DNA of 64,000 nucleotides. Origin: an uncultured Eubacteriales bacterium. GTDB lineage: Bacteria > Acidobacteriota > Aminicenantia > Aminicenantales > Saccharicenantaceae. Position 1 is the first letter of the stretch. Each line of letters begins with the position of its first letter. The notes beneath the pieces are model-generated. The model saw nothing but the letters and a program-made list of their open reading frames with translations. It had not been told where the DNA came from and made no database searches. The stretch spans positions 4,814-68,813 of the forward strand of contig CAZZCH010000001.1 in NCBI GenBank assembly GCA_964652895.1. The letters are read 5' to 3'. Both the position numbers and the translations under genes were made by a program. Of this stretch, positions 1 through 64,000 are shown one piece after another.

Positions 1-786
1 CCGGACGCGGACCGAAAGGAGCTTCTGCATGAGCCGCCGCATCACCGCGGGGTCGTCGTTGACGCCCTTGAGCAGCACGGTCTGGTTCCCCAACGGGATA
101 CCGGCGTCGGCCAGCATATTCAGGGCGCGCGACGATTCCGGCGTGATCTCGTCGGGGTGGTTGAAATGGACGTTCACGTAGAGCGGGTGGTACTTCTTGA
201 GCATGGCCACGAGCTTTTCGGTGATCCGTTGAGGCAGGACGCACGGGACGCGCGTTCCGATGCGGATGATCTCGACGTGAGGGATGGCCCGGACGGCCTT
301 GACGATCGCCTCGAGCTTGCGGTCGCTCAACATGAGCGGGTCGCCGCCCGAGATGACGACGTCCCGGATCTCTGAATGGTCCCGGATGTAGGCCAGGCCG
401 TCCCCGATGTAGCGGGGGTGGATCTTCGACGGATCTCCGACCATCCGCTTCCGGGTGCAGAAGCGGCAATACGAAGCGCAACTGTGCGAAACCAGGAAGA
501 GGCAGCGGTCGGGGTAGCGGTGGACGATGCTCGGCACGGGCGAATCCTCGTCCTCGAGGAGGGGGTCCGCTTCCCCGGTGTTTTCCCGGAGTTCGGCCGT
601 GTCGGGCACCATCTGGCGCCACAACGCGTCGCCGCGCTCCTTGATCAGGCCGGCGTAATACGGCGTGATCTGGATCTTAAAAACGCGGGCGATCCGGCGG
701 ACGTCCTCGACGTCCAACCCGAAACGTTGGGCGATCTCCTCCGGTTTCCGGAGACTGCCCTGAAGCAATCGTTGCCAGTCGTCCAT
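1..786 (-). CDS. kamA: L-lysine 2,3-aminomutase (radical SAM, KamA/AblA family). Partial: 3' end runs off the window start.
   Basis: I translated the minus strand myself. It reads MDDWQRLLQGSLRKPEEIAQ...ITPYY...SPVPSIVHRYPDRCLFLVSHSCASYCRFCTRKRMVGD...VISGGDPLM...HFNHPDEIT...GNQTVLLKGVND. The CxxxCxxC cluster and flanking motifs match lysine 2,3-aminomutase nearly position by position. The supplied ORF track misses it because there is no stop inside the window. ATG at 786. Confidence 0.85.
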   Translation of the reverse strand, partial: MDDWQRLLQGSLRKPEEIAQRFGLDVEDVRRIARVFKIQITPYYAGLIKERGDALWRQMVPDTAELRENTGEADPLLEDEDSPVPSIVHRYPDRCLFLVSHSCASYCRFCTRKRMVGDPSKIHPRYIGDGLAYIRDHSEIRDVVISGGDPLMLSDRKLEAIVKAVRAIPHVEIIRIGTRVPCVLPQRITEKLVAMLKKYHPLYVNVHFNHPDEITPESSRALNMLADAGIPLGNQTVLLKGVNDDPAVMRRLMQKLLSVRVR

Positions 787-803
787 CTCCTCTGTACTCC
801 TCG

Positions 804-1277
804 TCAACGGAAATATTTCGCGTATATGACGCGGTCGTCCCCGGCCCGGTAATAATCCGGGACCCGGGCGACTTCCTTATAGTCAAAATCGATGTAAAAC
901 TGTCGCGTGCCGCGGTACTTCGGCTGCGACGACGTCTCGATAATGATCATCCGGCCGGCGAGCCGCCGGACCTCGTCCTCGACCCAGCGGATGAGCGCCT
1001 TGCCCCGCCCCCGGCCCTGCTCGCTCGGCGCGACGGCCATCCAATAAATGTCATAGGCGTCCTCGGCCAGCGGCGTCGGTCCCCAGGTCATATAGCCCAC
1101 AGCGTCCTTCCGGTCGTTCTCGGTGACGACGATGCGATAGTCCTTCTGCTCCGGATCCTCGAGATAGACGTCGATGAGCTCCTCGGCCACGTCGACCTCG
1201 GCGGGCGTGAAAAAGCCGGTCGCCCGGATGAGGTCCATGACCGGCCCCTTATCACGCAGTTCCATCGGCCGGATCAC
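804..1277 (-). CDS. GNAT family N-acetyltransferase, a candidate beta-lysine N-acetyltransferase (AblB/YodP-like by context)
   Basis: 157 aa with an acetyl-CoA binding motif (QGRGRGKALIRWVEDEV). It lies immediately upstream of kamA in the same orientation. GTG start at 1277 with a GAAAGG SD. An alternative ATG is at 1265. Confidence 0.7.
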   Translation of the reverse strand: MIRPMELRDKGPVMDLIRATGFFTPAEVDVAEELIDVYLEDPEQKDYRIVVTENDRKDAVGYMTWGPTPLAEDAYDIYWMAVAPSEQGRGRGKALIRWVEDEVRRLAGRMIIIETSSQPKYRGTRQFYIDFDYKEVARVPDYYRAGDDRVIYAKYFR

Positions 1278-2283
1278 GGACGACCTTTCTCTTCATGGCA
1301 TTGTCGATCATCGTGCCCCAAAACGAGGCGTAGGCGATCCCGGCCGCTTTGAGGGCCCGGGCGTAGCCGGCGTTGGTGCTGATGTCGGGATTCGGATTGA
1401 CTTCGAGGATGAACGGCCGGCCCTTGGCGTCCATCCGGAAGTCGATCCGGGCATAGTCCCGGCAGCCCATGATCCGGAACGCGTCGGCGGCCAAACCCTG
1501 GAGCTTGGCGCGAAGATCTTCGTCGATGGGCGCCGGGCAGACCGGGGGAGTCTTCTGATAGAGCGGATCGTCTTCGAACCACTTGGCTTCGTAACCCAGG
1601 ATGCGCGGCAGGCCCTTGGGCATGGCCGAGAAGTCGATCTCGGAGACCGGCAGGGGTGTCACGGCGCCGTTCTCCAGGACCGAGACGTTGAACTCCCGGC
1701 CGTCGATGAACGCTTCGGCGAGGACCGGCTGCTTGTAATTATCGAGACAGCGCCAGACCTGGCGGCGGAAGGCCTCCTCGTCACGGACGACGGAGTCCGG
1801 GTAGATGCCCAGGCTGGCGTCCTCGGTGTTCGGCTTGACGATGAGGGGGAATTTCAGCTCGAGGGGCTCCTCCCCCGTCAACATGAGCTGGGCCGGAGCC
1901 GTCGGCAGGCCGGCCGCGCGCAGGACGGCCTTGGCCTTGAACTTGTCCTGGCAAAAGGCCAGGGTCTTGGATGTGCTCCCGGTGAACGTGAGGCCGAGGA
2001 GCTCGAAGATGCCGGCGACATTCGACTCCCACTGCGGCCGGCCGTAATACCCTTCGCAGAGGTTGATCAGGGCGTCCGGGTTGAGCTCCCGGACCCGCCC
2101 CAGGAAATGGAGGAGGCTCTTCTGGAGCGGAATGAGCGTCACGTTGTAGCCGCCGGTGCGGATGGCGTCGTGGGCTTGCTGGGCCATCTCGGCCACGGAC
2201 TCTTCGGATAGACGTTCCCCCATCGCCGTCGGTCTCGGTTCGTAGGCGTTGAAGACGATGGCTATGTTAGGGGCAGGAGTCAT
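1252..2283 (-). CDS. ATP-grasp ligase, D-alanine--D-alanine ligase-like (copy 2)
   Basis: 343 aa. Ddl-family hallmarks: N-terminal CQDKFKAK, a central ATP-grasp fold, and C-terminal ARIDFRMD...ILEVNPNPD. The ATGA overlap with the upstream paralog suggests translational coupling. Confidence 0.75.
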   Translation of the reverse strand: MTPAPNIAIVFNAYEPRPTAMGERLSEESVAEMAQQAHDAIRTGGYNVTLIPLQKSLLHFLGRVRELNPDALINLCEGYYGRPQWESNVAGIFELLGLTFTGSTSKTLAFCQDKFKAKAVLRAAGLPTAPAQLMLTGEEPLELKFPLIVKPNTEDASLGIYPDSVVRDEEAFRRQVWRCLDNYKQPVLAEAFIDGREFNVSVLENGAVTPLPVSEIDFSAMPKGLPRILGYEAKWFEDDPLYQKTPPVCPAPIDEDLRAKLQGLAADAFRIMGCRDYARIDFRMDAKGRPFILEVNPNPDISTNAGYARALKAAGIAYASFWGTMIDNAMKRKVVRDPADGTA

Positions 2284-3389
2284 GCACGATCCGCGTGGAC
2301 CACCGGCCGCTCGCTCGCCGCGGGCCGGATGCGCGTGGGACGGAGGCCGTACCGTTTCGAGGCCTCCTCGACGACCTTGTGGATCAGGTCCGAATAGGAA
2401 TACCCGGCCGTCCGGGCCGCCTTGGGCAGACAGGAATTATCCTCGGGATTGGGTAGGATGCCCGGCAGCGGATTGACTTCGAGGATGTTGGGTTCCCCTT
2501 TTTCGTCGAGCCTGATGTCGACACGGCACCAGTCCCGGATGCGGAGCACGGCGCAGGTCCGTGTGATGTAGCTCTCAATCTTGGCCTTGAGCACGGGGCT
2601 GACGGGCGCCGGGCACTTGAAGATTTTCAGGGGTTTCTCCCGCGTGTCCCAGATCCACTTCGCTTCGTAGGAATAGATCGGCGCCGCCCCGGAGGGCAGC
2701 TGGCTGTGATCGATCTCTACGATGGGTAGGATCTCGTGGTTTGGCGTGTTGCCGAGGACGCCGACGGTGAACTCGCGGCCGGATAGGAAGCGCTCGACGA
2801 TGACCGGCTGGTTGTAGGTCGCAATGACCTCCTCCACGCGCTCGTAGAGGTCGCCCAGGGTCTGGATGAGGGAGTTGTTCTTGATGCCTTTGCTCGATCC
2901 CTCGAAGAGCGGCTTGACGATGGCCGGGAGACGGACGCCGGACGGGATGTCGGCCGCGGACTCGACGATCCAGAAAGCCGGGTTCGGGATCCTGTGGTAG
3001 GACAGGATCTCCTTGGCCCGCGACTTGTCGAGGCAGAGCCCGAGGGTCAGCGGGTCGGAGCCGGTGTACGGGATGTCCAGCATCTCGCAGATCGTCGGGA
3101 TGTGGGACTCGCGGTTCGGGCCGACGACGCGTTCGGCGATGTTGAAGACGAGATGGGGGCGCTGGCGCTTCAGGCGCGCGTAGGCCTTCTCATCGGACTC
3201 GATGAAAACAACTTGGTGCCGTTCCTGGAGCACCCGCCCGACGGCCGCGATCGTTTCTTCCGAATCGCATTCCGCGAGCAGATCGACTGGCGATGGGGGT
3301 TCGTCTTCCTCGTCGCGTCGTTCGTCGGGGCGATGAGAGAGCGTCGCTTCCATCCCCTCTTTCGAACTGAAAAGCAATGCTACTTTCAT
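2280..3389 (-). CDS. ATP-grasp ligase, D-alanine--D-alanine ligase-like (copy 1)
   Basis: 369 aa. Motifs: CLDKSRAKEIL, VKPLFEGSSKGI, CRVDIRLDEKGEPNILEVNPLPG. It is a paralog of 1252..2283. AAGGA SD upstream of the ATG at 3389. Confidence 0.75.
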   Translation of the reverse strand: MKVALLFSSKEGMEATLSHRPDERRDEEDEPPSPVDLLAECDSEETIAAVGRVLQERHQVVFIESDEKAYARLKRQRPHLVFNIAERVVGPNRESHIPTICEMLDIPYTGSDPLTLGLCLDKSRAKEILSYHRIPNPAFWIVESAADIPSGVRLPAIVKPLFEGSSKGIKNNSLIQTLGDLYERVEEVIATYNQPVIVERFLSGREFTVGVLGNTPNHEILPIVEIDHSQLPSGAAPIYSYEAKWIWDTREKPLKIFKCPAPVSPVLKAKIESYITRTCAVLRIRDWCRVDIRLDEKGEPNILEVNPLPGILPNPEDNSCLPKAARTAGYSYSDLIHKVVEEASKRYGLRPTRIRPAASERPVVHADRA

Positions 3390-3671
3390 CGCTCGATTCC
3401 TTCTTTCATCTCATGCCTTCAGATTTTTTGATGGCCGTGATCACTTTATTCATTTTCATTTATAGACCATTCTAACTAAATGTCAAGTTTTTTTCTCGCC
3501 GATCGACCACTTTTATTTGTAGGACGAAGAACAGTCCACACCATTAGTAGTGTCGTTTCGTCCCGTCGTGCGCGTTTCTCAAAACCGCCGGATCCCCCAA
3601 ATGACAAAGAAGAACAGCACGGAACCGGCGGCGTGGCGAGGGTGGAATTCATCGCGGGATACCGTTGATCT

Positions 3672-4922
3672 TTACCTGAAAAAAAGGAGAGTGGTGACAA
3701 CGTAGAGCGGGATGAGGATGGCGAAGGAGTAGGCCATATAGCCGAAGAACGAGGGCATCTTCAGTTTGTATTCCTCGGCGATGACCTTGACCATGAAGTT
3801 CGGGCCGTTGCCGATGTAGGAGTTGGCGCCCATGAAGACGGCACCGGCGCTCATCGCCTTGAGGAAGATCGTTGGGATGCCCATCACGTCGCCGTTGAGG
3901 CCGAGGCCCTGTCCCATGGAGAAGAAAGCCAGATAGGTCGGCGTGTTGTCGAGGAAGGACGAGAGGCAGCCCGTGGCCCAGAAGAACTGCCACGGTCGGG
4001 TGATGCCGAGCGCCGCCGCCCGGGCGTTGAGGATGAGCAGGGCCGGCACCATCGTGATGAAAATGCCGGCGAAGAGGATGGCCACCTCCAGAATGGGGTT
4101 GTAGTTGAACTTGTTGTCGGCCCGGCACTGGCGCTTGGTCGTCAGCAGGGACGTGACGGACATGAGGATGAAGACGCCTTCGCGGCGCGGGAAAGGCAGG
4201 AACATACCGGCGATGACCCCGGCGATCCAGAGGAAGTTGATGGTCCCAGTCATGTGCAGGGGGACGACGCGGCGCCGGTCGCGGATGAGGTCGCGGCTCT
4301 CTTCCTTACGGTACTGCAAGCTGTCGAAGAGGTAGAACATCAGCAGCACACCGCCGACCATGACGGCCCACATGGGCAAAAGCCGGAGGGTCCAGAAGAA
4401 CGGCACGCCCTTGATGAAGCCCATGAAGAGCGGCGGATCGCCGAGCGGCGTCAGCAGGCCGCCGATGTTGGAGACGAGGAAGATAAAGAAGATCGGAACG
4501 TGGAGCGTATGCCGGCGCTCGGAGTTCGTCTGGAGGAGCGGCCGGATGAGGAGCATGCTCGCCCCGGTCGTACCGATGAAGTTGGCCAGGACGGCGCCGA
4601 CAAGGAGGAACAGCGTGTTGACCTCGGGGGTCGCTTTGAGGTCTCCCTTGAGGACGATGCCGCCGGAGATGATGAACAGGGCCGTGAGAAGGAGGAGAAA
4701 GGAAGCGTAGTCCTTCATCGACAGGACGAGTTCGTGCGGTGCCTGGAACAGAAAGTAGACCGCTATGGGCAGGGACCACAGGAAGGCGACGAGGGCCTTG
4801 TTCTTGTGGTTCTCCCAGAAGTGCGGCGCGCGGAGAGGAAGGAAGGCGATGGACAACAGAAGTCCCGCGAACGGGACTACGGCCCACAGCGACAGCGATT
4901 GACCGAGTTCATGCGCGTTCAT
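3672..4922 (-). CDS. ArsB/NhaD-superfamily permease (putative Na+/H+ antiporter NhaD-like)
   Basis: 416 aa polytopic membrane protein. It has repeated halves with the GxxP / NTPTYLAF-type motifs typical of the ArsB/NhaD ion-transporter superfamily. Confidence 0.6.
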   Translation of the reverse strand: MNAHELGQSLSLWAVVPFAGLLLSIAFLPLRAPHFWENHKNKALVAFLWSLPIAVYFLFQAPHELVLSMKDYASFLLLLTALFIISGGIVLKGDLKATPEVNTLFLLVGAVLANFIGTTGASMLLIRPLLQTNSERRHTLHVPIFFIFLVSNIGGLLTPLGDPPLFMGFIKGVPFFWTLRLLPMWAVMVGGVLLMFYLFDSLQYRKEESRDLIRDRRRVVPLHMTGTINFLWIAGVIAGMFLPFPRREGVFILMSVTSLLTTKRQCRADNKFNYNPILEVAILFAGIFITMVPALLILNARAAALGITRPWQFFWATGCLSSFLDNTPTYLAFFSMGQGLGLNGDVMGIPTIFLKAMSAGAVFMGANSYIGNGPNFMVKVIAEEYKLKMPSFFGYMAYSFAILIPLYVVTTLLFFR

Positions 4923-4999
4923 GAGATTCGTATTGTAGCGGAAGAGCAGTTTTTTTCAAGAGAAATCGGGGACCCCATGTTCCCCCCCCTATCGGACAC

Positions 5000-5860
5000 T
5001 CACGGCATAAAAGCCGTGGAGAGAAAGTACGCCCGCGCCGGCACCTTCCGTCTCGCCGCGCGCGTTTCGATGGGACGAAGCAGGGACCGATCGTCGCTCG
5101 GCGGCGTCAGGAAGAGGAGTGCCGCGCCCGCGGTCCAAAGTTCTTCGAGGACCTCGAGCGGCAGGCCGCGCTCGACGCGGACGACGGCCCGGACTCCGGC
5201 CGCCGCGCCGGCGCGGGCGGTCCCGGCAGCGAGCCCGGCCCATGTCTCCTCCGCGGAACCGCCGTCGGTCAGATGGACCCATGCGCCCCGGCCCGCCGGC
5301 GCACCGAGCTCCGGCGCGAGCGGTCCATGATGGTAATAGACGAAATAGCCCCGGCCGGATCTTGACGCGGCCGCGAGCTCGGCCAGGAGTACGAGGTCGC
5401 GCCGCGCGTTCAGGTTCGAAACGTGGAAATCCATCCCTCGCGCCAGAAGGTCCTCGAGCGTTTGGAGGGGAATACCGCCGGTTCCCTCCGCCGACGGAAG
5501 CGGGCCGTTCCAGAACACCGACAAGAACGTCCGGGAAGTCCGGCAGGCTTCGAGGAGGATCTGCCATTCGTCGGCCCGCGGACGGGCTTCATCCGAAGTG
5601 AGGACGCGGACGCCCTCGCCAACGAGGGCTTCGAGATCGGTGAGGCCTAGCCGACCGGTGTCGAGCAGGCTCAGCCGGATGCGCCGGCGCCGACCGTAGC
5701 GGGCCGCGTCGAGCAGGGCTTCGTAGTCGAACTGGTCGTCGCGGATGACGAGGTCCTGCCGCGTCCGGACGCGGTCGAGGAGTTCGTAGGTCCCGACGAC
5801 CCCGGCGATACCCTTTTCGATCGGATGTTCACTCATTTTTCGAATTTCAAGATATACCAT
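5000..5860 (-). CDS. hypothetical protein
   Basis: 286-aa ORF in the same orientation as the downstream permease. Codon bias is coding-like. I recognise no motif. Confidence 0.4.
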   Translation of the reverse strand: MVYLEIRKMSEHPIEKGIAGVVGTYELLDRVRTRQDLVIRDDQFDYEALLDAARYGRRRRIRLSLLDTGRLGLTDLEALVGEGVRVLTSDEARPRADEWQILLEACRTSRTFLSVFWNGPLPSAEGTGGIPLQTLEDLLARGMDFHVSNLNARRDLVLLAELAAASRSGRGYFVYYHHGPLAPELGAPAGRGAWVHLTDGGSAEETWAGLAAGTARAGAAAGVRAVVRVERGLPLEVLEELWTAGAALLFLTPPSDDRSLLRPIETRAARRKVPARAYFLSTAFMP

Positions 5861-5951
5861 CCCGGCCCGGGGGTGTCAACCACACGTCAACTGCGGTCGT
5901 ATTGAAAATCCGGGCCGGCTCGATTATCATCGTGTTCGGAGGAAAGCCGCG

Positions 5952-6647
5952 GTGACATCCTGCATGGTCCTGTTTTCGGGCGGGCTCGATTCGACGACCG
6001 CCCTGGCCTGGGCCCGGACCCGCTATGACCGGGTCCACGCCCTGACCTTCGACTACGGCCAGCGGCACCGCGTCGAGGTCTCTCTCGCCCGGAAAGCCGC
6101 CCGCCGGTTGGGCGTCCCCTGTACCGTCCTCAAGGTCGACCTTCGGCAGATCGGCGGGTCGGCGCTGACCGACCCGCTCATCCCTCTCCCCCGCTCCACC
6201 CGGCCGCCGAAAAAGACGCCCGGCCCTCCGGCGACCTACGTCCCGTTCCGCAACGGGATCTTCCTCGCCCTGGCCGCGGCCTGGGCGGAGGCGCGCGGTG
6301 TCCAGGACCTCGTCTGCGGCTTCCATGTGGCCGACTCCCCCGACTATCCGGATACAACGCCGCGTTTCGTTCGGGCCATGGAGCGGGCCATCCGCGAGGG
6401 GACGAAGGCCGCTTTCGGCGGACCGCAATCGCGCGTCCGCGCGCCGCTTGTCGGCCTGGGCAAGACGGACATCATCCGGAACGGCCTGGCTCTCGGCGTC
6501 GACTATTCCTATTCGGTCTCCTGTTACTCCGGAAACGAGGCTCCCTGCGGGACCTGCTCGGCCTGTCGGCTTCGCGCCAGGGCCTGGAAGGCCGTCGGCC
6601 GCGAAGATCCCCTCCTCGTCCGTCTTCGAAAGGAAGGAAAACGATGA
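5952..6647 (+). CDS. queC: 7-cyano-7-deazaguanine synthase QueC
   Basis: N-terminal SGGLDS PP-loop and C-terminal CGTCSACRLR zinc motif. GTG at 5952 with a GGAGG SD; an alternative ATG is at 5964. Confidence 0.9.
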   Translation: MTSCMVLFSGGLDSTTALAWARTRYDRVHALTFDYGQRHRVEVSLARKAARRLGVPCTVLKVDLRQIGGSALTDPLIPLPRSTRPPKKTPGPPATYVPFRNGIFLALAAAWAEARGVQDLVCGFHVADSPDYPDTTPRFVRAMERAIREGTKAAFGGPQSRVRAPLVGLGKTDIIRNGLALGVDYSYSVSCYSGNEAPCGTCSACRLRARAWKAVGREDPLLVRLRKEGKR

Positions 6648-6991
6648 GCTGGACACTCAAGGTCCGTGACAAGTTCTCGGCCGCCCACTATCTCAAGGAA
6701 TACCGGGGCAAGTGCGAAAAGATCCACGGCCACACATTCCAGGTCGAGGTCGAGATCGCCGTCCGCGAGCTCGACCGGATCGGCATCGGAGTCGACTTCA
6801 TCGAGGTCAAGAAGGTCCTGGCCGCGGCGCTTCCTGACCATTCCCTTCTCAACGAGGTCTTCCCGTTCAATCCGTCCGCGGAGAACATCGCCCGCCATCT
6901 CTACGGCGAGCTAAAAAAAACCTACCCGGTCAAGGCGGTCACGGTCTGGGAATCCGAGGATGCGTCGGCCTCCTACGCTGAAGACGACTGA
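6644..6991 (+). CDS. queD: 6-carboxy-5,6,7,8-tetrahydropterin synthase QueD
   Basis: 115 aa with the CEKIHGHTF motif (PTPS/QueD family). ATGA overlap with queC. AGGAAGG SD. Confidence 0.85.
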   Translation: MSWTLKVRDKFSAAHYLKEYRGKCEKIHGHTFQVEVEIAVRELDRIGIGVDFIEVKKVLAAALPDHSLLNEVFPFNPSAENIARHLYGELKKTYPVKAVTVWESEDASASYAEDD

Positions 6992-7589
6992 GATCTTCGC
7001 CTCGGTCCAGGGCGAAGGCCTGCGCCAGGGCGAGCCGACGATCTTCGTCCGCCTCTCCGGATGCAACCGCCGCTGCGCCTTTTGCGACACGAAAAAGGCC
7101 TGGCGCGGCGGCCGGGAGATGCCGGTCGAAAGGATCGTGAAAGAAGTCCTCCGGCTCCGGCGCGGCTTCCCGGCCTCCTGGGTTTGCCTGACCGGGGGCG
7201 AGCCCCTGGCCCAAGACGTCCGCCCTCTCCTGCGGCGCCTCCACGAAACAGGACTCAAGGTCCAGGTCGAAACGAACGGAACGTTCCCCCCGGAACAAGG
7301 GGCGGATTGGATCACCGTATCGCCCAAGCCGCCGGATTATGACTTCCACCCCGGATTCCCGGAGCGGGCGCGCGAAGTGAAGCTCGTGGTTTGCCGGACG
7401 CTCACGCTCGACGCCGTCAGGAATGTGAGAAGATCCTTCCCTCGGGAGGTCCCCCTCATCCTTCAGCCGCAGTCGAACGCTCCCTGGAGCCGAAAAAAAG
7501 CCCTGAAGATCCTCGAAGACGCCTATCGGACGGGACTATCCAATATCCGCGTGTCCGTCCAACTCCACAAGGTCTACGGACTGCGCTAG
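6960..7589 (+). CDS. queE: 7-carboxy-7-deazaguanine synthase QueE (radical SAM)
   Basis: EIFASVQGEG...FVRLSGCNRRCAFCDT matches the QueE signature. It overlaps queD by 32 nt. The exact start is uncertain. Confidence 0.85.
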   Translation: MRRPPTLKTTEIFASVQGEGLRQGEPTIFVRLSGCNRRCAFCDTKKAWRGGREMPVERIVKEVLRLRRGFPASWVCLTGGEPLAQDVRPLLRRLHETGLKVQVETNGTFPPEQGADWITVSPKPPDYDFHPGFPERAREVKLVVCRTLTLDAVRNVRRSFPREVPLILQPQSNAPWSRKKALKILEDAYRTGLSNIRVSVQLHKVYGLR

Positions 7590-7673
7590 GCTGGTCCATT
7601 CATAACAACGCCGACTCGTCGGCTAATTTCAAGCTCGTCAAAGACAGCCCGGTGATTCTGTGAATAGAGCAGG

Positions 7674-8582
7674 CTAATCCGACTTGGCGGCGTCCAGGAC
7701 GTCGTTGCCCCGCTTCCGCTCGAAGAGCCTGTAGCCGGACCGCGTCAGGTAGACGCCGAACAAGGTGATGGCCGTGCCGACGGCCTGGAGCATGGTCAGC
7801 CGCTCGCCGAGCGCGACCCCCGCGAAGAGGATGGCCAGGACGGGGGTCAGGTTGCCGTAGACGCCCGTCTTGGAGCTCCCGACCGCCTTGACGGACTGGT
7901 ACCAGAGGACGAAACAGAGGAATATGGCCACCAGGCCGGAATACAGGATGGCCCCCCAGCCTTGCCAGGGGATCCGCGCCCAATCGACCGCGGCCAGCCC
8001 CTTCGCCGCGAACGGCAGATAGACCAGGGTCCCGGCGATCGTCCCGACGGCGGCCAAACGGAACGCCGAATTCCGCCCCAAGACCGGTTTCGAGAATACG
8101 GTGTAAGCGGCCCAGAAAGCGTTGGCGATGAGGATCATGACCGCCCCACCCATGACTTCCCAAGTCAAGACGAGACCCCCGTTCTCTCCGGAGACGACGA
8201 GAAGAAAGCCGGCCACGGAGATGGCGATGCCGGCCCATCCGGCAAGCGAGATCCGTTCTTTCCCGACCGCGGTGGCCAGTAGGGCGATGAAGATGGGGCT
8301 CGTCCCCATGACGACGGAGGCCGTCGATGCGTTCATCCGGGCCAGGGCCTGGATAAAAACGATCTGATAGCCCGTGATGCCCAACAGCCCGAGTCCGGCC
8401 GCCTTCCACCCATCCCCCTTCCGGGCCAGGGAGAACTTGCCCGGGCTCACCACGAGCACGGCCAGATAAGCGATCGAAGCCAGGGCCAGCCGGACGGCAT
8501 TGAAGCCGTGGGGCGGCATCGTCCTCAGTCCGATTTTTAGGACCGAGACGTTGATGGCCCAGAGCAGAACGGTCAGGAACAT
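7674..8582 (-). CDS. EamA/DMT-family transporter
   Basis: Ten predicted TM helices in two EamA-like halves. I place the start at the internal Met (MFLTVLLWAINVSVLKIGL) at 8582. The 353-aa ORF in the track carries a non-membrane N-terminal extension. Confidence 0.65.
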   Translation of the reverse strand: MFLTVLLWAINVSVLKIGLRTMPPHGFNAVRLALASIAYLAVLVVSPGKFSLARKGDGWKAAGLGLLGITGYQIVFIQALARMNASTASVVMGTSPIFIALLATAVGKERISLAGWAGIAISVAGFLLVVSGENGGLVLTWEVMGGAVMILIANAFWAAYTVFSKPVLGRNSAFRLAAVGTIAGTLVYLPFAAKGLAAVDWARIPWQGWGAILYSGLVAIFLCFVLWYQSVKAVGSSKTGVYGNLTPVLAILFAGVALGERLTMLQAVGTAITLFGVYLTRSGYRLFERKRGNDVLDAAKSD

Positions 8583-8783
8583 CAACAGGTCGGTCCGGCC
8601 CAACCGCGGGCCGTTCGTCGACACGCTCAACGCCGCCAATCCCGTTTTTTTTGAACGGGGTGGACGGGGCTCAAGTTCAACCCTGAGCATACCCGGGGCT
8701 TCGGACCGGAGATGCGAATGGGTTAGCTGGAACACTTCGGCTTTTCCTCGGGGGGGGAATTCGCGGAATGGCGAGAGCGGCCT

Positions 8784-9182
8784 TTAGCGCCCGCGGGTCC
8801 GGGGGCGGGGGTAACGGGCCTCGACGACCGACCGGAGTCCGCCGCGCGGGTTGAACTCGCCCCTGACAACGGCGCTCGACGGGCGGCAGGCCCGAACGAT
8901 GTCCTCGAGGACCCGGTTGACCACGTTCTCGTAGAAAATGCCCAGGTTGCGGTAGGCCAGGAAATACCCCTTCAGGGACTTGAGTTCGAGGACGCTTTTA
9001 GCGGGGACGTAGCGGAGGATGATCGTCCCGAAATCCGGCAGTCCCGTCTTGGGGCAGACCGAGGTGAACTCCGGGCACTCGATGGCGATCTCATAATTCG
9101 GGAACTGGTTGGGGAAGGTTTCGAGGGCCGGCAGTTTCGTCTTGAGGCCGGCCTCGGCCTCCCTGTCGATGTATCGCGCCAT
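8784..9182 (-). CDS. queF: NADPH-dependent 7-cyano-7-deazaguanine reductase QueF (type I)
   Basis: ECPEFTSVCPKTGLPDF, which includes the catalytic Cys, and the ELKSLKGYF QueF motif. ATG at 9182 preceded by a GAGGAG SD. The track ORF begins 4 codons upstream at a GTG. Confidence 0.85.
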   Translation of the reverse strand: MARYIDREAEAGLKTKLPALETFPNQFPNYEIAIECPEFTSVCPKTGLPDFGTIILRYVPAKSVLELKSLKGYFLAYRNLGIFYENVVNRVLEDIVRACRPSSAVVRGEFNPRGGLRSVVEARYPRPRTRGR

Positions 9183-9605
9183 GGAACTCCTCACTAACCT
9201 CTTGAAGCTCTACGGACTTACGTCCGTGGAATCCCGCGGAGGGGATTGAAGATGGATATGATACATGAAAGCCGCGGCCTCGACAACGTGGGCCTCGGGG
9301 AGAACCGGCACGAACTCCAACGATTATCGCTCGTGTCGTTCCTTTCGTCAGCCGCTATACGCCGCCCGTATTGGCTGTGATGGGGACCACCCATATCCCC
9401 CGGCCCCCGGGAACCAGTCCCGGCGGTTCCCCCATCCTGCTTCGAGAGAAGCGGGATAGGCCCCCTACGCGTTGTGGATTGGCAATGGCTATCTCTCAGC
9501 CCGGCCCTGAGGCGGCCGCGGCTTTCCTGCGAGGATGGTTTCTTTGTGGTCAGGGAAATCCTATAATAGAAGGAGAGCTATATTCCTTTAGGGAGAGAGC
9601 TGCAT

Positions 9606-9809
9606 ATGAGCGAGTGTCAGAGCGCGAAAAACAAGGCCCGGTGCAACTGCAGTTGGGAGCCTTGCGACCGCAAGGGGCTCTGTTGCGATTGTCTGGCTTA
9701 TCACTGGAGCCTTCGGGAGCTCCCGGCCTGCCTGTTCCCAGATGCCGAGGAGAAAACCTACGACAGGTCCCTCCGGAAGTTCATCGAGATCTACAAAGGG
9801 AAGGCCTGA
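9606..9809 (+). CDS. small cysteine-rich protein (8 Cys in 67 aa), unknown function
   Basis: MSECQSAKNKARCNCSWEPCDRKGLCCDCLAYHW... A strong GGGAGAG SD sits 8 nt upstream. Its TGA overlaps the ATG of the next gene (cTGATGg), which suggests translational coupling. Confidence 0.5.
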   Translation: MSECQSAKNKARCNCSWEPCDRKGLCCDCLAYHWSLRELPACLFPDAEEKTYDRSLRKFIEIYKGKA

Positions 9810-10753
9810 TGGGCGAGCGCCGCCATATCTACGGCCCCGTGCCCTCGAGGCGCCTGGGCTTCTCCCTGGGGGTGGACATCATCCCCTTCAAGACCTGCAC
9901 CCTGGACTGCATATATTGCCAGCTCGGATCGACGCCGAAAACCGTCAGCCGGAGGGGGAGCTGGTTTCCCCCCGGGGAGATCCTGGCCCAGATCAAGGAG
10001 GCCGTGGAATCGGGGCAGCAGATCGATGTCATCACCTTCTCCGGCTCGGGCGAACCGACCCTCAATCGGGACATCGGCCGCATCATCCGGGCCATTAAAA
10101 AGATGACCCGGATCCCCGTCGCCGTCCTGACCAACGGGACCCTGCTCACCCGGAAAGAGGTGCGGCGGGACCTGGCCGCCGCGGACATCGTCGTGCCCTC
10201 GCTCGACGCCGCTCACGGTAACTTGTTCCGCCGCGTCAACCGGCCCAACAGGGCTCTCGATTCCAAAAGGATCATTGACGGCCTGGTCCGCTTCCGGAAA
10301 GAATTCCGGGGCGAGATTTGGCTCGAAGTCATGCTCATCAAGGGCGTCAACGATTCCCCGGCCCACATCGAAGCCCTCCGGAGGGCCGCGAACAGGATCC
10401 GCCCCGACCGCATTCAGCTGAACACGGTCGTCCGACCGCCGGCCGACGTCAAGGCGAAGCCGTTGAGCCCCAGAGCGATGCGCAAGATCCGCGATGCCCT
10501 CGGCCCCAGGGCTGAGATCATCGCCTCGTTCGAAAGGCGGGGACAAGCGCCGGCGGCCGGCGACTTCGAAGCGGCCCTCCTGACCGCTGTTGGGCGCAGG
10601 CCCATGACAGTCGAGGATATTTCTCTCTCCCTGGGCCGCCACCGCGACGAGGTCCTCAAAGCCCTGTCCTCACTCCTCGGCCGGCGGGAAGTCCGGAAGA
10701 CCGTCCATGGAGACAAAACGTACTTCGCTCGGGCACGCAGCCGGCTTTACTAG
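9808..10753 (+). CDS. radical SAM enzyme (MoaA/NifB-like core, no SPASM/twitch domain) with a C-terminal winged-helix-like domain
   Basis: MGERRHIYGPVPSRRLGFSLGVDIIPFKTCTLDCIYCQLG has a CxxxCxxC motif 30 aa from the start. A GSGEPTL glycine-rich SAM motif follows. The C-terminal ~70 aa is Cys-free and wHTH-like. The track's 460-aa ORF is an N-terminal extension in the same frame. Confidence 0.75.
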
Positions 10754-10798
10754 GCCCATTCGGCTGTGATAGCATGGATTTTCTTTAAGGAGTCATCC

Positions 10799-11764
10799 AT
10801 GTTTCTTAACACTCATTTTCCCAAGGCCAAGAAATACTGGTATATGGGAAAATTCTACGACTGGTCCGAGGCGGGCTGCCACCCCATGATGCACGCCCTC
10901 CACTACGGGACATCGACCTTCGAGGGGATCCGGGCCTACGGCACGGCCAAAGGACCCGCGATCTTCCGCTTGCCGGAGCACGTCGACCGGTTCATCCTGT
11001 CGGCGGGCGTGCTCAAGATGAAGCCCCCCTACAGCAAGGACGAGATCACCGATCTTATCAAGCTGACCGTCCGGGAGAATAAGCTCGAAAGCTGTTACAT
11101 CCGGCCCCTGCTCTTCTTTTCCTATGGCAACCTCGGGCTCGTGCCCAAGGCCTGTCCGGTGGAACTGGTCATCAGCGCCTGGGAGTGGGGGGCCTACCTC
11201 GGCGAGAAAGCGGGCGCCGGCATCCACGCCTACATCGTTCCCTGGCGTCGTGTCCACCACACCCAGTTCAATATGTCCGCCAAACTCGGCGGCGTCTACG
11301 TCCAGTCGACGATCTGCGGCCTCGAGGCCCGCGAAGAGGGTTTCGACGAGGCCGTCTTCCTGAACTTCGAGGGCCGCGTCGCCGAAGGGCCCGGACAGAA
11401 CATCACCATCGTCAAGAACGGGACGCTCGTGACGAATGACCGGAAGGAATCCGTCCTCGAAGGGATCACCCGGACGAGCCTCCTCGAGATCGCCCGCGAC
11501 CTCGGATTCAAGACGCTCGTCGGGCCCATCCGCAAGGAGGATTTCTTCGGGGCCGACGAGGCTTTTTTCTGCGGGACGGCGGTCGAGGTCATCCCCATCA
11601 TCTCCGTCACCGACGGGTCCGATCCGGCCGGTCCGAGAACAAAGCACACCATCGGAAAGGGCGTGCCCGGGCCGATCGCGCTGAAGATGATAGAGGCCTT
11701 CAAGGAGGCCGTGACCGGCCGCTCCCCCCGCTATGAGAAATGGCTGACGCGCGTCAACGGCTGA
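10799..11764 (+). CDS. ilvE: branched-chain amino acid aminotransferase (fold type IV)
   Basis: GTSTFEGIRAY...EAVFLNFEGRVAEGPGQNI is a class IV aminotransferase signature. AAGGAG SD 7 nt before the ATG at 10799. Confidence 0.85.
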   Translation: MFLNTHFPKAKKYWYMGKFYDWSEAGCHPMMHALHYGTSTFEGIRAYGTAKGPAIFRLPEHVDRFILSAGVLKMKPPYSKDEITDLIKLTVRENKLESCYIRPLLFFSYGNLGLVPKACPVELVISAWEWGAYLGEKAGAGIHAYIVPWRRVHHTQFNMSAKLGGVYVQSTICGLEAREEGFDEAVFLNFEGRVAEGPGQNITIVKNGTLVTNDRKESVLEGITRTSLLEIARDLGFKTLVGPIRKEDFFGADEAFFCGTAVEVIPIISVTDGSDPAGPRTKHTIGKGVPGPIALKMIEAFKEAVTGRSPRYEKWLTRVNG

Positions 11765-12228
11765 CGGGCGCCGTCCGGCTTCGGCCGGTGGGAGTCGTCA
11801 GGTCGCGTTTCAAGGAGCCGGCCGACCTGCCGCCCCCGACCTTCGCCCCGCCCCGCTTTCTCGAACGCGTCACCGGCCAGATCGAGATCTTCCCCGAATT
11901 CGCCGACGGCCTCGATGACCTCGAGGATTTTTCGCATCTCATCGTCCTGTTCTATTTCCATCGATCCACGGGGTTCAAGCTCAAGACCGTCCCGCCGGGC
12001 CAGTCCAGGCCGCGGGGGATCTTCTCGACCCGGTCGCCGCATCGGCCGAATCCGCTGGGCATGACCGTCGTCAAGCTGCTCGGAAGAGACGCCCGGATCC
12101 TCGAGGTTTCCGGGCTCGACCTCGTCGATGGTACGCCGGTCCTCGACCTCAAACCCTACACGACCCGGGACCGGAAATCGCGGATCCGGACGGGCTGGCT
12201 CCTAAAAAGGGGCCACCCCTCGCGATAG
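11740..12228 (+). CDS. tsaA: tRNA (adenine37-N6)-methyltransferase TsaA/TrmO family
   Basis: RPNPLGMTVVKLL...VLDLKPY is the conserved YaeB/TsaA core. The start is uncertain: the ATG at 11740 overlaps ilvE by 25 nt, and an alternative GTG lies at 11788. Confidence 0.7.
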   Translation: MADARQRLTGAVRLRPVGVVRSRFKEPADLPPPTFAPPRFLERVTGQIEIFPEFADGLDDLEDFSHLIVLFYFHRSTGFKLKTVPPGQSRPRGIFSTRSPHRPNPLGMTVVKLLGRDARILEVSGLDLVDGTPVLDLKPYTTRDRKSRIRTGWLLKRGHPSR

Positions 12229-12258
12229 CCCGCCCCTAAACCGCAATGGGCCGGGATT

Positions 12259-13671
12259 TCAGGTCCTCAGGACGTCCCCGGCCGCGGCGGAGATGATATC
12301 CCAGGCGCCCCGGACGTGGCGTTCCTCGGTCGTCCTCTGGCCCACGACCAGCCGGATGGTGTATTTTCCCCGGAGCGTCGTGTGGGTCAGGAAGACGCGT
12401 CCCGAAGCGTTAACCCGCTCGAGCAGCCTGCGATTGAGCGCGTCGAGCCCGCTTTCTTCCCGGCCGTCGTCGAGACGGAAGCAGACGAGGCCCAAGTCGA
12501 CGGGGGCCAGGAGCGCGAAGCGCCTGTCCGCCTCAACCCAGTCCTTGAAGAGCGTCGCCAGGCGGAGGTGCTCGCGGACCATAGTCTGGAGCCCTTCGAC
12601 GCCGTAGGAGCGGATGACGAACCAGAGCTTGAGGGCCCGGAAGCGCCGGCCCAGCTGAATGCCCCAGTCGCGGTAATTTTTAACCTTGGCATCGACGCCG
12701 GTCTTAAGGTACTCGGGATGGATCTCGAAGGTCCGGACGAGCGTCGCCGGGTCCTTTACGAAATAGGCCGAGCAGTCGAAGTTTGTCGCCATCCATTTGT
12801 GAGGATTGAAGACGAACGAATCGGCCATCTCGACGCCGTCGAGGATCCAGCGCTTTTCGGGGAGCAGGGCGGCCGTCCCGGCCCAGGCCGCATCGACGTG
12901 GAACCAGGCGCCGTGCCTGCGGCAGATCTCTCCGACCGCCTTCAAGGGGTCGATGGCCCCGGATGACGTCGTGCCGACCGTGGCCACGACGCAAGCCGGC
13001 ACGAACCCGGCGGCCCGATCCCTGGTCATGGCTTCCTCCAGTTTTTCGGGGATAACGGCGAAGCGCCCGTCCGTCGGGACGCGGCGCAGGTTCTCCTTCC
13101 CAAAGCCGGCGATCCTGACGCCTTTATCGACACTCGAATGGGCCTCCTCGGAAGCATAAACGGTCAGGGGAGCCCGAAAGCCGGTCTCGTTCGATCGGAA
13201 CCCGGTCGACCTTTCCCTCGCCGAAAGCAAGGCGCAGAGGGTGGCCGTCGAGGCTGTGTCCTGGATGACGCCGGAAAAGCCCTCGGGGAGCCCGGTCATC
13301 TGCCTCAGCCAATCGAGAACGACTTCCTCCAGCTCGGCCGCCGCCGGCGAGGTCTGCCAGATCATACACTGGGCGCCGAGGCCTGCGGTGAGGAATTCCC
13401 CCAGGACCGAGGCCGGGCTGTTATTGGCCGGGAAGTAGGCGAACCAGCCGGGGTGCTGCCAGTGGGTGACCCCGGGCAGGATGACCCTCTCGAAATCCCG
13501 AAAGATCCCCTCCATGGCCTCACCCTTCGCGGGCGGGGCGGCGGGAATATTTTTCTTGATCTCGCCCGGCTCGACAGGGGAAAGTATGGGGAATTTTTCG
13601 ACATTCCCGAAATAGTCGGCAATCCAGTCCACAAATTGGTGTCCGACAACCCGAAAATCCTCGTTTTTCAT
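12259..13671 (-). CDS. pyridoxal-dependent aromatic L-amino acid / tyrosine decarboxylase (group II)
   Basis: FVFNPHKW (PLP-lysine motif) and overall group II decarboxylase architecture. The ATG at 13671 is preceded by a GGAGAAAGG SD. The track ORF is extended by 26 codons. Confidence 0.8.
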   Translation of the reverse strand: MKNEDFRVVGHQFVDWIADYFGNVEKFPILSPVEPGEIKKNIPAAPPAKGEAMEGIFRDFERVILPGVTHWQHPGWFAYFPANNSPASVLGEFLTAGLGAQCMIWQTSPAAAELEEVVLDWLRQMTGLPEGFSGVIQDTASTATLCALLSARERSTGFRSNETGFRAPLTVYASEEAHSSVDKGVRIAGFGKENLRRVPTDGRFAVIPEKLEEAMTRDRAAGFVPACVVATVGTTSSGAIDPLKAVGEICRRHGAWFHVDAAWAGTAALLPEKRWILDGVEMADSFVFNPHKWMATNFDCSAYFVKDPATLVRTFEIHPEYLKTGVDAKVKNYRDWGIQLGRRFRALKLWFVIRSYGVEGLQTMVREHLRLATLFKDWVEADRRFALLAPVDLGLVCFRLDDGREESGLDALNRRLLERVNASGRVFLTHTTLRGKYTIRLVVGQRTTEERHVRGAWDIISAAAGDVLRT

Positions 13672-13866
13672 CCCTTTCTCCTCGAAAACTGGCCTTGTTA
13701 TCCTTTTTAAGGGCATCCCCACTATATATTTTTTCAGGGGAAATCTCAAAATGATGGCCCTTGCCTGATCACTTTTGTAAAAACCGCGATCTAGGGCTGT
13801 TTTTTATGTAAAAATCTGTCGCGGATCCGTCCATTCCAGTATTTTCAAAAAGATCGAAAAAAAGCA

Positions 13867-13895
13867 TTGCTTTCCTTGCGTCCCTGTGGTATAAT
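13867..13895 (+). promoter_or_regulatory. sigma-70-like promoter with an extended -10 (TTGCTT, 17 bp spacer, TGgTATAAT)
   Basis: Near-consensus extended -10 inside a strongly AT-rich intergenic island. The nearest + strand gene is 480 bp downstream. A 13-bp perfect hairpin lies 175 bp downstream. Confidence 0.4.
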
Positions 13896-14069
13896 TGAAA
13901 ATGGTCATCAGGGGGAATTAGAAAAACTTCAAAAAATAGTTGTCTGTTTTATTTCGCCCGCCCCGCCCCAAACGCAACCCTTTCGCTGTGCCGATCGTAT
14001 GACATTATGGAAGACAGCGATGGACAACCAAGACCTCCTTTTGGCCGCCCATAGATCCATTCCCCTGAC

Positions 14070-14108
14070 GAGGCTGCCCTGATCTTTATCCCGGGTCAGG
14101 GCAGCCTC
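14070..14108 (+). terminator. perfect 13-bp inverted repeat (GAGGCTGCCCTGA / TCAGGGCAGCCTC, 13-nt loop) followed by a T-rich tract
   Basis: Seen directly in the sequence. It could end a short transcript from the promoter at 13867, or act as an operator just upstream of the riboswitch promoter. Confidence 0.35.
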
Positions 14109-14125
14109 CCTCCTGTTGTTTGAAC

Positions 14126-14154
14126 TTGACCTCTCCTTTCTTTTAGATTAATAT
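14126..14154 (+). promoter_or_regulatory. sigma-70-like promoter (TTGACC, 17 bp spacer, TAATAT) driving the riboswitch-btuB transcript
   Basis: Good -35, 17-bp spacing and an AT-rich -10 located about 10 nt before the riboswitch starts. Confidence 0.45.
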
Positions 14155-14164
14155 TCCCGGCGGC

Positions 14165-14340
14165 TTATTCGAAGGGAAGTCCGTCGGATGCGGACACAGC
14201 CCCCGCTACTGTAACCGGGGACGAATCCCAAGAGACGCCACGGCCGCGAGGCTGGAAGGCTTGGGAGGAGGACGATCCGGGAGTCAGGAGACCTTCCGTA
14301 AGCCAGGGTCGACCGGTCTTCGGGCGGAAGACGGAATACT
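14165..14340 (+). ncRNA. cobalamin (B12) riboswitch
   Basis: Conserved elements of the B12 element: GAAGGGAAG...CCGC.ACUGUAACCGGGG...GCCAC and the B12-box AGUCAGGAGACCUUCC at 14282-14297. It sits immediately upstream of a TonB-dependent receptor gene. Confidence 0.75.
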
Positions 14341-14373
14341 CAAAGCGGCGGGGGCGGCTGCGGAGCTCCTGCC

Positions 14374-16317
14374 ATGGACAGACGAACGCTCGCCCTCGTC
14401 GGCGTGCTCGCACTCATTCCGGCCGGCCTTCGGGCCGACGGCACCCAGGACAAAACCAGCCCGCCCCAGCGGCACGACATCGTCGTCACGGCCACTCGGC
14501 TGGAGACCCCGGAGAAGAAGGTCGGGAGCTCCCTGACGGTCATAACGAGCGAGGAGTTGGCCCGCAGCCACAAGACCTTCGTCCTCGAAGCCCTGGAGGA
14601 TGTCCTGGGCCTATCGACCCTCCGGAACGGGGGGCCAGGCGCGACGTCCTCCGTCTCCATTCGAGGGGCCGGGAGCGAGCACACGCTATTCCTTCTCGAC
14701 GGCCTTGAGCTCAACGACCCGATCAACCCCTCCCGCTCTTACGACCTGGCCCATTTGTCCCTCAGCCATGTCGAGCGCATCGAGATCCTCCGCGGCCCCC
14801 AGGGCCTCCTCTACGGTTCGGACGCGCTCGGCGGCGTCGTCAATATCATCACCCGGGCCGGGCGCGGCAAACCCCGCCTGACCCTTGCCTCGTCGGCGGG
14901 AACGCGCCAAACGCTCACCTCCGACCTCGGGCTCTCGGGTTCGGGCCGGAAGACGGACTACTCGCTCTCCCTGTTCCACGAACGGACCGCGGGCATATCC
15001 GCGGCCTCGTCCGCCTATCCGGGCAACATCGAAAAGGACGGCTATCGCAATCTGTCTCTCGCCGCCCGGTTCGGATATGCTCCCCGGCCGACGGAGAGCC
15101 TGACCTTGACGGTCAAAGCCGTGGAAGCCCGGACCGAGCTCGACAACTTCGGCGGGCCCGGAGGGGACGATCCGAACAACCGACAGGATTACGGGACCCT
15201 TCTCGTCCGCGGGCAATATCGCGGCCTCGCCGCCGGCGGCCGCTGGGAACACGCCCTCTCCGTTTCCTGGCTGGGCGCCGAGCGCGAGAACAGGAACCCG
15301 GTCGACGACGCCCATCCCCAGGACCGGGACGAGGGCCTCTATCGGAGCGACCTCTTCAAACTCGATTGGCAGAACAATTTTTTCCTCCACCCGGCACACA
15401 CGCTCACGGCCGGCCTCGAGCTCGAGCAAGAAAGAGGGCGTTCCGATTACGTTTCGGAAAGCGCTTGGGGGACCGTTGAATCCCGCTTCCCGTCCGTCCG
15501 GGCAGGGTCGGCCGGTGTTTATCTCCTGGACCGCTGGGAACACGGAGAGCGGTTTTTCATCACGGCCGGCGTCCGGGTCGACCGCCACAGCCGGGCCGGG
15601 ACGGCGGCGACGTTCCGCGTCGCTCCGGCGTATCTCATCGCCGCGACGGGGACGAAACTCAAGGCCTCGTTCGGCACCGGCTTCAAATCGCCCTCCCTTT
15701 ATCAACTTTTCGCGCCGGCGACTTCCTGGGGACCTGTGGGCAACCCGGCCCTGCGGCCGGAGAGGGCCTCGGGCTGGGACGCAGGACTCGAGCAGAGCTT
15801 CATGAAGGAGCGGTTCACATTCGGGCTGACCTGGTTCGAAAACGTCTTTCGGGACCTCGTCGACTTCGACTTCGCGGCCGGTTACGTCAACATCGGCCGG
15901 GCCCGGACGCGCGGCTTCGAGGCCTCGGCTAAAACACGGTTTGCCGGCGGGGTCCGTCTGGGGGCCTCCTACACGCGTCTCGTGGCCAGGGACGAAGGCA
16001 CCGGGACGGACCTCCTCCGCCGGCCCCGCGACAAGTTCTCCGTCGATTTCAGCGCGCGCCTGGCCGGCCGCTTCGATCTGACGGTGACGTCCCTCACCAT
16101 CGGACGCCGGCTCGACATGGACTTCAGCGCATATCCCTATCAGACCGTCCGGCTCCCCGGGTATGTCCTTTTCGGCGCCGTCCTATCGACGGCCATCGGG
16201 CCCCGGCTCGAGCTCTTCGCCCGCCTCGACAACATCCTCGGCGCCCGCTACGAACAGGTCTGGGGCTACGGCGCTCCGGGCTTCTCGCTGACAACGGGCG
16301 TCCGGTGCGTCCTCTAG
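14374..16317 (+). CDS. btuB: TonB-dependent outer-membrane receptor, BtuB-like vitamin B12 transporter
   Basis: Signal peptide, then a TonB-box-like DIVVTATR, a plug domain and a long beta-barrel with TonB-dependent-receptor motifs. It is under a B12 riboswitch. Confidence 0.85.
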   Translation: MDRRTLALVGVLALIPAGLRADGTQDKTSPPQRHDIVVTATRLETPEKKVGSSLTVITSEELARSHKTFVLEALEDVLGLSTLRNGGPGATSSVSIRGAGSEHTLFLLDGLELNDPINPSRSYDLAHLSLSHVERIEILRGPQGLLYGSDALGGVVNIITRAGRGKPRLTLASSAGTRQTLTSDLGLSGSGRKTDYSLSLFHERTAGISAASSAYPGNIEKDGYRNLSLAARFGYAPRPTESLTLTVKAVEARTELDNFGGPGGDDPNNRQDYGTLLVRGQYRGLAAGGRWEHALSVSWLGAERENRNPVDDAHPQDRDEGLYRSDLFKLDWQNNFFLHPAHTLTAGLELEQERGRSDYVSESAWGTVESRFPSVRAGSAGVYLLDRWEHGERFFITAGVRVDRHSRAGTAATFRVAPAYLIAATGTKLKASFGTGFKSPSLYQLFAPATSWGPVGNPALRPERASGWDAGLEQSFMKERFTFGLTWFENVFRDLVDFDFAAGYVNIGRARTRGFEASAKTRFAGGVRLGASYTRLVARDEGTGTDLLRRPRDKFSVDFSARLAGRFDLTVTSLTIGRRLDMDFSAYPYQTVRLPGYVLFGAVLSTAIGPRLELFARLDNILGARYEQVWGYGAPGFSLTTGVRCVL

Positions 16318-16350
16318 AAAGAGGATGCCGGCGGCCGAGAACACGGGCGA

Positions 16351-18156
16351 TTATTCCAGGGTCGTGAAGCCGCGGACGGGCGCCGGCCGGAGAACGTGCA
16401 TGTCAAAGACGACGATCTCGTTCTCCCCGCGCTTCAGGAACGGGGCCGGACAGTAGAGCCGCTTCTGGGGCCCGATCTCCCAGTAGCGGCCGAGGTTGTG
16501 TCCGTTGACCCAGACGACCCCTTTCTTCCATCCGCTCATGTCCAGGTAGGTGTCGCCCGTCTCCCGGAGCTCGAACCGGCCGCGGAAGAAGTTGGCCGGC
16601 CGGTCGGCCGGCCTCCCGCCGAATTTCAACAGGCGCAAGTCGTCCTCCCGCATGGGTAGGCCGTGGACGTCCCAGGTCATGAGCGTCATGGAGTTCAGGG
16701 TCACCCGCTCGGTGATGCCCTTGCGATCGATGAGCCGGGGGCCGAAGTTGATCCGGCCCATTCCCTCGACGAGGATGTCGAGCGTCTCGTTGGCCGGCTC
16801 GGCCTTGGGGATGTCGACGGCCGTCTCTTTTTTTGTCCGGTCGATCGTCGCCAGGAATTTCCCGTCCACGTAAACGCTGGCGTAGTCGTGGACGTCCGTG
16901 ACCGTCAGCTTGCCGCCCCGATGGCCGAGGAGCTTCGTCCGGTAGAGGATGAAGCCGTGGTCCTGCCCGTAGGACTCCATCGGCCCGGGCTGAGGGCTGG
17001 GAACCGGAGGCGGGAGGTTGTCGAAAAGCGAAGCGCTTTCGTCGAGCGTGATCGCCGGGATCTCGATCGTCGGGATCGGCCGGGGAAGGTCGGGCAGCCG
17101 GGTCCCCTTCGGCAGGGTGCCCAGGAGAAGGTCGCGGATCGCGAAATACTTGGCCGTCGGCTGCCCCATTTCGTTCAGGGGAGCGTCGTAGTCGTAGCTC
17201 GTCACGTCGGGCTCGTACTTGTCGCTGAAGTTGGCGCCGGCCCAGAAGCCGAAGTTCGTCCCGCCGTGGAACATATAGAGGCTGAAGGATTTCCCGTGGT
17301 CGAGGAGCCAGCGCAGGTCGGCCAGGACGTCCTCGGCCTTGACCCGGGCCCAGGCCTCTCCCCAGTGGGTCAGCCAGCCCGGATAGAGCTCGCTGCAGAA
17401 GACGGGCACGCCGCGCTCGAGCCGGGCGGCCACGGCGAAATCCTTTTCGTTCGTCCCGGGGTCGAGGCCGATGGCCGCGCCGGGCAGGCTTCCGGCCTCG
17501 AGCATGTACGGCGTCGCGCCGTCGGCCGTGTACAGGGGGACTTCGATCCCGGCTTTGTTCCAGAACCCCTGGAGGGCGAGCATATAATCCCGGTCATTGC
17601 CGAAGCTCCCATACTCGTTCTCGACCTGGACCATCAGGACCGGCCCGCCGCGCTGCACCTGGAGGTCGCGGACGACGTCGGCGATCTTCAGGATGTACGA
17701 CTCGCAGGCGGCGAGATAGCGCGGGTCGGAACAGCGCACCTTGATGTCCGGCGTCCGCAGGAGCCAGATGGGCAGGCCGCCGAAATCCCACTCGGCGCAG
17801 GCGTAAGGGCCTGGCCGGACGATGACCCAGAGCCCCAGCCGCTCCGCCGTCCGGATGAAAGCCGCCAGGTCGTTCCCGCCGGAGAAATCCCATTGGCCCG
17901 GCTCCGGCTCCAGGGCGTTCCAGAAGATGTACGTCGCGACTGTATTGAGGCCCGCGGCCTTTATCTTGAGAAGCCTGTCGGCCCAGTATTCCCGCGGAAT
18001 GCGCTGGTAGTGGATCTCGCCGGCCATGATCCGGAAGGGTTTGCCGTTGAGGAGGAAATCCTCCTTTCCCAGCCGGAAATCACGGCGCTGGCCGAAGAGG
18101 CCGGGACAGAGCGATAGGGCGAGGAGACCGAGGAGGACTTTCTTGGCGATTCTCAT
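16351..18156 (-). CDS. secreted beta-galactosidase, glycoside hydrolase family 35
   Basis: Signal peptide. GH35 signatures GPYACAEWDFGGLP and VQVENEYGSFG (catalytic Glu). GGGAGAA SD. Confidence 0.85.
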   Translation of the reverse strand: MRIAKKVLLGLLALSLCPGLFGQRRDFRLGKEDFLLNGKPFRIMAGEIHYQRIPREYWADRLLKIKAAGLNTVATYIFWNALEPEPGQWDFSGGNDLAAFIRTAERLGLWVIVRPGPYACAEWDFGGLPIWLLRTPDIKVRCSDPRYLAACESYILKIADVVRDLQVQRGGPVLMVQVENEYGSFGNDRDYMLALQGFWNKAGIEVPLYTADGATPYMLEAGSLPGAAIGLDPGTNEKDFAVAARLERGVPVFCSELYPGWLTHWGEAWARVKAEDVLADLRWLLDHGKSFSLYMFHGGTNFGFWAGANFSDKYEPDVTSYDYDAPLNEMGQPTAKYFAIRDLLLGTLPKGTRLPDLPRPIPTIEIPAITLDESASLFDNLPPPVPSPQPGPMESYGQDHGFILYRTKLLGHRGGKLTVTDVHDYASVYVDGKFLATIDRTKKETAVDIPKAEPANETLDILVEGMGRINFGPRLIDRKGITERVTLNSMTLMTWDVHGLPMREDDLRLLKFGGRPADRPANFFRGRFELRETGDTYLDMSGWKKGVVWVNGHNLGRYWEIGPQKRLYCPAPFLKRGENEIVVFDMHVLRPAPVRGFTTLE

Positions 18157-18369
18157 GGAGTTCTCCCGTTTCAGACGCTTTCGAAAATCATGGGGATTTT
18201 ATCACATCTTCGATATTCCCTCGCGCCCCGCTTGGATCTCCACTCGCCTGGCGGGACTCCCCCCGGTTTTATATCCATAGCGGTATGTAACAATATCTTA
18301 CATTCCGGCGTATATATCTACGCGGCCGAGGATCGTTCCCTGTCGAGAAGGCCGTTTTGACGTGGCATG

Positions 18370-18384
18370 TGGCATGAGAATTGC
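18370..18384 (+). promoter_or_regulatory. candidate sigma-54 promoter (TGGCAT-N5-TTGC)
   Basis: A -24 GG / -12 GC pair with correct spacing, about 105 nt upstream of the ATG at 18491. Confidence 0.3.
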
Positions 18385-18490
18385 TGCATTCAAGACCAGA
18401 TTGGCCGATATCAACGAAAAGATGCCCGCCCGGCGGGAAGAGATGAGCCGTTCGGCAGCCCCGCCAACAGGCTTAGAAAAGGAGCTCGGC

Positions 18491-19780
18491 ATGCGAAGAC
18501 ACCTCGGAATACTGCTCGTCCTGGTCCTGGGCGTTTCGAGCCTGGCCGCCGCCATTAGGCAGGACCAGCCCGCCATCGACGAGCTGAAGAAGACCGCGCT
18601 CAAGGTCTACCTGGATTGTGACAGCTGCGACCTCGCCTATATCAAGACCGAGATCACCTTCGTCAACTACGTCCGGGACCGGCTCGAAGCCCAGGTCCAC
18701 GTCCTGATCACGACCCAGGCGACGGGCGGGGGCGGGCGGGAATACACCCTGACTTTCATGGGCCAGAACAGCTGCCGGGACCTCACCGACGTCCAGAAAT
18801 ACTTTTCGATGAAAACGGACACCGAGGACGACGTCCGGCGCGGCCTGGTCAAAACCCTGAAGCTGGGGCTGATGAGCTTCGTCGGCCGGACGCCGATCTC
18901 CTGCCGCATCGCCGTCGACTACTCCCGGCCCGACGCGGCCGGGCCGAGCCGAGACCGCTGGAATTCCTGGGTCTTCAGCCTCACGGGCAGCGGGTACTTT
19001 TCGGGCGAGGAGACTTATATGAGCCGGATGGCCGACGTCTCCTTCTCGGCCAACCGGATCACTCCGAAATCGAAGGTCCGGCTGGGGATGTCCGTCGACA
19101 CGTCGAAGACACAATACGACATCGATGACGAGATCATCACCGGCACCAAATCGAGCTGGGACGGGAGCGGCCTCTACGTCAAGAGCCTGGGCGAGCACTG
19201 GTCCACGGGCGTCTTCTTCGAGGCCGCGTCCTCCCTCTACAGCAACATCGACCTCGGCGTCACGGCCGCGCCCGCCCTCGAATACAATGTTTTTCCCTAT
19301 TCCCAGTCGACGCGAAGGCAGCTCCGCCTCCTTTACAAGCTGAGCGTGAACCCCGTCAAATACCGGGAAGCGACGGTCTTCGACAAGACCCGGGAAATCC
19401 TCTTCAAGGAGTCCCTGGAGACCAGTCTGGACCTCCGCGAAAAGTGGGGCACGATCAGCGTCAGCGCCGCGGGCTCCCATTACTTCCATGATCTCAGCAA
19501 GTACCACGTGGACTCCTTCGGCATCGTCAGCCTCCGGCTCTACAAGGGTTTCAGCGTCTTTATCTTGGGGGGGTACTCCTGGATCCATGATCAGCTCTCC
19601 CTGCTCGGCCGGGAGCCGACCTTTGAGGAGCAACTGCTCCGGCTGCGCGAGCTGCCGATGAACAGCAACTATTTCGTCTCCTTCGGCTTCCAGTTCACTT
19701 TCGGCTCCATCTTCACCAACGTCATCAACCCCCGCTTTGGATCGTCCGGCAGCGGCGGCATGAGCATCAGCATCCAATAG
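18491..19780 (+). CDS. secreted protein of unknown function (putative outer-membrane beta-barrel), paralog A
   Basis: AAAGGAG SD and a signal peptide (MRRHLGILLVLVLGVSSLAAA). The C-terminal ~250 aa has alternating amphipathic strands and ends NPRFGSSGSGGMSISIQ. It is 45-50% identical over long stretches to the next gene. Confidence 0.6.
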   Translation: MRRHLGILLVLVLGVSSLAAAIRQDQPAIDELKKTALKVYLDCDSCDLAYIKTEITFVNYVRDRLEAQVHVLITTQATGGGGREYTLTFMGQNSCRDLTDVQKYFSMKTDTEDDVRRGLVKTLKLGLMSFVGRTPISCRIAVDYSRPDAAGPSRDRWNSWVFSLTGSGYFSGEETYMSRMADVSFSANRITPKSKVRLGMSVDTSKTQYDIDDEIITGTKSSWDGSGLYVKSLGEHWSTGVFFEAASSLYSNIDLGVTAAPALEYNVFPYSQSTRRQLRLLYKLSVNPVKYREATVFDKTREILFKESLETSLDLREKWGTISVSAAGSHYFHDLSKYHVDSFGIVSLRLYKGFSVFILGGYSWIHDQLSLLGREPTFEEQLLRLRELPMNSNYFVSFGFQFTFGSIFTNVINPRFGSSGSGGMSISIQ

Positions 19781-19807
19781 AGCGATATGAGCGGCAAGGA
19801 TATGACC

Positions 19808-21094
19808 ATGAAAAACCCGAACCTAAGGATCGCGGCCCTCCTCACGGCGCTCGTCTTTTCCTTCGTCATCCCCGCGGGCGCGCAAGTCCCCCCGCCCAAG
19901 CCGGCCAGCCCTCCGCCCGTGCCCAGGATCTTCCTCGACTGGCCCGGCGCGGACATGGAGTTCTTCCGGAGCGAGATTCCCTTCGTCGAATTCGTCGCCG
20001 GTCTCGAAGAGGCCCAGGTCCACGTCGTCGTCAGGCCGGAGAGGGTCGGCGACCGGGATGGTTTCGCCGTGGACTTCTCCGGCCTTCGGGAGTTCCAGGG
20101 TGAGAACAACACCCTGCCTTATGTCCCTCTTCCATCGGATAAGCCCGAGGACGTCAAGAAGGGCCTGGCCGGCATCGTCAAGATCGGCCTGTTGCGCTAC
20201 GCCACAAAGACGCCCGTCGGAAAGGACCTCTCGGTCCGGTTCCTGGACCAGACGAAACCGACCTCCGTCGTGGACAAGTGGGATTTCTGGGTCTTCAGCC
20301 TCAGCGCCAACTCCTTCCTCATGGGCGAAACACAATATCGGGATTCGTCGTACTATGGCTCTTTCTCGGCCAGCCGGGTGACGCCTGAACTCAAGATCCG
20401 GACGTCCGTCTATGGCAACCTCTCGAAATCATGGTTCGACCTCGGCGACGAGATCTACGAAAGTTCGTCCCACGGCTACGGCTTTTCCGGCCTCGTCGTC
20501 AAAAGTCTGGGCAAGCACTGGTCGGCGGGGGCTTTCCTCAGCGTCGAGTCCTCGACCTATTCCAACCTCAAGTTCAGCATCAGCGCGGCCCCGGCCCTCG
20601 AATTCAACGTCTTTCCCTACGACGAATCGACGAAAAGGCAGCTCCGGGCCCTCTACCGGATCGGTTACACGGGAACCCGATACAACGAGGAGACGATCTT
20701 CTTCAAGACGTCCGAAAGCCTCCTCCAGGAATCCCTCTCCTGGGTCTACGAGGTCGTCCGGCCCTGGGGGAACGCCACCATCCAGCTCGAAGGCTCTCAC
20801 TTTTTCCACGATTTCAGCAAGAATAGGGTCCAGTTAGAAGGCGAGGTGTCGTTCCGGGTCTGGCGGGGCCTGAGCTTCGAGGTCGGCGGCCGCTATTCCC
20901 TGATCCACGACCAGCTCACCCTGCCGAACGGCGGGGCGACCTACGAGGAGATCCTCCTGCGCCAGAAACAACTGGCCACCGGCTACGACTACTCGGTCTC
21001 CGTCGGGGTGAGTTTTTCGTTCGGCTCGACGCGGAGCAACGTCGTCAACCCGCGCTTCGGCAACGGGGGCAGGGGCATTTCGATCAGCATGTAA
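19808..21094 (+). CDS. secreted protein of unknown function (putative outer-membrane beta-barrel), paralog B
   Basis: AAGGA SD and a signal peptide (MKNPNLRIAALLTALVFSFVIPAGA). It shares the conserved block SS.YSN....I.AAPALE(Y/F)NVFPY..ST.RQLR.LY and the NPRFG...ISI C-terminus with 18491..19780. Confidence 0.6.
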   Translation: MKNPNLRIAALLTALVFSFVIPAGAQVPPPKPASPPPVPRIFLDWPGADMEFFRSEIPFVEFVAGLEEAQVHVVVRPERVGDRDGFAVDFSGLREFQGENNTLPYVPLPSDKPEDVKKGLAGIVKIGLLRYATKTPVGKDLSVRFLDQTKPTSVVDKWDFWVFSLSANSFLMGETQYRDSSYYGSFSASRVTPELKIRTSVYGNLSKSWFDLGDEIYESSSHGYGFSGLVVKSLGKHWSAGAFLSVESSTYSNLKFSISAAPALEFNVFPYDESTKRQLRALYRIGYTGTRYNEETIFFKTSESLLQESLSWVYEVVRPWGNATIQLEGSHFFHDFSKNRVQLEGEVSFRVWRGLSFEVGGRYSLIHDQLTLPNGGATYEEILLRQKQLATGYDYSVSVGVSFSFGSTRSNVVNPRFGNGGRGISISM

Positions 21095-21198
21095 AAGACC
21101 CGTGTCCAGCCGGGGGCCTTGTTTTCATCGGGCTAAGTCTTTACCATAAACGGCGAATCGGCTTCAGCCGGAACGACCCGATGGAGGAGGTCTGAGAT

Positions 21199-23088
21199 AT
21201 GTCCGTGAAACCCGTCAAGCCCGTCCCGAGCGACATCGATATCGCCCAGGCCACCGAGCTCCTCCCCATCGTCAAAGTGGCCGCCGAACTCGGCCTCGGC
21301 GAGGACGACCTGGACCTTTATGGCAAAACCAAGGCCAAGATCCACCTCGACGTCCTCGATCGGATGAAGGACCGCCCCCGGGGCCACTACGTCGACGTGA
21401 CGGCCATCACGCCGACGCCGCTCGGCGAAGGCAAGACGACGACCACGGTCGGTCTCGGCCAGGCCCTCGGCGCCCACCTCGGGAAAAAAGTCGTCACCGT
21501 CGTCCGCCAGCCCAGCATGGGGCCGACCTTCGGCATCAAGGGCGGGGCGGCGGGAGGCGGCTATTCCCAGGTGGTCCCGATGGAGGACTTCAACCTCCAT
21601 CTGACGGGCGACATCCATGCTGTCACGGTCTCCAACGACCTCCTGGCCGCAGCCATCGACGCCCGCATCCTCCACGAGTATTACCAGGATGACGACAAGC
21701 TGTTCGGCGCCTTCTGTCCGGCCGACAAGCAGGGCCGGCGGCGGTTCTCTCCGACAATGCTGCGGCGCCTCAAGAAATTGGGCATCGCCAAGACGAATCC
21801 CGCCGACCTGACGCCGGAGGAGAAGCGCCGCATGTTCCGGCTCGACATCGACCCGGCCAGCATCACCTGGAACCGCGTCATCGACGTCAACGATCGTTTC
21901 CTCCGGAGGATCAAGATCGGACTCGGCCCGGAGGAGCTGGGACTGGCCAGGGAGACGGGTTACGATATTTCCGTGGCCTCCGAGATCATGGCCGTTCTGG
22001 CCCTGACGACGGGCCTCGAGGACATGCGCGAAAGGTTGGGTCGCATGGTCATCGGCACCAGCCGGGCCGGCGAACCGGTCACCGCCGAGGACCTGGGCGT
22101 GGCCGGCGCCCTGGCCGTCCTGATGAAGGACGCCCTCCTTCCCAACCTTATGCAGACGATCGAGAACACGCCGGCCATCGTCCATGCCGGGCCCTTCGCC
22201 AACATCGCCCACGGCAACTCATCGATCATCGCCGACCAGATCGCCCTGCGTCTCGTCGGCAAGGACGGTTTCGTCGTCACGGAATCGGGCTTCGGGGCCG
22301 ACTGCGGCATGGAAAAGTTCATGAACATCAAATGCCGGACGAGCGGGCTCGTCCCGGACTGCGTCGTCATCGTGGCCACCATCCGCGCCCTCAAGATGCA
22401 CGGCGGCGGGCCCAAGGTCCTGGCCGGGAGGCCCCTCGCCCCCGAATACACGGACGAAAACCTTGGATTGCTGGGCAAAGGGCTGCCCAATTTGGCGGCC
22501 CACATCAAGAACGCGATCGGCTTCGGCGTTCCCGTCGTCGTCGCCATCAACCGGTTCACCTCGGACACGGACGCCGAGATCGAGATGGCGCGGAAGTCCG
22601 CCCTCGAGGCGGGGGCCGAGGATGCCGTCATGTCCGACCACTGGGCCGAAGGCGGGGCCGGAGCCGTCGCCTTGGCCGAGGCCGTCATCGCGGCCTGCGC
22701 CAACCCCGGGCACTTCCGCTTCCTCTATCCGCTCGACTGGGACATCAAGAAGAAGATCGAGACGATCGCGACGCGGATCTACGGCGCCGCCGGCGTCGAT
22801 TACACGCCGGCGGCCGAGGCCAAGATCAAGCTCTACACCCGGCTGGGCTTCGACAAGCTGCCGATCTGCATGGCCAAGACGCACCTCAGCCTGAGCCACA
22901 ATCCAGCCTGGAAGGGTGTTCCCAAGGATTACCGGCTTCCCGTCCGCGATATCAAGGCGAGCGTCGGCGCCGGCTTTCTCTACCCCCTCTGCGGGAACAT
23001 CAGGACCATGCCCGGGCTGCCGACCCGGCCGGCGTTCTATGACGTCGACATCGACCTCGCGACCGGAAAGGTGACCGGGCTGTTCTGA
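21199..23088 (+). CDS. fhs: formate--tetrahydrofolate ligase
   Basis: [16 protein letters not shown]-loop and full-length FTHFS similarity. It has the ~70-aa insertion ([14 protein letters not shown]...) also found in eukaryotic C1-THF synthase and a subset of bacterial Fhs. GGAGGAGG SD. Confidence 0.9.
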
Positions 23089-23124
23089 ACTCGAAAAAAA
23101 AAGAGGAGGAGTGAAGCGCGCGGC

Positions 23125-23895
23125 CTACCGGGAGCGGATGACCCGGCCCTTGACTCCTGAGACGTCGACGCCGCCGCTTCCCGTATTGATCAGGCGAACG
23201 TCCTTGTCCACATCCTTGATGTCGATGCCGCCCGACCCGTCGTCCACGGTCACGATCCCGCCGACCCGGCGGACGAGGATCTCGCCAGACCCGTCGTCGA
23301 TCGTGACGTCACCCGTCACGTCCCGGATTTCCATCCCGCCGGAGCCATCGTCGATCTCCAGGTTCCCCTCGATACGCTCGACGGTCATTTCTCCCGAACC
23401 GTCGTCGATCCGGACGTTGCCGGCGACGCGAGCGACGCGGATCCCGCCGGAGCCGTCCTCGATCCGGACGGTGGAGGCCAGGTCCTCCACGACCATGTTG
23501 CCCGAGCCGTCGTCGATATCGAGGGCCATGGTTTTCGGGACCATAACGGTCAGGTCAATCCGTGCGTTATCACCGAAGTGGAAGAGCCGGTTGCTATCAC
23601 GGATACGGCCTGTAAGGACCGCGACATCTCCCTTTTTTTCGAGGGTCAGTTCGACGCGGTCGCGAAGATATTCCTCCATGTCCTTGTCCCGGACGCCCGG
23701 TGCGACCACCTCGGCCTTGACCTCGATCGCGGCCAGCCCTTCGCGGCCCGTGATCGCAAGCGAGCCGGCGCCCGCCCTGACGTCGAGGCGCAGGATGCCC
23801 TGGGCCGGCAGGTTCAGGGTCTTCGTCGTCTCGAAAGCGGACAACGCCCCTGCCGAAGCCACGCCAAGCATGATGAGAACGAGTGTTTTTTTCAT
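23125..23895 (-). CDS. DUF4097-like repeat protein (YvlB-type putative adhesin) with a signal peptide
   Basis: Eight or more tandem ~19-aa repeats with the core IDDGSGG(I/M). The ATG at 23895 is preceded by a GGAGG SD. Confidence 0.6.
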   Translation of the reverse strand: MKKTLVLIMLGVASAGALSAFETTKTLNLPAQGILRLDVRAGAGSLAITGREGLAAIEVKAEVVAPGVRDKDMEEYLRDRVELTLEKKGDVAVLTGRIRDSNRLFHFGDNARIDLTVMVPKTMALDIDDGSGNMVVEDLASTVRIEDGSGGIRVARVAGNVRIDDGSGEMTVERIEGNLEIDDGSGGMEIRDVTGDVTIDDGSGEILVRRVGGIVTVDDGSGGIDIKDVDKDVRLINTGSGGVDVSGVKGRVIRSR

Positions 23896-23987
23896 GGAAA
23901 CCTCCATCCGTCAACCTTATAGACGGGAGGCGCGACGCAAAGGTTCCCCTCCAGGAGCGGAGAAAAGCGGAATCGGGAGAAGAACCG

Positions 23988-24021
23988 AAAAAAAAGGGGC
24001 CGGCCCCGGAAGGACCGGCCC
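23988..24021 (-). terminator. Rho-independent terminator downstream of the carboxypeptidase gene
   Basis: On the minus strand, a GGGGCCGG...CCGGCCCC stem is followed by eight U. It lies 20 nt after the stop at 24041. Confidence 0.55.
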
Positions 24022-24040
24022 CCCGTAAAGAAGGGGAGAA

Positions 24041-25825
24041 CTATTTGAGAGTGATCGTTTTGGAGGCTTTCCCGCCCTTGACGCTGTCATAGGCCACCGT
24101 CACCGTCCCGGCCCCCTTGACAAGCAGCATGGCCGTCCGGGTGGTCTTCCCCGGGTGCCCGTTGCGGATGATGATCCGCTTGAGGTCCTTCTGGTCGATG
24201 AGCTGCGTCACAGAAGGGTTAATCTTGTAGAGCGTCTTGTTGTCGATGAAGCTGGCCGCGATGACCTCGACGCTTTTGCCATCGACGAGCAGGAGGTCCG
24301 GCCGGACGACGTTGTTCTGGGCGGCCCGGGCCATGATCGTCGGCGTTACCTTGGGGTTGGTGATATCGACGAAGACCCGGTAGACATCGCCGCCGATCTT
24401 CTCCACCGAAGTCTCGCCCATCTGGATGAGCGGCATCTCGTCGGCCTGATAGAGGGAGAAGGCCATATTGCGGTGACAGAGCTCCTCGTTCATGAACCGC
24501 GGCGGAACACGTCCCTGGTATTTTTTCCAGACGCCGCCCATCTCGACCTTGCCGAACTGGGGGTGATCGAAGGGTTTCCACTCAACGTATTCATCTCCGA
24601 ACTCGAGATATTTATCGAAATAATACCGGGAGACGTTCGGGGCGATGGGGCTCCGGGGATCGGCCTGTTGCGCCTTGAGCTCGGGGCTCGTGAAATACTG
24701 CTCGCCGTTCCACAGCTCATTCGAGAACGAGGGGATGCCCAACCCGTCGTTCGTCCAGTCGATAAAGCCGCCGTGGACCGTATAGAGGCCGCTCCAGATG
24801 ACGACATAGTTGTAGAAGGGCAGAATGCGCTCTCCGTTCTGGCCGAGTTCGTCGTAGAAGCGGACGTCACTCATCGGGTATTCGCCGGCGGTCTCGGAGC
24901 CGGGGCCGCGGAGGATCATGCCGGCGCTGTTGTGGTAGGATTGGACGCCGCAGATGTTCGGGTGGGCCATCAGGAAATTATTGACCGCCCGGGCCTCGGG
25001 GAGCTGGAAGGGGTAGTCCATGGCCCCGCTCTGGATATAGTCCGGCTGCCAATCGCTCGCCCAGTTCCGATTGGGGTCGTAGCTGCCCGGGCCGTCCTCG
25101 TTGACCCTCCCGTCGCCGTCGTTGTCGATGCCTTCGGAGCCGAGCAGGATATAATCTCCTGTTTCGCCGAAGGGCACGGGTTCGAGGACGTTCGGGTTCG
25201 TCCGGCTGATCCGATAGTTGCCGCGGCCGGGAACGAGCATCCGGATCTGCTCGACGATGCCATTGCCGTTGATGTCTTCCGCCGGATCTTCGTCGACGAG
25301 GCCGTCATTGTCGTCGTCGACGGGGACGTGCCCCGTGCGGGCGTTGCCCCCGGGCCCTTCCATGAAATACTGCCGCCCGTCGGGGTTGACCGTCGGGATG
25401 ATGTAGAAGACGCGCTCGTCGACGAGCCGGGTGACGTCGTCGATCCGGCCGTAGTTTTCCATGAGGTACCAGATCGTATAGAGACAGATCTCGCCGCCCT
25501 GGATCTCGTTGCCGTGGACGTTGGCTTCGATGTACATGGCCGCCTTGCCCGCCTCCGGGCCCGTGGCCGGGTTGTTGATGGTCATAAGCATCAGGTCGCG
25601 GCCCTCGAAGCTCTTGCCGATGGACTCGAGTTTGAGAAATTTGGGGAAGGCGGCCTGGAGCCTTTTCATGTCCGCGGAAAGTTCGCCAACGTCGTGCCAG
25701 CGGTTGAAATCGAGCTTGACCTTAAAGGCCGGGTCCGAGGCCTTTTGGGCGGGAGCCGGGCCGGCCATCAAGGCCAATCCGGCCGCGCCGGCCAGGACGA
25801 GGGACAGGATCTTGCGTGTTTTCAT
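24041..25825 (-). CDS. secreted zinc carboxypeptidase, peptidase family M14
   Basis: Signal peptide. The HGNE zinc-binding motif (HxxE) sits in YIEANVHGNEIQGGE. It has the M14 core and a long C-terminal domain. GAGGAGG SD. Confidence 0.8.
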   Translation of the reverse strand: MKTRKILSLVLAGAAGLALMAGPAPAQKASDPAFKVKLDFNRWHDVGELSADMKRLQAAFPKFLKLESIGKSFEGRDLMLMTINNPATGPEAGKAAMYIEANVHGNEIQGGEICLYTIWYLMENYGRIDDVTRLVDERVFYIIPTVNPDGRQYFMEGPGGNARTGHVPVDDDNDGLVDEDPAEDINGNGIVEQIRMLVPGRGNYRISRTNPNVLEPVPFGETGDYILLGSEGIDNDGDGRVNEDGPGSYDPNRNWASDWQPDYIQSGAMDYPFQLPEARAVNNFLMAHPNICGVQSYHNSAGMILRGPGSETAGEYPMSDVRFYDELGQNGERILPFYNYVVIWSGLYTVHGGFIDWTNDGLGIPSFSNELWNGEQYFTSPELKAQQADPRSPIAPNVSRYYFDKYLEFGDEYVEWKPFDHPQFGKVEMGGVWKKYQGRVPPRFMNEELCHRNMAFSLYQADEMPLIQMGETSVEKIGGDVYRVFVDITNPKVTPTIMARAAQNNVVRPDLLLVDGKSVEVIAASFIDNKTLYKINPSVTQLIDQKDLKRIIIRNGHPGKTTRTAMLLVKGAGTVTVAYDSVKGGKASKTITLK

Positions 25826-25838
25826 TGTCGTCCTCCTC

Positions 25839-27941
25839 TCACTTCAGGGTGACTTTGGCCGTGTCCGTCCCGCCTTTTTCCGATTGGACGACAAGTTCCA
25901 CGACCTCGCCGGTTTTTCCCCGGATGAGCCATTCGTACTCCGCCCGCGCCCCCGAACCGGCCAGGACGGGCAGGAAATTGGTTTTAGCGCTTCCCGAAAG
26001 GATCTGCTTCGGGTCCACGCCGAGCTGGACCATGGTCGGCTTGACCGCCCGGGCCGTTTGTCCCTGGGCGAGAGAAGTCGGCCAGAAGCCGGTGTTCTCG
26101 ACCTCCGCCTTGATCCGGAAAATGCCGCCGCCATGGTTGACCGTCTCGATCTTCGCCACCTTCACGCGGGGGAAGAGCGAAGCCAAGTAGAGCGCGAACT
26201 TGGCGTGGGCGCCGCCGAGCTCGGCGATCTTCCCCGCCGGAGCGTTGGTCGCCGCGTAGGGCTTGAACCCGCCGATCTCCACCTCCCCGAGGTCGGGGTG
26301 GTTCGTCTTCGTCCACTTGACGAAACCGTCGATCTTTTCGGCATCCATCCACCTGAGGATTTGCCTGTCGACGCCGGGAGGTCCGGCCTCGGAGGCGCCG
26401 CCGGCCTGCCCCTGGAACATCCGGGCCATGTCGCCGCCGCGCCCGGATTGCATCACTTGCACGGTCTCCTGCCCGCTTCCCGCTCCGGACACAACAACGG
26501 CCGTGACGGAGCCGCCCGCCCTCGACTGCTGCCGGCCTGCCTGTCCGCCCTGAACCTGCTGACCAGCCTCGCCGGCAACAGCCGGGGGCACCGTGCCCAT
26601 GCGGCGCGGACCGGAGGATTCGACTGTCGACAGGCCAAATCCCGGCGTCGAGAAGGAGGGTACGCCGAACTGGAAATAGCCGTACTGGAAGAAAGCGCCT
26701 TGCGGTTCGCGAACGAGGGCCGCTTGACGGATGCCGGTCATTTCGATGTATTTGTCGCTCACGGCCTTGAAGTAATCATAGTCGGCCGGGTTGACCGTCG
26801 TCGCCGGACGCCGGTCGGGCATCTGCATCCGACCGGACGAGGCGGGTTGACCCTGGCGGCTCGATTGACGGCCGCCGCCCATCAGCATTTCGAAGGAAAA
26901 CTCGCCCATGGCGAACCGGCCGCCGCGGCCGAAGCCTCCCCCTGTCTGGATCATGCCTACCGTCCGGGCGCCGACCATCGAAGCGTCCGCGAAACGGACG
27001 AGGTCGAGTTCCCGCGCCGGTCCCAACCGGCCCGCGCTCGTCGGCGGGACGATGAGGTTGTCGCTCTCGCCGAAGGTCAGGATCGCGGCCACGTTGCGGT
27101 GGGCGACAATCCAGTCCATCACGGCCCGGGACTCGGCCTCGCTGACCATGTAGGACCCCGCCTCCGGCTTATAGTAGGGATACTCGTGCGTGAAATTCCG
27201 GTTGATGTCGGTCCCGCCGGGGGGATCCTCGTTGATAAAGCCGTCGCCGTCGTTGTCCTTGCCCTCCCAGAATATCTTGTAGGCGCCGGACTCGCCCTTT
27301 TTCGGGTCGGCTTTTTTCATCAAGCGCGGCTCGTCGGGGTCGATCATGTATTCCCCGTCGTCGGCCTTGACCCTCATGATCGTGATGAAGCCGTCGTTGT
27401 TCAAGTCCTCGGGCCCGTCTTCGTCGATCCGGCCATCGTTGTCGTCGTCACGAGGGTTGGTGTTGGCCTTCTGTCCGGTCTTGACGGGGGCGAAGTAGCC
27501 TTCGGCGCCGTCGGGATTGACCCGGGGAATGACATAGATCGTGGAGTTGTCGAGCCTGTCTTTGACCTCGGCGTTCCCGGGGTAATTATTTAGCAGGAAT
27601 TCGACGGCGGAGAGGGCGATCTCGCTCCCGATGAGGTGGTCGCCCTCGAAATTGGCCGCCACGAGCAGGGCCGGCCGTTTGGCCGGCGGGACGCCGGCCG
27701 GGTTGGCGATCTCCACGGCCCAGATGTCCCGGCCGCCGCGCGTTTTCCCAATGGACGCGACCCGGGCAATCGTCTTATGGGCGCCGGCCAGCGACTGGAG
27801 CGCCGCCGTCATCTCCGCGTAGGTGTGATACCTCGGCGGATCCTGGGCGGCGGCGAAGCCGGCCGCGGCCGCGAACCCCAATACCATTAGGACCGGCAGG
27901 ATCGCCGCCGGACGGTTGAACCTGGCTAGAATTCGACGCAA
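25839..27941 (-). CDS. M14 carboxypeptidase-like paralog with an altered zinc site
   Basis: Homologous to 24041..25825 along its full length. The aligned zinc motif reads ANFEGDHLIGSE (E-x-x-H) rather than H-x-x-E. The likely start is the TTG at 27941, preceded by AAGGAGG, which gives a classic signal peptide (M)RRILARFNRPAAILPVLMVLGFAAAAGFAAA. The track ORF extends to an ATG at 27995. Confidence 0.7.
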   Translation of the reverse strand: MRRILARFNRPAAILPVLMVLGFAAAAGFAAAQDPPRYHTYAEMTAALQSLAGAHKTIARVASIGKTRGGRDIWAVEIANPAGVPPAKRPALLVAANFEGDHLIGSEIALSAVEFLLNNYPGNAEVKDRLDNSTIYVIPRVNPDGAEGYFAPVKTGQKANTNPRDDDNDGRIDEDGPEDLNNDGFITIMRVKADDGEYMIDPDEPRLMKKADPKKGESGAYKIFWEGKDNDGDGFINEDPPGGTDINRNFTHEYPYYKPEAGSYMVSEAESRAVMDWIVAHRNVAAILTFGESDNLIVPPTSAGRLGPARELDLVRFADASMVGARTVGMIQTGGGFGRGGRFAMGEFSFEMLMGGGRQSSRQGQPASSGRMQMPDRRPATTVNPADYDYFKAVSDKYIEMTGIRQAALVREPQGAFFQYGYFQFGVPSFSTPGFGLSTVESSGPRRMGTVPPAVAGEAGQQVQGGQAGRQQSRAGGSVTAVVVSGAGSGQETVQVMQSGRGGDMARMFQGQAGGASEAGPPGVDRQILRWMDAEKIDGFVKWTKTNHPDLGEVEIGGFKPYAATNAPAGKIAELGGAHAKFALYLASLFPRVKVAKIETVNHGGGIFRIKAEVENTGFWPTSLAQGQTARAVKPTMVQLGVDPKQILSGSAKTNFLPVLAGSGARAEYEWLIRGKTGEVVELVVQSEKGGTDTAKVTLK

Positions 27942-28081
27942 GCGGACCTCCTTGATTTTGACGGGGATGTCGGAAGAAGGACACAAATCCATCATTCATA
28001 TTTTTAGACGGGCATCTTATCGCAATCTTCCGGAAAATGATAATATAATGTCCGCGAATGTCCCCAGGAAAGGATCGTCCC

Positions 28082-29353
28082 ATGTCCCACTCCCATAAGA
28101 TCTCCCGCCGGCAATTCATTCGGACAGGCGCCGCCGCCGCGGCCTCCCTGGCCATCGTCCCCCGGCACGTTCTGGGCGGCCAGGGTTACCTCGCCCCGAG
28201 CGATACCCTGACCAAGGCGGTCATCGGGGTCGGCGGCATGGGCCGGGGCCACCTCAGCTACCCCGGATCCGTTCTTCGGGCCGTCTGCGACGTCGACAGC
28301 GGGCACCTGGCCTCGGCCCTGGAGATATCCGGGCCCGGCGTCGCCGGCTACGCGGATTTTCGGGAAGTGCTGGAGCGCCCCGATATCGACATCGTCCACA
28401 TCGCGACGCCACCCCATTGGCACGCCCTGATCTCCATCGCCGCCGCGGCCGCCGGAAAGGATATCTGGTGCGAGAAGCCGATGACCCGCACGATCGCCGA
28501 AGGCCGCGCCGTCGTCGAGGCCGTCAAGCGCAACGGCCGCATCTTTCGTGTCAACACCTGGTTCCGCTTCGAAGACCGCTTCTACGGCTTCGGGACCGAT
28601 GTCAAGCCGATCAAGAAGGTGGTCCAGAGCGGGCTCCTGGGGTGGCCGCTGAAAGCGACGGTCGGCGCGGCGACCGGTTTCGATTGGAAGTTCTACTGGA
28701 GCGGGCTGACCAACCTGAGGCCCGAGCCCGTTCCACCCGAGCTCGACTACGATTTCTGGCTGGGCCCCGCGCCCTACAAGCCCTACAACCTCCACCGTGT
28801 CCACGGCACGTTCCGCGGCTATTGGGACTACGACGGCGGCGGCCTCGGAGACATGGGCATGCACTATCTCGACCCGGTCCAATACCTGCTCGACAAGGAC
28901 GGCACGAGTCCCGTCGAGATCTCGGCCGACTGCCCGCAGCAGCACCCTGACGCCTGCGGCGCCTGGCGGCGGATCGAGATGAAATATGCCGACGGCTGTG
29001 TCATCGTCCTCGACGGGGAGAACAGGGACAGGGACGCGCCCTTCCTTGAGGGCCCGGACGGGAAGCTCTTCCGGGGTTTCGAGTCGGACATCCCCAACCT
29101 CAGGACCGTCCTGGCCACCCTGCCGGACCCCGAGTCCCAGGTCACAGACTTCGCAGAGGCCGTCCGGACGAGGCGCCGTTTCGCCCTCAACGAGCGGAAC
29201 GCCCATCGCTCCTGCACCCTCGTCAACCTGGGGAAGATCGCGGTCCGGCTCGGACGGCGACTCCGTTTCGACCCGGATAAAGAGCGCTTCGTCGGCGACG
29301 AGGAAGCCAACCGCCTCATCGACCAGCCCATGCGGGCGCCCTGGCATATCTGA
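28082..29353 (+). CDS. Gfo/Idh/MocA-family NAD-binding oxidoreductase with a twin-arginine signal (GH109-like architecture)
   Basis: SRRQFIRTGAAAAASLA is a TAT motif. It is followed by a Rossmann motif, AVIGVGGMGRGH. ATG at 28082 with an AAAGGA SD. Confidence 0.8.
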   Translation: MSHSHKISRRQFIRTGAAAAASLAIVPRHVLGGQGYLAPSDTLTKAVIGVGGMGRGHLSYPGSVLRAVCDVDSGHLASALEISGPGVAGYADFREVLERPDIDIVHIATPPHWHALISIAAAAAGKDIWCEKPMTRTIAEGRAVVEAVKRNGRIFRVNTWFRFEDRFYGFGTDVKPIKKVVQSGLLGWPLKATVGAATGFDWKFYWSGLTNLRPEPVPPELDYDFWLGPAPYKPYNLHRVHGTFRGYWDYDGGGLGDMGMHYLDPVQYLLDKDGTSPVEISADCPQQHPDACGAWRRIEMKYADGCVIVLDGENRDRDAPFLEGPDGKLFRGFESDIPNLRTVLATLPDPESQVTDFAEAVRTRRRFALNERNAHRSCTLVNLGKIAVRLGRRLRFDPDKERFVGDEEANRLIDQPMRAPWHI

Positions 29354-29375
29354 GCGCCCCATGAGGAGAGAAAAG

Positions 29376-32300
29376 ATGAAAAAGATCCTGATCGCATGTC
29401 TCGTCCTCGCGGTTTCCTCCGGCGGACTGGCGGCCTCCGGGCAGGTCCCCGGCCCCGGGAGGGGGAGGGATCTGAAGCCGCTCGTCTCGTCGATCCTCGA
29501 GCGCTTCCCGGCCGAGACGTCCTCGGCGAGGGACGGGCTCTGCGCCGAGATCCTGAAGCTGGGCCCGGCCGCCATCCAAGAGGTCTGCGGCCGTGTTCTC
29601 GCTCCGGGGGCGGGCGACGACGCCAAGGCCCGGTTCGCCGTCAACGGTCTCGCCTTCTATGTCACGCGGCCCGGGGCCGAGGGCGAGCGCACCCTCTTCA
29701 TCCGGTCCCTCCTCGCCTCTCTGGCCGGGAGCCGGGACAAGAATATCGCCGCGTTCTTCCTGTCCCAGGTCCAAGCGGCCGGCAAGAAGGAATCCATCAA
29801 GCCCCTGGCCGGCTACCTCGTCGACGAGACGCTCGCCGGGCCGGCCGCGGCCGCCCTTCGGACGATCGGGGGCCCGGAAGCAGCCCGGGCGCTCTTGAAG
29901 TCGCTCGACGCGGCGCCCTTGATCGCCCGCCTGGTGATCATCAAGTCGCTCGGTGAGCTCCGAAGCCGCAAAGCGGTGAAAAAGATCCTCCGCTTTGCCG
30001 AAAGCGGCGTCGAAGGGCTGCGTCGGACGGCCCTATTCGCCCTGGCCAACATCGGCGACCCCGCGGCGGGTCCCGTTCTCACGAGATCACGCGTGGCCGC
30101 GTCGTTCCGGGAGAGGTCCGAAGCGCCCTCGCTCTATCTCCTCTACGCGCGCCGGCTGGCCGAGTCCGGGAAGACATCCGAAGCCCTGACTGCAGCCAGG
30201 GCCGTGCTCGATACGTATGTCAGGCCTGAAGAAAGTTCTATCGCCGCCGAGGCCCTGGCTCTCATCGTCTCGGCCCTCGGAGAACGCGCCCTGCCCGACC
30301 TTCTCCGGGCCATGGATAGCTCTCTCCTCGACTTTCGCGGCGCCGCCCTCGCCTTGGCCCCGTCGCTCCCGGGAAGTGACGCGACGGCCCGATGGGTCGA
30401 AAAGGCCGCCCAGTGCGGGCCCGCCGTCCGGGCCGAGATCACCGAAATGCTCGGCCGGCGCGGCGATGTCTCGGCCCTGCCCTTCGTCCGGGACGGTCTT
30501 CTCAGCGGGGACAAGGTCGTGCGGCTGGCCGCCATACCCGCCGCGACCCTCCTCGGCGGCGAGGCCGTTCTTCCCGACCTCCTCCGGCTGGCCGGTCCGG
30601 CCGATGAAGATGAGGCCGCGGCACTGAGGACAAGCCTTCTCGGCTACCGGGCCGACTTGGTCGTCCCCGAATGCGTTCGTCTCCTCGACTCCACTCCCCT
30701 GCCGGCCAAGGCCGTCCTCATCGAGGTCCTCGGTGAGAAGGGCGCGCGGCATGAGATCGACCGCGTGTTCATGCTGGCCCAAGACCCGGAACCGGCCGTC
30801 CGCTCGGCCGCCGTCGGAGCTCTGGCCAATCTCGCCGGCGAAAAGGATCTGCCGCGCCTCGTGGCCATGTTGGAGGCAGCCGTTGACGGCAACGACATCC
30901 TGCGTCTGCAGGAGGCCGTCGCGTCGGCGGTCCGCCGCAATCCCGACCCCACGAATAGGGCCGACGCCCTCCTTGTCCTCTTGAAAAACGCTACGCCCGC
31001 CGGGAAGATCGCCGTTCTTCGCCTCCTGCCGAAGATCGGCGGGGCCAGGCCGCTTCAAGCGGCCCTCGAGGAATACGGGACGACGGACGCCCAGGTGCAG
31101 TCCGTCGCCGTCTACGCCCTTTCGCAGTGGCCCGATTATCAAGCGGCCGATGAACTTCTGCGCATCGTGAAGACGACGCGGACTAAGAAGCATCTTCTCC
31201 TGGCCGTCGAAGGCTATGTCCGGCTCGTCGGCCGGGCCAACATGTCTCATCCGAAAAAGCTCGAGCGTCTTCAGGCCCTCCTCGCCCTGCCCATGGACGA
31301 TGCCGATCGGAAGGCCGTCCTCGCCGGTGTCGCGGCCATCCGCGAACCGGAGTCGCTCCGGCTCCTCGCCGGATACCTGGCGAACCCCTCCCTCCGCGAG
31401 ACCGCGGCGGCGGGGCTTCTGGACCTTGCGTCGGAACAGGAGCCCTCTGAACGCTGGCTCTCGGGCCACGAGGCCACCACGGTGCTCCGGCGCGTCGAGG
31501 CTTCCCTCGCCGACCCGGCCGAGAAAGAGCGGGTGGCCAAGATCATCATCGAGCGCCTGCGCCAGGGCGGTTTCGTCCCGCTTTTTGACGGCCGCGGACT
31601 CGGCGGCTGGAAGGGGCTCGTCGCCGACCCGCCCGCGCGGGCTAAGATGACGCCCGCGGAACTGGCCACGGCCCAGGCCGAGGCCGACGGGCGCATGCGG
31701 GCCCACTGGAAGGTCATCGACGGCGTCCTCGTCTTCGACGGCAAGGGCGAGAGCTTGTACGCTCTCGGCGACTACGCCGACTTCGAACTCCTCGTCGACT
31801 GGAAGATCGAGAAGGGCGGTGACAGCGGCCTCTATCTCCGGGGATCGCCGCAGGTCCAGATCTGGGACGCCGCGGCTAACCCGGCGGGCTCGGGCGGCCT
31901 CTACAACAACCAGAAGGGGCCGAGCCAGCCCCTGGAAAAGGCCGACCGTCCCGTCGGCGAATGGAACACGTTCCGCATCTTCATGATCGGCGAGCGCGTC
32001 ACCGTCTATCTCAACGACCGGCTGGTCGTCGATAACACCGTCCTCGAAAATTATTGGGAAAGGGACAAGTCGATCTATCCCTCGGGTTCGATCGAGCTCC
32101 AGGCCCACGGCAACCCGCTCTATTTCAGGAACATCTTTATCCGCGAGATCCCCCGCGATACCCGTGTCCCGCAACTTGCCGAAGCCGAGACGGCCGACGG
32201 GTTCGTGCCTCTCTTCAACGGCCGCGACCTCGAAGGCTGGACGGGCGACACCCAGGGCTATGCCGCCGCGGCCGGGAAGATCGTCATCCATCCCGAGCTC

Positions 32301-32771
32301 GGCAGCGGCAACCTCTACACCGTGAAAGAATACGCGGACTTCGTCCTCCGCTTCGAATTCAAGCTGCCCCCCGCCGCGAATAACGGACTGGGCGTCCGCG
32401 CCCCGCTCGAGGGCGACGCCGCCTATGCCGGCATGGAGATCCAGATCCTGGAAGACGGATCACCCGTCTACTGGGGCCTCAAGCCCTATCAGTATCACGG
32501 CTCGATCTACGGCGTCGTGCCGGCACGCCGCGGCGTGCTGAAGCCCGTCGGGGAGTGGAATGCCGAGGAGGTCACCGTCCAGGGCCGGCATGTCGCTGTC
32601 GTCGTCAACGGGACCACTATCGTGGACGCCGACATCGACGCCGCCGCCGCGGGCGGGACGATCGACGGCCACGACCATCCCGGCTTGAAACGCGAGTCCG
32701 GACACATCGGGTTCCTCGGCCACGGCGCGATCGTCGAGTTCCGGAACATCCGGATCAAAGAGTTGAAATGA
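29376..32771 (+). CDS. large secreted protein: N-terminal HEAT/PBS-lyase repeat array plus two C-terminal DUF1080 (3-keto-disaccharide hydrolase / LamG-like) domains
   Basis: Signal peptide MKKILIACLVLAVSSGGLAASG. HEAT-like repeats occupy residues ~150-700. The two DUF1080 copies are (FVPLF(D/N)GR(G/D)L.GW...W.V.DG.L...G...L....Y.DFEL..DWK...GDSG...RG...Q) and (HGNPLYFRNIFIREI). The ATG at 29376 is preceded by a GAGGAG SD. The track ORF is N-terminally extended. Confidence 0.75.
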   Translation: MKKILIACLVLAVSSGGLAASGQVPGPGRGRDLKPLVSSILERFPAETSSARDGLCAEILKLGPAAIQEVCGRVLAPGAGDDAKARFAVNGLAFYVTRPGAEGERTLFIRSLLASLAGSRDKNIAAFFLSQVQAAGKKESIKPLAGYLVDETLAGPAAAALRTIGGPEAARALLKSLDAAPLIARLVIIKSLGELRSRKAVKKILRFAESGVEGLRRTALFALANIGDPAAGPVLTRSRVAASFRERSEAPSLYLLYARRLAESGKTSEALTAARAVLDTYVRPEESSIAAEALALIVSALGERALPDLLRAMDSSLLDFRGAALALAPSLPGSDATARWVEKAAQCGPAVRAEITEMLGRRGDVSALPFVRDGLLSGDKVVRLAAIPAATLLGGEAVLPDLLRLAGPADEDEAAALRTSLLGYRADLVVPECVRLLDSTPLPAKAVLIEVLGEKGARHEIDRVFMLAQDPEPAVRSAAVGALANLAGEKDLPRLVAMLEAAVDGNDILRLQEAVASAVRRNPDPTNRADALLVLLKNATPAGKIAVLRLLPKIGGARPLQAALEEYGTTDAQVQSVAVYALSQWPDYQAADELLRIVKTTRTKKHLLLAVEGYVRLVGRANMSHPKKLERLQALLALPMDDADRKAVLAGVAAIREPESLRLLAGYLANPSLRETAAAGLLDLASEQEPSERWLSGHEATTVLRRVEASLADPAEKERVAKIIIERLRQGGFVPLFDGRGLGGWKGLVADPPARAKMTPAELATAQAEADGRMRAHWKVIDGVLVFDGKGESLYALGDYADFELLVDWKIEKGGDSGLYLRGSPQVQIWDAAANPAGSGGLYNNQKGPSQPLEKADRPVGEWNTFRIFMIGERVTVYLNDRLVVDNTVLENYWERDKSIYPSGSIELQAHGNPLYFRNIFIREIPRDTRVPQLAEAETADGFVPLFNGRDLEGWTGDTQGYAAAAGKIVIHPELGSGNLYTVKEYADFVLRFEFKLPPAANNGLGVRAPLEGDAAYAGMEIQILEDGSPVYWGLKPYQYHGSIYGVVPARRGVLKPVGEWNAEEVTVQGRHVAVVVNGTTIVDADIDAAAAGGTIDGHDHPGLKRESGHIGFLGHGAIVEFRNIRIKELK

Positions 32772-32777
32772 TGGAGC

Positions 32778-34388
32778 TCAGGACCCCCGGGCAGAGCGGC
32801 GTCCGAGAGCGCCGAGGCCCAGGGCCTCACGAAGCGCGGCGTTGATCTGGGTGTTGTCGATGATAAGCCCCGGATACCAGGTCCCGCGGTATTTCATGAG
32901 ATAGCCGGCCGCGGCGCCGGCCACCGTCAGGCCGACGAGTTCGTTCGTGTGCCCCGCCGTGCCGAAAAAAACGTCCCCGTCGGGATAGACGTTGGGAGAG
33001 GCAAAGACGGGGGTCTTGAGCGTGACCCCGTTCGCGGCCACTCCCCTGTCGCTGCCCACGGGAGGCGGAGCTTCCGGATAGGCGACCCGCGGTTCCTGGC
33101 GGGGAAGGTCCCCGAGGCCGAGACGTTTCGCGCTATCGATGACAAGCCCGCCGGTGGCATGGTCGGCGGTCACGACCAGGACGGTGTTCGTCCAGTCTAT
33201 GGCGTCCCCCGGACGGTCGACGAAGGCCGTCGCCGCCCGAACCGCCCCGTCGAGATCGGCGACACAGCCGATCATCCCACGGAAATCGTTGTCGTGGCTG
33301 GCCCAGTCGATATCGCCCTGCTCGACCATCAAGAAAAACCCGTCGGGGTCTCCGCCGAGATAGTCGAGCGCGGCGAGCGTCGCTTCGGCGAGCGTCGGAT
33401 TCTCTTTGTTTCCGGGAACGACGCGGGGTCGCCCGGGGGCGTCCTCGGCCAGGGGAACCTCGAAGTTGCCGCCCCTGCCGCCGAACAGGCCGAAAAGCTT
33501 CTTGCCGGCCCGGCGGGCGGCCGCCGCGCCATCGACGATGGCCCGGCCTCCGTCGCCGCCGGGTATCCTTTCCACCAGCAGATAGTCCGGGGACGTCTTG
33601 AGGCCGAGATACAGGGATTCCGATATGTAACCCCGTTTGGGATTGAAGTCGGGGTTGTCGAGGAGCGGATGTCCGCCGCCGATGACGACGTCGGGCTTGA
33701 CACGGAGGATGATCTCGTCGGCGATGCCCAGGCCCTTGTATCCCTTGAGGCCGGTGTAGTAGGAGTTGCGGCTGGTGTTGTGGCTGACGAAGCCGGCGGG
33801 GGTGGCGTGGTCGAAGGGGACGGTACTGACGACGCCGATCCCGGCGCCGGTCCTGGCCCGGTATTCTTCGGCGATCGTGGTCAGCTGGCCGTCCGGAGGG
33901 TCTCCCGGGAGCCAGGCGAGGTTGCCGGAGTCGGTCTTGAAGCCCGTGGCCAGGGCCGTCGCCGCCGAGGCCGAATCCGTGGCCGGCCCGGGCGGGAAGG
34001 GATGTCCGGAGTCCCGGTCCGTGTGCGGCCTGGTGCCGTCCGCTTTCACATCATAGCCGAGCAGGGGCGTGAACGACGATCGAGAATAAGGAGGGCGGCG
34101 GGCCTTTCGGGCGTTCCCGTTGTAGACGTTGACATCCCACGTCGCGACATAGGCTTTGGCCGGGAACTTCTGCCAGGCGAGGCCGTCGTCGGTCCCGTAG
34201 AGGTAGCGGCTGGCCGCGACCTCCGACTCGGCCGACATCCCATCGCCGATGAAGAAGATGACGTGCTTCAGGGCTGGGTTGCGCCTGCCGCAGGCGGGAG
34301 AAACGACGATGCCGGCGCCGAGCAGGATAACGGCGAGGACCGCCAGGGCGGCTCGTCGGATTCCCGAACGATCTTTGGTCATAGCCAT
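32778..34388 (-). CDS. alkaline phosphatase (PhoA family)
   Basis: FFIGDGMS and TDSASAATALATG motifs (including the active-site Ser region), plus a signal peptide. Confidence 0.8.
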   Translation of the reverse strand: MAMTKDRSGIRRAALAVLAVILLGAGIVVSPACGRRNPALKHVIFFIGDGMSAESEVAASRYLYGTDDGLAWQKFPAKAYVATWDVNVYNGNARKARRPPYSRSSFTPLLGYDVKADGTRPHTDRDSGHPFPPGPATDSASAATALATGFKTDSGNLAWLPGDPPDGQLTTIAEEYRARTGAGIGVVSTVPFDHATPAGFVSHNTSRNSYYTGLKGYKGLGIADEIILRVKPDVVIGGGHPLLDNPDFNPKRGYISESLYLGLKTSPDYLLVERIPGGDGGRAIVDGAAAARRAGKKLFGLFGGRGGNFEVPLAEDAPGRPRVVPGNKENPTLAEATLAALDYLGGDPDGFFLMVEQGDIDWASHDNDFRGMIGCVADLDGAVRAATAFVDRPGDAIDWTNTVLVVTADHATGGLVIDSAKRLGLGDLPRQEPRVAYPEAPPPVGSDRGVAANGVTLKTPVFASPNVYPDGDVFFGTAGHTNELVGLTVAGAAAGYLMKYRGTWYPGLIIDNTQINAALREALGLGALGRRSARGS

Positions 34389-34436
34389 CTATTATAATCC
34401 AACGCGCAAGCCGGCATGAATTTTGGCGATGCGATC

Positions 34437-35684
34437 TTATATCCCGTACTTGGCGATGATCTCCTGCTTCGTCTTGCCGAGGATGTCGAACTTCCGGCCG
34501 ACCTTGGTGAAAGCGGCGAGGGCCTTGTCGAGATGGTGGATCTCGTGCCCGGCCGAGATCTGGGTCCGGATCCGGGCCTGGCTCTGGGGAACGACCGGAA
34601 AAAAGAAGCCGATGGCGTAGATGCCCTCGTCGTAAAGGGCCCGCGAGACGTCCTGGGCCAGCTTGGCGTTGAAGAGCATGACCGGGACGATGGGCGTGTC
34701 CCCTTCCCTGAGGACGAATCCCGCCTCGGTCAGGCCTTTACGCCAATAGGCCGCGTTCTTCTCCAGCTTGTCCCGCCGCTCGGTCGACTTGGAGATGATG
34801 TCCATGACCTTGAGGACGCCGGCGACGACGACCGGGGCGATGGTGTTCGAGAAGAGATAAGGCCTGGCCCGCTGGCGGCACAGCTCGACGAGTTCCTTGC
34901 GTCCGCTGACACAGCCGCCGGAGGCCCCGCCGAGCGCCTTGCCGAAGGTCGTCGTGATGACGTCCATCTTGCCGACGACGCCGCACTTCTCGTGGGTGCC
35001 ACGGCCGGTCCTGCCGATGAACCCGGACGCGTGGGAGTCGTCGACGAGGAGCATGGCGTCATATTTTTCGCAGAGGGCGGCCATCTCGTCGAGCTTGGCC
35101 GTGTCGCCGTCCATGGAGAAGACGCCGTCGGTGACGACGAGCTTGAAGCGCTTGTCGGCGTGGAGCTGGAGCTTCTCCTCGAGGTGGCCCATGTCGGAGT
35201 GCTTGATCGTGTCGTGCATGGCGCTGCAGAGGCGGATGCCGTCGACGAGCGAAGCATGGACGAGCCGGTCGGAGATGATGACATCGTCCTTGGTCAGGAT
35301 GGCCTCGAAGACGCCGGCGTTGGCGTCCATGCAGGAGGGGAAGAGGAGGGTGTCTTCGGTCCCCAGGAACTCGGTCATCTTCCGCTCGAGCTCGCGGTGG
35401 ATGTCCTGGGTGCCGCAGATGAAGCGGACCGACGACATGCCGTAGCCGCGGCTCTCGAGGCCCTCGTGGGCGGCCTTGACCACATCGGGATGGCTCGACA
35501 GCCCGAGGTAGTTGTTGGCGCACATATTGATGACCTTCTTGAGAGGCGAGCCGGTCGGGAATTCGACCTCGATATCGGCCGCCTGGGGCGAGTGGATGAA
35601 CCGCTCCTGTTTGAACAGCCCGGCGTCCTGAATGCCCTTGATCTGGGCCTGGTACGTGCCGCGGATCTTGTCGCTGTAAGCCAT
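34437..35684 (-). CDS. alpha-oxoamine synthase of the glycine C-acetyltransferase (Kbl, 2-amino-3-ketobutyrate CoA ligase) type
   Basis: 415 aa. The Kbl-type motifs are nearly invariant: CANNYLGL, SVRFICGTQD, VTDGVFSMDGD, HASGFIGRTGRG, TFGKALGGASGG (PLP-lysine), RPYLFSN, ARIRTQISAGH. AAGAAGGGG SD. Confidence 0.85.
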   Translation of the reverse strand: MAYSDKIRGTYQAQIKGIQDAGLFKQERFIHSPQAADIEVEFPTGSPLKKVINMCANNYLGLSSHPDVVKAAHEGLESRGYGMSSVRFICGTQDIHRELERKMTEFLGTEDTLLFPSCMDANAGVFEAILTKDDVIISDRLVHASLVDGIRLCSAMHDTIKHSDMGHLEEKLQLHADKRFKLVVTDGVFSMDGDTAKLDEMAALCEKYDAMLLVDDSHASGFIGRTGRGTHEKCGVVGKMDVITTTFGKALGGASGGCVSGRKELVELCRQRARPYLFSNTIAPVVVAGVLKVMDIISKSTERRDKLEKNAAYWRKGLTEAGFVLREGDTPIVPVMLFNAKLAQDVSRALYDEGIYAIGFFFPVVPQSQARIRTQISAGHEIHHLDKALAAFTKVGRKFDILGKTKQEIIAKYGI

Positions 35685-35688
35685 GGCC

Positions 35689-35946
35689 TTACCCCTTCTT
35701 CGCCAGGAATCTTTGGACGAGAGAGACGATCTTGTTGACCGAGTCGAAGGCCTCGGGCGTGGCCTCGTCGTCCGGGATGGAGATCCCGTACTTGTTCTCG
35801 AGAAAACGCTTCAGGGAGACCATCGAGAACGAATCGACGATGCCGCCGGAAATGAGGGGCGTCTCGTAGGTCAGGGGATCGCTGTCGTCCTCGAGGTACT
35901 CTTTCGTGACGTAGTTCAGAACGATGTCTTTTAATTCGTCGGCCAT
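35689..35946 (-). CDS. acyl carrier protein (dedicated, cluster-associated)
   Basis: 85 aa, acidic, with a GGIVDSFSMVSL phosphopantetheine-attachment serine motif. AAAGGAG SD. Confidence 0.7.
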   Translation of the reverse strand: MADELKDIVLNYVTKEYLEDDSDPLTYETPLISGGIVDSFSMVSLKRFLENKYGISIPDDEATPEAFDSVNKIVSLVQRFLAKKG

Positions 35947-35961
35947 AATTTATCTCCTTTA

Positions 35962-37665
35962 TCAATCGTTTTCGAGGGTGGACGTGTCGCCGATCTCCTC
36001 GCCCCACTCCTTGGCGTGGAGGATGCGGCGCATGATCTTGCCGCTCCGCGTCTTGGGGAGCGACGGGACGAACTCGATCTCCTGGGGCATGGCCAGGGGC
36101 GAGAGCTTCTTGCGGATGAAGTTCATGATCTCGAGGTCGAGGTCCTTGCTGGCCGTAAAGCCGGGCTTGAGGGTGACGAAGGCTTTGACCACCTCGAGGT
36201 TGATCGGGTCGGGCTTGCTGACGACGGCCGACTCGGCCACGGCCGGGTGCTCGAGGAGGGCCGATTCGACCTCGAACGGGCTGACGAGATGGCCGGCCGT
36301 GTTGATGATGTCGTCGTCGCGGCCGGCGAACCAGAAGTAGCCGTCCTTATCGATCTTGGAGCGGTCCCCGGTGATATACCAGCCGTTGCGAAACTTCTTC
36401 TGGAAGGCTTCTTCGTTGTTCCAGTACGTGCGCATGCGTGACGGCCAGTCGAACTTGAGGGCGACCAGGCCGATCTTGCCGTGCGTCGCGTAGGGCTCGT
36501 TCTTGACCGGGTCGAGGACGGTCCCGGTGATGCCCGGGAAGGGCTTGCCCATCGAGCCCGGCCGGACCTCCATGTCCGGGTAGTTGCTGATGACGATCGA
36601 GCCGGTCTCGGTCTGCCAGTAGGTATCATAGAACGGCATCCCGAAGACTTTCTGCGACCAGACGACGGCCTCGGAGTTGAGGGGCTCGCCGACGCTTGCC
36701 AGATGGCGGAGGGAGGACAGGTCGAATTTTCTAATGATCTCGTCGCCGGCCTTCATCAGGGAGCGGATGGCCGTCGGCGCCGAGTACCACATCGTCACCC
36801 GGCGCTTCTCGATCCACCTGTACCATGCTTCGGCGGAGAACCCGGCGTCGAGGACGCACTGGGTGACGCCGATGGCGAATGGCGCGATGATCCCGTATGA
36901 AGTGCCCGTGACCCAGCCCGGGTCGGCCGTGCACCAGTAGATGTCGTCTTCACGGAGGTCGAGGGCCCACTTGGCCGTCAAGTACTGAGAGATCAGGGAG
37001 TAATGGACGTGCTGGACGCCCTTGGGCATGCCCGTCGTACCCGATGTGTAGTGGAGGACGGAGGCCGACTCGGCCTTGGTCGGATGGATGTCGAGGTGCT
37101 CGACCGGAGCGGCCTTCTCGAGCGAGAAGGCGACCTCGCGGTCCTTGAGCGGGGTGACGCCGTCGTGGTCGACAAGGATGATGTGACGGATGTGGGGCAG
37201 TTTCTCGAGGATCTTGCGGACCTTGGGGGCGTGTTTCTTCTGGGTGATGACGGCGGAAGTTTCGGCGTTGGAGAGACGGACGAAGAGCGATTCGTCACCG
37301 AAGGCCGAGAACAGCGGCTGGGCGATGGCCCCGATCTTCAGGATGCCGAGGAAGCCGAGGTAGAGCTCGGGGATCTTGTCCATGAACAGGCAGACGCGCT
37401 CGCCGTCCTTCAGGCCGAGACCGCGGAGGAAAGCGCCGACGGTGTTCGAGGCCAGGCGGATGTCGTTGTAGGTATAGGTCTTTTCGGCGCCGGTGTGGCC
37501 TTCCCAGTGGAGGGCGACCTTCGAGCCTTTCCCCTGCTGGCAGATCCGGTCCGTGCAGTACCAGCCGATGTTGATGACGTCGCCCGGCCTGTAGCCGAGT
37601 TCATTTTCGGCGATCGTCCAGGAGAAATTCTTGACGCGTTCGTCGTACGATCCGATGTTCGACAT
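35962..37665 (-). CDS. AMP-forming acyl-activating enzyme of the acetyl-/propionyl-CoA synthetase subfamily
   Basis: YTSGTTGMPKG (A3), DTYWQTETG (ACS-family signature), GWYITGD, and the C-terminal SGKIMRR (A10 lysine). 567 aa. GGAGAGGAA SD. Confidence 0.8.
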   Translation of the reverse strand: MSNIGSYDERVKNFSWTIAENELGYRPGDVINIGWYCTDRICQQGKGSKVALHWEGHTGAEKTYTYNDIRLASNTVGAFLRGLGLKDGERVCLFMDKIPELYLGFLGILKIGAIAQPLFSAFGDESLFVRLSNAETSAVITQKKHAPKVRKILEKLPHIRHIILVDHDGVTPLKDREVAFSLEKAAPVEHLDIHPTKAESASVLHYTSGTTGMPKGVQHVHYSLISQYLTAKWALDLREDDIYWCTADPGWVTGTSYGIIAPFAIGVTQCVLDAGFSAEAWYRWIEKRRVTMWYSAPTAIRSLMKAGDEIIRKFDLSSLRHLASVGEPLNSEAVVWSQKVFGMPFYDTYWQTETGSIVISNYPDMEVRPGSMGKPFPGITGTVLDPVKNEPYATHGKIGLVALKFDWPSRMRTYWNNEEAFQKKFRNGWYITGDRSKIDKDGYFWFAGRDDDIINTAGHLVSPFEVESALLEHPAVAESAVVSKPDPINLEVVKAFVTLKPGFTASKDLDLEIMNFIRKKLSPLAMPQEIEFVPSLPKTRSGKIMRRILHAKEWGEEIGDTSTLEND

Positions 37666-37682
37666 GAGTGATTCCTCTCCGT

Positions 37683-38072
37683 TCAGGGTTGTGACGATTT
37701 CATTTCGAGGACGACGACGGCCGAGGCCAGGTCCTTGATATGGGTAAGCGAGACCTCCATGGACGAGATGCCGTGGGCCTCGCAGAACTCCTTGACCTTG
37801 CCGTGGATGAAAAGCTCGGGCTTGCCCAGGGCGTTGTTGACGACCTCGATCTCGGAGAACTTGTGGCCGCCGCTCCAGCCCGTGCCCATGGCCTTGAGGA
37901 AGGCCTCCTTGGCCGCGAACCGGGCGGCGAAATGCATGGCCGGGCGGTGTTTGGATTCGCAGTAGGCGATCTCGGTCGGAGTGAAGAGCTTTGTCTTGAG
38001 GCTCTCCGTGCGGACGAGCTTCTCCTCGACCCTTTGGACCTCGATGATGTCCGTTCCCGCCCCGAAAATCAA
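37683..38072 (-). CDS. acpS: holo-[acyl-carrier-protein] synthase (4'-phosphopantetheinyl transferase, AcpS type)
   Basis: 129 aa. The N-terminus (M)IFGAGTDIIEV and the core FAAKEAFLKAMG match AcpS. TTG start. Confidence 0.8.
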   Translation of the reverse strand: MIFGAGTDIIEVQRVEEKLVRTESLKTKLFTPTEIAYCESKHRPAMHFAARFAAKEAFLKAMGTGWSGGHKFSEIEVVNNALGKPELFIHGKVKEFCEAHGISSMEVSLTHIKDLASAVVVLEMKSSQP

Positions 38073-38194
38073 CGACTTGTGCGCCTTTCGTCCATGGAGT
38101 GCGGGCCCCGCGACACTTGGCCGGCCTCGAGGCGGCCGCGTTGACCGTCGGCCCGTAAAGACGGACCTTTATTATAGATAAGCGCCCTGAAATG

Positions 38195-38665
38195 TCAAAG
38201 AGGGATGCTGTTTCCTATCAGGATTCCAAGCAACATCTTATCTAGAAGATCAGCCGGACTGACCGTCTTAAAGGGAAAGCCACCCTTTTGGCCGATCTGA
38301 GAGATCAGATTTTTATCGCCCGTCACGAAATAATCGGCCTTCCCGTTGACGACCGAAACTAGGACAGGCAAATCCTTGTCCCCCACGGCGCCCCTAAAAG
38401 GGGCCAACTCCTCAGGGGCAGGTACGGAAATGACCTCGAGCTTCAGTTTGGGCAGAAATCGGCGGTAGGCCGGGAGTGCCTCGGGCATTTTCTTCCCGAT
38501 ATTCCGCTCGATCTCGATGAGATTGTAGCATCCCGTCAAGCCCGTCAGGGCCGGAAGATCCAGGCTCAGAATATCGAGGATCAGGCGCGGCGCTCCCCTC
38601 CATGATACCAGGCCGGATAGGATCACGTTCGAATCGAGGAAGATCCTAAGACTTCTTTTCGCCAT
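38195..38665 (-). CDS. PIN-domain toxin (VapC-like) of a type II toxin-antitoxin pair
   Basis: MAKRSLRIFLDSNVILS, a conserved Asp near the N-terminus, and a later D...D pattern. Its start overlaps the end of the upstream antitoxin gene by 20 nt. Confidence 0.65.
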   Translation of the reverse strand: MAKRSLRIFLDSNVILSGLVSWRGAPRLILDILSLDLPALTGLTGCYNLIEIERNIGKKMPEALPAYRRFLPKLKLEVISVPAPEELAPFRGAVGDKDLPVLVSVVNGKADYFVTGDKNLISQIGQKGGFPFKTVSPADLLDKMLLGILIGNSIPL

Positions 38666-38933
38666 AGGTCTCCTCGAAGAGGGCACGCCTCTCGTCCTCG
38701 AGGCCTTCGATCAGCTCCTCGAGCGTTGCACCCGAGGCCTTCATGATCCTGCCCAGCTCCCGGCGCGCTTCATCGAGTTCGAGTTTTCGCGGAGTGACCA
38801 GAATGGAGTCGCCAATGGGGATGATGGAAACGTTTTCTCCGTCATATAGGGTTCCCTTTTCCCGCACTTTCTTTGGGATGGTCAATTGCCCGCGTTCTCT
38901 TATCTGAGATTTATATGGTTTGGCATTGTCCAT
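38646..38933 (-). CDS. AbrB/MazE/SpoVT-family antitoxin
   Basis: 95 aa. QLTIPKKVREKG is a swapped-hairpin beta-barrel DNA-binding motif. The C-terminal half is acidic. Confidence 0.65.
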   Translation of the reverse strand: MDNAKPYKSQIRERGQLTIPKKVREKGTLYDGENVSIIPIGDSILVTPRKLELDEARRELGRIMKASGATLEELIEGLEDERRALFEETYGEKKS

Positions 38934-38962
38934 GGCGGCTCTCCCGTCGTAAATTCTGTATT

Positions 38963-38985
38963 CAGATTATCAGATATCTGATTAT
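38963..38985. promoter_or_regulatory. palindromic operator candidate (perfect 14-bp core ATCAGATATCTGAT) upstream of the antitoxin gene
   Basis: The palindrome is seen directly. It lies about 35 bp upstream of the ATG at 38933, where an autoregulated TA operator is expected. Confidence 0.4.
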
Positions 38986-39038
38986 TATGTCAAGGGGGAA
39001 TTCAATCAGTTTAGCGTATGGGCAGGACGTTCTCTCGT

Positions 39039-40565
39039 TCAGCGTCTGGCGCGCAACGTCGCCAGCGCTTCGGCGACCTCTTGGCCTTTGGCTTCGATCT
39101 CGTCCAGGATCTGCTCTGGGGTCCGTTCGTCCACGACGACCTTACGGTTGGGATTGACCGCCTTGAGGTCATAGCCCCGTTCCTCGATCTCGGCCCGGGT
39201 GACCGTCCAGCTCCGCTCGCTTTCGGCCCGCTCCGGCAGCAGTTTGAAGAATTCCTCAAAATGCGCCACCGTGAGAGGTGACTTTTTCCCTACCTTAATG
39301 TCCGAAAGGTCGAAATACCAAATCTGCTCCGTCGGTTTTCCCCTGGTGAAAAAGAGTAGATTAGTTTTGACGCCGGCCCCCGCGTTGACGAACGCCCCGC
39401 CGGAGAGGCTGATCAGGGCCCATAGGTCGCAGTCATCGAGCAATTTGCGCTTGGTTTGGACGAAGGCCGTTTCATTCGTCCGAAAAAGAACCCCCTCGTC
39501 GAGAACGATCCCGCATCGTCCGCCCGGCTTGAGCGAATCGATAACGTGTTGGAGGAAGAGGACCTGTGTCGCTCCCGTCTTGTAGGCGAAACGAGTTTGG
39601 GCCTCTTTGCCTTCCTTGCCCCCAAAAGGAGGGTTCGTCAGGACGACGTCGAAGAGAGCCGGCGCGTCCTGATAGAGCCCGCCGTAGATTTCATTCCCCG
39701 TGAGAGTGTTGCCGTGCCAGAGCCGCGGCTCGTCGATGCCATGCAAGATCAGGTTAGCCAGGGCGATCGGATAGATGAGATTTTCCTTCTCCCGGCCATA
39801 GAAGGTCCGTTGAGCGAGGGCATCGATCTTGTCGGGGGTCACGCCAGCTTTCGAATGCTCCCGCATGTAGAGGAACGACTGGACAAGGAAGCCGCCTGTT
39901 CCGCAACAGGGGTCATAAACCGTCTCTCCGGTTTTCGGGCCGATCGCCCTGACCATGGCCCGGATGACCTCACGGGGCGTGAAAAACTGCCCCCCGTCGT
40001 TGCCCTTCTCTCCCATCTTAAGGAGAAGTCCCTCATAGACCTGGGAAAGCGGAAAAACGTGAGTGGGGTCGATGGATTCGTTTGTGATTTCGTCGACTTT
40101 GTCCAAGACGTCGAGGAAGTTTCGCTCGGTATCGATGCGAACACGCTCGACGCCGGATAATATTTCGCTGATAACTTTCTGCCTGGAGGATGCGTTGGGC
40201 CGCTCTCGGAGCCCCCGCAAATGGGGTAAAAGCTCGCCGTTGACGAAGCCGAAAAAACCGCCTAAAGCCCCGTTCTGAAGTTCTACGCGCTTGGGCCCCT
40301 TAGGGTCGGCCCAATCCTTCCAGCGGAAAGGAGATTCAAGCGAGGGTATGTATTCCGCGCTAACGGCCTCCGACTCCTCCGCCTCCCGGGCCTCTTTTTC
40401 GTCCAGGATCCGAAGGAAAAGGAGCCAAGTCAGCTCCGGCACGTATTGCAGGGCGCCGGCGCAGTTCGAACGCCGCATGACATCGCATATGGACTTGACG
40501 GCAGAATTTACGGATCCCTGCGAATTCAGCCGCTTGCCGTTTCCATTTTTCCTCGCTCTGGCCAT
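39039..40565 (-). CDS. hsdM: type I restriction-modification system, N6-adenine DNA methyltransferase subunit
   Basis: N-terminal HsdM_N region, a DPCCGTGGFL SAM motif and an NPPFG catalytic motif. Confidence 0.9.
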   Translation of the reverse strand: MARARKNGNGKRLNSQGSVNSAVKSICDVMRRSNCAGALQYVPELTWLLFLRILDEKEAREAEESEAVSAEYIPSLESPFRWKDWADPKGPKRVELQNGALGGFFGFVNGELLPHLRGLRERPNASSRQKVISEILSGVERVRIDTERNFLDVLDKVDEITNESIDPTHVFPLSQVYEGLLLKMGEKGNDGGQFFTPREVIRAMVRAIGPKTGETVYDPCCGTGGFLVQSFLYMREHSKAGVTPDKIDALAQRTFYGREKENLIYPIALANLILHGIDEPRLWHGNTLTGNEIYGGLYQDAPALFDVVLTNPPFGGKEGKEAQTRFAYKTGATQVLFLQHVIDSLKPGGRCGIVLDEGVLFRTNETAFVQTKRKLLDDCDLWALISLSGGAFVNAGAGVKTNLLFFTRGKPTEQIWYFDLSDIKVGKKSPLTVAHFEEFFKLLPERAESERSWTVTRAEIEERGYDLKAVNPNRKVVVDERTPEQILDEIEAKGQEVAEALATLRARR

Positions 40566-40567
40566 AT

Positions 40568-41578
40568 CTACTTCCTTTTGCTGATGAGATTCATGACAAT
40601 GCGGATTATCGAATTCTTTTCCCGCGGCGAGCTCTCCGCAATGAGGAGCGTTATGGCCACAAGAGCGGTATCGGCAATTCGCTTCGTGCCGTCTTGATGA
40701 TAAAGCGAACCATTTTTCTCCATGAACCAGAGGAATAGCGCCGCCGCGATTCGTTTGTTGCCGTCCACGAAGCTGTGGTTTTTGACCAGGAAATAGAGGA
40801 GATGGGCCGCCTTCTCTTCGAGACCGGGATAAACGTCCTTCCCGTCGAACGTCTGCATGACGGCGTTAAGTGAACTATGGAGGCTGTCGTCCTTCTCGCG
40901 GCCGAAAATGTCCGAAGCGCCGAATTTCTCACGGAGCCGCTCGATAATGCTTTGAGCCTCGTCGTAGGAAATCGAATTCGCCCGGCCTTTTTGAACGGGC
41001 GCGGCAGGGATCTTCTGATGGTCGTAATCGTCGAGAAGGTCCAAGGCATAGGCGTAGTCCGTGACCACGCGCAACAGTGCTTTGGCCTCATCCGACGTAA
41101 CTTCGTAATGGTCCAGGACGTGCTCGACGAGCTGAAGCGACTGCCGAAGCTCCTTGAGGCGGTGCTCATTCGCCGTGTACCCCTTGACGATATGGTCCTT
41201 CAGAACGTTTGTGGCCCAGATACGGAACTGGGTCCCACGCTTGGAATTCACCCGGTAGCCGACGGAGATTATCATGTCAAGGCTGAAAAGGTCGATCTGG
41301 CGGATCTTGCCATCAGCAGCAACCTGTGCATTTTTTGCACAGGTTGATTTCTCGGCTAACTCATTGGTAGAGTAGATGTTGTGGATGTGTTTAAGGATAA
41401 CGGTACGATCACGCCCGAATAGGGCAGCCATCTGATGCGCGTCAAGCCAGACAGTATCCCGCTCAAGGCGTACCTCTAAGGCCGCAGGGCCGCCGGCTGT
41501 CCGATAGAGGACTATTTCCCCCTTTCTTTCACCAGGAATCCACCTATCTGCTTTTTCTTGGATTTTATTCTTTGCCAT
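40568..41578 (-). CDS. RhuM-family protein fused to a Fic/DOC domain
   Basis: The N-terminal 200 aa are RhuM-like (virulence protein family). The C-terminus carries the Fic motif HSFVDGNKRIAAALF, i.e. HxFx(D/E)GNKR. It is embedded between hsdS and hsdM. Confidence 0.8.
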   Translation of the reverse strand: MAKNKIQEKADRWIPGERKGEIVLYRTAGGPAALEVRLERDTVWLDAHQMAALFGRDRTVILKHIHNIYSTNELAEKSTCAKNAQVAADGKIRQIDLFSLDMIISVGYRVNSKRGTQFRIWATNVLKDHIVKGYTANEHRLKELRQSLQLVEHVLDHYEVTSDEAKALLRVVTDYAYALDLLDDYDHQKIPAAPVQKGRANSISYDEAQSIIERLREKFGASDIFGREKDDSLHSSLNAVMQTFDGKDVYPGLEEKAAHLLYFLVKNHSFVDGNKRIAAALFLWFMEKNGSLYHQDGTKRIADTALVAITLLIAESSPREKNSIIRIVMNLISKRK

Positions 41579-41580
41579 GG

Positions 41581-42795
41581 TCAGGGCTCTCCATTAAACG
41601 CCCTTCTTAATAACGCCGCAGGCAGGGAATTTATCTCATGGAGTTGTTTCTCGATATCGTTCCGGAGCCGTTCCGTGGATGCCATTTGCTCATTCAGAAC
41701 GGCCGCGATATGTTTTTGCTCGGCCATTTCACATACTGGGACTTGGAGGTTCTCTATATGCGGCCGCGTTATTTTTTTCATCGATCCACTGGCTCCACCA
41801 GCCTTCGATCTCCAATATCCGCTTATGAATAAAAAAGAAAGATAGTTTGTGAGAAATTCCGGATGTACATCATGGGCTGTTCTTATCCTGATCGTGAGAT
41901 CCGAGGCGACGATCTGATTGGCAGCACCTTTATAAAGAGAAACCCGGCCAACAAGCTCGGCCGTGTTGCTTCGAGCGATAAGAATTTCGCCCGGGTTCAA
42001 AATACACATTGGTACGTCTTTTGCCCTCATGTGGCCAGTTTTTATGCCATCATAAGAAAATCCGCCTTCCGTGAGACACGCGGTGGTAACTGCTTGGACT
42101 TCGACGTCCCCTTCAGTAGCAATGGATTTCGATGGCAAGAGTGTTGCAGTATTTCCTAATCTAGCCCACCGCCAGTCGGGAGGCAATTCCTGTCCTTCCT
42201 TAGGAAAGACCTGACCCAGATAAGCTGCCGGGAGCGCCTTTGCCGCCTCAAGCTGAGCCTCAGCGGCGGCTCGCGCTTTTTCCACAGCCCCCGTCTGCTC
42301 ATCGAGAATGGCAGCAATGCGCTTTTGCTCGGATAGGGGCGGGAGGGGTACGGCGAAGTCTTCAAGCTCCTTGCGATTGATTGCCCCGAAGGTGCTTCCA
42401 CTTCCCTTTCTCTCTAGGTTACTTTCTTCTTTTTTTATCCAGAACAAAAGGAAGTCCATTTCAATGCTATTCCCACACCGAACAGCAGCAAGCCCTCTCC
42501 CGATACAGCATTCTTGGTTGGCAACATTAGTTGGCCCAACGGGTGCTCTTACTGATATGAGTATGTCCTTTGCTTTTGCTAACTTTGTTGGCTCGACACA
42601 CCAGGCTCGAGGAATCGGATGCCGCTGGCCGAAATCAGCTTTTCCTTGAAAAAACGGGAGGCCCTCTGGGGCTTTTCGATAAGTATGACCAGGGGGAGAC
42701 TGACCTGCAATAATTTCACACACCTCCCCTAGTTCCACCCACCGCCAGCCGGGGGGTAAAGTTGGCTGCTCTTTCAATCTTCTATTGACATTCAT
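41581..42795 (-). CDS. hsdS: type I restriction-modification system specificity subunit (two target-recognition domains)
   Basis: Two TRD halves separated by the conserved LPPLSEQKRIAAILDE and (END) LPAALLRRAF coiled-coil spacers. Confidence 0.85.
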   Translation of the reverse strand: MNVNRRLKEQPTLPPGWRWVELGEVCEIIAGQSPPGHTYRKAPEGLPFFQGKADFGQRHPIPRAWCVEPTKLAKAKDILISVRAPVGPTNVANQECCIGRGLAAVRCGNSIEMDFLLFWIKKEESNLERKGSGSTFGAINRKELEDFAVPLPPLSEQKRIAAILDEQTGAVEKARAAAEAQLEAAKALPAAYLGQVFPKEGQELPPDWRWARLGNTATLLPSKSIATEGDVEVQAVTTACLTEGGFSYDGIKTGHMRAKDVPMCILNPGEILIARSNTAELVGRVSLYKGAANQIVASDLTIRIRTAHDVHPEFLTNYLSFLFISGYWRSKAGGASGSMKKITRPHIENLQVPVCEMAEQKHIAAVLNEQMASTERLRNDIEKQLHEINSLPAALLRRAFNGEP

Positions 42796-42906
42796 AGGTT
42801 TGTCTTAGATATTATAGCCAATCCGGTTATCCGGAGGTGGATGGCGAAGGCCATCGGGCCCATTTGGGCCTTTTTATTTCCGGGCTCCCGCTGTGTTTTC
42901 TTGGGC

Positions 42907-43533
42907 TCATGCCTTGGAAAGTCCTCGGAGACGCCGGTTCACGGCCTCAAGATTGAAGAACGAGGGGTTGAATCTTCCGCCCATCCACTCTTTGATCTCT
43001 TCGTGTTCAGGATGATTGGTGTCCTTGATGATTTCCAGTTTCCCGTAGTATCCGTAAAGGCCGCCGCTGTCCTCGGGCGGACAGGCATTCTCTCCTTCAA
43101 GGCACCGGGGATACGATGCCCCTTCATTTGGGAGATCGGCTTTCTCTACCGTGATTTCGTGGATCCAATCGTCTCCGAAATCATAGATATAGCGGAACGA
43201 TTTCCCGGTCGCGGGAATAACGTCCTTCGCCCTGACCCGGCTTTCATCGCGCATCTCGGGCGCGAACAGATTGTCCGACGATGCCGAAGGCCCATAATTG
43301 GTCCCGCCGATGACGAATTCATGAAGATGGTCATCCTCCCAGCCCATCGCCCACTGTAAAACTTTGTGCAAGACCGCCAGCCTGAGGCTGCCGGGGACTT
43401 GGATCCGGCGCCAGATCGGAGGTTTGGAGCCCGCCAAGACGACTTTTAGTTGGTATATGCCATCCTTCGTTACGGCTGAAGCCTGCCGCGCGCTCTTCGA
43501 GTGTCCGGAAGGAAGCCTCGTCTTGGTTTTCAT
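42907..43533 (-). CDS. pRiA4b ORF-3-like family protein (PF07929), unknown function
   Basis: YQLKVVLAGSKPPIWRRIQVPGSLRLAVLHKVLQWAMGWEDDHLHEF is the family signature. ATGA overlap with hsdR. Confidence 0.6.
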   Translation of the reverse strand: MKTKTRLPSGHSKSARQASAVTKDGIYQLKVVLAGSKPPIWRRIQVPGSLRLAVLHKVLQWAMGWEDDHLHEFVIGGTNYGPSASSDNLFAPEMRDESRVRAKDVIPATGKSFRYIYDFGDDWIHEITVEKADLPNEGASYPRCLEGENACPPEDSGGLYGYYGKLEIIKDTNHPEHEEIKEWMGGRFNPSFFNLEAVNRRLRGLSKA

Positions 43534-45896
43534 GTCTCGAACATCCTTTCCTTGGTCTCCATGAGGATTTCGGAGGGCTTGCCCATCGCTTTCAGGGCGG
43601 CCAGGCCGCCGGCGCCGACGACCTCGGGCGTCTGGAATACGGCCGGATTCTCCAGCCCTTCGGTGCCGGCCCGGGCGAATTGTCCAGCGACGGCGCGGAT
43701 GACGGCTGCCGTCTCCGTCGGCATCCCTTTCAGCCAGGCCTCGTGCTTGTAGGTGAAGGAATCAGCCCGCTCTCCTCGGGTTTTGGGTGCCATACCGTAG
43801 CCGAGCTCGGCTAGGACATCATAAAGGTCATAATCGAGCATGCCCTCGAGACTGCGGACCATGGGAGCGGACCGTCCGGCGTCGGGCAGATGGGAAATCA
43901 GATCCCGGCGCCTGGGCGGGACGACCCAGACCGAACGGAACTTCTCGAGCGTCGGCGCTTCCTTAACCAACCGGGCGGCCAGCCGTTCCTTGTATTCTTC
44001 GACGGTCACTGGCATGGCCTTTCCGTCTTCGTCAGTCACAATATAGCGCCCGGCAGCAGTGACCCGGACCTGGAAGCCTTCGACCAGAAGCACGCGCTCA
44101 GCTTCTCCCTCCGCTGAAGGCTTGTACTTGCGCTCGCGAGGCGGCCTATATTTCTCGCGGAACTCCTCACCGAAGAGCCGCGTCGCGTCGGTATAATCGA
44201 AGACACGGAACATGAGCTTGCCGTCCGGGGCATAGAGCCGGGTCCCGCGCCCGACCATCTGATAAAATGCGATCGGCGAGCGGACATATTTGAAAAAGAC
44301 GATATTACGAACGCATGGAACATCGACACCCGTGCTCAGCAAATCCACAGTCGTGGCGATAAAATAGCGGCGCGAAGCTCCGCGCAGGTCAGCCAGGTAC
44401 TCGTTGCCGCCTGAGGCCGCGGTGCATTTGAAAGCATACGGCTCGGCCCGTTGACGTTTCTTGCCGGCACACCAATCGGCGTAGAGATTGTTCAACGTCG
44501 CCGCGACGTCATCGGCATGCCTATCCCTGCGGCAGAAGATGATCGTCTTCTGCTCGGGCTCGCCGACGGCCAGGAGTTGTTCGAAAAGGCTCTCGCACAT
44601 CGCCGCGACGCGCTCGGGCATCAGGAGATGGTCCTCCAGACTGGGTGCGTCATAGTAGTCGCGGGCTTCGTCTTTAGTGAGCCCTTCTCCTGTAGAAGCA
44701 TCCTTAAGTTTCTTCCCGGCCAGGTCGTCTCGCGAAACGCCGCTCTCCCGCTCATTCACTTTCTTGTTGTCATGAAAGAGGTCGAACCGGCGTATTTCGC
44801 AAGCGGCAAGATAGCCGTCCTCGATGCCCTGGGCCATGTCATATTCATAGACCGGCTTGCCGAACCAGCGGATGTTGTCGGCCGTGATCTGAGCATCGTT
44901 ACGGAACTCCTTGGTCTCTTCCCTGATGTCGAGGCGTCGAGGTGTCGCGGTCAACCCGACTTGGATGGCCAGGGGATTACGGGTGAGAACCTGGGACCAC
45001 TTGCCCCAGGCGGAACGGTGGCACTCGTCGATGACGATGTGGCTGAAGTAGTTCTCGGGATAGTGGGTCAGGAGGAAGTTCGCGTCGGCGTCGTCCGTGT
45101 CCACGTCGAGCGTTTGATAGGTAGCGACGAGAATTCGAGCGTTTTTCTGGGGATTATCACCCGTGACCGCGGCGGCGTCGGCCCCAAACACGTTCTGGAA
45201 GGCTGAAAGTCCCTGGGACCGGAGTTCGTCCCGGTCGCAGACGAACAGGGCGCGACGGAGCTGGCCGGCATCGGCGATCCGTTTGAGAAGATTTACGGCG
45301 ATGAACGTCTTGCCCGAGCCCGTTGCCAGAGCAAGCAGGGCACGTTTTTCGCCGCGAGCAGTCTTTTCAAGGACAGCGCGGATCGCGGCGTCCTGGTAAT
45401 AGCGCCGCGTGGCTTCCCCACCGGCATAGCGGACGAGGAGCGGGCGCGCGGCCGGAAGATCCAGAGTAAAACCCATGTGCTTTTCATAACGGGCGCGCAG
45501 GTCGGCCGGGGCGGGGAAATCGGTCAAGGGCGCTGGCGCAGATGTCTGGCCGGTGAACCTATCGAATTCGACAAAAAGGTGTCCGTTGCTCGAGTAGACG
45601 AATGGGACGTTAAGCCGCTTACAGGCGGCATAGAGCTTAGCCTGTTCGAGCCCGTGAGTTGGGGGCAGATGCTCGGCCTTGGCTTCGATGAGGGCGACGG
45701 CGACCGGCTGGCTATCCAGAGTGGCCTTGACCCTGAGGACGTAGTCGATACGGCCTCGGGACCGGCGGCGCGGGCCGCTGTCCCCGATTTCTATGGCGCC
45801 AGCGGTTTCTTCCCGCCGAATGAGGTCTTCCGTCCAGCCGCGCCTGTGAATGGCGGGGTCGATTAGCTTCGCCCGAGTATCGGATTCGGTCAGCAT
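43530..45896 (-). CDS. hsdR: type I restriction enzyme R subunit
   Basis: N-terminal restriction-endonuclease-like domain, Walker A LATGSGKTF, a DEAH-box VIDECHRS, and helicase motifs up to QMVGRGTR. Confidence 0.9.
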   Translation of the reverse strand: MLTESDTRAKLIDPAIHRRGWTEDLIRREETAGAIEIGDSGPRRRSRGRIDYVLRVKATLDSQPVAVALIEAKAEHLPPTHGLEQAKLYAACKRLNVPFVYSSNGHLFVEFDRFTGQTSAPAPLTDFPAPADLRARYEKHMGFTLDLPAARPLLVRYAGGEATRRYYQDAAIRAVLEKTARGEKRALLALATGSGKTFIAVNLLKRIADAGQLRRALFVCDRDELRSQGLSAFQNVFGADAAAVTGDNPQKNARILVATYQTLDVDTDDADANFLLTHYPENYFSHIVIDECHRSAWGKWSQVLTRNPLAIQVGLTATPRRLDIREETKEFRNDAQITADNIRWFGKPVYEYDMAQGIEDGYLAACEIRRFDLFHDNKKVNERESGVSRDDLAGKKLKDASTGEGLTKDEARDYYDAPSLEDHLLMPERVAAMCESLFEQLLAVGEPEQKTIIFCRRDRHADDVAATLNNLYADWCAGKKRQRAEPYAFKCTAASGGNEYLADLRGASRRYFIATTVDLLSTGVDVPCVRNIVFFKYVRSPIAFYQMVGRGTRLYAPDGKLMFRVFDYTDATRLFGEEFREKYRPPRERKYKPSAEGEAERVLLVEGFQVRVTAAGRYIVTDEDGKAMPVTVEEYKERLAARLVKEAPTLEKFRSVWVVPPRRRDLISHLPDAGRSAPMVRSLEGMLDYDLYDVLAELGYGMAPKTRGERADSFTYKHEAWLKGMPTETAAVIRAVAGQFARAGTEGLENPAVFQTPEVVGAGGLAALKAMGKPSEILMETKERMFET

Positions 45897-46180
45897 GGTC
45901 CCTTGGCGTCTCTTGCCTCAGGTGTTTGATAACATAGGGCAGACGGATGGTCAAGGCCGCGGTCGCCGCCGTCGGACATGAACGGCTGTTTCTCGCCGTC
46001 GCGCAATTGGACGGCCATCACCTGCTGGGGCGTGGCCAGGACGTGGTTATCCTCGGTGCCGAACTTCTGAGTGAAGAGGTTGGCGATGCCGCTCCCCCGG
46101 TCGGAGACGAAGTACATCAGGCCCCCGGCCCCTTGCATCCCCGGCCCATCTATCGGAGAATAACCCGGACAGGTGGACGG

Positions 46181-47380
46181 ATGACCAAGCGGCAGGCCTT
46201 GTATCTCATATCCCTGGCGGAATTGTTGGCGATGTCGGTCTGGTTCTCGGCGTCGGCGGTCGTGCCCGCCCTCGCCGCGGCCTGGAAGCTGACGGGGGCC
46301 GGCCAGGCCTGGCTGACCATGTCTGTACAACTCGGGTTCGTTATCGGCGCGTTCGGCTCGGCCGTCCTCAACCTGGCCGACCGAATTCCCTCCCGCAGGC
46401 TTTTTCCCATGTCGGCCCTGCTCGCAGGCGCCGCGACCTTTCTCATCCCGGCCATGGGTTCAAACCTGACGGCCGTTCTGCTCCTCCGCTTCCTCACCGG
46501 GCTCTTTCTGGCCGGCGTTTATCCGGTCGGAATGAAGATCATGGCCACCTGGACCAAAGATGACCGCGGCTGGGGCATCGGTCTCCTGGTCGGGGCCTTG
46601 ACCCTCGGCTCCTCCGCCCCGCATCTCATTAAGGTCCTGGGCGGGGTTTCGGACTGGGGATTCGTGCTCCGCGCGAGCGGCCTCCTCGCGGCCGGCGGCG
46701 GCCTCGTCGCCTTCCTCTTCGTCCATGAAGGACCTTCCCGGGCCGCATCCCCGCGGTTCGATTGGAGGTACTCGGGCGAGATCTGGCGCGACAAGGCGAT
46801 CCTTTTCGCCAACCTGGGCTACTTCGGCCACATGTGGGAGCTCTACGCTGCCTGGACCTGGGTCCCGGTTTTCCTAGTCGCGAGCTTCCGCGGCTCGGGG
46901 ATCGCCGAGAGATGGGCCGGCCTGGCCGGCTTCGCTTTTATCGCGGCCGGCGCGGCCGGGTGCCTCGCCGCGGGGAGGCTGGCCGACCGTCTCGGCAGGA
47001 CCGCGGTGACGTCGGGGGCGATGGCCCTGAGCGGACTGAGCTGTCTTCTCGCGGGCCTTTTCTTCGGCCGGAATCCCTGGCTTCTCTCTGCCCTCTGTCT
47101 CGTCTGGGGTTTCGCCGTGGTCGCCGATTCGGCCCAATTTTCGGCCGGTGTCAGTGAACTTTGCCCGGCCGATAGAACGGGAACGGTCCTGACGCTTCAG
47201 ACCAGCCTGGGTTTCTTGCTGACGCTCGCAACCATCTGCCTCGTCCCGGCACTCGAGCGTCTCGTAACATGGCGCTGGGCGTTTGTCCCGCTGGCCATCG
47301 GACCCGTGCTTGGGATCTGGGCCATGCTCCGTCTCCGCCGCCTCCCCGCCTCGGCCCGGATGGCCTCCGGCCGCCGCTAG
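46181..47380 (+). CDS. MFS transporter
   Basis: 12 TM helices, with an MFS-type D/R-rich loop between TM2 and TM3. The ATG at 46181 follows an AGGTGGA SD. The track ORF is N-terminally extended. Confidence 0.7.
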   Translation: MTKRQALYLISLAELLAMSVWFSASAVVPALAAAWKLTGAGQAWLTMSVQLGFVIGAFGSAVLNLADRIPSRRLFPMSALLAGAATFLIPAMGSNLTAVLLLRFLTGLFLAGVYPVGMKIMATWTKDDRGWGIGLLVGALTLGSSAPHLIKVLGGVSDWGFVLRASGLLAAGGGLVAFLFVHEGPSRAASPRFDWRYSGEIWRDKAILFANLGYFGHMWELYAAWTWVPVFLVASFRGSGIAERWAGLAGFAFIAAGAAGCLAAGRLADRLGRTAVTSGAMALSGLSCLLAGLFFGRNPWLLSALCLVWGFAVVADSAQFSAGVSELCPADRTGTVLTLQTSLGFLLTLATICLVPALERLVTWRWAFVPLAIGPVLGIWAMLRLRRLPASARMASGRR

Positions 47381-47391
47381 TTGCTAATTCG

Positions 47392-47469
47392 GGGACACAA
47401 TACCAATTTCCGAATTTCGTCGCTGTTTGATGGAAGCCCGAAGAATTTCGGAAATTGGTATTGTGTCCC
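47392..47469. repeat. 78-bp element formed by two perfect 23-bp inverted repeats (GGGACACAATACCAATTTCCGAA) separated by 32 bp
   Basis: Seen directly. It sits exactly between the stop codons of two convergent genes (47380 and 47471). Confidence 0.6.
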
Positions 47470-47470
47470 T

Positions 47471-48241
47471 CTATTTCCGGTGAACTAGCGTCGCCGAGGC
47501 CTGGGCCGTGGGCATGACCACGACCTCGCTGACGTTGACGTGGAGCGGCCGCGTCGCGCACCAGACGACCGCATCGGCGATGTCGTCCGGCCCGAGCGGC
47601 GTCAGGCCCTGGTAGACCTTGCCCGCCCGCTCCGCGTCGCCGTGGAAGCGGACGAGGCTGAATTCCGTTTCGACCATGCCCGGGTCCACCTCGCTCACCC
47701 GTATGGGCGTTCCGCTCAGGTCGAGCCGGAGCCCTTTCGACAGGGCCCGGACGGCGAACTTCGTCGCGCAGTAGACGTTCCCGCCGGGATAGACCTCGTG
47801 CCCGGCGATGGAACCGATGTTGATGATGTGGCCCCTTCCCCGCTCGATCATCCCCGGGATGACGGCCCGGCTGACAAATAGAAGCCCTTTGACGTTCGTG
47901 TCGATCATCTCCTCCCAGTCGTCGATCTGGCCCTGGGGGAGCTTGTCCAGACCCCGGCTGAGCCCGGCGTTGTTGACCAGGATCTCGATCGCACGCCATT
48001 CCGGGGGAAGGCCGGCCACGGCTTTTTCGACGGCCGGTTGGTCCCGGACGTCAAGCCGAAAATAGTGGGCGGCGACGCCGTACTCGAACTCGAGGGTTTG
48101 GGCCAGCTTTTCCAGTTTTTCGGCGCGCCGTGCGCACATCAATATTCTCGCGCCCTGGGCGGCGAAGGACTGGGCCGTGCTCTCTCCTATTCCCGAGCTG
48201 GCGCCGGTGACGAAAACGATCTTGCCTTTCAAGGACAACAT
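47471..48241 (-). CDS. SDR-family NADP-dependent oxidoreductase (YdfG-like 3-hydroxy acid / serine dehydrogenase)
   Basis: TGASSGIG cofactor motif, NNAG, and the YCATK catalytic tetrad. Confidence 0.8.
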   Translation of the reverse strand: MLSLKGKIVFVTGASSGIGESTAQSFAAQGARILMCARRAEKLEKLAQTLEFEYGVAAHYFRLDVRDQPAVEKAVAGLPPEWRAIEILVNNAGLSRGLDKLPQGQIDDWEEMIDTNVKGLLFVSRAVIPGMIERGRGHIINIGSIAGHEVYPGGNVYCATKFAVRALSKGLRLDLSGTPIRVSEVDPGMVETEFSLVRFHGDAERAGKVYQGLTPLGPDDIADAVVWCATRPLHVNVSEVVVMPTAQASATLVHRK

Positions 48242-48390
48242 GTTCTTTCTCCTATGGGCCGGGCTACTCCGTTCAAGCGTCCGGGAGAATAAGCATATGA
48301 ACGGGCCGCCCCGAAGTCAACCCCTGGACTCCGCGGCATGAATGCCGGAGATTTTTGCCGGATTCCTAGGCTTGTGGTATACATCCGGAC

Positions 48391-49344
48391 ATGCCTGAGG
48401 CCCCTTCGCGAGCGACCAAAAGGACAACTTTGAAAAAGTGGCTGGTCGCCGTCCGGCCTTGGGCCCTTCCGGCCTCAACTATGCCCGTCGTCTTCGGGAC
48501 GGCCCTGGCCGTCGTCATCGGCGGGGCCAGGTTCTCACCCCTCCTCTTCCTCTGGGCCCTGGCCACGATGATGGTCCTCCACTCCGCCGCCAACATGCTC
48601 AGCGACGTCTTCGATTTCCGTCGCGGCCTGGACCGCGACGTGACGCCGGTGAGCGGAGCCATCGTTCGGGGCTGGCTCACCGACCGGCAGGTCTTCCGCG
48701 GCTCCCTCGTCCTCTTCGCTTTCGGAGCGGGCTCGGGCCTCCTCATCGCCCGCGCGACCGGGAAGTCCCTACTCATCGTCGGAGGCATCGGCGTGGCGGT
48801 GGGCGCCCTCTACTCGCTCCTCAAGGCCCGCGCCCTCGGGGACCTGGCCGTCTTCTTGAACTTCGGCCTGCTTGGAGCGGCCGGCGCCTGGGTCGTCCAG
48901 ACGAATTCCTTCTCCTGGCTGCCCGTCCTCTGGACCGTGCCCATGGCCTTGCTCGTGATCGCCATCCTCCATGCCAACAACTGGCGGGACATCCTCACGG
49001 ACGGCGAAAAGCGCGTGACCACCGTCGCCGGAGTCCTCGGCGACAAGGGATCGACTGCCTACTACGGATGTCTCGTCTTCGGCCCGTTCGTCATCGACCT
49101 CGCTTTCATCTCCGTCCCCCGCCTGACCGGGGGGTTGCTGCGCCCCATGCCCCTGACGTTCCTCGTCGTTTTCATGGCCCTCCCGAGCGCCCTCCGGCTC
49201 TGGGGACGGGCCGTGCGCCGGGCCGCACCGCGTTCGCCGCTCGACTTCATCGTTCTCGACGGGGCGACAGCCAAGCACAACCTTGTCTTCGGCCTGCTCA
49301 GCACGGCCGCCGCCATCCTCGAAGGGATCGTCAGATGGGGATAA
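48391..49344 (+). CDS. UbiA-family aromatic prenyltransferase (MenA-like)
   Basis: Polytopic membrane protein with NMLSDVFDFRRGLD (the first Asp-rich motif) and a second Asp-rich region, NNWRDILTD. Confidence 0.75.
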   Translation: MPEAPSRATKRTTLKKWLVAVRPWALPASTMPVVFGTALAVVIGGARFSPLLFLWALATMMVLHSAANMLSDVFDFRRGLDRDVTPVSGAIVRGWLTDRQVFRGSLVLFAFGAGSGLLIARATGKSLLIVGGIGVAVGALYSLLKARALGDLAVFLNFGLLGAAGAWVVQTNSFSWLPVLWTVPMALLVIAILHANNWRDILTDGEKRVTTVAGVLGDKGSTAYYGCLVFGPFVIDLAFISVPRLTGGLLRPMPLTFLVVFMALPSALRLWGRAVRRAAPRSPLDFIVLDGATAKHNLVFGLLSTAAAILEGIVRWG

Positions 49345-49994
49345 ACAGCGAACGAGCGCGGCTCAAACCCGCGGTCGTTGCGACGTGCGGCGCGGTCGCG
49401 GCCGTTCTATTCATGGCCCTGTTCCGCCTGAGGCGTCTCGGCCCGCTCGACTTCTGGGCCGGGCTGGCGGCGAGCGTCGCCCTTGTCGTCGCCCTGAGCT
49501 TCGTCATCGACGGAGGCTACGGACGCAGGCTTCGGGACGACCTCCGTTCAGGCGTCCTCCGCAAGATCGGGATCGGGGTCGCCTCGGCCGCGGTGCTCTA
49601 CGCCGTCTTCGCCGTCGGGCGCGTGGCGGCCCTCCGTCTTTTTCCCTTTGCGGCGGCCGGGATCGGGAACGTCTATGCCTTAAAATCCGGAGTCCCTCTC
49701 CTCCGCGTCGTCCTCCTCATCACCCTCCTCATCGGCCCCGGAGAAGAGCTCTTCTGGCGAGGTTTCTTCCAGGAGAACGCCGGGGCGGGCCCCGGACGCG
49801 CGGCGGGCTTCATCCTGGCGTCGCTGCTTTACACGTCGGTCCACCTGGCCAGCGGGAATATCATGCTCTTCCTCGCCGCGGCCGTGTGCGGCCTCTTTTG
49901 GGGATGGCTCTACTTGCGCTTCCGCTCTCCGCTCCTCAACATCGTCAGCCACACGCTGTGGGACCTTCTCGTTTTCATCATTCTGCCTTTTTAA
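49335..49994 (+). CDS. CPBP-family intramembrane metalloprotease (CAAX protease / Abi family)
   Basis: EELFWRG (motif 1), FxxxH-type motif 2 (YTSVHLASG) and a later H (SHTLWD). The ATG at 49335 overlaps the UbiA stop by 10 nt. GAAGGGA SD. Confidence 0.7.
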   Translation: MGINSERARLKPAVVATCGAVAAVLFMALFRLRRLGPLDFWAGLAASVALVVALSFVIDGGYGRRLRDDLRSGVLRKIGIGVASAAVLYAVFAVGRVAALRLFPFAAAGIGNVYALKSGVPLLRVVLLITLLIGPGEELFWRGFFQENAGAGPGRAAGFILASLLYTSVHLASGNIMLFLAAAVCGLFWGWLYLRFRSPLLNIVSHTLWDLLVFIILPF

Positions 49995-50069
49995 CCAGCG
50001 CGCGCCCTCGGCATCTCTTTCCAGTTGCATGAAAGAAGGGGGACACGTACCCGAGGTACATGTCCCCAA

Positions 50070-50636
50070 TCAGCGGGCGAGATGTTCGATCAAGATCTTC
50101 ACGCCGATCCCGATCAGGATGAGCCCGCCGAGGAACTCGGCGCGCCGGCCCACGATCCGGCCAATGACCGGGCCGAGCTTAGCGCCGATGACCGTCAGGA
50201 CGAAGCTCGTCGCCCCGATGACCGTCGCCGGGAAGAAGATGCTCGTTTGGACGACGCCCAGGCCCAGCCCGACGGCCAGGGCATCGATGCTCGTGGCCAG
50301 GGCCAGGATGACGAGCCGCATCCCCTGTGTCTGGTCCGGTCGGCAGGCCTTCTCTTCTTCGCTCAGGCCGAACGACTCGTAGATCATCCGGCCGCCGATC
50401 ACGGCCAGTAATCCGAAAGCGACCCAGTGGTCGAAACTCTTGATGAAAGCGAGGAGCTTGTCCCCCGCGAACCAGCCGGCGACGGGCATGACGAACTGGA
50501 AGCCGCCGAAAAACGCCGCCATCCGGACGGCCTGTTTCATCGTCAGGCCCCTGGCTCCGCAGGCTATGCCCAATGTTGCGGCGAAGCAGTCCATGGCCAG
50601 GGCTACCGCGACTCCCAAAATTAAAATTAGCGACAC
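50070..50636 (-). CDS. mntP: manganese efflux pump MntP
   Basis: 188 aa, six TM helices, with the duplicated DUF204 halves and conserved acidic residues (AMDCFAA / SIDALAVG). GTG start with a GGAGAA SD. Confidence 0.8.
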   Translation of the reverse strand: MSLILILGVAVALAMDCFAATLGIACGARGLTMKQAVRMAAFFGGFQFVMPVAGWFAGDKLLAFIKSFDHWVAFGLLAVIGGRMIYESFGLSEEEKACRPDQTQGMRLVILALATSIDALAVGLGLGVVQTSIFFPATVIGATSFVLTVIGAKLGPVIGRIVGRRAEFLGGLILIGIGVKILIEHLAR

Positions 50637-50812
50637 GTGTATTCTCCGAGTCGGTCATTATAACAGAACCGGGATATCACTTCCTGAGCTGGGGGCGCCA
50701 CTGCGGGGTGACGGGTAACCGTCCGAATCCCCCGTAGCGGGGGGGGGAACCGCCGGGACTGGTCCCCGGGGGGCCGGGGGAAAGGATGGTTACCTGTCAC
50801 ACCAAAAAGCAC

Positions 50813-50841
50813 GTGGCGTCCCCAGCTAGCCATGCTATAAT
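50813..50841 (+). promoter_or_regulatory. candidate uvrA promoter with an extended -10 (TGcTATAAT)
   Basis: TGCTATAAT at 50833-50841, 20 nt upstream of the uvrA ATG. The -35 is weak. Confidence 0.4.
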
Positions 50842-50860
50842 AGGCAATTCGGTATCAGCC

Positions 50861-53653
50861 ATGGCGACGACAGACAGCATCATCCTCCGCGGCGTGAAGG
50901 TGCACAACCTCAAGGGGATCGACCTCGACGTCCCCCTCAACAAGCTCATCGTGATCACCGGGGTCAGCGGCTCCGGGAAGTCCTCCCTAGCCTTCGACAC
51001 GCTCTACGCGGAAGGCCAGCGCCGCTATATCGAATCCCTGTCCTCCTACGCCCGGCAGTTCCTCGAAAGGATGGACAAGCCCGACGCCGATACGATCGAT
51101 GGCATTCCGCCGGCGATCGCCATCCAGCAGAAGGGCGCCGCCAAGAACCCGCGCTCGACCGTGGCCACGGTGACCGAGATCTTCGACTTCCTCAGGGTCC
51201 TCTTCGCCCGGCTCGGGACCGTCCACTGCCTCCAGTGCGGCCGACCGGTCCTCCGGGACACGATCGACGGCATGATCGCGGAGCTCGCCACCCTGCCGCA
51301 CGGCACCCGGGCCCTCGTCACCTTCGCCTGGCCCCGTGAGAAGAATCTGGCCTCGCTCAAGAAGGACGGCTTCACCCGGGCCGTCGCTGCCGGCGCCGTC
51401 GTGGACATCGACGCGGCGGCCAAGCGGACCGGACCCCTGGACATTCTTGTCGACCGCATCACTCTCGGCGTCGACGAACGCGAGCGCCTGGCCGATTCCC
51501 TCGAGATGGGCCTGAAGAAGGGCGACGGACGCGTCCTCGTCCGGACCGAGGACGGCCGGGAGTTCCCCTTCTCCGAAAAGCTCGAGTGCAAAGCCTGTCG
51601 CCTTCCGGCCGACGACCCCTATCCCAACCTTTTCTCCTTCAACAGCCCGCACGGCGCGTGCCCCGAGTGCCACGGTTTCGGCGACCTGGCCGTCGTCGAC
51701 GAGGACAAGGTCGTCCCCGACACATCGAAGTCCCTGGAGCAGGGCGCGGTCGAGCCCTGGACGAAACCCCTGTCCAAAGGCATGCAGAAGGAGCTCCTGG
51801 CCGAGGCCCGTCGGCGGAAGATCCCGACCAACGTCCCCTTCCGGGACCTCAAGAAAGAGCATCAGCGCTTCGTCCTCGAGGGCGGCGACGGTTATTACGG
51901 CGTCAAGGGCTTTTTCGATTGGCTCCAGTCCAAGAAGTACAAGGTCCAGGTCCGGGTCCTGCTCAGCCGCTACCGCAAGTACATCGCTTGCCCGGCCTGC
52001 GCCAAGACCCGCCTTAACGCCCGGGCCCTGAACGTCAGGATCAAAGGCCTCAACATCGGCGAAGTCGTCCGGATGACCGTCCGCGAGGCCTCCGAGTTCT
52101 TCGACGGCCTCCGGCTCGAGCCGTTCGAACGCCAGGTGGCCGATAAGCTCGTCCATGAGGTCCGTGGCCGTCTCAAGTTCCTTCTCGAGGTCGGGCTGGA
52201 TTACATCGCCCTCGACCGCATGACCTTCACGCTGAGCGGCGGAGAGGCCCAGCGCATCAACCTGGCCGCGGCCCTCAGCGCTTCGCTCGTCGGGACCCTG
52301 TTCGTCCTCGACGAGCCTTCGATCGGGCTCCACCCCCGCGACAACCACCGCCTCGTCCAGATCCTCGAGTCGCTCCGGGACATCGGGAACACGGTCGTCG
52401 TCGTCGAACACGACCCCGACATCGTCCGGGCCGCGGAACACGTCATCGATATGGGCCCGCGCGCCGGCGAGGCCGGCGGCGAGGTCGTCTTCGCCGGTCC
52501 CTGGCCCGGCTTCCTCCGCAGCAAGGACTCGCTCACCGCCCAATACGTGCGCGGCGATAAGGAGATCGCCCTCCCGGCGGCGCGCCGGTCATCGAAGTCG
52601 TTCCTCGAGATCCGCGACGCGCACAAGCACAACCTCAAGCACATCGACGTCCGCATCCCCCTCGGCGTTTTCACCTGCGTCACCGGCGTATCCGGCTCGG
52701 GCAAGAGCACGCTCCTCCACGACGTCCTCTACCAGGGCTTTAAAGGCGTCTCCGACAACGGCTTCCGCGAGATCCGGGGCCGGGACAAGGTCAATAAGGT
52801 CATCATGGTCGACCAGTCCCCCTTGAGCGCCTCGCCGCGATCGATCCCGGCCACCTACACCAAGGCGATGGATGGGATCCGCGACCTCTTCAGCCAGACC
52901 CGAGAGTCCAAGCTCATGGGCTTCCGGCCCGGCTATTTCTCCTTCAACACCGCCGGCGGACGGTGCGAGGACTGTAAAGGCGCCGGCGTTCAGGTCGTCG
53001 AAATGCAGTTCCTCTCCGATGTCAGCCTGGTCTGCGACGCCTGCAAGGGAAAGCGGTTCAAAAAGGAAATCCTCGAGGTCCGCTGGAATGGCAGGAATAT
53101 CGACGAAGTCCTCAACCTGAGCGTCACCGAGGCCTGCCTCTTTTTCGCCGGGCGGTCCGAGATCACGAAAAAGCTTTATCCCCTGGTCGAAGTCGGGCTC
53201 GGCTACCTCAAGCTCGGCCAGCCGACAACGACCCTCTCCGGCGGCGAACTGCAGCGGATCAAACTCGCCTATCACCTCGTTCACGAGAAGGGGAAAAAAA
53301 CCCTCTACCTCTTCGACGAGCCCACGATCGGCCTTCACCCGAACGACGTCGCCGTCCTCCTGCGCTCCTTCCAGAAACTCGTCAACGAAGGTCACACGGT
53401 CGTTGTCATCGAGCACAACCTCGACGTCGTCAAAAGCGCCGACCATGTCATCGACCTCGGCCCCGAGGGCGGCGAGGCCGGCGGCCGTGTCGTCGCCCAA
53501 GGGACCCCGGAGAAGATAGCCCAAAGCCGCCGCTCCATCACCGCCATGTACCTGAAGGAATCTCTCGGGCGGGCAAGCGGCGGGCAATATGAGGCGAGTC
53601 CGGGGAAGAAAACAGGGCTCAGAGGACGAACGGCTTCCAGGCCCAGCGAGTGA
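50861..53653 (+). CDS. uvrA: excinuclease ABC subunit A
   Basis: Two ABC modules (GVSGSGKSSLAFDT and GVSGSGKSTLL), zinc-finger cysteines, and full-length UvrA architecture. The ATG at 50861 sits within the longer track ORF. Confidence 0.9.
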   Translation: MATTDSIILRGVKVHNLKGIDLDVPLNKLIVITGVSGSGKSSLAFDTLYAEGQRRYIESLSSYARQFLERMDKPDADTIDGIPPAIAIQQKGAAKNPRSTVATVTEIFDFLRVLFARLGTVHCLQCGRPVLRDTIDGMIAELATLPHGTRALVTFAWPREKNLASLKKDGFTRAVAAGAVVDIDAAAKRTGPLDILVDRITLGVDERERLADSLEMGLKKGDGRVLVRTEDGREFPFSEKLECKACRLPADDPYPNLFSFNSPHGACPECHGFGDLAVVDEDKVVPDTSKSLEQGAVEPWTKPLSKGMQKELLAEARRRKIPTNVPFRDLKKEHQRFVLEGGDGYYGVKGFFDWLQSKKYKVQVRVLLSRYRKYIACPACAKTRLNARALNVRIKGLNIGEVVRMTVREASEFFDGLRLEPFERQVADKLVHEVRGRLKFLLEVGLDYIALDRMTFTLSGGEAQRINLAAALSASLVGTLFVLDEPSIGLHPRDNHRLVQILESLRDIGNTVVVVEHDPDIVRAAEHVIDMGPRAGEAGGEVVFAGPWPGFLRSKDSLTAQYVRGDKEIALPAARRSSKSFLEIRDAHKHNLKHIDVRIPLGVFTCVTGVSGSGKSTLLHDVLYQGFKGVSDNGFREIRGRDKVNKVIMVDQSPLSASPRSIPATYTKAMDGIRDLFSQTRESKLMGFRPGYFSFNTAGGRCEDCKGAGVQVVEMQFLSDVSLVCDACKGKRFKKEILEVRWNGRNIDEVLNLSVTEACLFFAGRSEITKKLYPLVEVGLGYLKLGQPTTTLSGGELQRIKLAYHLVHEKGKKTLYLFDEPTIGLHPNDVAVLLRSFQKLVNEGHTVVVIEHNLDVVKSADHVIDLGPEGGEAGGRVVAQGTPEKIAQSRRSITAMYLKESLGRASGGQYEASPGKKTGLRGRTASRPSE

Positions 53654-54020
53654 TGTTCACGCCGCCCCGGCACTGCCGGATCGCCTTTCTGAGCTCGTGC
53701 TGGCAAATCGCGGCGGCGTGATCGCACGGCCCCCCGGTCGCCAGGCGTTCAAGCGACGGCAAGCCCCGCGGATCTCCCAATTGCCCGAGAGCCCAAACCG
53801 CCAGGTTTCTGTCCCTAAGAGGCATGTCGTTAGAGTTCATCATGGCGATTAGCACATTCGTGTCTTTTCCGGAAAACCCACCGCGGGCCTTTTCAAGAAC
53901 GCCGCCGACGCCGGCGCCGACCGCCAAACACATGGCCCCATAGGCCAATAGGAGAAGGCCTGTCCCGGCCATGAGCCAGAGGCTGAGGGCCGGACGCCTG
54001 ATCCGGGCTTTCGGGTTCAT
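53619..54020 (-). CDS. small membrane-anchored HEAT/PBS-lyase repeat protein (hypothetical)
   Basis: An N-terminal TM segment and an NLAVWALGQLGDPRGLPSL HEAT-like repeat. AAGAAGGAGA SD. It overlaps the uvrA 3' end convergently. Confidence 0.4.
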   Translation of the reverse strand: MNPKARIRRPALSLWLMAGTGLLLLAYGAMCLAVGAGVGGVLEKARGGFSGKDTNVLIAMMNSNDMPLRDRNLAVWALGQLGDPRGLPSLERLATGGPCDHAAAICQHELRKAIRQCRGGVNITRWAWKPFVL

Positions 54021-54319
54021 CCGCATTCTCCTTCTTTGCTAATACACTACCGAAGAACGTCGATGTTGTCCATGCACATCCCGGCCAAGCACGGCCTATT
54101 TAGTGTCCATTTAAAGGTCATGCTAAATTAGGTAAATCAAAATAAATGACCATTATTGATACACTGCAATGAATAATTGTTTTATTTATTATATATGTAC
54201 CTCTTACAACGCTGTTGTCGATTTATTGTGTTCTGTTTATAGACTATACAGAATACGTATATTTCTGCCAATATAATTCTATCCTATTCTAAATAATACG
54301 CTTACACGGTAATCTATTT

Positions 54320-54338
54320 CTTGGCACTGTTCTTGCTT
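54320..54338 (+). promoter_or_regulatory. sigma-54 promoter (TTGGCAC-N5-TTGCT), a near-consensus -24/-12 element
   Basis: TGGCACtgttcTTGCT at 54322-54337, about 40 nt upstream of the ATG at 54376. It lies at the edge of a 280-bp AT-rich island. Confidence 0.55.
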
Positions 54339-54375
54339 TAAAACGTTGTGTGAAAAAGGAAAAGGAGCGGCGCCA

Positions 54376-54933
54376 ATGAAAAGAAAATCCATCCTCATCG
54401 TCCTGGCCACCCTCGTACTCTCGGTCGGATCGTTCGCGACTTTCAAACCCGCAAGCAAGGTCCTTATCTTCACGGCCCTCGAGCCGTCCGCATCGCGTGA
54501 CCTTCTTCCCCTCCCCGTCGCCGGGCCCGTGGAACTTCTCTTCGAAGAGGCCGTCCCCGCGCCGGCTCTCCGTTTTTCCATCCCCGCCACTATTCCGGTC
54601 TTTAAACCGACCGCGAAGTCGGGAAAGGCCCTCTTCGATGCCAACCTCGTCCTCATGGTCGGGCTCAACGTCGCCGACTACATTTCGACCCGCGAGGCCT
54701 TAAAATACCCGGGTCTGGCCGAGACCAATCCCCTGATGAAGCCCTTCGTCAAGAGCCCCGTCGCCTTCGCCGCCATCAAGCTCGGCACGACGGTCCTGTC
54801 CTACTGGAGCATGAAGGCCATTTTTAAGAGGAGCAGGACGGTCGCCTGGATCATGACCACGGCTTCCAACGCCCTGTTGTCCTACGTCGTGGCCAACAAC
54901 ATGAGGTTGATCCAGGGCACCCGCGCCCGTTGA
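54376..54933 (+). CDS. secreted/membrane protein of unknown function
   Basis: AAGGAG SD and a signal peptide (MKRKSILIVLATLVLSVGSFA). The C-terminal half has two hydrophobic segments with a conserved-looking N..D...T.E....GL.ETNPLM pattern. Confidence 0.55.
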   Translation: MKRKSILIVLATLVLSVGSFATFKPASKVLIFTALEPSASRDLLPLPVAGPVELLFEEAVPAPALRFSIPATIPVFKPTAKSGKALFDANLVLMVGLNVADYISTREALKYPGLAETNPLMKPFVKSPVAFAAIKLGTTVLSYWSMKAIFKRSRTVAWIMTTASNALLSYVVANNMRLIQGTRAR

Positions 54934-54942
54934 GGTTCGGCG

Positions 54943-55179
54943 ATGAACGTTTATCTCCAGCGTTACCTGGGGCTGGATGAAAGCCGCGAGTATACCAAGC
55001 CCGCTGGCTTTCCGACCCTGAAAGACCTCGAAAAGGACTACATCGGATTCCTTCTTGAGATCACCGACCACAACAGGGCCGAGGTCTCGCGGATCCTGGC
55101 CATCTCCCGGTCCACCCTTTATCACAAGCTGCGCCGGTACGAACTCGGCGACGAAAGCGTGGGCACACTCCTTTTTTAG
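54943..55179 (+). CDS. Fis-like small DNA-binding protein (standalone HTH_8 domain)
   Basis: 78 aa. LEITDHNRAEVSRILAISRSTLYHKLRRY matches the C-terminal HTH of NtrC/Fis-family proteins. GAGG SD. Confidence 0.6.
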   Translation: MNVYLQRYLGLDESREYTKPAGFPTLKDLEKDYIGFLLEITDHNRAEVSRILAISRSTLYHKLRRYELGDESVGTLLF

Positions 55180-55207
55180 CGCTCCCGCAGGTCCCCCGGG
55201 ACCGGCC

Positions 55208-56272
55208 TCAGAGCCACTTTTTCCTGCGGAAATAGGAAACCATCACCCCGACGACCGCGAGGATGAGCACCCAGACCAAGGCATAGCCCCAGCGCCACTT
55301 GATCTCCGGCATGAACTGGAAATTCATGCCGTAGACGCCGACGAGGAACGTGATCGGAATGAAGATCGTGGCGATGATGGTCAGGACCTTCATGACCTCG
55401 TTCATCCTGTTCGAGACGCTCGAGAGGTAGGTCTCGAGCATGCTGGTCAGGATCTCCCGGGAGGACTCGACCGTGTCGATGACCTGAATGGCGTGGTCGT
55501 AGACGTCGCGGAGAAAGATGCCGGTCGTCTTTTTGACGAGCGGCGATTCCAGGCGTTCGAACCCGCTGACGACCTCGCGCAGGGGCCAGACGGCCTTGCG
55601 CAGGTCGATCATCTCCCGTTTCATGCTGTGGATCTCGTGGAGGAGCTCCCGGCGGGGCTCGGCGATCAGGCGTTCCTCGAGGTCGTCGATCCTTTCCCCG
55701 AGCCCCTCCAGCACAAGGAAGTAGTTGTCGACGACCGCGTCGATCAGGGCGTAGGCCAGATAGTCCGGGCCGAGCTTGCGGATGCGGCCCTTGCCGCCGC
55801 GGATGCGCTGGCGCACCGGGTCGAGGCAGTCGCCGGGTGTCTCCTGGAACGAGAGGACGTAGTTGGGGCCCAGGATGAGACTGAGCTGGTCGGTCGTCAG
55901 GCCCAGCCCTTGGCCTCCGTCCTCGATCATCCGCAGAACGATGAAGACCGCACCCCCCAGGTCCTCGATCTTCGGGCGCTGGGTCGTCGTCATGATGTCC
56001 TCGAGGACGAGGGGGTGGATGTCGAACTGCCCGCCGAGCTTTTCGATGACCGAGGCGTCATGGACGCCGTCGACGTTGATCCAGGTGACGCTGGGCGTCT
56101 CCTTGAACGGGAAGCATTCTTCGACCGTGCCGACCTCTTTTTCGACGAACCCGGCCGGGTCGTAATCGATGACCGTGATACGCGTCTTCTCGGTCTTTTT
56201 CTCCCCGACATGCAGGAGCGTCCCCGGCGGAAGCCCCAGCTTGTCCGAACGCTTGGTCTCTTCGCTATCCAT
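55208..56272 (-). CDS. corA: magnesium/cobalt transporter CorA
   Basis: The YGMNFQFMPE signature (GMN motif) precedes the last TM helix. It has the typical CorA cytoplasmic domain. Confidence 0.85.
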   Translation of the reverse strand: MDSEETKRSDKLGLPPGTLLHVGEKKTEKTRITVIDYDPAGFVEKEVGTVEECFPFKETPSVTWINVDGVHDASVIEKLGGQFDIHPLVLEDIMTTTQRPKIEDLGGAVFIVLRMIEDGGQGLGLTTDQLSLILGPNYVLSFQETPGDCLDPVRQRIRGGKGRIRKLGPDYLAYALIDAVVDNYFLVLEGLGERIDDLEERLIAEPRRELLHEIHSMKREMIDLRKAVWPLREVVSGFERLESPLVKKTTGIFLRDVYDHAIQVIDTVESSREILTSMLETYLSSVSNRMNEVMKVLTIIATIFIPITFLVGVYGMNFQFMPEIKWRWGYALVWVLILAVVGVMVSYFRRKKWL

Positions 56273-56451
56273 GCGGGCCTCCTCCCTCGAGTTTTCCCCA
56301 GGATAGCCGGTTTCGAAGAGAATTGCCAGCGGCGGGCGCGAAGGTCAGCGAGGAGCCAGGGATCCGATTTTCCGGACGTAGGCGTCGGCGTCGAACTTGC
56401 GGCGGATGCCGGGACGGAACGGGCCGTTACGAATGTTCTTCGAAAGAACCT

Positions 56452-57147
56452 TTATTTGAGCCTCGAAGCAACGGCGGCCCAATCGATGTTCTTGAAGAAG
56501 GCCTCGATGTAATCGGCCTTCTTCAGTCCGTAGTCGAGCATGAAGGCGTGCTCGAAGACGTCCATGATAAGCAGCGGCTGGCATCCGGCCGGGTGGCCGA
56601 CGTCGTGCTCGTTGACCCAGAAGTTGATCAGCCGGCCGTTAGTCAAGTCCTCATAGAGGACGACCCAGCCGATGCCCCGCATGGCGCCCGTCGCCCGGAA
56701 ATCCTTCTCCCAGGACTCGATGTCGTCGAACTGCCCGACGATCTTCCGGCCAAGCTTGCCGGCCGGGTCGAGCGCGACCTTCCCGCCCAGGTTCTCGAAG
56801 TAGTACTCGTGCAGCCTCATCCCGTTGAATTCCCAGCCGAGGCGGCGCTTGAGCTCGGCGTACTCAGGGGTCGCCGTCTTGCCGTCCGCGGCCATGAGGC
56901 CCAGGATGTCGAGGACCTTGTTCGTGTTGGTGACGTAGCCCTGGTACAGCGAGAAATGGTTCTTGAGGAGCGTCTCGCTGAACCCGGGCATACCGATGAG
57001 CTTGGAAAAGTCCTTGGCGGTGTAATTCATGGTTTTTCCCTCCTGTGTCAGGATGGACTCCCGAGCTCCCGCAGGCAGGGTTCGTGACGCCGCCCAGGCG
57101 GCCCCTCCGAAACCCGCGATCTTCAGGAAATCCCTGCGCCGAAACAC
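56452..57147 (-). CDS. Fe/Mn-family superoxide dismutase-like protein with a twin-arginine signal peptide
   Basis: DVFEHAFMLDY and FWVNEHD C-terminal SOD motifs. I place the start at the GTG at 57147 (AAGAGGA SD), which gives the signal (M)FRRRDFLKIAGFGGAAWAASR. The N-terminal His motif is degenerate (KNHFSLYQGYV instead of HHSKHHQTYV). Confidence 0.7.
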   Translation of the reverse strand: MFRRRDFLKIAGFGGAAWAASRTLPAGARESILTQEGKTMNYTAKDFSKLIGMPGFSETLLKNHFSLYQGYVTNTNKVLDILGLMAADGKTATPEYAELKRRLGWEFNGMRLHEYYFENLGGKVALDPAGKLGRKIVGQFDDIESWEKDFRATGAMRGIGWVVLYEDLTNGRLINFWVNEHDVGHPAGCQPLLIMDVFEHAFMLDYGLKKADYIEAFFKNIDWAAVASRLK

Positions 57148-57257
57148 GGTTCCTATCCTCTTTCCATTAAATCCTACCAAAAAAGTAGGTTTAATGCAAG
57201 TCCCCTTTGCGACATGCTGCCCGGGCAGTGATGGGGATTATGCATATCCCCCGCTGT

Positions 57258-58310
57258 TCACTTCGAGGCGGGCTTTTCGCCGCCCGTTTTATCCTCGACC
57301 ATGCCGACCTTGACCCGGATCTCCGCGTCGAGCTGGGCGGCCAGCTCCTTGTTCTCCCTGAGCAGCTTCTTGACGTTTTCCCGGCCCTGTCCAAGACGCT
57401 CGCCCCTGTAGGAGTACCAGGTGCCGGCTTTGTCGAGGATCCCGGTCTCGAACCCGAGGTCCACAAGATCGCCCTCCCGGGAAATGCCCTCCCCGAAGAT
57501 GATGTCGAACTGGGCCTCGCGGAAGGGCGGGGCCATCTTGTTCTTGACGATCTTGACCTTGGCCCGATTGCCGACGACAGTATCGCCATCCTTGATCACG
57601 GCCAGCCGGCGGACGTCGACCCGCAAGGACGCGTAGAATTTCAAGGCCCGGCCGCCGCTCGTCGTCTCGGGATTGCCGATGAATATGCCGATCTTCTCCC
57701 GGAGCTGGTTGATGAAGATGAAACAGGTCTTCGACCGGGCGACGATGGCCGTCAGCTTGCGCAAGGCCTGGGACATCAGCCTCGCCTGGAGCCCCATGTG
57801 CGAATCGCCCATCTCGCCTTCGAGTTCGGCTTTGGGGACGAGGGCGGCCACGGAGTCGACGACGATGACGTCGACCGCGCCGCTGCGGACGAGGACCTCG
57901 GCGATCTCCAGGGCCTGTTCCCCGAAATCGGGCTGCGAGATGAGCAGGTTGTCGATGTCGATCCCGATGCGGGCGGCGTAGGCCGGGGAGAGGGCGTGCT
58001 CGGCGTCGATGAACGCCGCCTGGCCGCCGCGCTTCTGGGCCTCGGCGATGACGTGCAGGGCCAGGGTGGTCTTGCCCGTGGCTTCCGGGCCGTAGATCTC
58101 GACGACCCGCCCGCGCGGGAATCCGCCGATGCCCAGGGCCAGATCGAAGGAGATCGAGCCGGTGGGGATGGCTTCGACGGCCACCGCTGCGCCCTTCTGC
58201 CCGAGCTTCATGATCGCACCCTTGCCGAACTGCTTCTCGATCTGGGAGAGCGCGGCGTCGATGGCCTTTTGGCGGGATGTCTGTTTTTCGTCCGTATCGG
58301 CTTCTTTCAT
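57258..58310 (-). CDS. recA: recombinase RecA
   Basis: Walker [13 protein letters not shown]. The N-terminus [37 protein letters not shown] is RecA-like. The ATG at 58310 is preceded by a GGAAGGAGG SD. The track ORF is extended 51 codons. Confidence 0.9.
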
Positions 58311-58459
58311 GGGGCCTCCTTCCCGAGTCGTGTCCTTTTTTGGCATGTCCACTCGCTCCTTCTCAATTTCCTTCCTGTCCCCAAGCACCCTCCCCCTCCC
58401 GAGTTTACCCGGATTGCCCCGATCTTTCAATCCCTTTTCGGCCGCCCGCCGGTCCGCCT

Positions 58460-59200
58460 TCATCTCGGGAAACCGTTGAACATCCGGTCGTAGTCATCGA
58501 TCAGTCCCTGGTCGGCGAAGCTGAAGTAGCGGTTGTGCCCGATGATGATATGGTCGAGGACCTTGATCTGGACGACCCGGGCGGCGAAGATCAGGTCCCG
58601 GGTGACCTCCCGATCGCAGAGCGACGGCTCGGGATCGCCGGACGGGTGGTTATGGGCGAAGATCAGCGCCGACGCCTCGTAGCGGAGAGCGTCCTTGATG
58701 ACCTCGCGGGGATAGACGGCGCTCGAGTCGACCGTCCCCTCGAACAGGGTCTTCTCCTCGACGACCTGATTCTTCGGATCGAGGAAAATGACCTTGAACC
58801 GCTCCTTCTTCAGGTCGCGCAGGGCGTGGCAGAGATAGTCGTAGACCTCCCGGGAGGAATGGCAGACCGGCCGGCTCATCATCTTGTCCTTGAGGAAGCG
58901 GCGGGAGACCTCGTGGACCAGCTTGAGGCCGAAGATGTTCCGGGAGCCGATCCCCGGGATCCTCCGCAGGTCCTCCGGGCAGGCCTCGAGGACGCCGCCG
59001 AAAGTCTTGAATTCCCTCAGGGCCTCGCGGGCCGGCGCCTTGCAGTCGCGCCGGGGCGTGCCCAGGGTCAGGAGCAGCTCGACGATCTCGTAGTCCAGGA
59101 AGGCCGAGAGACCCCCGTTGAGGAACTTCTGGCGCAGGCGATCCCGGTGCCCCGCCCCTTCGGGAGTCCCTTTTTCCAGCCCTTTCGGATTTTCATCCAT
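58460..59200 (-). CDS. radC: DNA repair protein RadC (JAB/MPN domain)
   Basis: [15 protein letters not shown]-like motif and an N-terminal helix-hairpin-helix region. Confidence 0.8.
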
Positions 59201-59274
59201 GGCGTCTGTTAATAATGACGCCGCGGCGGCCGTTTTTTCGCAAACGTAAACAGAAATTGTTGGTACTTCTCCCG

Positions 59275-61050
59275 CTAATCTTTGTAGAGGAGGTCGATCA
59301 GGGCCTTGAAGGTCTTTTCGACGATGTGGCGCTTGACCTTGAGGGACGGCGTCAATTCCGCGTCGACGGCGAAATCGCGGTCGAGAAGGACGACCTTCTT
59401 GATCCGCTCGTAGGACGCCAGGTGGGGGGTCGTCCGGTTGACTTCGGCCAGCATGAAATTGACGATCTCCTCCCGCTCGACGAGGTCCTTGCGGCTCGCG
59501 AAGGGGATGCCGTTCGTCCGGGCGTAGGCCTCGAGCCTCTCGAAATCCGGGACGATGAGGGCCGAAATGAACTTCCGTCCGGCGCCGACGACGACGGCGC
59601 TTTGGATGAGGGGGTTTGTCTTAAGCAAGTTTTCGATGGGCTGGGGGGCGACGTTCTTCCCCCCGGCCGTCACGATGAGGTCCTTTTTGCGGTCGGTTAT
59701 GACGAGGAAGCCCTCCTCGTCGATATGGCCGATGTCGCCGGTGTGGAACCAGCCGCCCTCGAAAGCCTCGCGCGTCTCCTGGTCCTTCTTGTAATATCCT
59801 TTCATCACGTTGGGCCCCTTGGCGAGGATCTCGCCGTCCGACGCGATCTTGAGCTCGACGCCGGGGACGGGGGCCCCGACGGACCCGAATTTCATCTTGT
59901 CGAACGTGTTGCAGGTCAGGACCGGCGATGTCTCGGTCAGTCCGTAGCCCTCGAGGATGGTGATGCCGACGGCGTAAAAGAACTCGGCCACGTCGCTCGA
60001 CAGGGGAGCTCCGCCCGAGACGAAAAAGTGGACCCGTCCGCCCGTTTTTTCGACGATCTTGGAGAAGACGAGCTTGGCGGCCAGGTTGCGCCGGACACCA
60101 AGCCCCCAGGGAATGGACTGGTGGCGGATCTTCCGGGCACCGTATTTCTTGCCGACCTTCAAGGCCCAGAAAAAGATCTTTCTTTTGAGCGGCGACTGGG
60201 TCAGGACGTTGTCCATGACCTTGGCGTAGATCTTGTCGAAGAGCCGGGGGACGCTGACCATGATCGTCGGCCGGACTTCGAGGAGGTTCTCGGCCACGGT
60301 CTCGATGCTCTCCGCGTAGGCGATCGTGGCGCCCTTGTAGAGGAAGGAGAAGGTCGTCATCCTTTCCAGGACGTGGGAGAGCGGAAGGAAGGAGAGGATC
60401 GTGTCCTTATCCGTGAACTCGGTGACGGCGTCGAGCGCCTTGGAATTGGAGACGAAGTTGCCGTGGCTGAGCATGACGCCCTTGGGGACGCCCGTCGTCC
60501 CCGAGGTGTAGATGATCGAGGCCAAGTCGTCGGGCGTGATGGCCAGGGCTCGTCTTTCGAACAGCCCGGGGTCCGCGGCCGCGACCGAGGTCCCCCGGCC
60601 CATGACCTCAGAGAGGCTGAGCGTTCCTTTCGGCCCCTGTTCGTCGATGAGCACGAAGTGACGGACCGAAGGCAAGTCGGGCTTGACCGCTTCGACCTTC
60701 AGCCACAGATCCCGGTTCGAACAGACAACGATCTTGGCGTCCGAATCGTTGATGATGTACTTGATCTGTTCGGGCATGAGCGAGGTGTAGATGGGGACGG
60801 TGACCGCCCCGGCGCAGAGCACGGCGAAGTCCGTCATCGTCCACTCCGGCCTGTTCTCGGAGAGGATGACCAGCTTGTCCCCCGGCCCGAGACCCAGATC
60901 GGCCAGGCCGAGAGAGAGATGTTTCACCCTCCGGGCGACTTCGTCCGTCGAAAGCGGGACGTAACGGCCTTCGACCTTGGCCGTAAGCAGGCTGTCCTTG
61001 ATGTAGGTCTTCGCCGTGTTGAGAAAAAGCTGGCTGAGTGTTTCGACCAT
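59275..61050 (-). CDS. long-chain fatty acid--CoA ligase (FadD-like AMP-binding enzyme)
   Basis: YTSGTTGVPKGVMLSHGN, GYGLTETS, WFHTGDIG and GGKNVAPQPIE motifs. Confidence 0.85.
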   Translation of the reverse strand: MVETLSQLFLNTAKTYIKDSLLTAKVEGRYVPLSTDEVARRVKHLSLGLADLGLGPGDKLVILSENRPEWTMTDFAVLCAGAVTVPIYTSLMPEQIKYIINDSDAKIVVCSNRDLWLKVEAVKPDLPSVRHFVLIDEQGPKGTLSLSEVMGRGTSVAAADPGLFERRALAITPDDLASIIYTSGTTGVPKGVMLSHGNFVSNSKALDAVTEFTDKDTILSFLPLSHVLERMTTFSFLYKGATIAYAESIETVAENLLEVRPTIMVSVPRLFDKIYAKVMDNVLTQSPLKRKIFFWALKVGKKYGARKIRHQSIPWGLGVRRNLAAKLVFSKIVEKTGGRVHFFVSGGAPLSSDVAEFFYAVGITILEGYGLTETSPVLTCNTFDKMKFGSVGAPVPGVELKIASDGEILAKGPNVMKGYYKKDQETREAFEGGWFHTGDIGHIDEEGFLVITDRKKDLIVTAGGKNVAPQPIENLLKTNPLIQSAVVVGAGRKFISALIVPDFERLEAYARTNGIPFASRKDLVEREEIVNFMLAEVNRTTPHLASYERIKKVVLLDRDFAVDAELTPSLKVKRHIVEKTFKALIDLLYKD

Positions 61051-61107
61051 GCCGCGCTTCCTCCAGATTCGAAATGCCCTATTCTATCCTGTTCCCCGGC
61101 CGGGTTG

Positions 61108-61608
61108 TCAGCACGAAGACAGGTCGTTCCCCTCGTGGCGGAGGAGCCACTCTTTCCGCCATAGGCCGCCGCCGTAGCCCGTCAGCCGGCCGTCGCTCCC
61201 GACGACGCGATGGCAGGGAACGATGATCGAAACGGGGTTGCTGTGATTGGCCCCACCGACGGCCCTTGTGCCCGCAGGATTGCCGACGTTCCTGGCAATG
61301 TCCTTGTAGGACACCATCTTTCCGAAACGGACGTCCCGGAGGGCCCGCCAGACCTTCTTCCGGAAGGCCGTGCCGCCGAGGTCGAGCTTGACGGAAAACG
61401 TCCGGCGACGGCCCCGGAAATACTCGTCGAGCTGGGTCAGGCAATCGGCGAGCGGGGCCGGGAGCGGCCCCTTTCCGCCGCGGGCCGACCGCGGCGCACG
61501 GGGCGCGGGTGCGTCGACGAAAGTGACGCCGGAAACTCCCCTGTCGCCACCCCTGACCTCCAGAAGCCCGATCGGGGATTCGTAGTAGGTCACGCGTGAT
61601 TCGGACAT
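61108..61608 (-). CDS. ogt: methylated-DNA--protein-cysteine methyltransferase
   Basis: IVPCHRVV active-site motif and HTH region VSYKDIARNVG. The ATG at 61608 is preceded by a GGAGG SD. Confidence 0.8.
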   Translation of the reverse strand: MSESRVTYYESPIGLLEVRGGDRGVSGVTFVDAPAPRAPRSARGGKGPLPAPLADCLTQLDEYFRGRRRTFSVKLDLGGTAFRKKVWRALRDVRFGKMVSYKDIARNVGNPAGTRAVGGANHSNPVSIIVPCHRVVGSDGRLTGYGGGLWRKEWLLRHEGNDLSSC

Positions 61609-61787
61609 CGAGACCTCCAACCGGCCACATTAATACATTCCGGCGCATCCTTCAACCTCCGTCATAAGGTTCCTGAAGGAGTTGGCGGCGGAAGTGGACT
61701 CCCGGTCCTGCAAGACCGGGGCCCCGGCCGTCGTTGACGGAGCGCCCGCCGTATGCTAAAAACTGGGCTGATAAGAGAGGTGGCACC

Positions 61788-62612
61788 ATGAACGGAAACA
61801 TCCCGACGCTCAGCGTGTCCGGCAAGAATCTCCCCGAGGCCTGGGAGAAAGCCGTCCTGGCCTGCTGGCGGAACGGTGTGGCCATCAAGACTGAATACGA
61901 CAAGCCGGGCGACCCGCCGAGCCGGGACTGCACGATGCTTTGGACCGTCGAGGACCCGTTCGCCGAACCGCGCATCCACCGGGCCTTCCCGGGCGGTCTC
62001 GAAGACCTCGAGGTCTACCGCCAAGAGGTCGTCGACGGCGTCCATGACCATTGGATCTGCCCCGAGGAAGGGAAATGGACCTACACCTACCACAAAAGAT
62101 TGTTCGCCTACGAGATCGAGGGCGAGGCCATCGACCAAATAAGCGCCCTCGTCGATAAGCTCGCCCAGGTGGGCCACACCCGCCGGGCCCAGGCTATCAC
62201 CTGGAATCCCAAGCTCGACCCGCCGACCTACGACCCACCCTGCCTCCAGCGGCTCTGGTGCCGGCTCCTCGAAGACGAGAAGGGGGAGCTCGTCCTGAAC
62301 ATGAACGCCCACTGGCGCTCGCGCGACGCCTACAAGGCCGCTTACATGAACGTCTTCGCCCTGACCGATCTCCAGAGGGTGATCGCCGGCCGGGTGGCGG
62401 AGAAGTCCGGGAGGGCCGTGCGACCCGGCCGCTACGCCGACCTCGTCGACAGCTTCCACATCTACGGCTCGTATTTCAACGAATTCGAGGGATTCCTGAA
62501 AATGGTCGAGAAGCGGTCGTTCGAGGACCGCACCTGGCCGAGCCCCTACGCCGAGCCGATGTTCGAAGAGGCCCGCGAGCGCCTACGCTTGGAAAAAAGG
62601 GAGGGGAAATAG
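61788..62612 (+). CDS. divergent thymidylate synthase-superfamily protein
   Basis: Alignable to ThyA through ITWNP...PPCLQRLWCRL (the catalytic Cys is kept, with His to Leu next to it), NMNAHWRSRDAY (the Arg-Ser-x-Asp box is kept), YMNVFAL (the Asn is kept) and DSFHIY. AGGTGG SD before the ATG at 61788. Confidence 0.6.
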   Translation: MNGNIPTLSVSGKNLPEAWEKAVLACWRNGVAIKTEYDKPGDPPSRDCTMLWTVEDPFAEPRIHRAFPGGLEDLEVYRQEVVDGVHDHWICPEEGKWTYTYHKRLFAYEIEGEAIDQISALVDKLAQVGHTRRAQAITWNPKLDPPTYDPPCLQRLWCRLLEDEKGELVLNMNAHWRSRDAYKAAYMNVFALTDLQRVIAGRVAEKSGRAVRPGRYADLVDSFHIYGSYFNEFEGFLKMVEKRSFEDRTWPSPYAEPMFEEARERLRLEKREGK

Positions 62613-62615
62613 GCC

Positions 62616-63260
62616 GTGGCCGTTCCGACTCCCATCGTCATCCTCTCGGCCTGCGTTCTCTTATCGGCCGTCCTCACCATCTGGTCCGACGCCAAAGGGC
62701 GCGGGGGGTGGTTTTACGTGATGAAACCCGTGACGATGGTCCTGGTCATAACGGTGGCTCTCATCGCCGCGACCCCCGTGCCGGCGGCCTACAAGTCGCT
62801 CGTCCTGGCCGGCCTTCTGTGCTCGCTCCTCGGGGACATCGCCCTGATGTTCTCCGAGAAATGGTTCACGGCCGGACTCGTCTCGTTTCTCGCCGCTCAT
62901 GTCTTCTATATCCTGGCCTTCAAGCCCGGCCCGGAGCGCCCGATTCCCGCGGGCCTGTTTTTCCCCTTCATCATCTTCGGCCTTCTGATGTTCCGGATTC
63001 TGGCGCCGAAGCTCGGCCCGATGAAATTTCCCGTGCTCGTTTATATCGCGGCCATCGCGGTCATGGCCGCATTCGCGGCGGGCCGGTTCGTCGATGGGGG
63101 CGGTACACGCCCGCTGCTGGCGTTTGCCGGGGCGATTCTCTTCTTGATCTCCGATTCCGTCCTGGCCTATGACCGCTTCGCCAAGAAGCTCGGCCCCGCC
63201 CAGGTCATCATCCTCGGGACCTATTTTCCGGCCCAGCTTCTGATCGCCCTTTCCATCTGA
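62616..63260 (+). CDS. YhhN-family membrane protein (lysoplasmalogenase-like)
   Basis: Seven or eight TM helices with a conserved LLGD...HxxY pattern (LLGDIALMF...AHVFYILAF). GTG start 3 nt after the stop of the previous gene. Confidence 0.65.
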   Translation: MAVPTPIVILSACVLLSAVLTIWSDAKGRGGWFYVMKPVTMVLVITVALIAATPVPAAYKSLVLAGLLCSLLGDIALMFSEKWFTAGLVSFLAAHVFYILAFKPGPERPIPAGLFFPFIIFGLLMFRILAPKLGPMKFPVLVYIAAIAVMAAFAAGRFVDGGGTRPLLAFAGAILFLISDSVLAYDRFAKKLGPAQVIILGTYFPAQLLIALSI

Positions 63261-63267
63261 ACCGGCT

Positions 63268-64000
63268 TTAAGCGGCCGGAACGACCTGGCCGTCTATCCC
63301 GACAACGATCTTCTTCATCTCGAGCGGCTCTCCCGCGAGCTCGATGGCCTGCCTGACGATGCGCTCAAGACCGGAACAGCAGGGCACGGTCATGATGGCC
63401 ACGGTCAGTGATCTGAGACCGTTTCTCCGGATGATCTCGGCCAGCTTCTCGACGTAACCTTTTGTCTCATCGAGCTTGGGGCAGGCGATGACGAGCTTTT
63501 TCCCTTTGAGCAGGCCGTCGTGGAACCCTCCGAGGGCAAAGGCCGTACAGTCGGCGGCGACGAGGAGGTCGCTGCCCTCGAAGTAGGGGGCGAGCGGCGA
63601 GATGAGGTGAAGCTGGATCGGCCACTGGGTGAGCCGGGACTTGGCGGACGCGCCGGGCCCGTCATCGCCATCGGGACCGCGGGGGATCGTCCGGGCCAGG
63701 CTCCCGGGACAGCCGGAAGGACCGGCATGCGCGTGCCCGCCGTTGATACCGTGAACGCGTGAGGCCGCGTCGGCCCCCCGCGTCTTGAGGACATGGCTGA
63801 AGGCGGCCCTGGCGTCGTACGTCTCGCCCTCGCGTTCGACGACCTTCAGGGCGCCCGTCGGGCAGACATCGAGGCAGGCCCCCAGCCCGTCGCAAAAGAT
63901 CTCCCGGGCGAGGACGGCTTTGTTCTCGGCGTCAAGAACCAGGGTGCCTTCGGCGCAGGCCGTCGTGCACAGACCGCAGCCATTGCATTTATCACGGTCG
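63268..64000 (-). CDS. 4Fe-4S dicluster domain protein (partial; 5' end beyond the window)
   Basis: I translated the minus strand myself. It reads DRDKCNGCGLCTTACAEGTLVLDAENKAVLAREIFCDGLGACLDVCPTGALKV, i.e. two CxxCxxCxxxCP ferredoxin motifs. A ~180-aa Cys-poor domain follows, ending ...KIVVGIDGQVVPAA. The stop is at 63268-63270. Confidence 0.55.
   Translation of the reverse strand, partial: DRDKCNGCGLCTTACAEGTLVLDAENKAVLAREIFCDGLGACLDVCPTGALKVVEREGETYDARAAFSHVLKTRGADAASRVHGINGGHAHAGPSGCPGSLARTIPRGPDGDDGPGASAKSRLTQWPIQLHLISPLAPYFEGSDLLVAADCTAFALGGFHDGLLKGKKLVIACPKLDETKGYVEKLAEIIRRNGLRSLTVAIMTVPCCSGLERIVRQAIELAGEPLEMKKIVVGIDGQVVPAA

Follow-up and report, generated by a model that had tools for sequence, protein, structure and literature searches.

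The window, which is the whole 64-kb stretch of DNA analysed, begins with four minus-strand genes, followed on the same strand by a permease gene. The first gene of the operon (2280–3389) encodes a Ddl-like ATP-grasp ligase of 369 aa, ligase A (Pfam Dala_Dala_lig_C, E 1.7e-32), and the second (1252–2283) a 343-aa paralogue, ligase B (same domain, E 2.2e-29). These precede a small GNAT acetyltransferase of 157 aa (804–1277; Pfam Acetyltransf_7 and Acetyltransf_1) and the 5′ part of a KamA-family radical SAM aminomutase (1–786; TIGR00238), which runs off the left window edge with 262 of its 370 codons inside; the full 370-aa gene lies at contig L001:12604–13716. A sequence-only reading of this DNA had placed the four genes, the permease and the intergenic gap correctly, and the overlaps it had proposed were borne out: the A/B junction is ATGA, with an overlap of 4 nt, and B overlaps the GNAT gene by 26 nt if the latter starts at GTG 1277. 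The gene caller chose ATG 1265 instead (153 aa, 14-nt overlap with B), but homologues also begin M-x-I-R, supporting the GTG start. The claim that the operon has no intergenic gaps fails, because 17 nt containing GAGGAG, a ribosome-binding site, separate the GNAT stop from kamA.

Between the operon and the permease gene lies a gap of 282 bp (3390–3671). The earlier description of a 280-bp AT-rich promoter region stands as to the gap and the promoter, but its size and composition need correction, with a GC content of about 0.49–0.56 compared with ∼0.63 in the flanks. The promoter, a sigma-70-like operon promoter read from the minus-strand sequence (3459–3486), comprises TTGACA (3486–3481), a 16-nt spacer and TATAAA (3464–3459), and is nearly invariant in an alignment of nine Aminicenantes loci, whereas the surrounding intergenic DNA diverges. 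A consensus promoter scanner did not pick it up, as the sixth position of the −10 hexamer is occupied by A. Upstream on the same strand (3504–3555), conserved columns in alignment A3 delimit two boxes, CGACACTACTAATGGTG (3555–3539) and CTACAAATAAAAGTGGTCG (3522–3504), which may represent an operator or UP element. The permease (3672–4922) had been assigned to the ArsB/NhaD type and linked to the operon, and neither assignment held: its family is CitMHS_2 (PF16980, “putative citrate transport”, E 4.8e-151), with neither NhaD nor ArsB among its Pfam or NCBIfam matches, and it is a separate transcription unit that adjoins the operon in the closest Aminicenantes relatives only. It is a lineage-specific neighbour.

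The window comes from a genome of the Aminicenantes (Acidobacteriota). The block extends well beyond it: close relatives of ligase A occur in no fewer than 589 species genomes, and 60 of the 72 informative loci, drawn from about 12 phyla, show the gene order A-B-GNAT-KamA, with the GNAT in third place. Carriers include Aminicenantes, Verrucomicrobiota, Kryptonia, Calditrichaeota, Bacteroidota, Ignavibacteriota, Lentisphaerae, Planctomycetota, Desulfuromonadales, KSB1, Marinimicrobia, Chlorobiaceae, and Gemmatimonadaceae. An arrangement preserved this often across many phyla is far beyond chance. Cross-phylum identity reaches 57–72% for KamA and 49–58% for ligase A. Natural fusions of KamA+A, B+GNAT, and A+B also occur; P0134, P0207, and P0223 join an A-type ligase to KamA, and P0259 and P0270 a B-type ligase to a GNAT domain. 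Because synteny is kept across phyla and Rosetta-stone fusions link its members, the block forms one functional unit, as had been proposed.

Two kinds of variant locus point to polyamine-like chemistry. In at least six loci from several phyla, the block adjoins a fifth gene, absent from the window, that encodes a GNAT+HDAC fusion whose HDAC domain is nearest to acetylpolyamine amidohydrolases (APAH; E 1e-66, vs 1e-33 for protein deacetylases), which argues for a small-molecule primary amine as substrate. About nine MAG loci from Thermodesulfobacteriota or “Deltaproteobacteria” carry equally similar A and B genes without kamA, with deoxyhypusine-synthase-family, arginase-family, and pyruvoyl arginine decarboxylase genes upstream of them; β-lysine may thus not be obligatory for the two ligases. 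Polyamine acetylation and deacetylation resemble the present system in the APAH-like accessory gene, in a small GNAT of SpeG/EctA size and, in one lineage, in the coupling of the ligases to putrescine/homospermidine-type genes, but here the amine would be a carboxylated diamine (β-lysine), and two amide ligases are added.

Ligases A and B are 35% identical, and their description as tandem Ddl-like ATP-grasp paralogues is upheld by profile searches for both and by structural comparison for A. They share with Ddl/VanA enzymes the fold, the Pfam domain, and the full set of ATP, Mg, and catalytic residues: equivalents of K97, K144, E180, E187, K215, R255, D257, E270, and N272 show no variation among 53 A-type and 55 B-type sequences, and the best 50 PDB matches listed by Foldseek for an AF2 model of A are all Ddl/VanA-type ligases. 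Both nevertheless fall under all curated Ddl cut-offs, with 167.6 bits for A and 150.7 bits for B on the NCBIfam Ddl subfamily NF002378 (cut-off 243) and scores below the TIGR01205 cut-off of 245.65. The substrate pockets are altered as well. Both families carry E, W, and R at the Ddl positions H63, Y216, and M259 (E86, W245, and R293 in ligase A). Ligase A retains S150, G276, and S281, whereas the 55 B-type sequences have A, D, A, and G in place of S150, G276, S281, and L282; the S281-type carboxylate clamp of Ddl is kept in A and lost in B. As the AF2 model of A is only moderate (pLDDT 69.6), these pocket assignments rest on sequence alignment. Ordinary cell-wall Ddl paralogues were rejected on the basis of the scores and the replacement of H63, Y216, and M259. 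Judged by these profiles and residues, A and B are Ddl-like but not housekeeping Ddl, and they lie in tandem in a KamA/GNAT operon rather than in a cell-division or cell-wall cluster.

KamA passes TIGR00238 with 299.9 bits (cut-off 199.2). Its best-scoring model is AblA (TIGR03820), on which it reaches 469.3 bits, below the cut-off of 525.4, and its match stops at about position 361 of the 417 in the model. Operon-linked KamAs from other phyla, seven in all, score 441–473 bits, so that every lineage tested stays under this cut-off. Scores were also insufficient on the models for glutamate aminomutase (429.6 vs 650 bits) and EpmB (234.9 vs 369.3 bits), and KamA, by its profile scores, fits no curated equivalog. 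Compared with the Clostridium subterminale lysine 2,3-aminomutase (2A5H; E 7e-113), it retains the aligned residues that bind the ε-amine and carboxylate of lysine and PLP, namely R112 (R134 in 2A5H), D270 (D293), D307 (D330), and K314 (K337), the last three of which lie beyond the window edge and come from the full gene; the cluster motif CxxxCxxC corresponds to C103/C107/C110. In the published 2A5H structure, Asp293 and Asp330 bind the ε-ammonium group and Arg134 the carboxylate. The possibility that KamA is EpmB, raised alongside the original proposal, was rejected on its score and because epmA and efp are not nearby; no tRNA-synthetase-like (EpmA-type) gene was found among the called neighbours. 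In both systems a KamA-family aminomutase would provide β-lysine for ATP-dependent ligation, but here by ATP-grasp acyl-phosphate chemistry rather than the adenylation of LysRS-like EpmA.

kamA and the GNAT gene had been taken for the known ablAB/yodOP pair. The likeness to AblA/AblB (YodO/YodP) lies in a KamA-family lysine 2,3-aminomutase, best matched by the AblA model, beside a GNAT. This GNAT, however, belongs to a distinct small family: its nearest solved relative is the uncharacterised PDB 2R7H (E 2.7e-33), it is weakly similar to diaminobutyrate acetyltransferase, it reaches no NCBIfam cut-off (best RimI, 32.9 vs 86.4 bits) and matches no AblB-type model, and with 157 aa it is presumably about half the size of AblB. 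Because it is not of the AblB/YodP type, the framing of the locus as an ablAB pair plus extras is wrong; the two ligases are integral to the operon, some of them fused to KamA or GNAT.

No description of the four-gene combination was found in the literature searched, in agreement with the earlier statement that it is not a described pathway. Since the block recurs in a dozen phyla and is not described in that literature, it probably makes an as yet unrecognised β-lysine-based small molecule. The reading we favour, to which we give an even chance, is that the operon is a self-contained cytoplasmic route to a small N-acetylated β-lysine (pseudo)peptide or amide, for which we infer the order of steps, the non-lysine substrates, the product, and its role as follows. 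KamA would convert L-lysine to β-lysine (3,6-diaminohexanoate), and ligase A, as a Ddl-type enzyme, would make the first amide bond involving β-lysine via an acyl-phosphate. Ligase B would add another amide bond. Since the carboxylate clamp of Ddl is missing from B, its acceptor is probably something other than a simple α-amino acid and could be a primary amine, either terminal or in a side chain. The GNAT would acetylate a remaining free amine to give an N-acetylated β-lysine di- or tri-(pseudo)peptide, from which the APAH-like enzyme may remove the acetyl group again in some lineages. The product likely acts as a compatible solute or polyamine-like cytoplasmic cation rather than a secreted antibiotic; the compared loci show no consistent linkage of the block to an exporter, NRPS, precursor peptide, efp, or mur gene. 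Many carriers come, by their record titles, from groundwater and freshwater sediments, which weakens a purely osmolyte role. A partial parallel is NAGGN synthesis, in which the bifunctional GNAT + ATP-grasp protein Ngg, with AsnO, combines acetylation and ligation to yield a capped dipeptide solute, and GNAT+ATP-grasp fusions occur in the present family too. The present ligases are instead Ddl-type, a radical-SAM aminomutase supplies a β-amino acid, and no AsnO-type amidotransferase lies in the 21-kb locus, where the sole Asn_synthase match is weak and falls on QueC.

Two rival explanations, each of which we consider unlikely, also have the ligases act on β-lysine. They might attach β-lysine, or in some lineages a polyamine-derived arm, to a macromolecule whose terminal amine the GNAT then caps, the target being either a protein (EF-P-like or ribosomal), modified in the manner of RimK, or the side chain of a peptidoglycan precursor. 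Two donors are known to serve in modifying EF-P and eIF5A, β-lysine and the aminobutyl group, and kamA and the deoxyhypusine-synthase-family/arginase-family/PvlArgDC trio alternate beside the same ligase pair; ATP-grasp ligases can modify both proteins (RimK) and peptidoglycan precursors (the D-aspartate ligase Aslfm), and the strong cross-phylum protein conservation would suit such a role. Yet efp is absent from the 64-kb window and from within ∼7 kb of the block in ∼85 loci, mur or dcw genes do not recur near the block among the compared loci, the accessory deacetylase is of the small-molecule, acetylpolyamine type, and ligase A retains the clamp with which Ddl holds the carboxylate of a free amino acid. 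Desulfuromonas and Syntrophus, moreover, have a separate yjeK beside efp in addition to an “ablA”-type gene (PMC2821294). Alternatively, the ligases may oligomerise β-lysine, alone or on a polyamine primer, into a short polycation serving as polyamine surrogate or nitrogen store, its charge tuned by reversible acetylation through the GNAT and the APAH-like enzyme. β-Lysine is the only special monomer the operon supplies, the invariant extra Glu (H63) and Arg (M259) of both ligases could suit a substrate that bears an additional amine and whose carboxylate is displaced, and the links to polyamine and APAH-like genes fit as well. Against this, we know of no precedent for processive Ddl-type enzymes, streptothricins, the known β-lysine oligomers, are products of NRPS-type enzymes, and the presence of two distinct conserved ligase types speaks for a pair of unlike bonds, not for the repetition of a single one.

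A graspetide-like RiPP system is extremely improbable, even though microviridin clusters have the same number and kinds of enzymes, two ATP-grasp ligases and a GNAT (MdnB, MdnC, MdnD). It would make A and B macrocyclases and the GNAT an N-acetyltransferase acting on a precursor peptide, with KamA modifying a peptide lysine, but in the 700 nt before A and the 700 nt after KamA there is no small ORF conserved across phyla, the short leader ORF lacks conservation even among Aminicenantes, ABC exporter and protease genes are not linked, and the ligases are Ddl-type rather than graspetide RimK-like. Very unlikely, too, is ordinary synthesis of the osmolyte N-ε-acetyl-β-lysine by AblA/AblB equivalents, with the Ddl-like genes as unrelated co-transcribed cell-wall paralogues. 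The AblA score of KamA and the adjoining GNAT speak for it, as does the block in a Chlorobiaceae locus (L080), N-ε-acetyl-β-lysine having been reported in green sulfur bacteria. An ablA/ablB pair is also annotated in the Desulfuromonadales genome of Pelobacter carbinolicus (Pcar_1401/1402; PMC3543383), a pair that may correspond to the present operon. The fusions that join the two ligase types directly with KamA and with a GNAT, the gene order kept across phyla, the sub-threshold Ddl scores with altered pockets, and the small GNAT all count against this explanation.

Positions 1–4922 of the window hold five genes, every one on the minus strand: a CitMHS_2-family permease (416 aa, 3672–4922; Pfam PF16980, CitMHS_2, E = 4.8e-151), followed by four operon genes encoding the Ddl-like ATP-grasp ligase A (369 aa, 2280–3389), its paralogue B (343 aa, 1252–2283), a GNAT (157 aa, 804–1277) and a KamA-family radical-SAM protein, whose gene runs leftward from 786 and is truncated by the window edge at 262 codons. 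Genes A and B share an ATGA, the GNAT gene, read from GTG 1277, overlaps the end of B by 26 nt, a start supported by homologues that likewise begin M-x-I-R, and 17 nt containing GAGGAG separate the GNAT stop from the kamA ATG. Near-identical proteins bear names from Candidatus Aminicenantes (Acidobacteriota), the group in which they place the window. Beyond the left edge, on the longer contig (L001), KamA is complete at 370 aa and the following gene is convergent; the transcription unit thus comprises four genes, and the four-gene block with a neighbouring permease described in the sequence-only reading is confirmed. The convergent gene (L001:13709–15877, minus strand), just past the window's left edge, encodes a 722-aa protein that matches N-acetylmuramic acid 6-phosphate etherase/SIS models weakly and in part (89 bits vs a cut-off of 168), and a SIS-domain convergent gene 3' of kamA keeps this position across Aminicenantes loci only.

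The gap between the permease and A spans 282 bp and has a GC content of ∼0.49–0.56, compared with ∼0.63 in its flanks. On the minus strand, its sequence contains a sigma-70-like promoter for the operon at 3459–3486 (TTGACA 3486–3481, 16-nt spacer, TATAAA 3464–3459), and alignment of Aminicenantes loci revealed two conserved boxes upstream of it, CGACACTACTAATGGTG (3555–3539) and CTACAAATAAAAGTGGTCG (3522–3504). Promoter and boxes hardly vary among nine Aminicenantes loci, in contrast to the remaining gap, which diverges and carries indels. The boxes, which have CTAC...GTGG-like half-sites in common, may form a binding site for a regulator. Given the conserved operon promoter and a further promoter-like site belonging to the permease (4959–4932), the operon has a promoter of its own, probably a regulated one, and the permease forms a separate unit. 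A riboswitch or other structured leader was considered for the operon and rejected, as no Rfam family matched at E ≤ 1 over window positions 1–10000 and the sequence 3' of the promoter is not conserved.

The permease was also rejected as a component of the system: it adjoins the operon only in the closest Aminicenantes relatives, those with a ligase A at least 81% identical, and has a promoter-like site of its own. Its companion upstream of the operon in the same relatives is a gene for a 278–286-aa hypothetical protein (5000–5860, minus strand) that neither Pfam nor NCBIfam matches. After the permease stop, an 8-bp GC stem with a trailing UUUU weakly suggests an intrinsic terminator; it folds no better than shuffled sequences (z = 0.88), and a terminator scanner made no call there.

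Relatives of A form 1031 representative clusters at E ≤ 1e-30, and searching a single genome for each species with a 10-sequence alignment found a close relative in at least 589 genomes. Synteny was assessed by searching the best 80 of these loci with the window's proteins; 72 had enough downstream sequence. The order A-B-GNAT-KamA on one strand recurred in 60 of these 72, which answers affirmatively whether the block is conserved. The full block occurs in about twelve phyla, largely in anaerobes, with record titles naming Aminicenantes/Acidobacteriota, Verrucomicrobiota, Kryptonia, Calditrichaeota, Bacteroidota, Ignavibacteriota, Lentisphaerae, Planctomycetota, Desulfuromonadales, KSB1, Marinimicrobia, Chlorobiaceae, and Gemmatimonadaceae. 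Of the named isolates, Desulfovibrio mangrovi has a related version that begins with kamA; all remaining loci are metagenome-assembled, also those whose labels read Ignavibacterium album, Desulfuromonas, or Chlorobiaceae. Among the loci compared, no other gene family was found to recur beside the block across phyla, nor was the block found linked to efp or mur genes, to exporters, or to precursor peptides.

Fusion proteins tie the four activities together more closely. Among the representatives, KamA and ATP-grasp domains occur in single polypeptides in both orders (P0134, P0207, and P0223), ATP-grasp and GNAT domains are joined in P0259 and P0270, and two-ATP-grasp polypeptides also exist. 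By BLAST against the window's proteins, the ligase fused to KamA is A-type and that fused to GNAT is B-type, and several tandem ATP-grasp fusions run A then B; tentatively, this couples A to KamA and B to the GNAT. Such fusions of operon activities are strong evidence that the enzymes act in one pathway.

A and B share 35% identity. Their sequence matches among solved structures are exclusively Ddl/VanA-type, except for one weak match of B to an L-amino-acid ligase, and the best 50 Foldseek matches of an AF2 model of A, whose moderate pLDDT (69.6) led us to use it for fold assignment alone, are likewise all Ddl/VanA-type. Both score below the cut-off of the Ddl model (168 bits for A and 151 bits for B vs 243). 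Pocket inferences were drawn from sequence alignment, by placing 53 A-type and 55 B-type sequences on E. coli DdlB. Neither type varies at any ATP, Mg or catalytic position, and both carry Glu, Trp, and Arg where DdlB has H63, Y216, and M259. S150, G276, and S281 are retained in A-type ligases; B-type ligases have Ala, Asp, and Ala at these positions and Gly at L282.

With the catalytic set intact and pocket residues changed, A and B are probably active ligases with a specificity other than D-Ala, and the acceptor site of B is predicted to differ, in agreement with the earlier view of them as Ddl-like yet not ordinary Ddl. The name ‘D-alanine--D-alanine ligase’ that public records give to A/B-type ligases is probably wrong for those of the operon. 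A search for a further true ddl in the window with E. coli DdlB matched only A and B. In P0267 (809 aa), a Ddl-like domain of the A/B family is fused with an L-amino-acid-ligase-type ATP-grasp (ATP-grasp_4 + LAL_C2), which again hints that relatives of A and B build short peptides.

KamA passes the KamA family model (299.9 bits vs a cut-off of 199.2) and lies under the cut-off for every equivalog model compared: AblA (469 vs 525 bits), glutamate 2,3-aminomutase (430 vs 650), arginine 2,3-aminomutase (349 vs 600), and EpmB (235 vs 369). It is therefore not the EF-P-modifying EpmB, an identity that had been raised for checking. Seven operon-linked KamAs from other phyla score 441–473 bits against the AblA model, likewise under its cut-off. 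Aligned to the Clostridium subterminale lysine 2,3-aminomutase (2A5H, E = 7e-113), KamA retains the CxxxCxxC motif and the PLP Lys, along with the Arg for the carboxylate and the two Asp that bind the epsilon-ammonium of lysine; given these lysine-binding residues, its substrate is likely lysine.

The GNAT is not AblB-type. It reached the cut-off of no curated family, and its clear closest solved relative is 2R7H (E = 2.7e-33), a protein of uncharacterized function. The sequence-only reading, which saw kamA and the GNAT as the known ablAB pair joined by two Ddl-like ligases, thus holds in part: synteny and fusions place the ligases in one unit with kamA and the GNAT, whereas the AblB assignment falls and the permease is a separate unit.

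Variant gene contexts widen the range of plausible substrates. GNAT relatives were collected with the 2R7H sequence as query, and their contigs were inspected. Desulfovibrio mangrovi, a Woeseia MAG, and another 3.7-Mb genome carry kamA-A-B followed, in either order, by the GNAT and a fifth gene, absent from the window, that fuses a GNAT-like N-terminal domain to a histone-deacetylase-family domain (578–585 aa). It also neighbours the block in three more loci, of which one is from Calditrichaceae and one from Desulfuromonas; copies at L087:9629–11386, L089:7268–9004, L052:9340–11076, L073:4963–6690, and L050:12658–14388 represent several phyla. The fusion matches no NCBIfam model, and its catalytic domain is closer to acetylpolyamine amidohydrolase (APAH; E = 1e-66 to 1e-56) than to protein deacetylases (∼1e-33).

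About nine Thermodesulfobacteriota/‘Deltaproteobacteria’ MAG loci contain A and B with no adjoining kamA, at identities to the window's proteins (52–57% for A and 40–47% for B) as high as in kamA loci. In eight (L033:2837–7449, L072:4314–9508, and similarly L036, L049, L055, L069, L075, and L079), a deoxyhypusine-synthase-family and/or pyruvoyl arginine decarboxylase gene lies 5' of the ligase pair, with these genes overlapping by 4 nt in L033; the ninth contig, L062, starts inside A. Four kamA-less loci also have an arginase-family gene, and the downstream gene is a GNAT in L049, L055, L069, L072, and L075 and a methyltransferase in L036 and L062. The APAH-like and kamA-less variants point to substrates with a primary amine at a terminus and to a small molecule that is reversibly N-acetylated, and the latter variant suggests that beta-lysine may be one among several amine partners of A and B.

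The best-supported model, to which we give an even chance, is a cytoplasmic small-molecule pathway leading to an N-acetylated beta-lysine di- or tri-(pseudo)peptide, for which we infer step order, co-substrates, product, and role from sequence. KamA would supply beta-lysine, A and B would form two amide bonds, the GNAT would acetylate a free amine and, in some lineages, the APAH-like enzyme would reverse the acetylation. The product could serve as a compatible solute or a polyamine-like cation; many carriers come from freshwater or groundwater, which weakens a purely osmotic role. Oligomerization of beta-lysine by the ligases is an unlikely rival. Plain AblAB-type osmolyte synthesis beside unrelated Ddl paralogues is contradicted by the fusions and synteny, and we regard it as very improbable. 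A graspetide-type RiPP system is close to untenable, as the ATP-grasp subfamily is wrong and no precursor peptide was found, with no small ORF conserved across phyla within 700 nt on either side.

The alternation of KamA and deoxyhypusine synthase beside the ligases is suggestive of a different target, a macromolecule (an EF-P-like or ribosomal protein, or the peptidoglycan stem) that the ligase pair would decorate with a long cationic arm. The arm would derive from beta-lysine in KamA lineages or from a polyamine/aminobutyl donor in deoxyhypusine-synthase lineages, with its terminal amine capped by the GNAT and uncapped by the APAH-like enzyme. We consider this quite unlikely: the deacetylase is of the small-molecule type, no linkage of the operon to efp or mur genes was found among the loci compared, and tblastn with E. 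coli EF-P gave no match in the window or any of those loci. If true, it would constitute a third route to an EF-P/eIF5A-kind modification.

The component families of the proposed small-molecule pathway are all known, and its nearest kinds are GNAT + ATP-grasp solute/peptide pathways and beta-lysine metabolism; the combination is uncharacterized in the literature found, full-text searches yielding no description of it. The Pelobacter carbinolicus genome paper (PMC3543383) annotates an ‘ablA/ablB’ pair that, we suggest, may be this operon. Knowing the product would establish a new class of specificity among Ddl-type ligases, make it clearer whether bacterial ‘ablAB’ calls truly mean osmolyte synthesis, and perhaps connect beta-lysine with polyamine metabolism, and the compact four-gene unit is easy to clone. 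The ‘D-alanine--D-alanine ligase’ label, if wrong, would mislead cell-wall and metabolic reconstructions.

Further along the window lie queuosine-precursor genes with overlapping ends, QueC (5952–6647, plus strand), QueD/PTPS (6644–6991, plus), and a QueE-like radical SAM gene (6960–7589, plus), followed by an EamA-family transporter (7674–8735, minus) and QueF (8784–9194, minus). A cobalamin riboswitch (RF00174; 98 bits, gathering score 31.5) at 14127–14314 on the plus strand is the sole Rfam family to pass its threshold across the 64 kb of the window.

Follow-up and report, generated by a model that had tools for sequence, protein, structure and literature searches.

A Cysteine-Rich DUF6485 Protein Gene Coupled to a Single-Cluster Radical-SAM Enzyme Gene in Aminicenantes

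Results

Organization of the Locus

In the window, a 64,000-nucleotide stretch of DNA from an uncultured bacterium of the Aminicenantes, two genes overlap on the plus strand, that is, a gene for a 67-aa mini-protein of the DUF6485 family (9606-9809) and a gene for a 314-aa radical-SAM enzyme of an unnamed, single-cluster clade (9809-10753), the latter described from Pfam, sequence clusters and AlphaFold2. The small ORF opens with the ATG at 9606, encodes MSECQSAKNKARCNCSWEPCDRKGLCCDCLAYHWSLRELPACLFPDAEEKTYDRSLRKFIEIYKGKA and closes with the TGA at 9807-9809, which overlaps the radical-SAM ATG at 9809 in the sequence TGATG. A purine-rich Shine-Dalgarno-like run, AGGGAGAGAG, occupies 9590-9599, with 6 nt between its end and the small-ORF ATG. 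The radical-SAM frame is open upstream to 9371, as a 460-aa ORF, but this extension is not conserved, the homologues being 311-314 aa long.

The pair is divergent from queF (8784-9194, minus strand; above the cut-off of the NCBIfam QueF-II model), from which it is separated by an intergenic region of 411 bp (9195-9605) that contains the Shine-Dalgarno-like run. The two promoter-like sites detected in this region are both on the minus strand, and an Rfam search of 9150-9650 returned no riboswitch or other match at E≤1. Further upstream are queC, queD and queE (5952-7589), of which QueC scores above its NCBIfam cut-off and QueD just below, while the QueE-type protein encoded at 6960-7589 falls below every QueE cut-off in NCBIfam.

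Downstream, on the plus strand, lies ilvE, a branched-chain amino-acid transaminase gene (10766-11764; NF005146, 330 bits against a cut-off of 279), whose true start is likely the ATG at 10799, preceded by AAGGAG. No terminator-like site was found between 10753 and ilvE, which is probably cotranscribed with the radical-SAM gene, and the same gene order is maintained at six other loci (L006, L007, L013, L019, L021 and L167). The same-strand block is closed by trmO/tsaA (11740-12228, plus strand), of the tRNA m6t6A37 methyltransferase family, which was assigned by TIGR00104 (139 bits against 93) and synteny and overlaps the end of ilvE. The DUF6485 and radical-SAM genes also appear to be cotranscribed in this Aminicenantes genome.

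The Small ORF Encodes a DUF6485 Protein

The product of the small ORF matches Pfam PF20095 (DUF6485) with 33.2 bits, against a gathering cut-off of 24, over residues 8-64 of its 67. The protein database has 146 homologues; homologues share 52-93% identity with the protein, PF20095 is present in all 120 of those listed, and at least 591 DUF6485 matches, archaea included, were found in a collection of one genome per species. Moreover, substitutions relative to 11 related genes are in excess at third codon positions (134, 164 and 383 at positions 1, 2 and 3, respectively). The small ORF is, by these sequence measures, a genuine gene and more than a chance reading frame, because of its DUF6485 score, the number of homologues and the third-position excess.

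DUF6485 proteins are cytoplasmic mini-proteins of 64-70 residues from anaerobic bacteria and archaea. The window protein has eight cysteines (positions 4, 13, 15, 20, 26, 27, 29 and 42), of which all but the last fall in the N-terminal 29 residues, and all eight are invariant across the family alignment, together with H33; a TYDRS motif is also conserved. Conservation is uniform over the whole length, with 23 invariant columns and a mean column identity of 59% from bacteria to archaea. The structural model is of only moderate confidence (pLDDT 73) and predicts a helical fold, for which Foldseek returned no match in the PDB. When PDB sequences were searched by profile, the sole match was the zinc ribbon of eL37, at a marginal E of 0.03, and hhalign comparisons with DUF1847, DUF2284 and CGGC gave nothing significant (at best DUF2284, 4.6% probability). 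DUF6485 is a catalogued Pfam family without functional characterization, and our literature search on it found no papers.

A Radical-SAM Clade with a Single Cluster Motif

The enzyme scores 80.2 bits against Pfam Radical_SAM (PF04055; cut-off 29.5). Its cluster motif, C30-x3-C34-x2-C37 (9896-9919, plus strand), is invariant in the family alignment, and these three residues are both the sole cysteines of the window enzyme and the sole conserved cysteine columns of the family. An invariant G-P-V-x-S-R-R-L-G (residues 9-17; 9833-9859, plus strand; alignments A2 and A4) is placed by AlphaFold2 on a beta-hairpin that precedes the cluster loop, with strands at residues 7-13 and 17-22. At the C-terminal end, the model (pLDDT 85) shows three helices and a beta-hairpin, forming a predicted winged-helix domain (residues 253-308; 10565-10732, plus strand) with an invariant RRP motif (R263, R264, P265). 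This domain has only weak Pfam matches in the window enzyme (DprA_WH and TrmB), while the homologues match HTH_5, MarR_2, TrmB and HTH_20. The predicted winged helix would be of a fold class related to that of the PqqD-like recognition element. The clade, comprising 1,199 clusters at 50% identity (E≤1e-30), is characterized by the N-terminal GPVxSRRLG hairpin, a single CxxxCxxC, no other conserved cysteine and the C-terminal winged helix. We are quite confident of the identities given here to DUF6485 and to the radical-SAM clade.

The features reported in the initial annotation were all recovered, that is, the Cys-rich ORF with its Shine-Dalgarno sequence and TGATG overlap, the radical-SAM protein with CxxxCxxC, no SPASM/twitch cysteines and a Cys-free winged-helix tail, and the divergent queF with queCDE nearby. 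A spurious small ORF without homologues, which it named as grounds for refutation, is contradicted by the homologues found. Its statement that neither protein could be assigned to a characterized family stands as far as function is concerned, but the small protein can be assigned to DUF6485.

Comparison with Known Radical-SAM Systems

No NCBIfam family, including PFL activase, NrdG, MoaA, TYW1 and QueE, was matched by the enzyme above its cut-off, and neither sequence nor Foldseek comparison revealed a close solved relative. Solved structures matched by sequence were limited to RlmN, NifB and MoaA (E 1e-4 to 1e-3). Literature searches on the GPVPSRRLG motif and COG0731 found no papers, and those on DUF89, DUF134 and NifX-like proteins found nothing about this clade.

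NifB, the synthase of the FeMo-cofactor precursor, resembles the enzyme in its partial TIM-barrel radical-SAM core; Foldseek ranks the NifB structures 6y1x, 7bi7 and 7jmb near the top (E ~1e-10), and 6y1x is also matched by sequence (E 2e-4). Additionally, some clade members carry a fused Nitro_FeMo-Co (NifX-like) domain and many adjoin NifX-like genes. Besides Cx3Cx2C, NifB is recognized by the motifs HPC, ExRP, AGPG, TxTxN and Cx2CRxDAxG (PMC5715403), and none of these five is present in the enzyme, which also differs in lacking K-cluster ligands and any nif context and in having a winged-helix tail; the NifX-like domain is N-terminal in the clade but C-terminal in NifB. The GTP 3',8-cyclase MoaA gives the top NCBIfam similarity (TIGR02666, E 3e-14, residues 29-183) and has a similar N-terminal R-x-L-x-x-S...CxxxCxYC layout, but the score is only 52.7 bits against 284, the C-terminal auxiliary-cluster cysteines are missing and the C-terminal domain is another one.

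The top structural match is the PFL activase 3cb8 (E 2.3e-10, TM 0.70 on the target, 16% identity). Glycyl-radical activases are compact single-cluster enzymes acting on a protein partner; the clade enzyme is likewise compact with a single cluster and would also act on a protein partner, but it has an additional winged helix and the GPVxSRRLG hairpin. Scores for PFL activase (TIGR02493, 35.8 against 231.75), for NrdG (TIGR02495, 27.5 against 131.15) and for the further activase model TIGR02494 (27.7 against 174.35) are far from the cut-offs, so that the activase identity raised as a caveat in the initial annotation does not apply, and no glycyl-radical enzyme gene was found beside the radical-SAM gene at any locus examined.

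Automated annotation places the enzyme in COG0731 together with TYW1/Taw1, which is the origin of the JGI name 'wyosine synthetase', and the TYW1 structure 2yx0 is the 23rd Foldseek match. The TYW1 model TIGR03972 nevertheless gives only 28.2 bits against 317.95, the auxiliary-cluster cysteines are absent and the clade is widespread in bacteria, for which no wyosine derivatives are known. The best QueE model was likewise remote (TIGR03963, 29.5 bits against 260). RaSEA, to be recognized by sequence homology and by genomic or physical coupling to ArcS (PMC11298593), does not appear by name among the best 25 NCBIfam matches of the enzyme. Finally, SCIFF is also a small, highly conserved Cys-rich ORF adjoining a radical-SAM gene, but its maturase has a SPASM domain, absent from the clade enzyme, and DUF6485 differs in being separable from the enzyme in most genomes and in having nine invariant residues of metal-ligand type and a predicted helical fold.

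Linkage of the Two Genes across Genomes

In Aminicenantes, the DUF6485 and radical-SAM genes are tightly coupled, and together with ilvE and trmO they form one block on a single strand. At nine loci (the window and eight others) the DUF6485 stop lies 24-54 nt ahead of the GPV motif, and the tight coupling persists over 50-97% divergence of the enzyme. The two genes are also co-localized on one strand at the deep Aminicenantes locus L077, while the Aminicenantes-like L166 keeps queF and the enzyme without DUF6485, and L016 keeps DUF6485 without the enzyme.

In other phyla, a related radical-SAM gene was found within 4 kb at 5 of 66 DUF6485 loci and was absent from the remaining 61; conversely, DUF6485 was found beside the enzyme at 1 of 80 diverse radical-SAM loci and was absent from 79. 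Same-strand co-localization across phyla was seen in Sumerlaeota (L079), Planctomycetia (L055), Ignavibacteria (L062), Zixibacteria (L065) and L170 (GC 39%), and involves two different enzyme subfamilies; in the Planctomycetota locus L047 the genes are nearby on opposite strands. The five co-localized cases in 448 kb of flanking DNA compare with at most 0.67 expected (Poisson P≤7e-4, or P≤5e-3 if L062 and L065, which are alike, are counted as one). Two further loci, L040 and L059, were left out of this support, being linked by single-linkage BLAST only, without phmmer confirmation.

The immediate neighbors of DUF6485 outside Aminicenantes (n=125) fall in 156 Pfam families, none seen more than four times, and this type of radical-SAM enzyme is the only neighbor recurring across phyla. 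Four radical-SAM immediate neighbors in the same Pfam census belong to other families, SPASM-like or B12-binding, and were left uncounted. The initial annotation had suggested looking for co-occurrence of the pair across genomes; within the gene neighborhoods compared here, a dedicated pair was not supported: this is not a conserved two-gene system, and the pairing appears to be mainly an Aminicenantes habit.

Metallocluster Genes around the Enzyme

Among the 80 enzyme loci we found genes for NifX-like proteins (10 loci), Mrp-type ATPases (9), ARMT1 (8), DUF134 (7) and CGGC (4), the ARMT1 phosphatase genes typically standing directly downstream of the enzyme with a median gap of 1.5 nt. N-terminal Nitro_FeMo-Co fusions occur in three clade members (P0242, P0352 and P0434). 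These associations arose independently, because the radical-SAM proteins concerned are only ~45% identical to each other. In the Methanocellales locus L169 the order is DtxR, NifX, Mrp, DUF364, Mrp, MBL, radical-SAM, DUF1847. Around DUF6485, NifU_N and Mrp genes precede the small gene at L016, L021, L167 and L077, and in the sister lineages L167, L015, L021 and L023 Mrp/NifU genes occupy the position where que genes stand elsewhere.

Discussion

Our preferred reading, to which we give a probability of roughly 0.45, is that DUF6485 is a folded zinc or Fe-S mini-protein accessory to an enzyme connected with the handling of metalloclusters or cofactors. Of its components, a real functional link between DUF6485 and the enzyme is slightly favored by our data, while the specific role of metallocluster accessory for DUF6485 seems rather doubtful. 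Among the three readings offered in the initial annotation, a metal-binding partner of the enzyme is the most compatible with the evidence, although not in the form of a dedicated two-gene system, given the single DUF6485 case among 80 enzyme loci and the heterogeneous neighbors of DUF6485.

Under this accessory model, the enzyme would reductively cleave SAM at its only [4Fe-4S] cluster, and partner proteins would present the substrate, docking on a surface putatively formed by the Arg-rich hairpin together with the winged helix. The partners recurring across phyla would be handlers of metalloclusters or cofactors, such as NifX-like carriers, Mrp/NBP35-type ATPases with ferredoxin inserts, CGGC, DUF1847, NifU and ARMT1 phosphatases. 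DUF6485, probably a folded metal-binding module (Zn or Fe-S) and not a peptide precursor, would be the Cys-rich accessory used in Aminicenantes and in a small number of other lineages, acting in trans to carry clusters or metal, or to donate electrons, for an enzyme that has no auxiliary-cluster ligands of its own.

It may be instead that each gene serves its own housekeeping function in anaerobes with no link to the other, the two having been neighbors since an Aminicenantes ancestor and held together by operon inertia as are ilvE and trmO, with DUF6485 a general small Zn/Fe-S protein in an unrelated role. We judge this somewhat unlikely but serious. Cotranscription alone says little on function, because ilvE and trmO share the operon, in which unrelated functions are mixed, and the rarity of DUF6485 at enzyme loci, its varied neighbors outside Aminicenantes and the two loci that keep one gene without the other all agree with such independence. 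What inertia explains poorly is the same-strand co-localization in at least five further lineages and two enzyme subfamilies, well above chance, the survival of tight coupling through such divergence of the enzyme within Aminicenantes, and the contact of both families with Mrp/NifU/NifX neighborhoods.

A role in tRNA or 7-deazaguanine tailoring, in which the winged helix would bind RNA and DUF6485 would be a zinc-ribbon-like subunit, was suggested by the surroundings of the pair and is in our opinion improbable. The genes queF-EamA-queEDC adjoin it in the window and in at least eight Aminicenantes loci, in L170 the enzyme and queF are 3.5 kb apart, trmO shares the block of the pair here and also stands close to the enzyme in L130 and L156, MnmG adjoins DUF6485 in L003, and the conserved arginines (SRR, RRP) could bind phosphate backbones. 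ThiI-NFACT-R genes of s4U type, found in L055, L062, L065 and L146, belong to a predicted housekeeping s4U pathway (PMC4075521) and are only a weak hint of RNA modification. Against this, que genes are missing from 79 of the 80 radical-SAM loci and, save one QueD-like gene, from all 66 non-Aminicenantes DUF6485 loci; they are replaced by Mrp/NifU in sister lineages, neither the window nor related loci place a tgt- or arcS-like gene beside the pair, the TYW1 score is low, and the strongest fusion and neighbor signals are metallocluster proteins rather than RNA enzymes. The que genes upstream, confined to part of Aminicenantes plus the one queF in L170, are a lineage-specific synteny, and the queuosine/archaeosine reading, which rests on that synteny, finds little support. 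Still less probable is that DUF6485 is the substrate, its cysteines receiving thioether or other crosslinks or modifications from the enzyme as in SCIFF and its maturase. Translational coupling of a small Cys-rich ORF to a radical-SAM gene would fit such a RiPP-like pair, SCIFF is itself a conserved Cys-rich radical-SAM substrate, and winged-helix domains can serve as peptide-recognition elements. The enzyme, on the other hand, has three conserved cysteines only, with no SPASM Pfam match and no PqqD/RRE match at E≤0.1, and the block contains no protease, transporter or immunity gene. DUF6485 is conserved end to end with no division into leader and core, and each partner usually occurs without the other nearby; neither the obligate maturase linkage nor the variable core of a RiPP precursor was found. 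This reading of the initial annotation was accordingly discarded.

Returning to the accessory model, an extension of it that we consider quite speculative and unlikely is that the GPVxSRRLG clade acts on protein-bound metal clusters by radical chemistry of the NifB kind, outside nitrogen fixation and dependent on Cys-rich carriers in trans, with DUF6485 (Cys8-His) as one dedicated carrier or auxiliary-cluster subunit, swappable with NifX-like proteins, DUF1847 or CGGC in other lineages. If true, anaerobes would possess a modular, split radical-SAM system for metallocofactor maturation.

The locus does not demonstrate a new kind of system; what it brings together is two orphan families, both large and without any characterization. 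It should be left out of RiPP mining, and neither 'wyosine synthetase' nor queuosine biosynthesis is a suitable label for it. In non-diazotrophic anaerobes, members of the radical-SAM clade are repeatedly fused to, or encoded next to, proteins that handle Fe-S clusters, the NifX-like and Mrp-type among them, and, if the link with DUF6485 holds, the Aminicenantes operon would offer the cleanest two-gene experimental entry to a clade whose only conserved cysteines are those of CxxxCxxC.

Results

The gene pair and its surroundings

A 67-codon ORF (9606-9809, +), preceded by a purine-rich Shine-Dalgarno-like run (9590-9599), is followed by a radical-SAM (rSAM) ORF of 314 codons (9809-10753, +), both delimited by ORF and sequence reading. 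The features described in the initial annotation were all recovered. The small ORF is Cys-rich, with eight Cys encoded, seven of them among residues 1-29, and its TGA stop overlaps the rSAM ATG as TGATG, a layout of translational coupling. The enzyme carries CxxxCxxC and exactly three Cys (C30, C34 and C37), and its wHTH-like tail corresponds to a winged helix at residues 253-308 of an AlphaFold2 model. The queuosine surroundings consist of queF, divergent across a 411-bp gap, and of queC, queD and queE, 2.0-3.6 kb upstream. QueC, QueF-II, IlvE and TrmO scored above NCBIfam cut-offs in the window, QueD slightly under its cut-off and QueE under every QueE cut-off. Between queE and queF lies the gene of an EamA/DMT-family transporter (7674-8735, -), a candidate 7-deazapurine-precursor transporter, whose position is kept in at least nine Aminicenantes loci and in locus L166. 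The closest rSAM homologues (70-97% identity) carry the annotation Candidatus Aminicenantes.

Automated annotation of this locus is error-prone, since the rSAM frame is open for 438 nt upstream of the real start (a 460-aa ORF, 9371-10753, +, overlapping the DUF6485 gene) and database DUF6485 homologues of 85-96 aa apparently have mis-called starts too. Approximately 3.4 kb downstream of the pair, a cobalamin riboswitch (14127-14314, +; Rfam RF00174, 98 bits) directly precedes a TonB-dependent receptor gene (14374-16317), which together look like a B12-regulated uptake unit. Further away, an ORF run at ~39039-45896 (-) has N-termini that, by eye in the ORF list, resemble the type I restriction-modification subunits HsdM, HsdS and HsdR.

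The DUF6485 mini-protein

The 67-aa protein passed the gathering score of Pfam DUF6485 and is thus a member of this family without known function. Its homologues at 52-93% identity come from Aminicenantes, Omnitrophota, Coatesbacteria and unnamed metagenome bins. A pattern scan over a collection with a single genome for each species gave at least 591 confirmed matches, those listed including Dehalococcoidia, Planctomycetota, WOR-3, Deltaproteobacteria, Dictyoglomota, Zixibacteria, Thermoplasmata and Hadesarchaea, among others. Substitutions relative to 11 related genes numbered 134, 164 and 383 at codon positions 1, 2 and 3, and the small ORF is a real gene.

An alignment of 20 sequences from different phyla has eight Cys and one His (C4, C13, C15, C20, C26, C27, C29, H33 and C42) as invariant positions, along with the stretch P-A-C-x-F-P...E-x-T-Y-D-R-S; the eight Cys and the His are residues of metal-ligand type. 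AlphaFold2 predicted a helical protein with moderate confidence (pLDDT 73), weakest in the Cys-rich N-terminal half, which would be consistent with a metal-dependent fold. The model had no structural match in the PDB, profile searches returned zinc-ribbon resemblances, none of them significant, and a literature search found no mention of DUF6485.

The radical-SAM enzyme

In the rSAM model (36 homologues; pLDDT 85, pTM 0.84), a partial TIM barrel precedes the three helices and β-hairpin that form the winged helix. No NCBIfam profile reached its curated cut-off; the best similarity was to MoaA (52.7 bits against a cut-off of 284), and the others, far below threshold, were to a tungsten-enzyme maturase, PFL activase, viperin, TYW1 and QueE. 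The PDB holds remote relatives only, by sequence and by fold, the latter (12-24% identity) being PFL activase, NifB, lipoyl synthase, RlmN, viperin and TYW1. The enzyme resembles NifB, MoaA, PFL activase and TYW1 but, by every membership test run, falls outside each of these families, and the NifB fingerprint motifs (as listed in PMC5715403) are absent from it. Databases name it "radical SAM protein" or, via COG0731, "wyosine synthetase", a label that is not justified.

When 1.84 billion representative proteins were searched exhaustively, 1,199 clusters matched at E<=1e-30, and the best 150 of these are mostly ~310 residues long and aligned across nearly the full query. The enzyme is an orphan of a large clade, whose defining signatures are an invariant hairpin (G-P-V-x-S-R-R-L-G-x-S-L-G-x-D), K-x-C-x3-C-x-Y-C, G-S-G-E-P-x-L, T-N, an N-T-x-x-R-P stretch and, where the winged helix starts, R-R-P. 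No Cys other than the three of the cluster is conserved. A single radical-SAM cluster site is present in the enzyme, which has a winged-helix tail and lacks auxiliary ligands.

Linkage of the two genes

The DUF6485 and rSAM genes are tightly coupled in Aminicenantes, where they largely act as a unit in gene order. The codons for the GPV motif of the clade-defining hairpin lie 24-54 nt after the DUF6485 stop in nine loci (the window and eight others), and therefore the two genes abut or overlap; the block DUF6485-rSAM-ilvE-trmO was found repeatedly. Exceptions are L010, L011 and L077, with 1-1.5 kb of other genes between the two, L016, with DUF6485 and no enzyme, and L166, which kept queE-EamA-queF and the enzyme, lacks DUF6485 and has a restriction-modification insertion. 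The latter (L166:4141-5702, between queF and rSAM) encodes a ThaI-type restriction endonuclease and an N6/N4 DNA methyltransferase.

Beyond Aminicenantes the two genes are seldom found together. A GPVxSRRLG-type rSAM gene lies within 4 kb in five of 66 DUF6485 loci (L047, L055, L062, L065 and L079), and DUF6485 occurs at one of 80 diverse rSAM-anchored metagenomic loci (median pairwise identity 46%), an Aminicenantes-like one also bearing queF and EamA. Immediate neighbours of DUF6485 (n=125) comprise 156 different Pfam families, each seen at most four times. The five co-localisations exceed chance: 0.18-0.67 were expected in 448 kb of flanking DNA (Poisson P 1e-6 to 7e-4, or <=5e-3 if L062 and L065 are one event). 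No DUF6485 neighbour other than this rSAM type recurs across phyla.

Arrangements look like operons in a Sumerlaeota genome (L079: DUF6485-Nudix-rSAM-BMC), a deep Aminicenantes genome (L077: Mrp-Mrp-DUF6485-Nudix-ARMT1-rSAM), Planctomycetia (L055: rSAM-TrxB-like-ThiI/NFACT-R-DUF6485-FeoAB) and Ignavibacteria and Zixibacteria (L062, L065: rSAM-(MFS)-DUF6485-DUF2284). The enzymes of L055, L062 and L065 belong to a shorter subfamily (~255 aa) without the winged helix. On a contig of 39% GC, rSAM, FUR and DUF6485 share one strand (L170:2060-8254), the gene order being QueF-CbiA ATPase-RACo (corrinoid reductive activator)-DUF362-rSAM-FUR-DUF6485-MAP-YhcC-like radical SAM; the DUF6485 C-terminus (...YQERGRWW) resembles Omnitrophota-type homologues, and this may be a second lineage with queF, enzyme and DUF6485 inside 6 kb.

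DUF6485 stands directly 5' of DUF2284, a predicted metal-binding protein, at L062:5956-6735 and L065:4697-5443; hhalign gave a short, non-significant resemblance between its Cys motif and the N-terminal one of DUF2284. At L003:2481-9203 it is directly 3' of the B12-dependent methionine synthase MetH and 5' of MnmG.

Links to metallocluster-handling proteins

Proteins that handle metalloclusters recur as neighbours or fusion partners of the enzyme. An N-terminal Nitro_FeMo-Co (NifX-like) domain is fused to it in three representative clusters, and a C-terminal methyltransferase in one. Among the 80 rSAM loci, ~50 with usable flanks, neighbours include NifX-like genes (10 loci), Mrp/NUBPL-type P-loop ATPases with ferredoxin inserts (nine), ARMT1-like (DUF89) phosphatases (eight, typically directly 3' of rSAM, median gap 1.5 nt), DUF134 (seven), glyoxalase-type proteins (six), ArsP_2 exporters (five) and CGGC-domain proteins (four). 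One or more of NifX, Mrp, ARMT1, DUF134 and CGGC were present at 22 loci. In the NifX, Mrp and DUF134 subsets the rSAMs diverge from one another as much as across the full set (~45% identity), so the association is old or was repeatedly selected. ARMT1-like loci are L093, L094, L107, L117, L126, L136, L150 and L162, besides L077, and a subset also has a 10-TM ArsP_2 exporter and a glyoxalase-family protein, a context that may point to metal(loids) or a phosphometabolite.

On a Methanocellales contig (L169:707-6700) an operon-like series, with several adjacent genes overlapping, reads DtxR-NifX-like-Mrp(Fer4)-DUF4213/DUF364-Mrp(Fer4)-metallo-β-lactamase-rSAM-DUF1847-DUF123, the enzyme-coupled position being held by DUF1847, another Cys-rich protein. 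DUF6485 belongs to this network of neighbours as well: in L016 and L167 the gene immediately 5' of it is annotated NifU_N, and Mrp-type genes lie at L016, L021, L027, L039, L047 and L077.

Discussion

Co-localisations above chance, in operon-like layouts, led us to rate a genuine functional relation between DUF6485 and the enzyme, of a facultative kind, as somewhat the likelier case; that the two have no link at all we consider possible though doubtful. The enzyme would generate a 5'-deoxyadenosyl radical, its target would be presented by a partner protein, and DUF6485 may be the Zn or Fe-S module that partners it as carrier or donor.

A role in RNA or deazapurine metabolism is hinted at by trmO, queF, ThiI-NFACT-R and MnmG neighbours. 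L167 keeps the pair without que genes (ParA-CGGC-MBL-Mrp-Mrp-DUF4405-NifU_N-DUF6485-rSAM-DUF6125-methyltransferase-ilvE-DUF123-trmO), which shows that these are an interchangeable upstream neighbour of a conserved DUF6485-rSAM(-ilvE-trmO) core; the deazapurine-tailoring reading of the initial annotation is thus unsupported, and such a role seems improbable. Its proposal of a RiPP precursor and maturase found no support either, and DUF6485 as a substrate modified by the enzyme is very unlikely. Room should be left for a phosphorylated small molecule as the substrate, in view of Nudix, ARMT1 and phosphoglycerate-mutase-like neighbours.

The original observation was correct, and the pair consists of two orphan genes. 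An accessory-metalloprotein relationship is left standing, plausible and unproven, and a large radical-SAM clade, still uncharacterised, is usefully described.

Follow-up and report, generated by a model that had tools for sequence, protein, structure and literature searches.

Why would a bacterium encode a paralogue of glycine C-acetyltransferase (Kbl) together with an acyl carrier protein (ACP), an adenylate-forming ligase and a holo-ACP synthase? The question is raised by four genes in the window, the 64,000-nucleotide stretch of DNA analyzed here. An initial annotation had described them as a self-contained cassette, outside any described pathway, in which a short acyl-ACP would be condensed with glycine or a small amino acid. 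The four-gene observation as a whole was confirmed, and no paper describing the cassette was found in the literature searched.

Layout and products of the cassette

All four open reading frames were found (Table 1). By their coordinates they are co-directional on the minus strand, in the order AcpS, AcsA-type ligase, ACP, Kbl2, and as tightly spaced as had been claimed, with gaps read from the sequence of 17, 15 and 4 bp (preceded by GGAGAGG, AAGGAG and AAGGGG). A promoter-like site lies approximately 99 nt upstream of the AcpS start, overlapping the stop of an upstream PIN-like gene, and may act as the cassette promoter; three such sites were found in 6.5 kb compared to 1.4 expected.

Table 1. 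Positions and assignments of the cassette features in the window.
Feature	Position	Strand	Basis
Kbl2, glycine C-acetyltransferase paralogue, 415 aa; PLP Lys249	34437..35684	-	Kbl equivalog models
Dedicated ACP, 85 aa; phosphopantetheine at Ser39	35689..35946	-	NCBIfam ACP models, motif
AcsA-type adenylate-forming ligase, 567 aa	35962..37665	-	AMP-binding + AMP-binding_C; PRK04319
AcpS-type holo-ACP synthase, 129 aa, TTG start	37683..38072	-	PF01648 + TIGR00516
Sigma-70-type promoter-like site, TTGACA-16 nt-TATAAT	38171..38198	-	12/12 consensus matches

AcpS matches PF01648 (E 7.6e-17) and TIGR00516 (96.8 bits, cut-off 59.8), and presumably turns the apo-ACP of the cassette into holo-ACP. The ACP has no Pfam match. 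Its best NCBIfam match is ACP_for_OlsHI (E 2.1e-16, below the cut-off of that model); the DltC, AcpM and AcpP models match as well. The attachment motif GG(I)VDSFSMVSL is invariant in relatives, and the alignment holds 29 invariant columns, D38-S39 among them. An AlphaFold model (pLDDT 86) predicts helices at 2-17, 39-53 and 70-84, which would place Ser39 at the opening of helix 2. Related ACPs make up more than 8000 clusters at 90% identity, named only 'acyl carrier protein'.

The ligase exceeds the cut-off of the NCBIfam model PRK04319, 'acetate--CoA ligase' (752.7 bits, cut-off 729), and its best PDB match is AcsA of B. subtilis (9g79, 567 bits). The YWQTETG motif reported for it is present. 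In the alignment, V252/T253/V325/W350 correspond to the acetate pocket V310/T311/V386/W414 of Salmonella Acs. Across 65 orthologues these positions vary little or not at all (the last holds Trp in 61 and Phe in 4), as expected of the ACS-type, short-chain enzyme that the initial annotation had proposed. This pocket, the catalytic Lys (Lys543) and the PKTRSGKIMRR motif are conserved and common to AcsA and the cassette ligase. Unlike AcsA, however, the cassette ligase always adjoins an ACP and has Leu460 where acetyl-CoA synthetases have the A8 Arg (R526 in Salmonella, R528 in M. thermautotrophicus); this Leu is found in 65 of 65 orthologues. Replacement of this Arg in true Acs makes the enzyme unsaturable for CoA or lowers kcat 130- to 326-fold; the roles of Salmonella R526 and of W414, which bars chains longer than C3, are taken from the same study (PMC10455477). 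By alignment, then, the residue lost from the ligase is one needed for the CoA step. Two observations count against a ligase confined to ACP. It still has a counterpart (R518) of R584, which contacts the CoA 3'-phosphate, and Leu at A8 is not exclusive to ACP-linked ligases: a stand-alone enzyme of Hyalangium minutum, annotated as acetate--CoA ligase, has it too. The family is set apart by an identity gap (at least 70% within, at most 50% to the nearest full-length outgroups), and we propose that its members are acetate:[acyl-carrier-protein] ligases.

Kbl2 passes both NCBIfam Kbl equivalog models (563 and 560 bits, cut-offs 460 and 493) and falls short of those for Spt (310 bits, cut-off 640), BioF (360, 426), ALAS (252, 338) and CqsA (198, 428). 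Against PDB chains it scores 444-460 bits with Kbl (7bxp, 460; E. coli 1fc4, 444), compared to 231 with Spt, and the PLP residues are kept. Judged by these scores Kbl2 is clearly a Kbl and not an Spt, BioF, ALAS or CqsA, in agreement with the earlier assignment to the Kbl type. Median pairwise identity is 81% within Kbl2, 59% among the canonical Kbl paralogues of the same loci and 53% between the two groups. The Kbl2 clade is marked by F115, P116, M119, R140, V142, D158, H167, C269 and A273, by a 5-residue insert and by a C-terminal extension. We propose that Kbl2 uses acetyl-ACP and holo-ACP in place of acetyl-CoA and CoA.

Conservation and gene neighborhoods

Relatives were taken as the best 80 genome loci retrieved with Kbl2, and neighbors were counted in 50 well-flanked loci. 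The order ligase-ACP-Kbl2 was found in every sufficiently flanked locus of the best 80, in at least 9 phyla. Because ACP and ligase keep this order wherever a locus reaches far enough upstream, the arrangement is far beyond chance. The block is thus conserved, where the initial annotation had named a lack of conservation as evidence against a dedicated pathway. AcpS stands directly upstream of the ligase in only 33 of the 50 loci (34-95% identity) and is plausibly the PPTase dedicated to the cassette. Kbl2 is 74-97% and the ligase 70-97% identical across relatives whose GC ranges from 0.30 to 0.69. Since ligase GC follows host GC over this range (r = 0.94) while the proteins remain so similar, long-term purifying selection on the set is indicated rather than recent transfer. 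The hosts of the best 80 loci are all MAGs of fermentative or anaerobic lineages, including Aminicenantes, Cloacimonadota, Bacteroidales, Zixibacteria, KSB1 and Marinimicrobia.

Threonine dehydrogenase (Tdh) lies within 6 kb in 20 of the 50 loci, 6 of which have no other Kbl. It is of two non-homologous types, Zn-MDR (NCBIfam 533 bits, cut-off 380) and SDR (250-450 bits with PDB TDH chains). A canonical Kbl paralogue stands in the cassette operon in 25 of 50 loci, with the ligase-ACP-Kbl2 triad inserted on either side of it. Transporters for acetate or monocarboxylates follow Kbl2 co-directionally in 8 of 50 and belong to three unrelated families (SatP, SfMCT-type MFS and VC_2705 SSF). The description 'self-contained' needs qualifying, since relatives often add these partners. 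None of the three (Tdh, canonical Kbl, transporter) occurs within the 64-kb window, an absence that we counted against the acetate-consuming model discussed below.

Related ligases occur in other operons. A sister clade shares NTAGHLxSPFEVES with the cassette ligase and sits in Dlt-like operons with a carrier protein homologous to the cassette ACP (BLASTP E 5e-11 and 3e-13), a DltB-like MBOAT and a DltX-like microprotein ending FIYVDF; to judge by these operons, the sister ligase must load its carrier. In 4 of the 5 loci examined for another clade with A8 Leu, the ligase gene belongs to a compact operon of five genes that also encodes PDH-type E1alpha/E1beta/E2 and an ACP.

A proposed Tdh/Kbl branch that depends on a carrier protein

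We infer that the ACP is the thiol partner of both enzymes and that acetate is the acid. AcpS would place phosphopantetheine on Ser39; the ligase would adenylate acetate and transfer the acetyl group to holo-ACP and not to CoA (acetate + ATP + HS-ACP ⇌ acetyl-S-ACP + AMP + PPi); and Kbl2 would catalyze acetyl-S-ACP + glycine ⇌ 2-amino-3-oxobutanoate + HS-ACP. In the many relatives with an adjacent Tdh, 2-amino-3-oxobutanoate would be linked to L-threonine. With a private ACP, a small pool of thioester could be acetylated to a degree independent of the acetyl-CoA/CoA ratio in the cell, and mass action could then push a reaction unfavorable with CoA. Taken without a direction, this core is in our judgment probable. 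It is favored by the invariant gene order, purifying selection, the Kbl models and PLP residues of Kbl2, the Tdh neighbors, the acetate pocket, the loss of the A8 Arg and one precedent. In that precedent, the SPT-AcpR-AasR triad of Rhodobacteria, the ANL ligase acylates no ACP but its own, and acyl-ACP is the preferred substrate of the alpha-oxoamine synthase (AOS) (PMC9386255).

This triad is the closest precedent known; in both, an AOS, a dedicated ACP and an ANL ligase serving only that ACP would be encoded together and primed by AcpS. The cassette differs in that its AOS is Kbl-type and not Spt, its ligase is ACS-type with an acetate pocket rather than long-chain type, its amino acid is presumably glycine and its context is Tdh and acetate transport rather than ceramide synthesis. 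With the Tdh-Kbl pathway (E. coli kbl-tdh operon) the cassette shares a Kbl that aligns end to end with Kbl structures, the frequent flanking Tdh and presumably the chemistry, glycine + acetyl thioester ⇌ 2-amino-3-oxobutanoate. Kbl2 departs from canonical Kbl in its fixed substitutions around the conserved YSSAFDANGG and LNHAS motifs, its constant pairing with an ACP and an acetate-activating ligase, and the probable use of ACP as thiol. D-alanylation by Dlt (DltA, DltC, DltB MBOAT, DltX, DltD) likewise relies on an adenylating enzyme to charge a small carrier of its own, and the DltC match and the sister operons recall it, but the cassette ligase is ACS-like rather than DltA-like and its acceptor enzyme a cytosolic PLP enzyme rather than a membrane acyltransferase. 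CitC and MadH, the acetate:HS-ACP ligases of citrate lyase and malonate decarboxylase, also form an acetyl thioester on a dedicated ACP at the expense of ATP in anaerobic metabolism. The likeness to the cassette ligase is one of function only: they belong to an unrelated, non-ANL family, their ACPs bear a different prosthetic group, and these ligases do no more than prime a catalytic cofactor.

Direction and competing explanations

Since Kbl does not decarboxylate, its reaction is reversible, and the evidence is compatible both with the condensation assumed in the initial annotation and with the reverse, thiolytic and ATP-yielding direction. We lean slightly toward the acetate-consuming direction, in which acetate would be scavenged and attached to the ACP, and its condensation with glycine would be followed by reduction to threonine; the model with this direction included is tentative, a little short of an even chance. 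The Dlt-like sister operons and the transporters after Kbl2, which recall the E. coli acs-actP arrangement, may be counted for it. To our knowledge, however, Tdh-Kbl operons are catabolic wherever studied, and an anabolic cassette beside them would amount to making acetyl-CoA from acetate by a detour, or to futile cycling. Condensation without decarboxylation should, from retro-Claisen chemistry, be thermodynamically uphill, and we know of no physiological threonine synthesis by reversed Tdh/Kbl.

The same enzymes and the same acetyl-ACP run in reverse would form an energy-conserving branch of threonine fermentation, a serious if doubtful possibility. Tdh would oxidize threonine, Kbl2 and holo-ACP would split 2-amino-3-oxobutanoate to glycine and acetyl-ACP, and the ligase would convert acetyl-ACP, AMP and PPi to acetate, ATP and holo-ACP, with acetate leaving via SatP or MCT. 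Exergonic thiolysis could keep the private ACP almost fully acetylated, giving the ~10 kJ/mol missing for ATP formation from AMP and PPi. Tdh (20/50) and the canonical, catabolic Kbl (25/50) are co-oriented operon mates of the cassette, and operon mates normally work in one direction; the fermentative or anaerobic hosts also fit, and the transporters could just as well carry acetate out. A 2-oxoacid dehydrogenase operates only in the direction of the thioester, so the PDH-type five-gene set closes on itself only if its ligase consumes acetyl-ACP. Reverse operation of an AMP-forming Acs, making ATP, has reportedly been seen in Syntrophus aciditrophicus. Against this reading, we know of no carrier-protein-loading ANL enzyme that runs in reverse physiologically, the Dlt-like sister system appears clearly to load its carrier, and a Na+-coupled SSF symporter adjoining the cassette in one locus (L018) argues for uptake. 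A source of PPi would be required, and Pta-AckA, normally present in hosts such as Bacteroidales, would make the branch partly redundant.

The initial annotation had instead proposed a specialized small aminoketone from acetyl- or propionyl-ACP and glycine, leading to aminoacetone or alkylpyrazines, a CqsA-like signal or a lipid head group. 2-Amino-3-oxobutanoate does decarboxylate spontaneously to aminoacetone. Third-type AOS paralogues follow Kbl2 in Zixibacteria and Ignavibacteriales loci (L041, L042, L060), and the combination of ANL, ACP and AOS in one cassette is typical of pathways to natural products and lipids (PMC9386255). Such outputs are nonetheless unsupported and improbable: no conserved tailoring, export or receptor genes were found around the cassette among related loci, the recurrent partners being Tdh, canonical Kbl and acetate or monocarboxylate transporters, and the CqsA score is far below its cut-off. 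Secondary-metabolite genes usually diverge faster, unlike this set with its very strong cross-phylum purifying selection. It is very improbable that an ordinary CoA-using acetyl-CoA synthetase and Kbl lie by chance beside a housekeeping acpS and an unrelated ACP. Both enzymes pass equivalog cut-offs (acetate--CoA ligase; glycine C-acetyltransferase) and R518 is kept, but the ACP lies between them here and across phyla, a separate canonical Kbl is often right beside Kbl2, Kbl2 and the ligase are discrete tight clades with fixed signature substitutions, and the A8 Arg is lost. A conventional sphingolipid or long-chain-base core (Spt, ACP, acyl-ACP synthetase), for which a long-chain ligase and an Spt-type synthase had been named as marks, shares the three-gene architecture of the SPT-AcpR-AasR triad. 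It is effectively refuted by Spt models at 234-310 bits against cut-offs of 500-670, by the retained Trp that excludes chains longer than C3 and by the lack of conserved ceramide synthase or reductase genes near the cassette among related loci.

The recurrence of two types of Tdh, canonical Kbl and acetate transporters places the cassette in the primary metabolism of threonine, glycine and acetate. On present sequence evidence it is probably primary metabolism run on a private acetyl-ACP pool, and not a signal or lipid pathway. If it consumes acetate, it would constitute an ATP-driven C2 + C2 route to threonine.

Organization and conservation of the cassette

The initial annotation had described four co-directional genes, and the existence of all four, on the minus strand of the window, is confirmed. 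They encode AcpS, an AcsA-type adenylate-forming ligase (LIG), an ACP and a Kbl-type alpha-oxoamine synthase (AOS), which together with its orthologues is referred to hereafter as Kbl2. The genes are separated by gaps of 17, 15 and 4 bp, and a purine-rich Shine-Dalgarno-like stretch can be read in the sequence before each of these gaps. A perfect match to TTGACA-16-TATAAT is present 99 nt upstream of AcpS, and no terminator-like sites were found between the four genes. The opposite strand has longer ORFs, among them 34416..35738 (+), but these are shadow ORFs of high GC. No riboswitch or leader near the cassette was revealed when the window and four related loci were scanned with Rfam. The alkaline-phosphatase-family gene that follows Kbl2, again with no terminator-like site in between, is probably outside the module: its conservation does not extend beyond the nearest Aminicenantes relatives (77-83% identity), and its adjacency is inconstant.

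Coordinates of features in the window and in related loci (L numbers are handles of retrieved loci)
Feature	Locus	Coordinates	Strand	Remarks
AcpS	window	38072..37683	-	129 aa, TTG start
LIG, adenylate-forming ligase	window	37665..35962	-	567 aa
ACP	window	35946..35689	-	85 aa
Kbl2, alpha-oxoamine synthase	window	35684..34437	-	415 aa
Alkaline-phosphatase-family gene	window	32778-34388	-	48 bp downstream of Kbl2
Lower-GC island	window	38195-45896	-	GC 0.53-0.57 vs 0.62-0.67
MntP and UvrA genes	window	50070-53653		12 kb from AcpS
Cobalamin riboswitch RF00174	window	14127-14314	+	98 bits; 20 kb from cassette
TonB-dependent receptor gene	window	14374-16317	+	directly downstream of riboswitch
Pat-like and porin-like genes	L069	11502-15606
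Pat-like and porin-like genes	L022, L046, L050, L071, L074, L082
TPR + sigma-54 activator and BMC-domain protein, upstream of SDR-type Tdh	L025	2878-7542		Zixibacteria; L041 similar
Inserted 23S-rRNA-IVP/PD-(D/E)XK gene	L045	7384-7728
Inserted 23S-rRNA-IVP/PD-(D/E)XK gene	L047	7349-7720
Inserted 23S-rRNA-IVP/PD-(D/E)XK gene	L018	9174-9596
Third AOS type	L041	11257-12681		directly 3' of Kbl2
Third AOS type	L042	11753-12988		directly 3' of Kbl2
Third AOS type	L060	~2598-3221		directly 3' of Kbl2
Third AOS type	L007	12629-13903		~7.6 kb off, opposite strand
Tandem Kbl2-like gene	L011	1964-3223		Delongbacteria
Tandem Kbl2-like gene	L021	11288-12532		Delongbacteria
Tandem Kbl2-like gene	L044	2666-3904		Delongbacteria
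P0126-type Dlt-like operon	L083	4090-8641		Firmicutes-like contig
P0126-type Dlt-like operon	L086	4061-8680		Firmicutes-like contig
P0126-type Dlt-like operon	L088	1132-5801		Firmicutes-like contig
P0124-type PDH operon	L090	7001-12200		Thalassobaculum fulvum; seemingly self-contained
P0124-type PDH operon	L091, L092, L093			seemingly self-contained

When 185,579 species-representative genomes were scanned with Kbl2, at least 579 genome matches were obtained. The best 80 loci of these are 78-97% identical and are labeled Aminicenantes/Acidobacteriota, Bacteroidota, Cloacimonadota, Zixibacteria, Delongbacteria, Ignavibacteriales, KSB1, Zhuqueibacterota, Marinimicrobia and Gemmatimonadota; with 94-97% identity to four Aminicenantes MAGs, the window evidently derives from an Aminicenantes-like genome. 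Conservation as a block had been set beforehand as a check on the cassette, and the order LIG-ACP-Kbl2 was constant in all of the best 80 loci with enough sequence, with identities to the window proteins of 70-97% for LIG and 62-95% for ACP (tblastn with the window proteins). Pairwise identity within Kbl2 is 74-100% (median 81%), compared to a median of 59% among the canonical Kbl paralogues that these loci carry and 53% between these paralogues and Kbl2. Recent horizontal transfer does not account for this identity, since the GC content of LIG tracks that of its flanks over a range of 0.30-0.69 (r = 0.94) and AcpS in the same loci has diverged between phyla to 34-60% identity. As judged from these comparisons, the high identity is explained by long-standing, very strong purifying selection. 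Some older transfer of the cassette between phyla is likely because the LIG and Kbl2 tree is star-like, with polyphyletic Bacteroidota and Cloacimonadota. Against a library clustered at 50% identity, no full-length relative outside the family was more than 50% identical to LIG, so by this measure the LIG family is discrete.

The surroundings of the cassette in the window differ from those in its relatives. Directly upstream of AcpS lies a lower-GC island with two small ORFs lacking a Pfam match, taken as a toxin-antitoxin pair, followed by the HsdM, HsdS and HsdR genes of a type I restriction-modification system, with a RhuM/Fic gene between the first two and a PRiA4_ORF3 gene between the last two. 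In Saccharicenans-type Aminicenantes loci (e.g. L016, L019, L022 and L046) the genes next to AcpS are MntP and UvrA, whereas the close relative L005 has a canonical Kbl in that place. The cobalamin riboswitch and the TonB-dependent receptor gene elsewhere in the window presumably serve B12 uptake and are unrelated to the cassette.

Putative substrate and partner signatures of the cassette proteins

LIG passed the NCBIfam model PRK04319 'acetate--CoA ligase' narrowly (752.7 bits, cut-off 729), and its closest solved relative is the AcsA chain 9g79 (572 aa, 567 bits). Residues were placed by alignment to Salmonella Acs and then counted in 65 orthologues. Residues V310, T311, V386 and W414 of Salmonella Acs, which we take to form its acetate pocket, correspond to V252, T253, V325 and W350 of LIG. 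The first three are invariant in the 65 orthologues, and position 350 is Trp in 61 and Phe in 4, so that the short-chain diagnosis made initially proved right when the substrate residues were checked. The pocket Trp sets the acyl range in Acs and is Gly in medium-chain enzymes (PMC10455477). Given the conserved pocket and the role of Trp350 as the determinant of acyl range, the acid activated by LIG is likely to be acetate, or at most propionate.

A trio of conserved Arg residues (R191, R526 and R584 in Salmonella) is critical to the CoA-dependent second step of Acs; in the M. thermautotrophicus enzyme, R528A could not be saturated with CoA, and R528K and R528Q decreased kcat by 130- to 326-fold (PMC10455477). 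LIG departs from AcsA-type Acs at the R526 equivalent, the A8 Arg, which is Leu460 in all 65 orthologues, whereas each of the three solved Acs chains in the alignment has Arg (3/3). The R584 equivalent is kept as R518, and the R191 position is an alignment gap in LIG and apparently in B. subtilis AcsA as well.

AcpS of the window passed TIGR00516 (96.8 bits, cut-off 59.8). The window ACP had no PP-binding match in Pfam at E 1e-3 or better. Its best NCBIfam model was 'ACP_for_OlsHI' (E 2e-16), followed by cispentacin AmcB and DltC, and every match to an ACP model fell below its cut-off. The attachment motif D38-S39 is invariant among the ACP orthologues, and in an AlphaFold model (pLDDT 86) Ser39 opens the second helix (residues 39-53). 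Relatives of this ACP form more than 8000 clusters at 90% identity in public (metagenome) data; where the source gives any name, it is only 'acyl carrier protein'.

The assignment of the AOS to the Kbl type rather than the Spt type was borne out. Kbl2 passed both Kbl equivalogs, NF005394 (563 bits, cut-off 460) and TIGR01822 (559.8 bits, cut-off 493), and fell below the models for BioF (360 bits, cut-off 426), ALAS (252 bits, cut-off 338), CqsA (198 bits, cut-off 428) and all three Spt models (234-310 bits, cut-offs 500-670). Comparison to PDB chains gave 444-460 bits for Kbl, 231 for Spt, 185 for BioF and 107 for CqsA. These model and chain scores exclude a sphingolipid core, for which long-chain ligase models are also far under their cut-offs and Trp350 is kept in LIG; a CqsA/LqsA autoinducer synthase was rejected on the CqsA scores. 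Alignment to Kbl 7bxp placed the active-site motifs FGK249ALGG, H143 (in VHAS), DDSH218 and RIRTQ, and the PLP lysine K249 and the remaining catalytic motifs are intact.

Residues common to all Kbl2 sequences were set against canonical Kbl (33 sequences compared). One signature comprises F115, P116 and M119, where the loop reads ILFPSCMDANAG in Kbl2 and ILYSSAFDANGG in canonical Kbl. Another comprises R140 and V142, giving DRLVHAS in place of the canonical DxLNHAS, the Asn of which is invariant in 33 of 33 canonical sequences. Kbl2 also has fixed residues at D158, H167, C269 and A273, a specific five-residue insert around residue 40 and a specific C-terminal extension of about 13 residues. The signature changes adjoin PLP-site motifs in the sequence, including His143 of DRLVHAS, and are consistent with an altered thioester partner. 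Together with the invariant neighboring ACP and ligase, these clade-specific substitutions suggest that the partner of Kbl2 would be the ACP rather than acetyl-CoA/CoA. In Delongbacteria a tandem second Kbl2-like gene, 59-60% identical, has both the insert and the C-terminal extension; in sequence it is intermediate between Kbl2 and canonical Kbl.

Genomic partners and related ligase-carrier operons

To describe the partners of the cassette, 1185 ORFs from the 80 loci were clustered, a Pfam census was made of 123 immediate neighbors, and partners were counted in the 50 loci whose flanks reach 2.5 kb or more on both sides. AcpS, which may be dedicated to this ACP, was adjacent in 33 of these 50. 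The recurrent partners beyond AcpS were L-threonine 3-dehydrogenase (Tdh) and a canonical Kbl paralogue, the latter scoring 610-669 bits on Kbl models, above the score of Kbl2 itself. Tdh occurred in two non-homologous forms, a Zn-dependent MDR type (NCBIfam PRK05396, 533 bits, cut-off 380) and an SDR type, which scored 250-450 bits against TDH chains of known structure (e.g. 2yy7, 3a4v and 5y1d). It lay within 6 kb of the cassette in 20 of the 50 loci (14 MDR, 6 SDR), and canonical Kbl did so in 25; Tdh was present with no other Kbl in 6 loci, and 19 loci had neither partner. Common arrangements were Tdh-AcpS-LIG-ACP-Kbl2, Tdh-Kbl-LIG-ACP-Kbl2 and Tdh-LIG-ACP-Kbl2-Kbl. Recruitment of two analogous Tdh types to one cassette is strong evidence that the metabolite shared by the cassette and Tdh is 2-amino-3-oxobutanoate.

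Acetate/monocarboxylate transporters of three unrelated families were found 3' of Kbl2 and co-directional with it in 8 of the 50 loci: SatP/YaaH (PF01184), an SfMCT-type MFS protein (356 bits, cut-off 320) and a VC_2705-type Na+ symporter (506 bits, cut-off 320) with its DUF4212 partner. In 7 of the 50 a Pat-like protein, combining ADP-forming Acs domains with GNAT, was nearby. Its recurrence could mean that lysine acetylation controls LIG, in which the motif PKTRSGKIMRR is retained. The Pat-like protein, of about 895 aa, occurs with an outer-membrane porin-like protein that has no family match, in Aminicenantes, Bacteroidota and Gemmatimonadota. The only other conserved neighbors were lineage-specific synteny genes, among them MntP, UvrA and GltX, and the 64-kb window itself contains no Tdh, canonical Kbl, transporter or Pat-like partner. 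The signal, pyrazine or head-group product put forward initially is unsupported, as nothing resembling tailoring, export or signaling genes was found in the census of 123 immediate neighbors.

Several loci carry additional genes. Small ORFs that interrupt the operon (23S-rRNA-IVP, PD-(D/E)XK) are confined to single lineages, leave the gene order intact and are not pathway genes, since they are lacking in other loci. In L025 and, similarly, in L041 the cassette is headed by the SDR-type Tdh, and directly upstream of that gene are encoded a TPR + sigma-54 activator and a 260-aa protein carrying a single BMC (microcompartment shell) domain. Four loci have a third AOS type, which is only distantly related (31-37% identity to Kbl2) and reaches none of the NCBIfam AOS cut-offs. 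Its position directly after Kbl2 in three of them (L041, L042 and L060, from Zixibacteria and Ignavibacteriales) hints that more than a single PLP enzyme may draw on the acetyl-ACP pool.

Carrier proteins also accompany the relatives of LIG. The A8 'GHL' variant extends to some of its outgroups and so characterizes a wider clade. Ligases of one sub-clade, P0126, are 47% identical to LIG with an identical NTAGHLxSPFEVES, and are encoded with a 370-384-aa protein that matches no family, a DltB-like MBOAT (231 bits), a 37-aa microprotein and a 79-84-aa carrier. For the 384-aa first gene product, neither PDB nor NCBIfam gave a match. Homology between the carrier and the window ACP is evident from BLASTP (E 5e-11 and 3e-13), and the best NCBIfam family of the two is identical. 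The microprotein ends in FIYVDF, a sequence similar to the C-terminal Tyr hexapeptide that PatA (as FIYANF) has in common with DltX (PMC12148441). In contrast to Dlt, this operon has an ACS-like ligase where DltA would be, so the ligase there must load its carrier. Judging by its gene content, the operon may use the carrier to transfer acetate or a different short acyl group onto a polymer of the cell envelope. Apart from Dlt, no MBOAT/SGNH acylation pathway has a comparable carrier protein (PMC12148441), which suggests that this ligase-carrier system is apparently undescribed, and we found no description of it in the literature.

Ligases of a second sub-clade, P0124, are 49% identical to LIG and in 4 of 5 loci examined form a tight five-gene operon of ligase, PDH-type E1alpha (442 bits, cut-off 394), E1beta, E2 and an AcpP-like ACP of 83-89 aa. 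The ligase of this operon scores 906 bits on PRK04319 and has Leu at A8. This arrangement suggests that a 2-oxoacid dehydrogenase would deliver acetyl groups to the ACP, which the ligase would supply or discharge. The P0124-type ligase of Hyalangium minutum stands alone and also has Leu; this weakens the Arg-to-Leu change as a marker of ACP use and shows that Leu460 alone is not diagnostic. The recurrence of carriers with the clade of LIG in three operon types supports the ACP as the probable acyl acceptor of LIG.

Possible directions of the proposed pathway and its significance

In the proposed mechanism, LIG would catalyze acetate + ATP + HS-ACP <-> acetyl-S-ACP + AMP + PPi, and Kbl2 would catalyze acetyl-S-ACP + glycine <-> 2-amino-3-oxobutanoate + HS-ACP. 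Tdh, encoded elsewhere in the genome of the window if present, would then carry out 2-amino-3-oxobutanoate + NADH <-> threonine + NAD+. The direction-free core, an ACP-dependent interconversion by LIG and Kbl2, we consider very probable. The Acs, Kbl and Tdh steps are all reversible in principle, and a private carrier would be useful either way since its degree of acetylation could be made to depart widely from the acetyl-CoA/CoA ratio of the cell.

That the cassette consumes acetate, making threonine from acetate and glycine, is quite possible, if short of probable. By analogy, the adjacency of transporters would recall acs-actP, the acetate-activation/transporter gene arrangement of E. coli, and the Dlt-like sister system offers a ligase that must load its carrier. 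The SPT-AcpR-AasR precedent (PMC9386255) points the same way. With the same enzymes, the cassette could instead consume threonine and yield glycine, acetate and ATP, a direction that we hold more tentatively. In its favor, tdh and a canonical catabolic kbl are apparently co-transcribed with the cassette in related loci, the hosts are fermentative and anaerobic, and the operon of PDH-type E1/E2, ACP and ligase closes only if the ligase consumes acetyl-ACP. Acs has also reportedly been found to operate in reverse in Syntrophus aciditrophicus. A further proposal, about as tentative, is that this direction constitutes an unrecognised substrate-level phosphorylation, in which Kbl2 would use threonine-derived 2-amino-3-oxobutanoate to acetylate the private ACP and the reversed ACS-like ligase would convert AMP and PPi to ATP, with release of acetate. 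If the ATP-yielding reading is true, it would account too for the operons of ACS-like ligase, PDH-type E1/E2 and ACP in Thalassobaculum fulvum and three long metagenome contigs, and would amount to a general 'acetyl-ACP energy module' with a protein-bound thioester pool uncoupled from the CoA pool. Either direction can be tested directly with four small soluble proteins.

As in the SPT-AcpR-AasR set, an AOS, a small ACP and an ANL ligase are encoded and conserved together in the cassette, which would work by the same logic; unlike in that triad, the AOS is not of the Spt type and the ligase is not long-chain. Relative to Kbl and AcsA-type Acs, the cassette enzymes are members by sequence with clade-fixed departures and an obligatory ACP partner. 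A full-text literature search for Kbl with an ACP, an acetyl-ACP synthetase or the cassette operon in Cloacimonas or Aminicenantes found none. The cassette is a real and strongly conserved metabolic module that is apparently uncharacterised, and what would be new in it is a Kbl that depends on an ACP and an ACS-like ligase that joins acetate to the ACP, as variants of known enzymes.

The cassette is abundant, and it is under very strong purifying selection in major lineages of uncultured anaerobes from sediments and digesters, namely Aminicenantes, Cloacimonadota, Zixibacteria, KSB1, Marinimicrobia and environmental Bacteroidales. Its genes are labeled 'acetate--CoA ligase' and 'glycine C-acetyltransferase' by current annotation pipelines, so this node is probably wrong in metabolic reconstructions of the organisms concerned. 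If the cassette consumes acetate, it would represent an ATP-driven C2 + C2 route to threonine; if it consumes threonine, it would represent a PPi-dependent, ACP-based ATP-yielding step of threonine fermentation, and either would be new biochemistry. If the assignment is true, acetyl-CoA synthetase and Kbl, textbook CoA enzymes, would have ACP-dependent counterparts, and a closed acetyl-ACP shuttle would operate inside central threonine/glycine/acetate metabolism.
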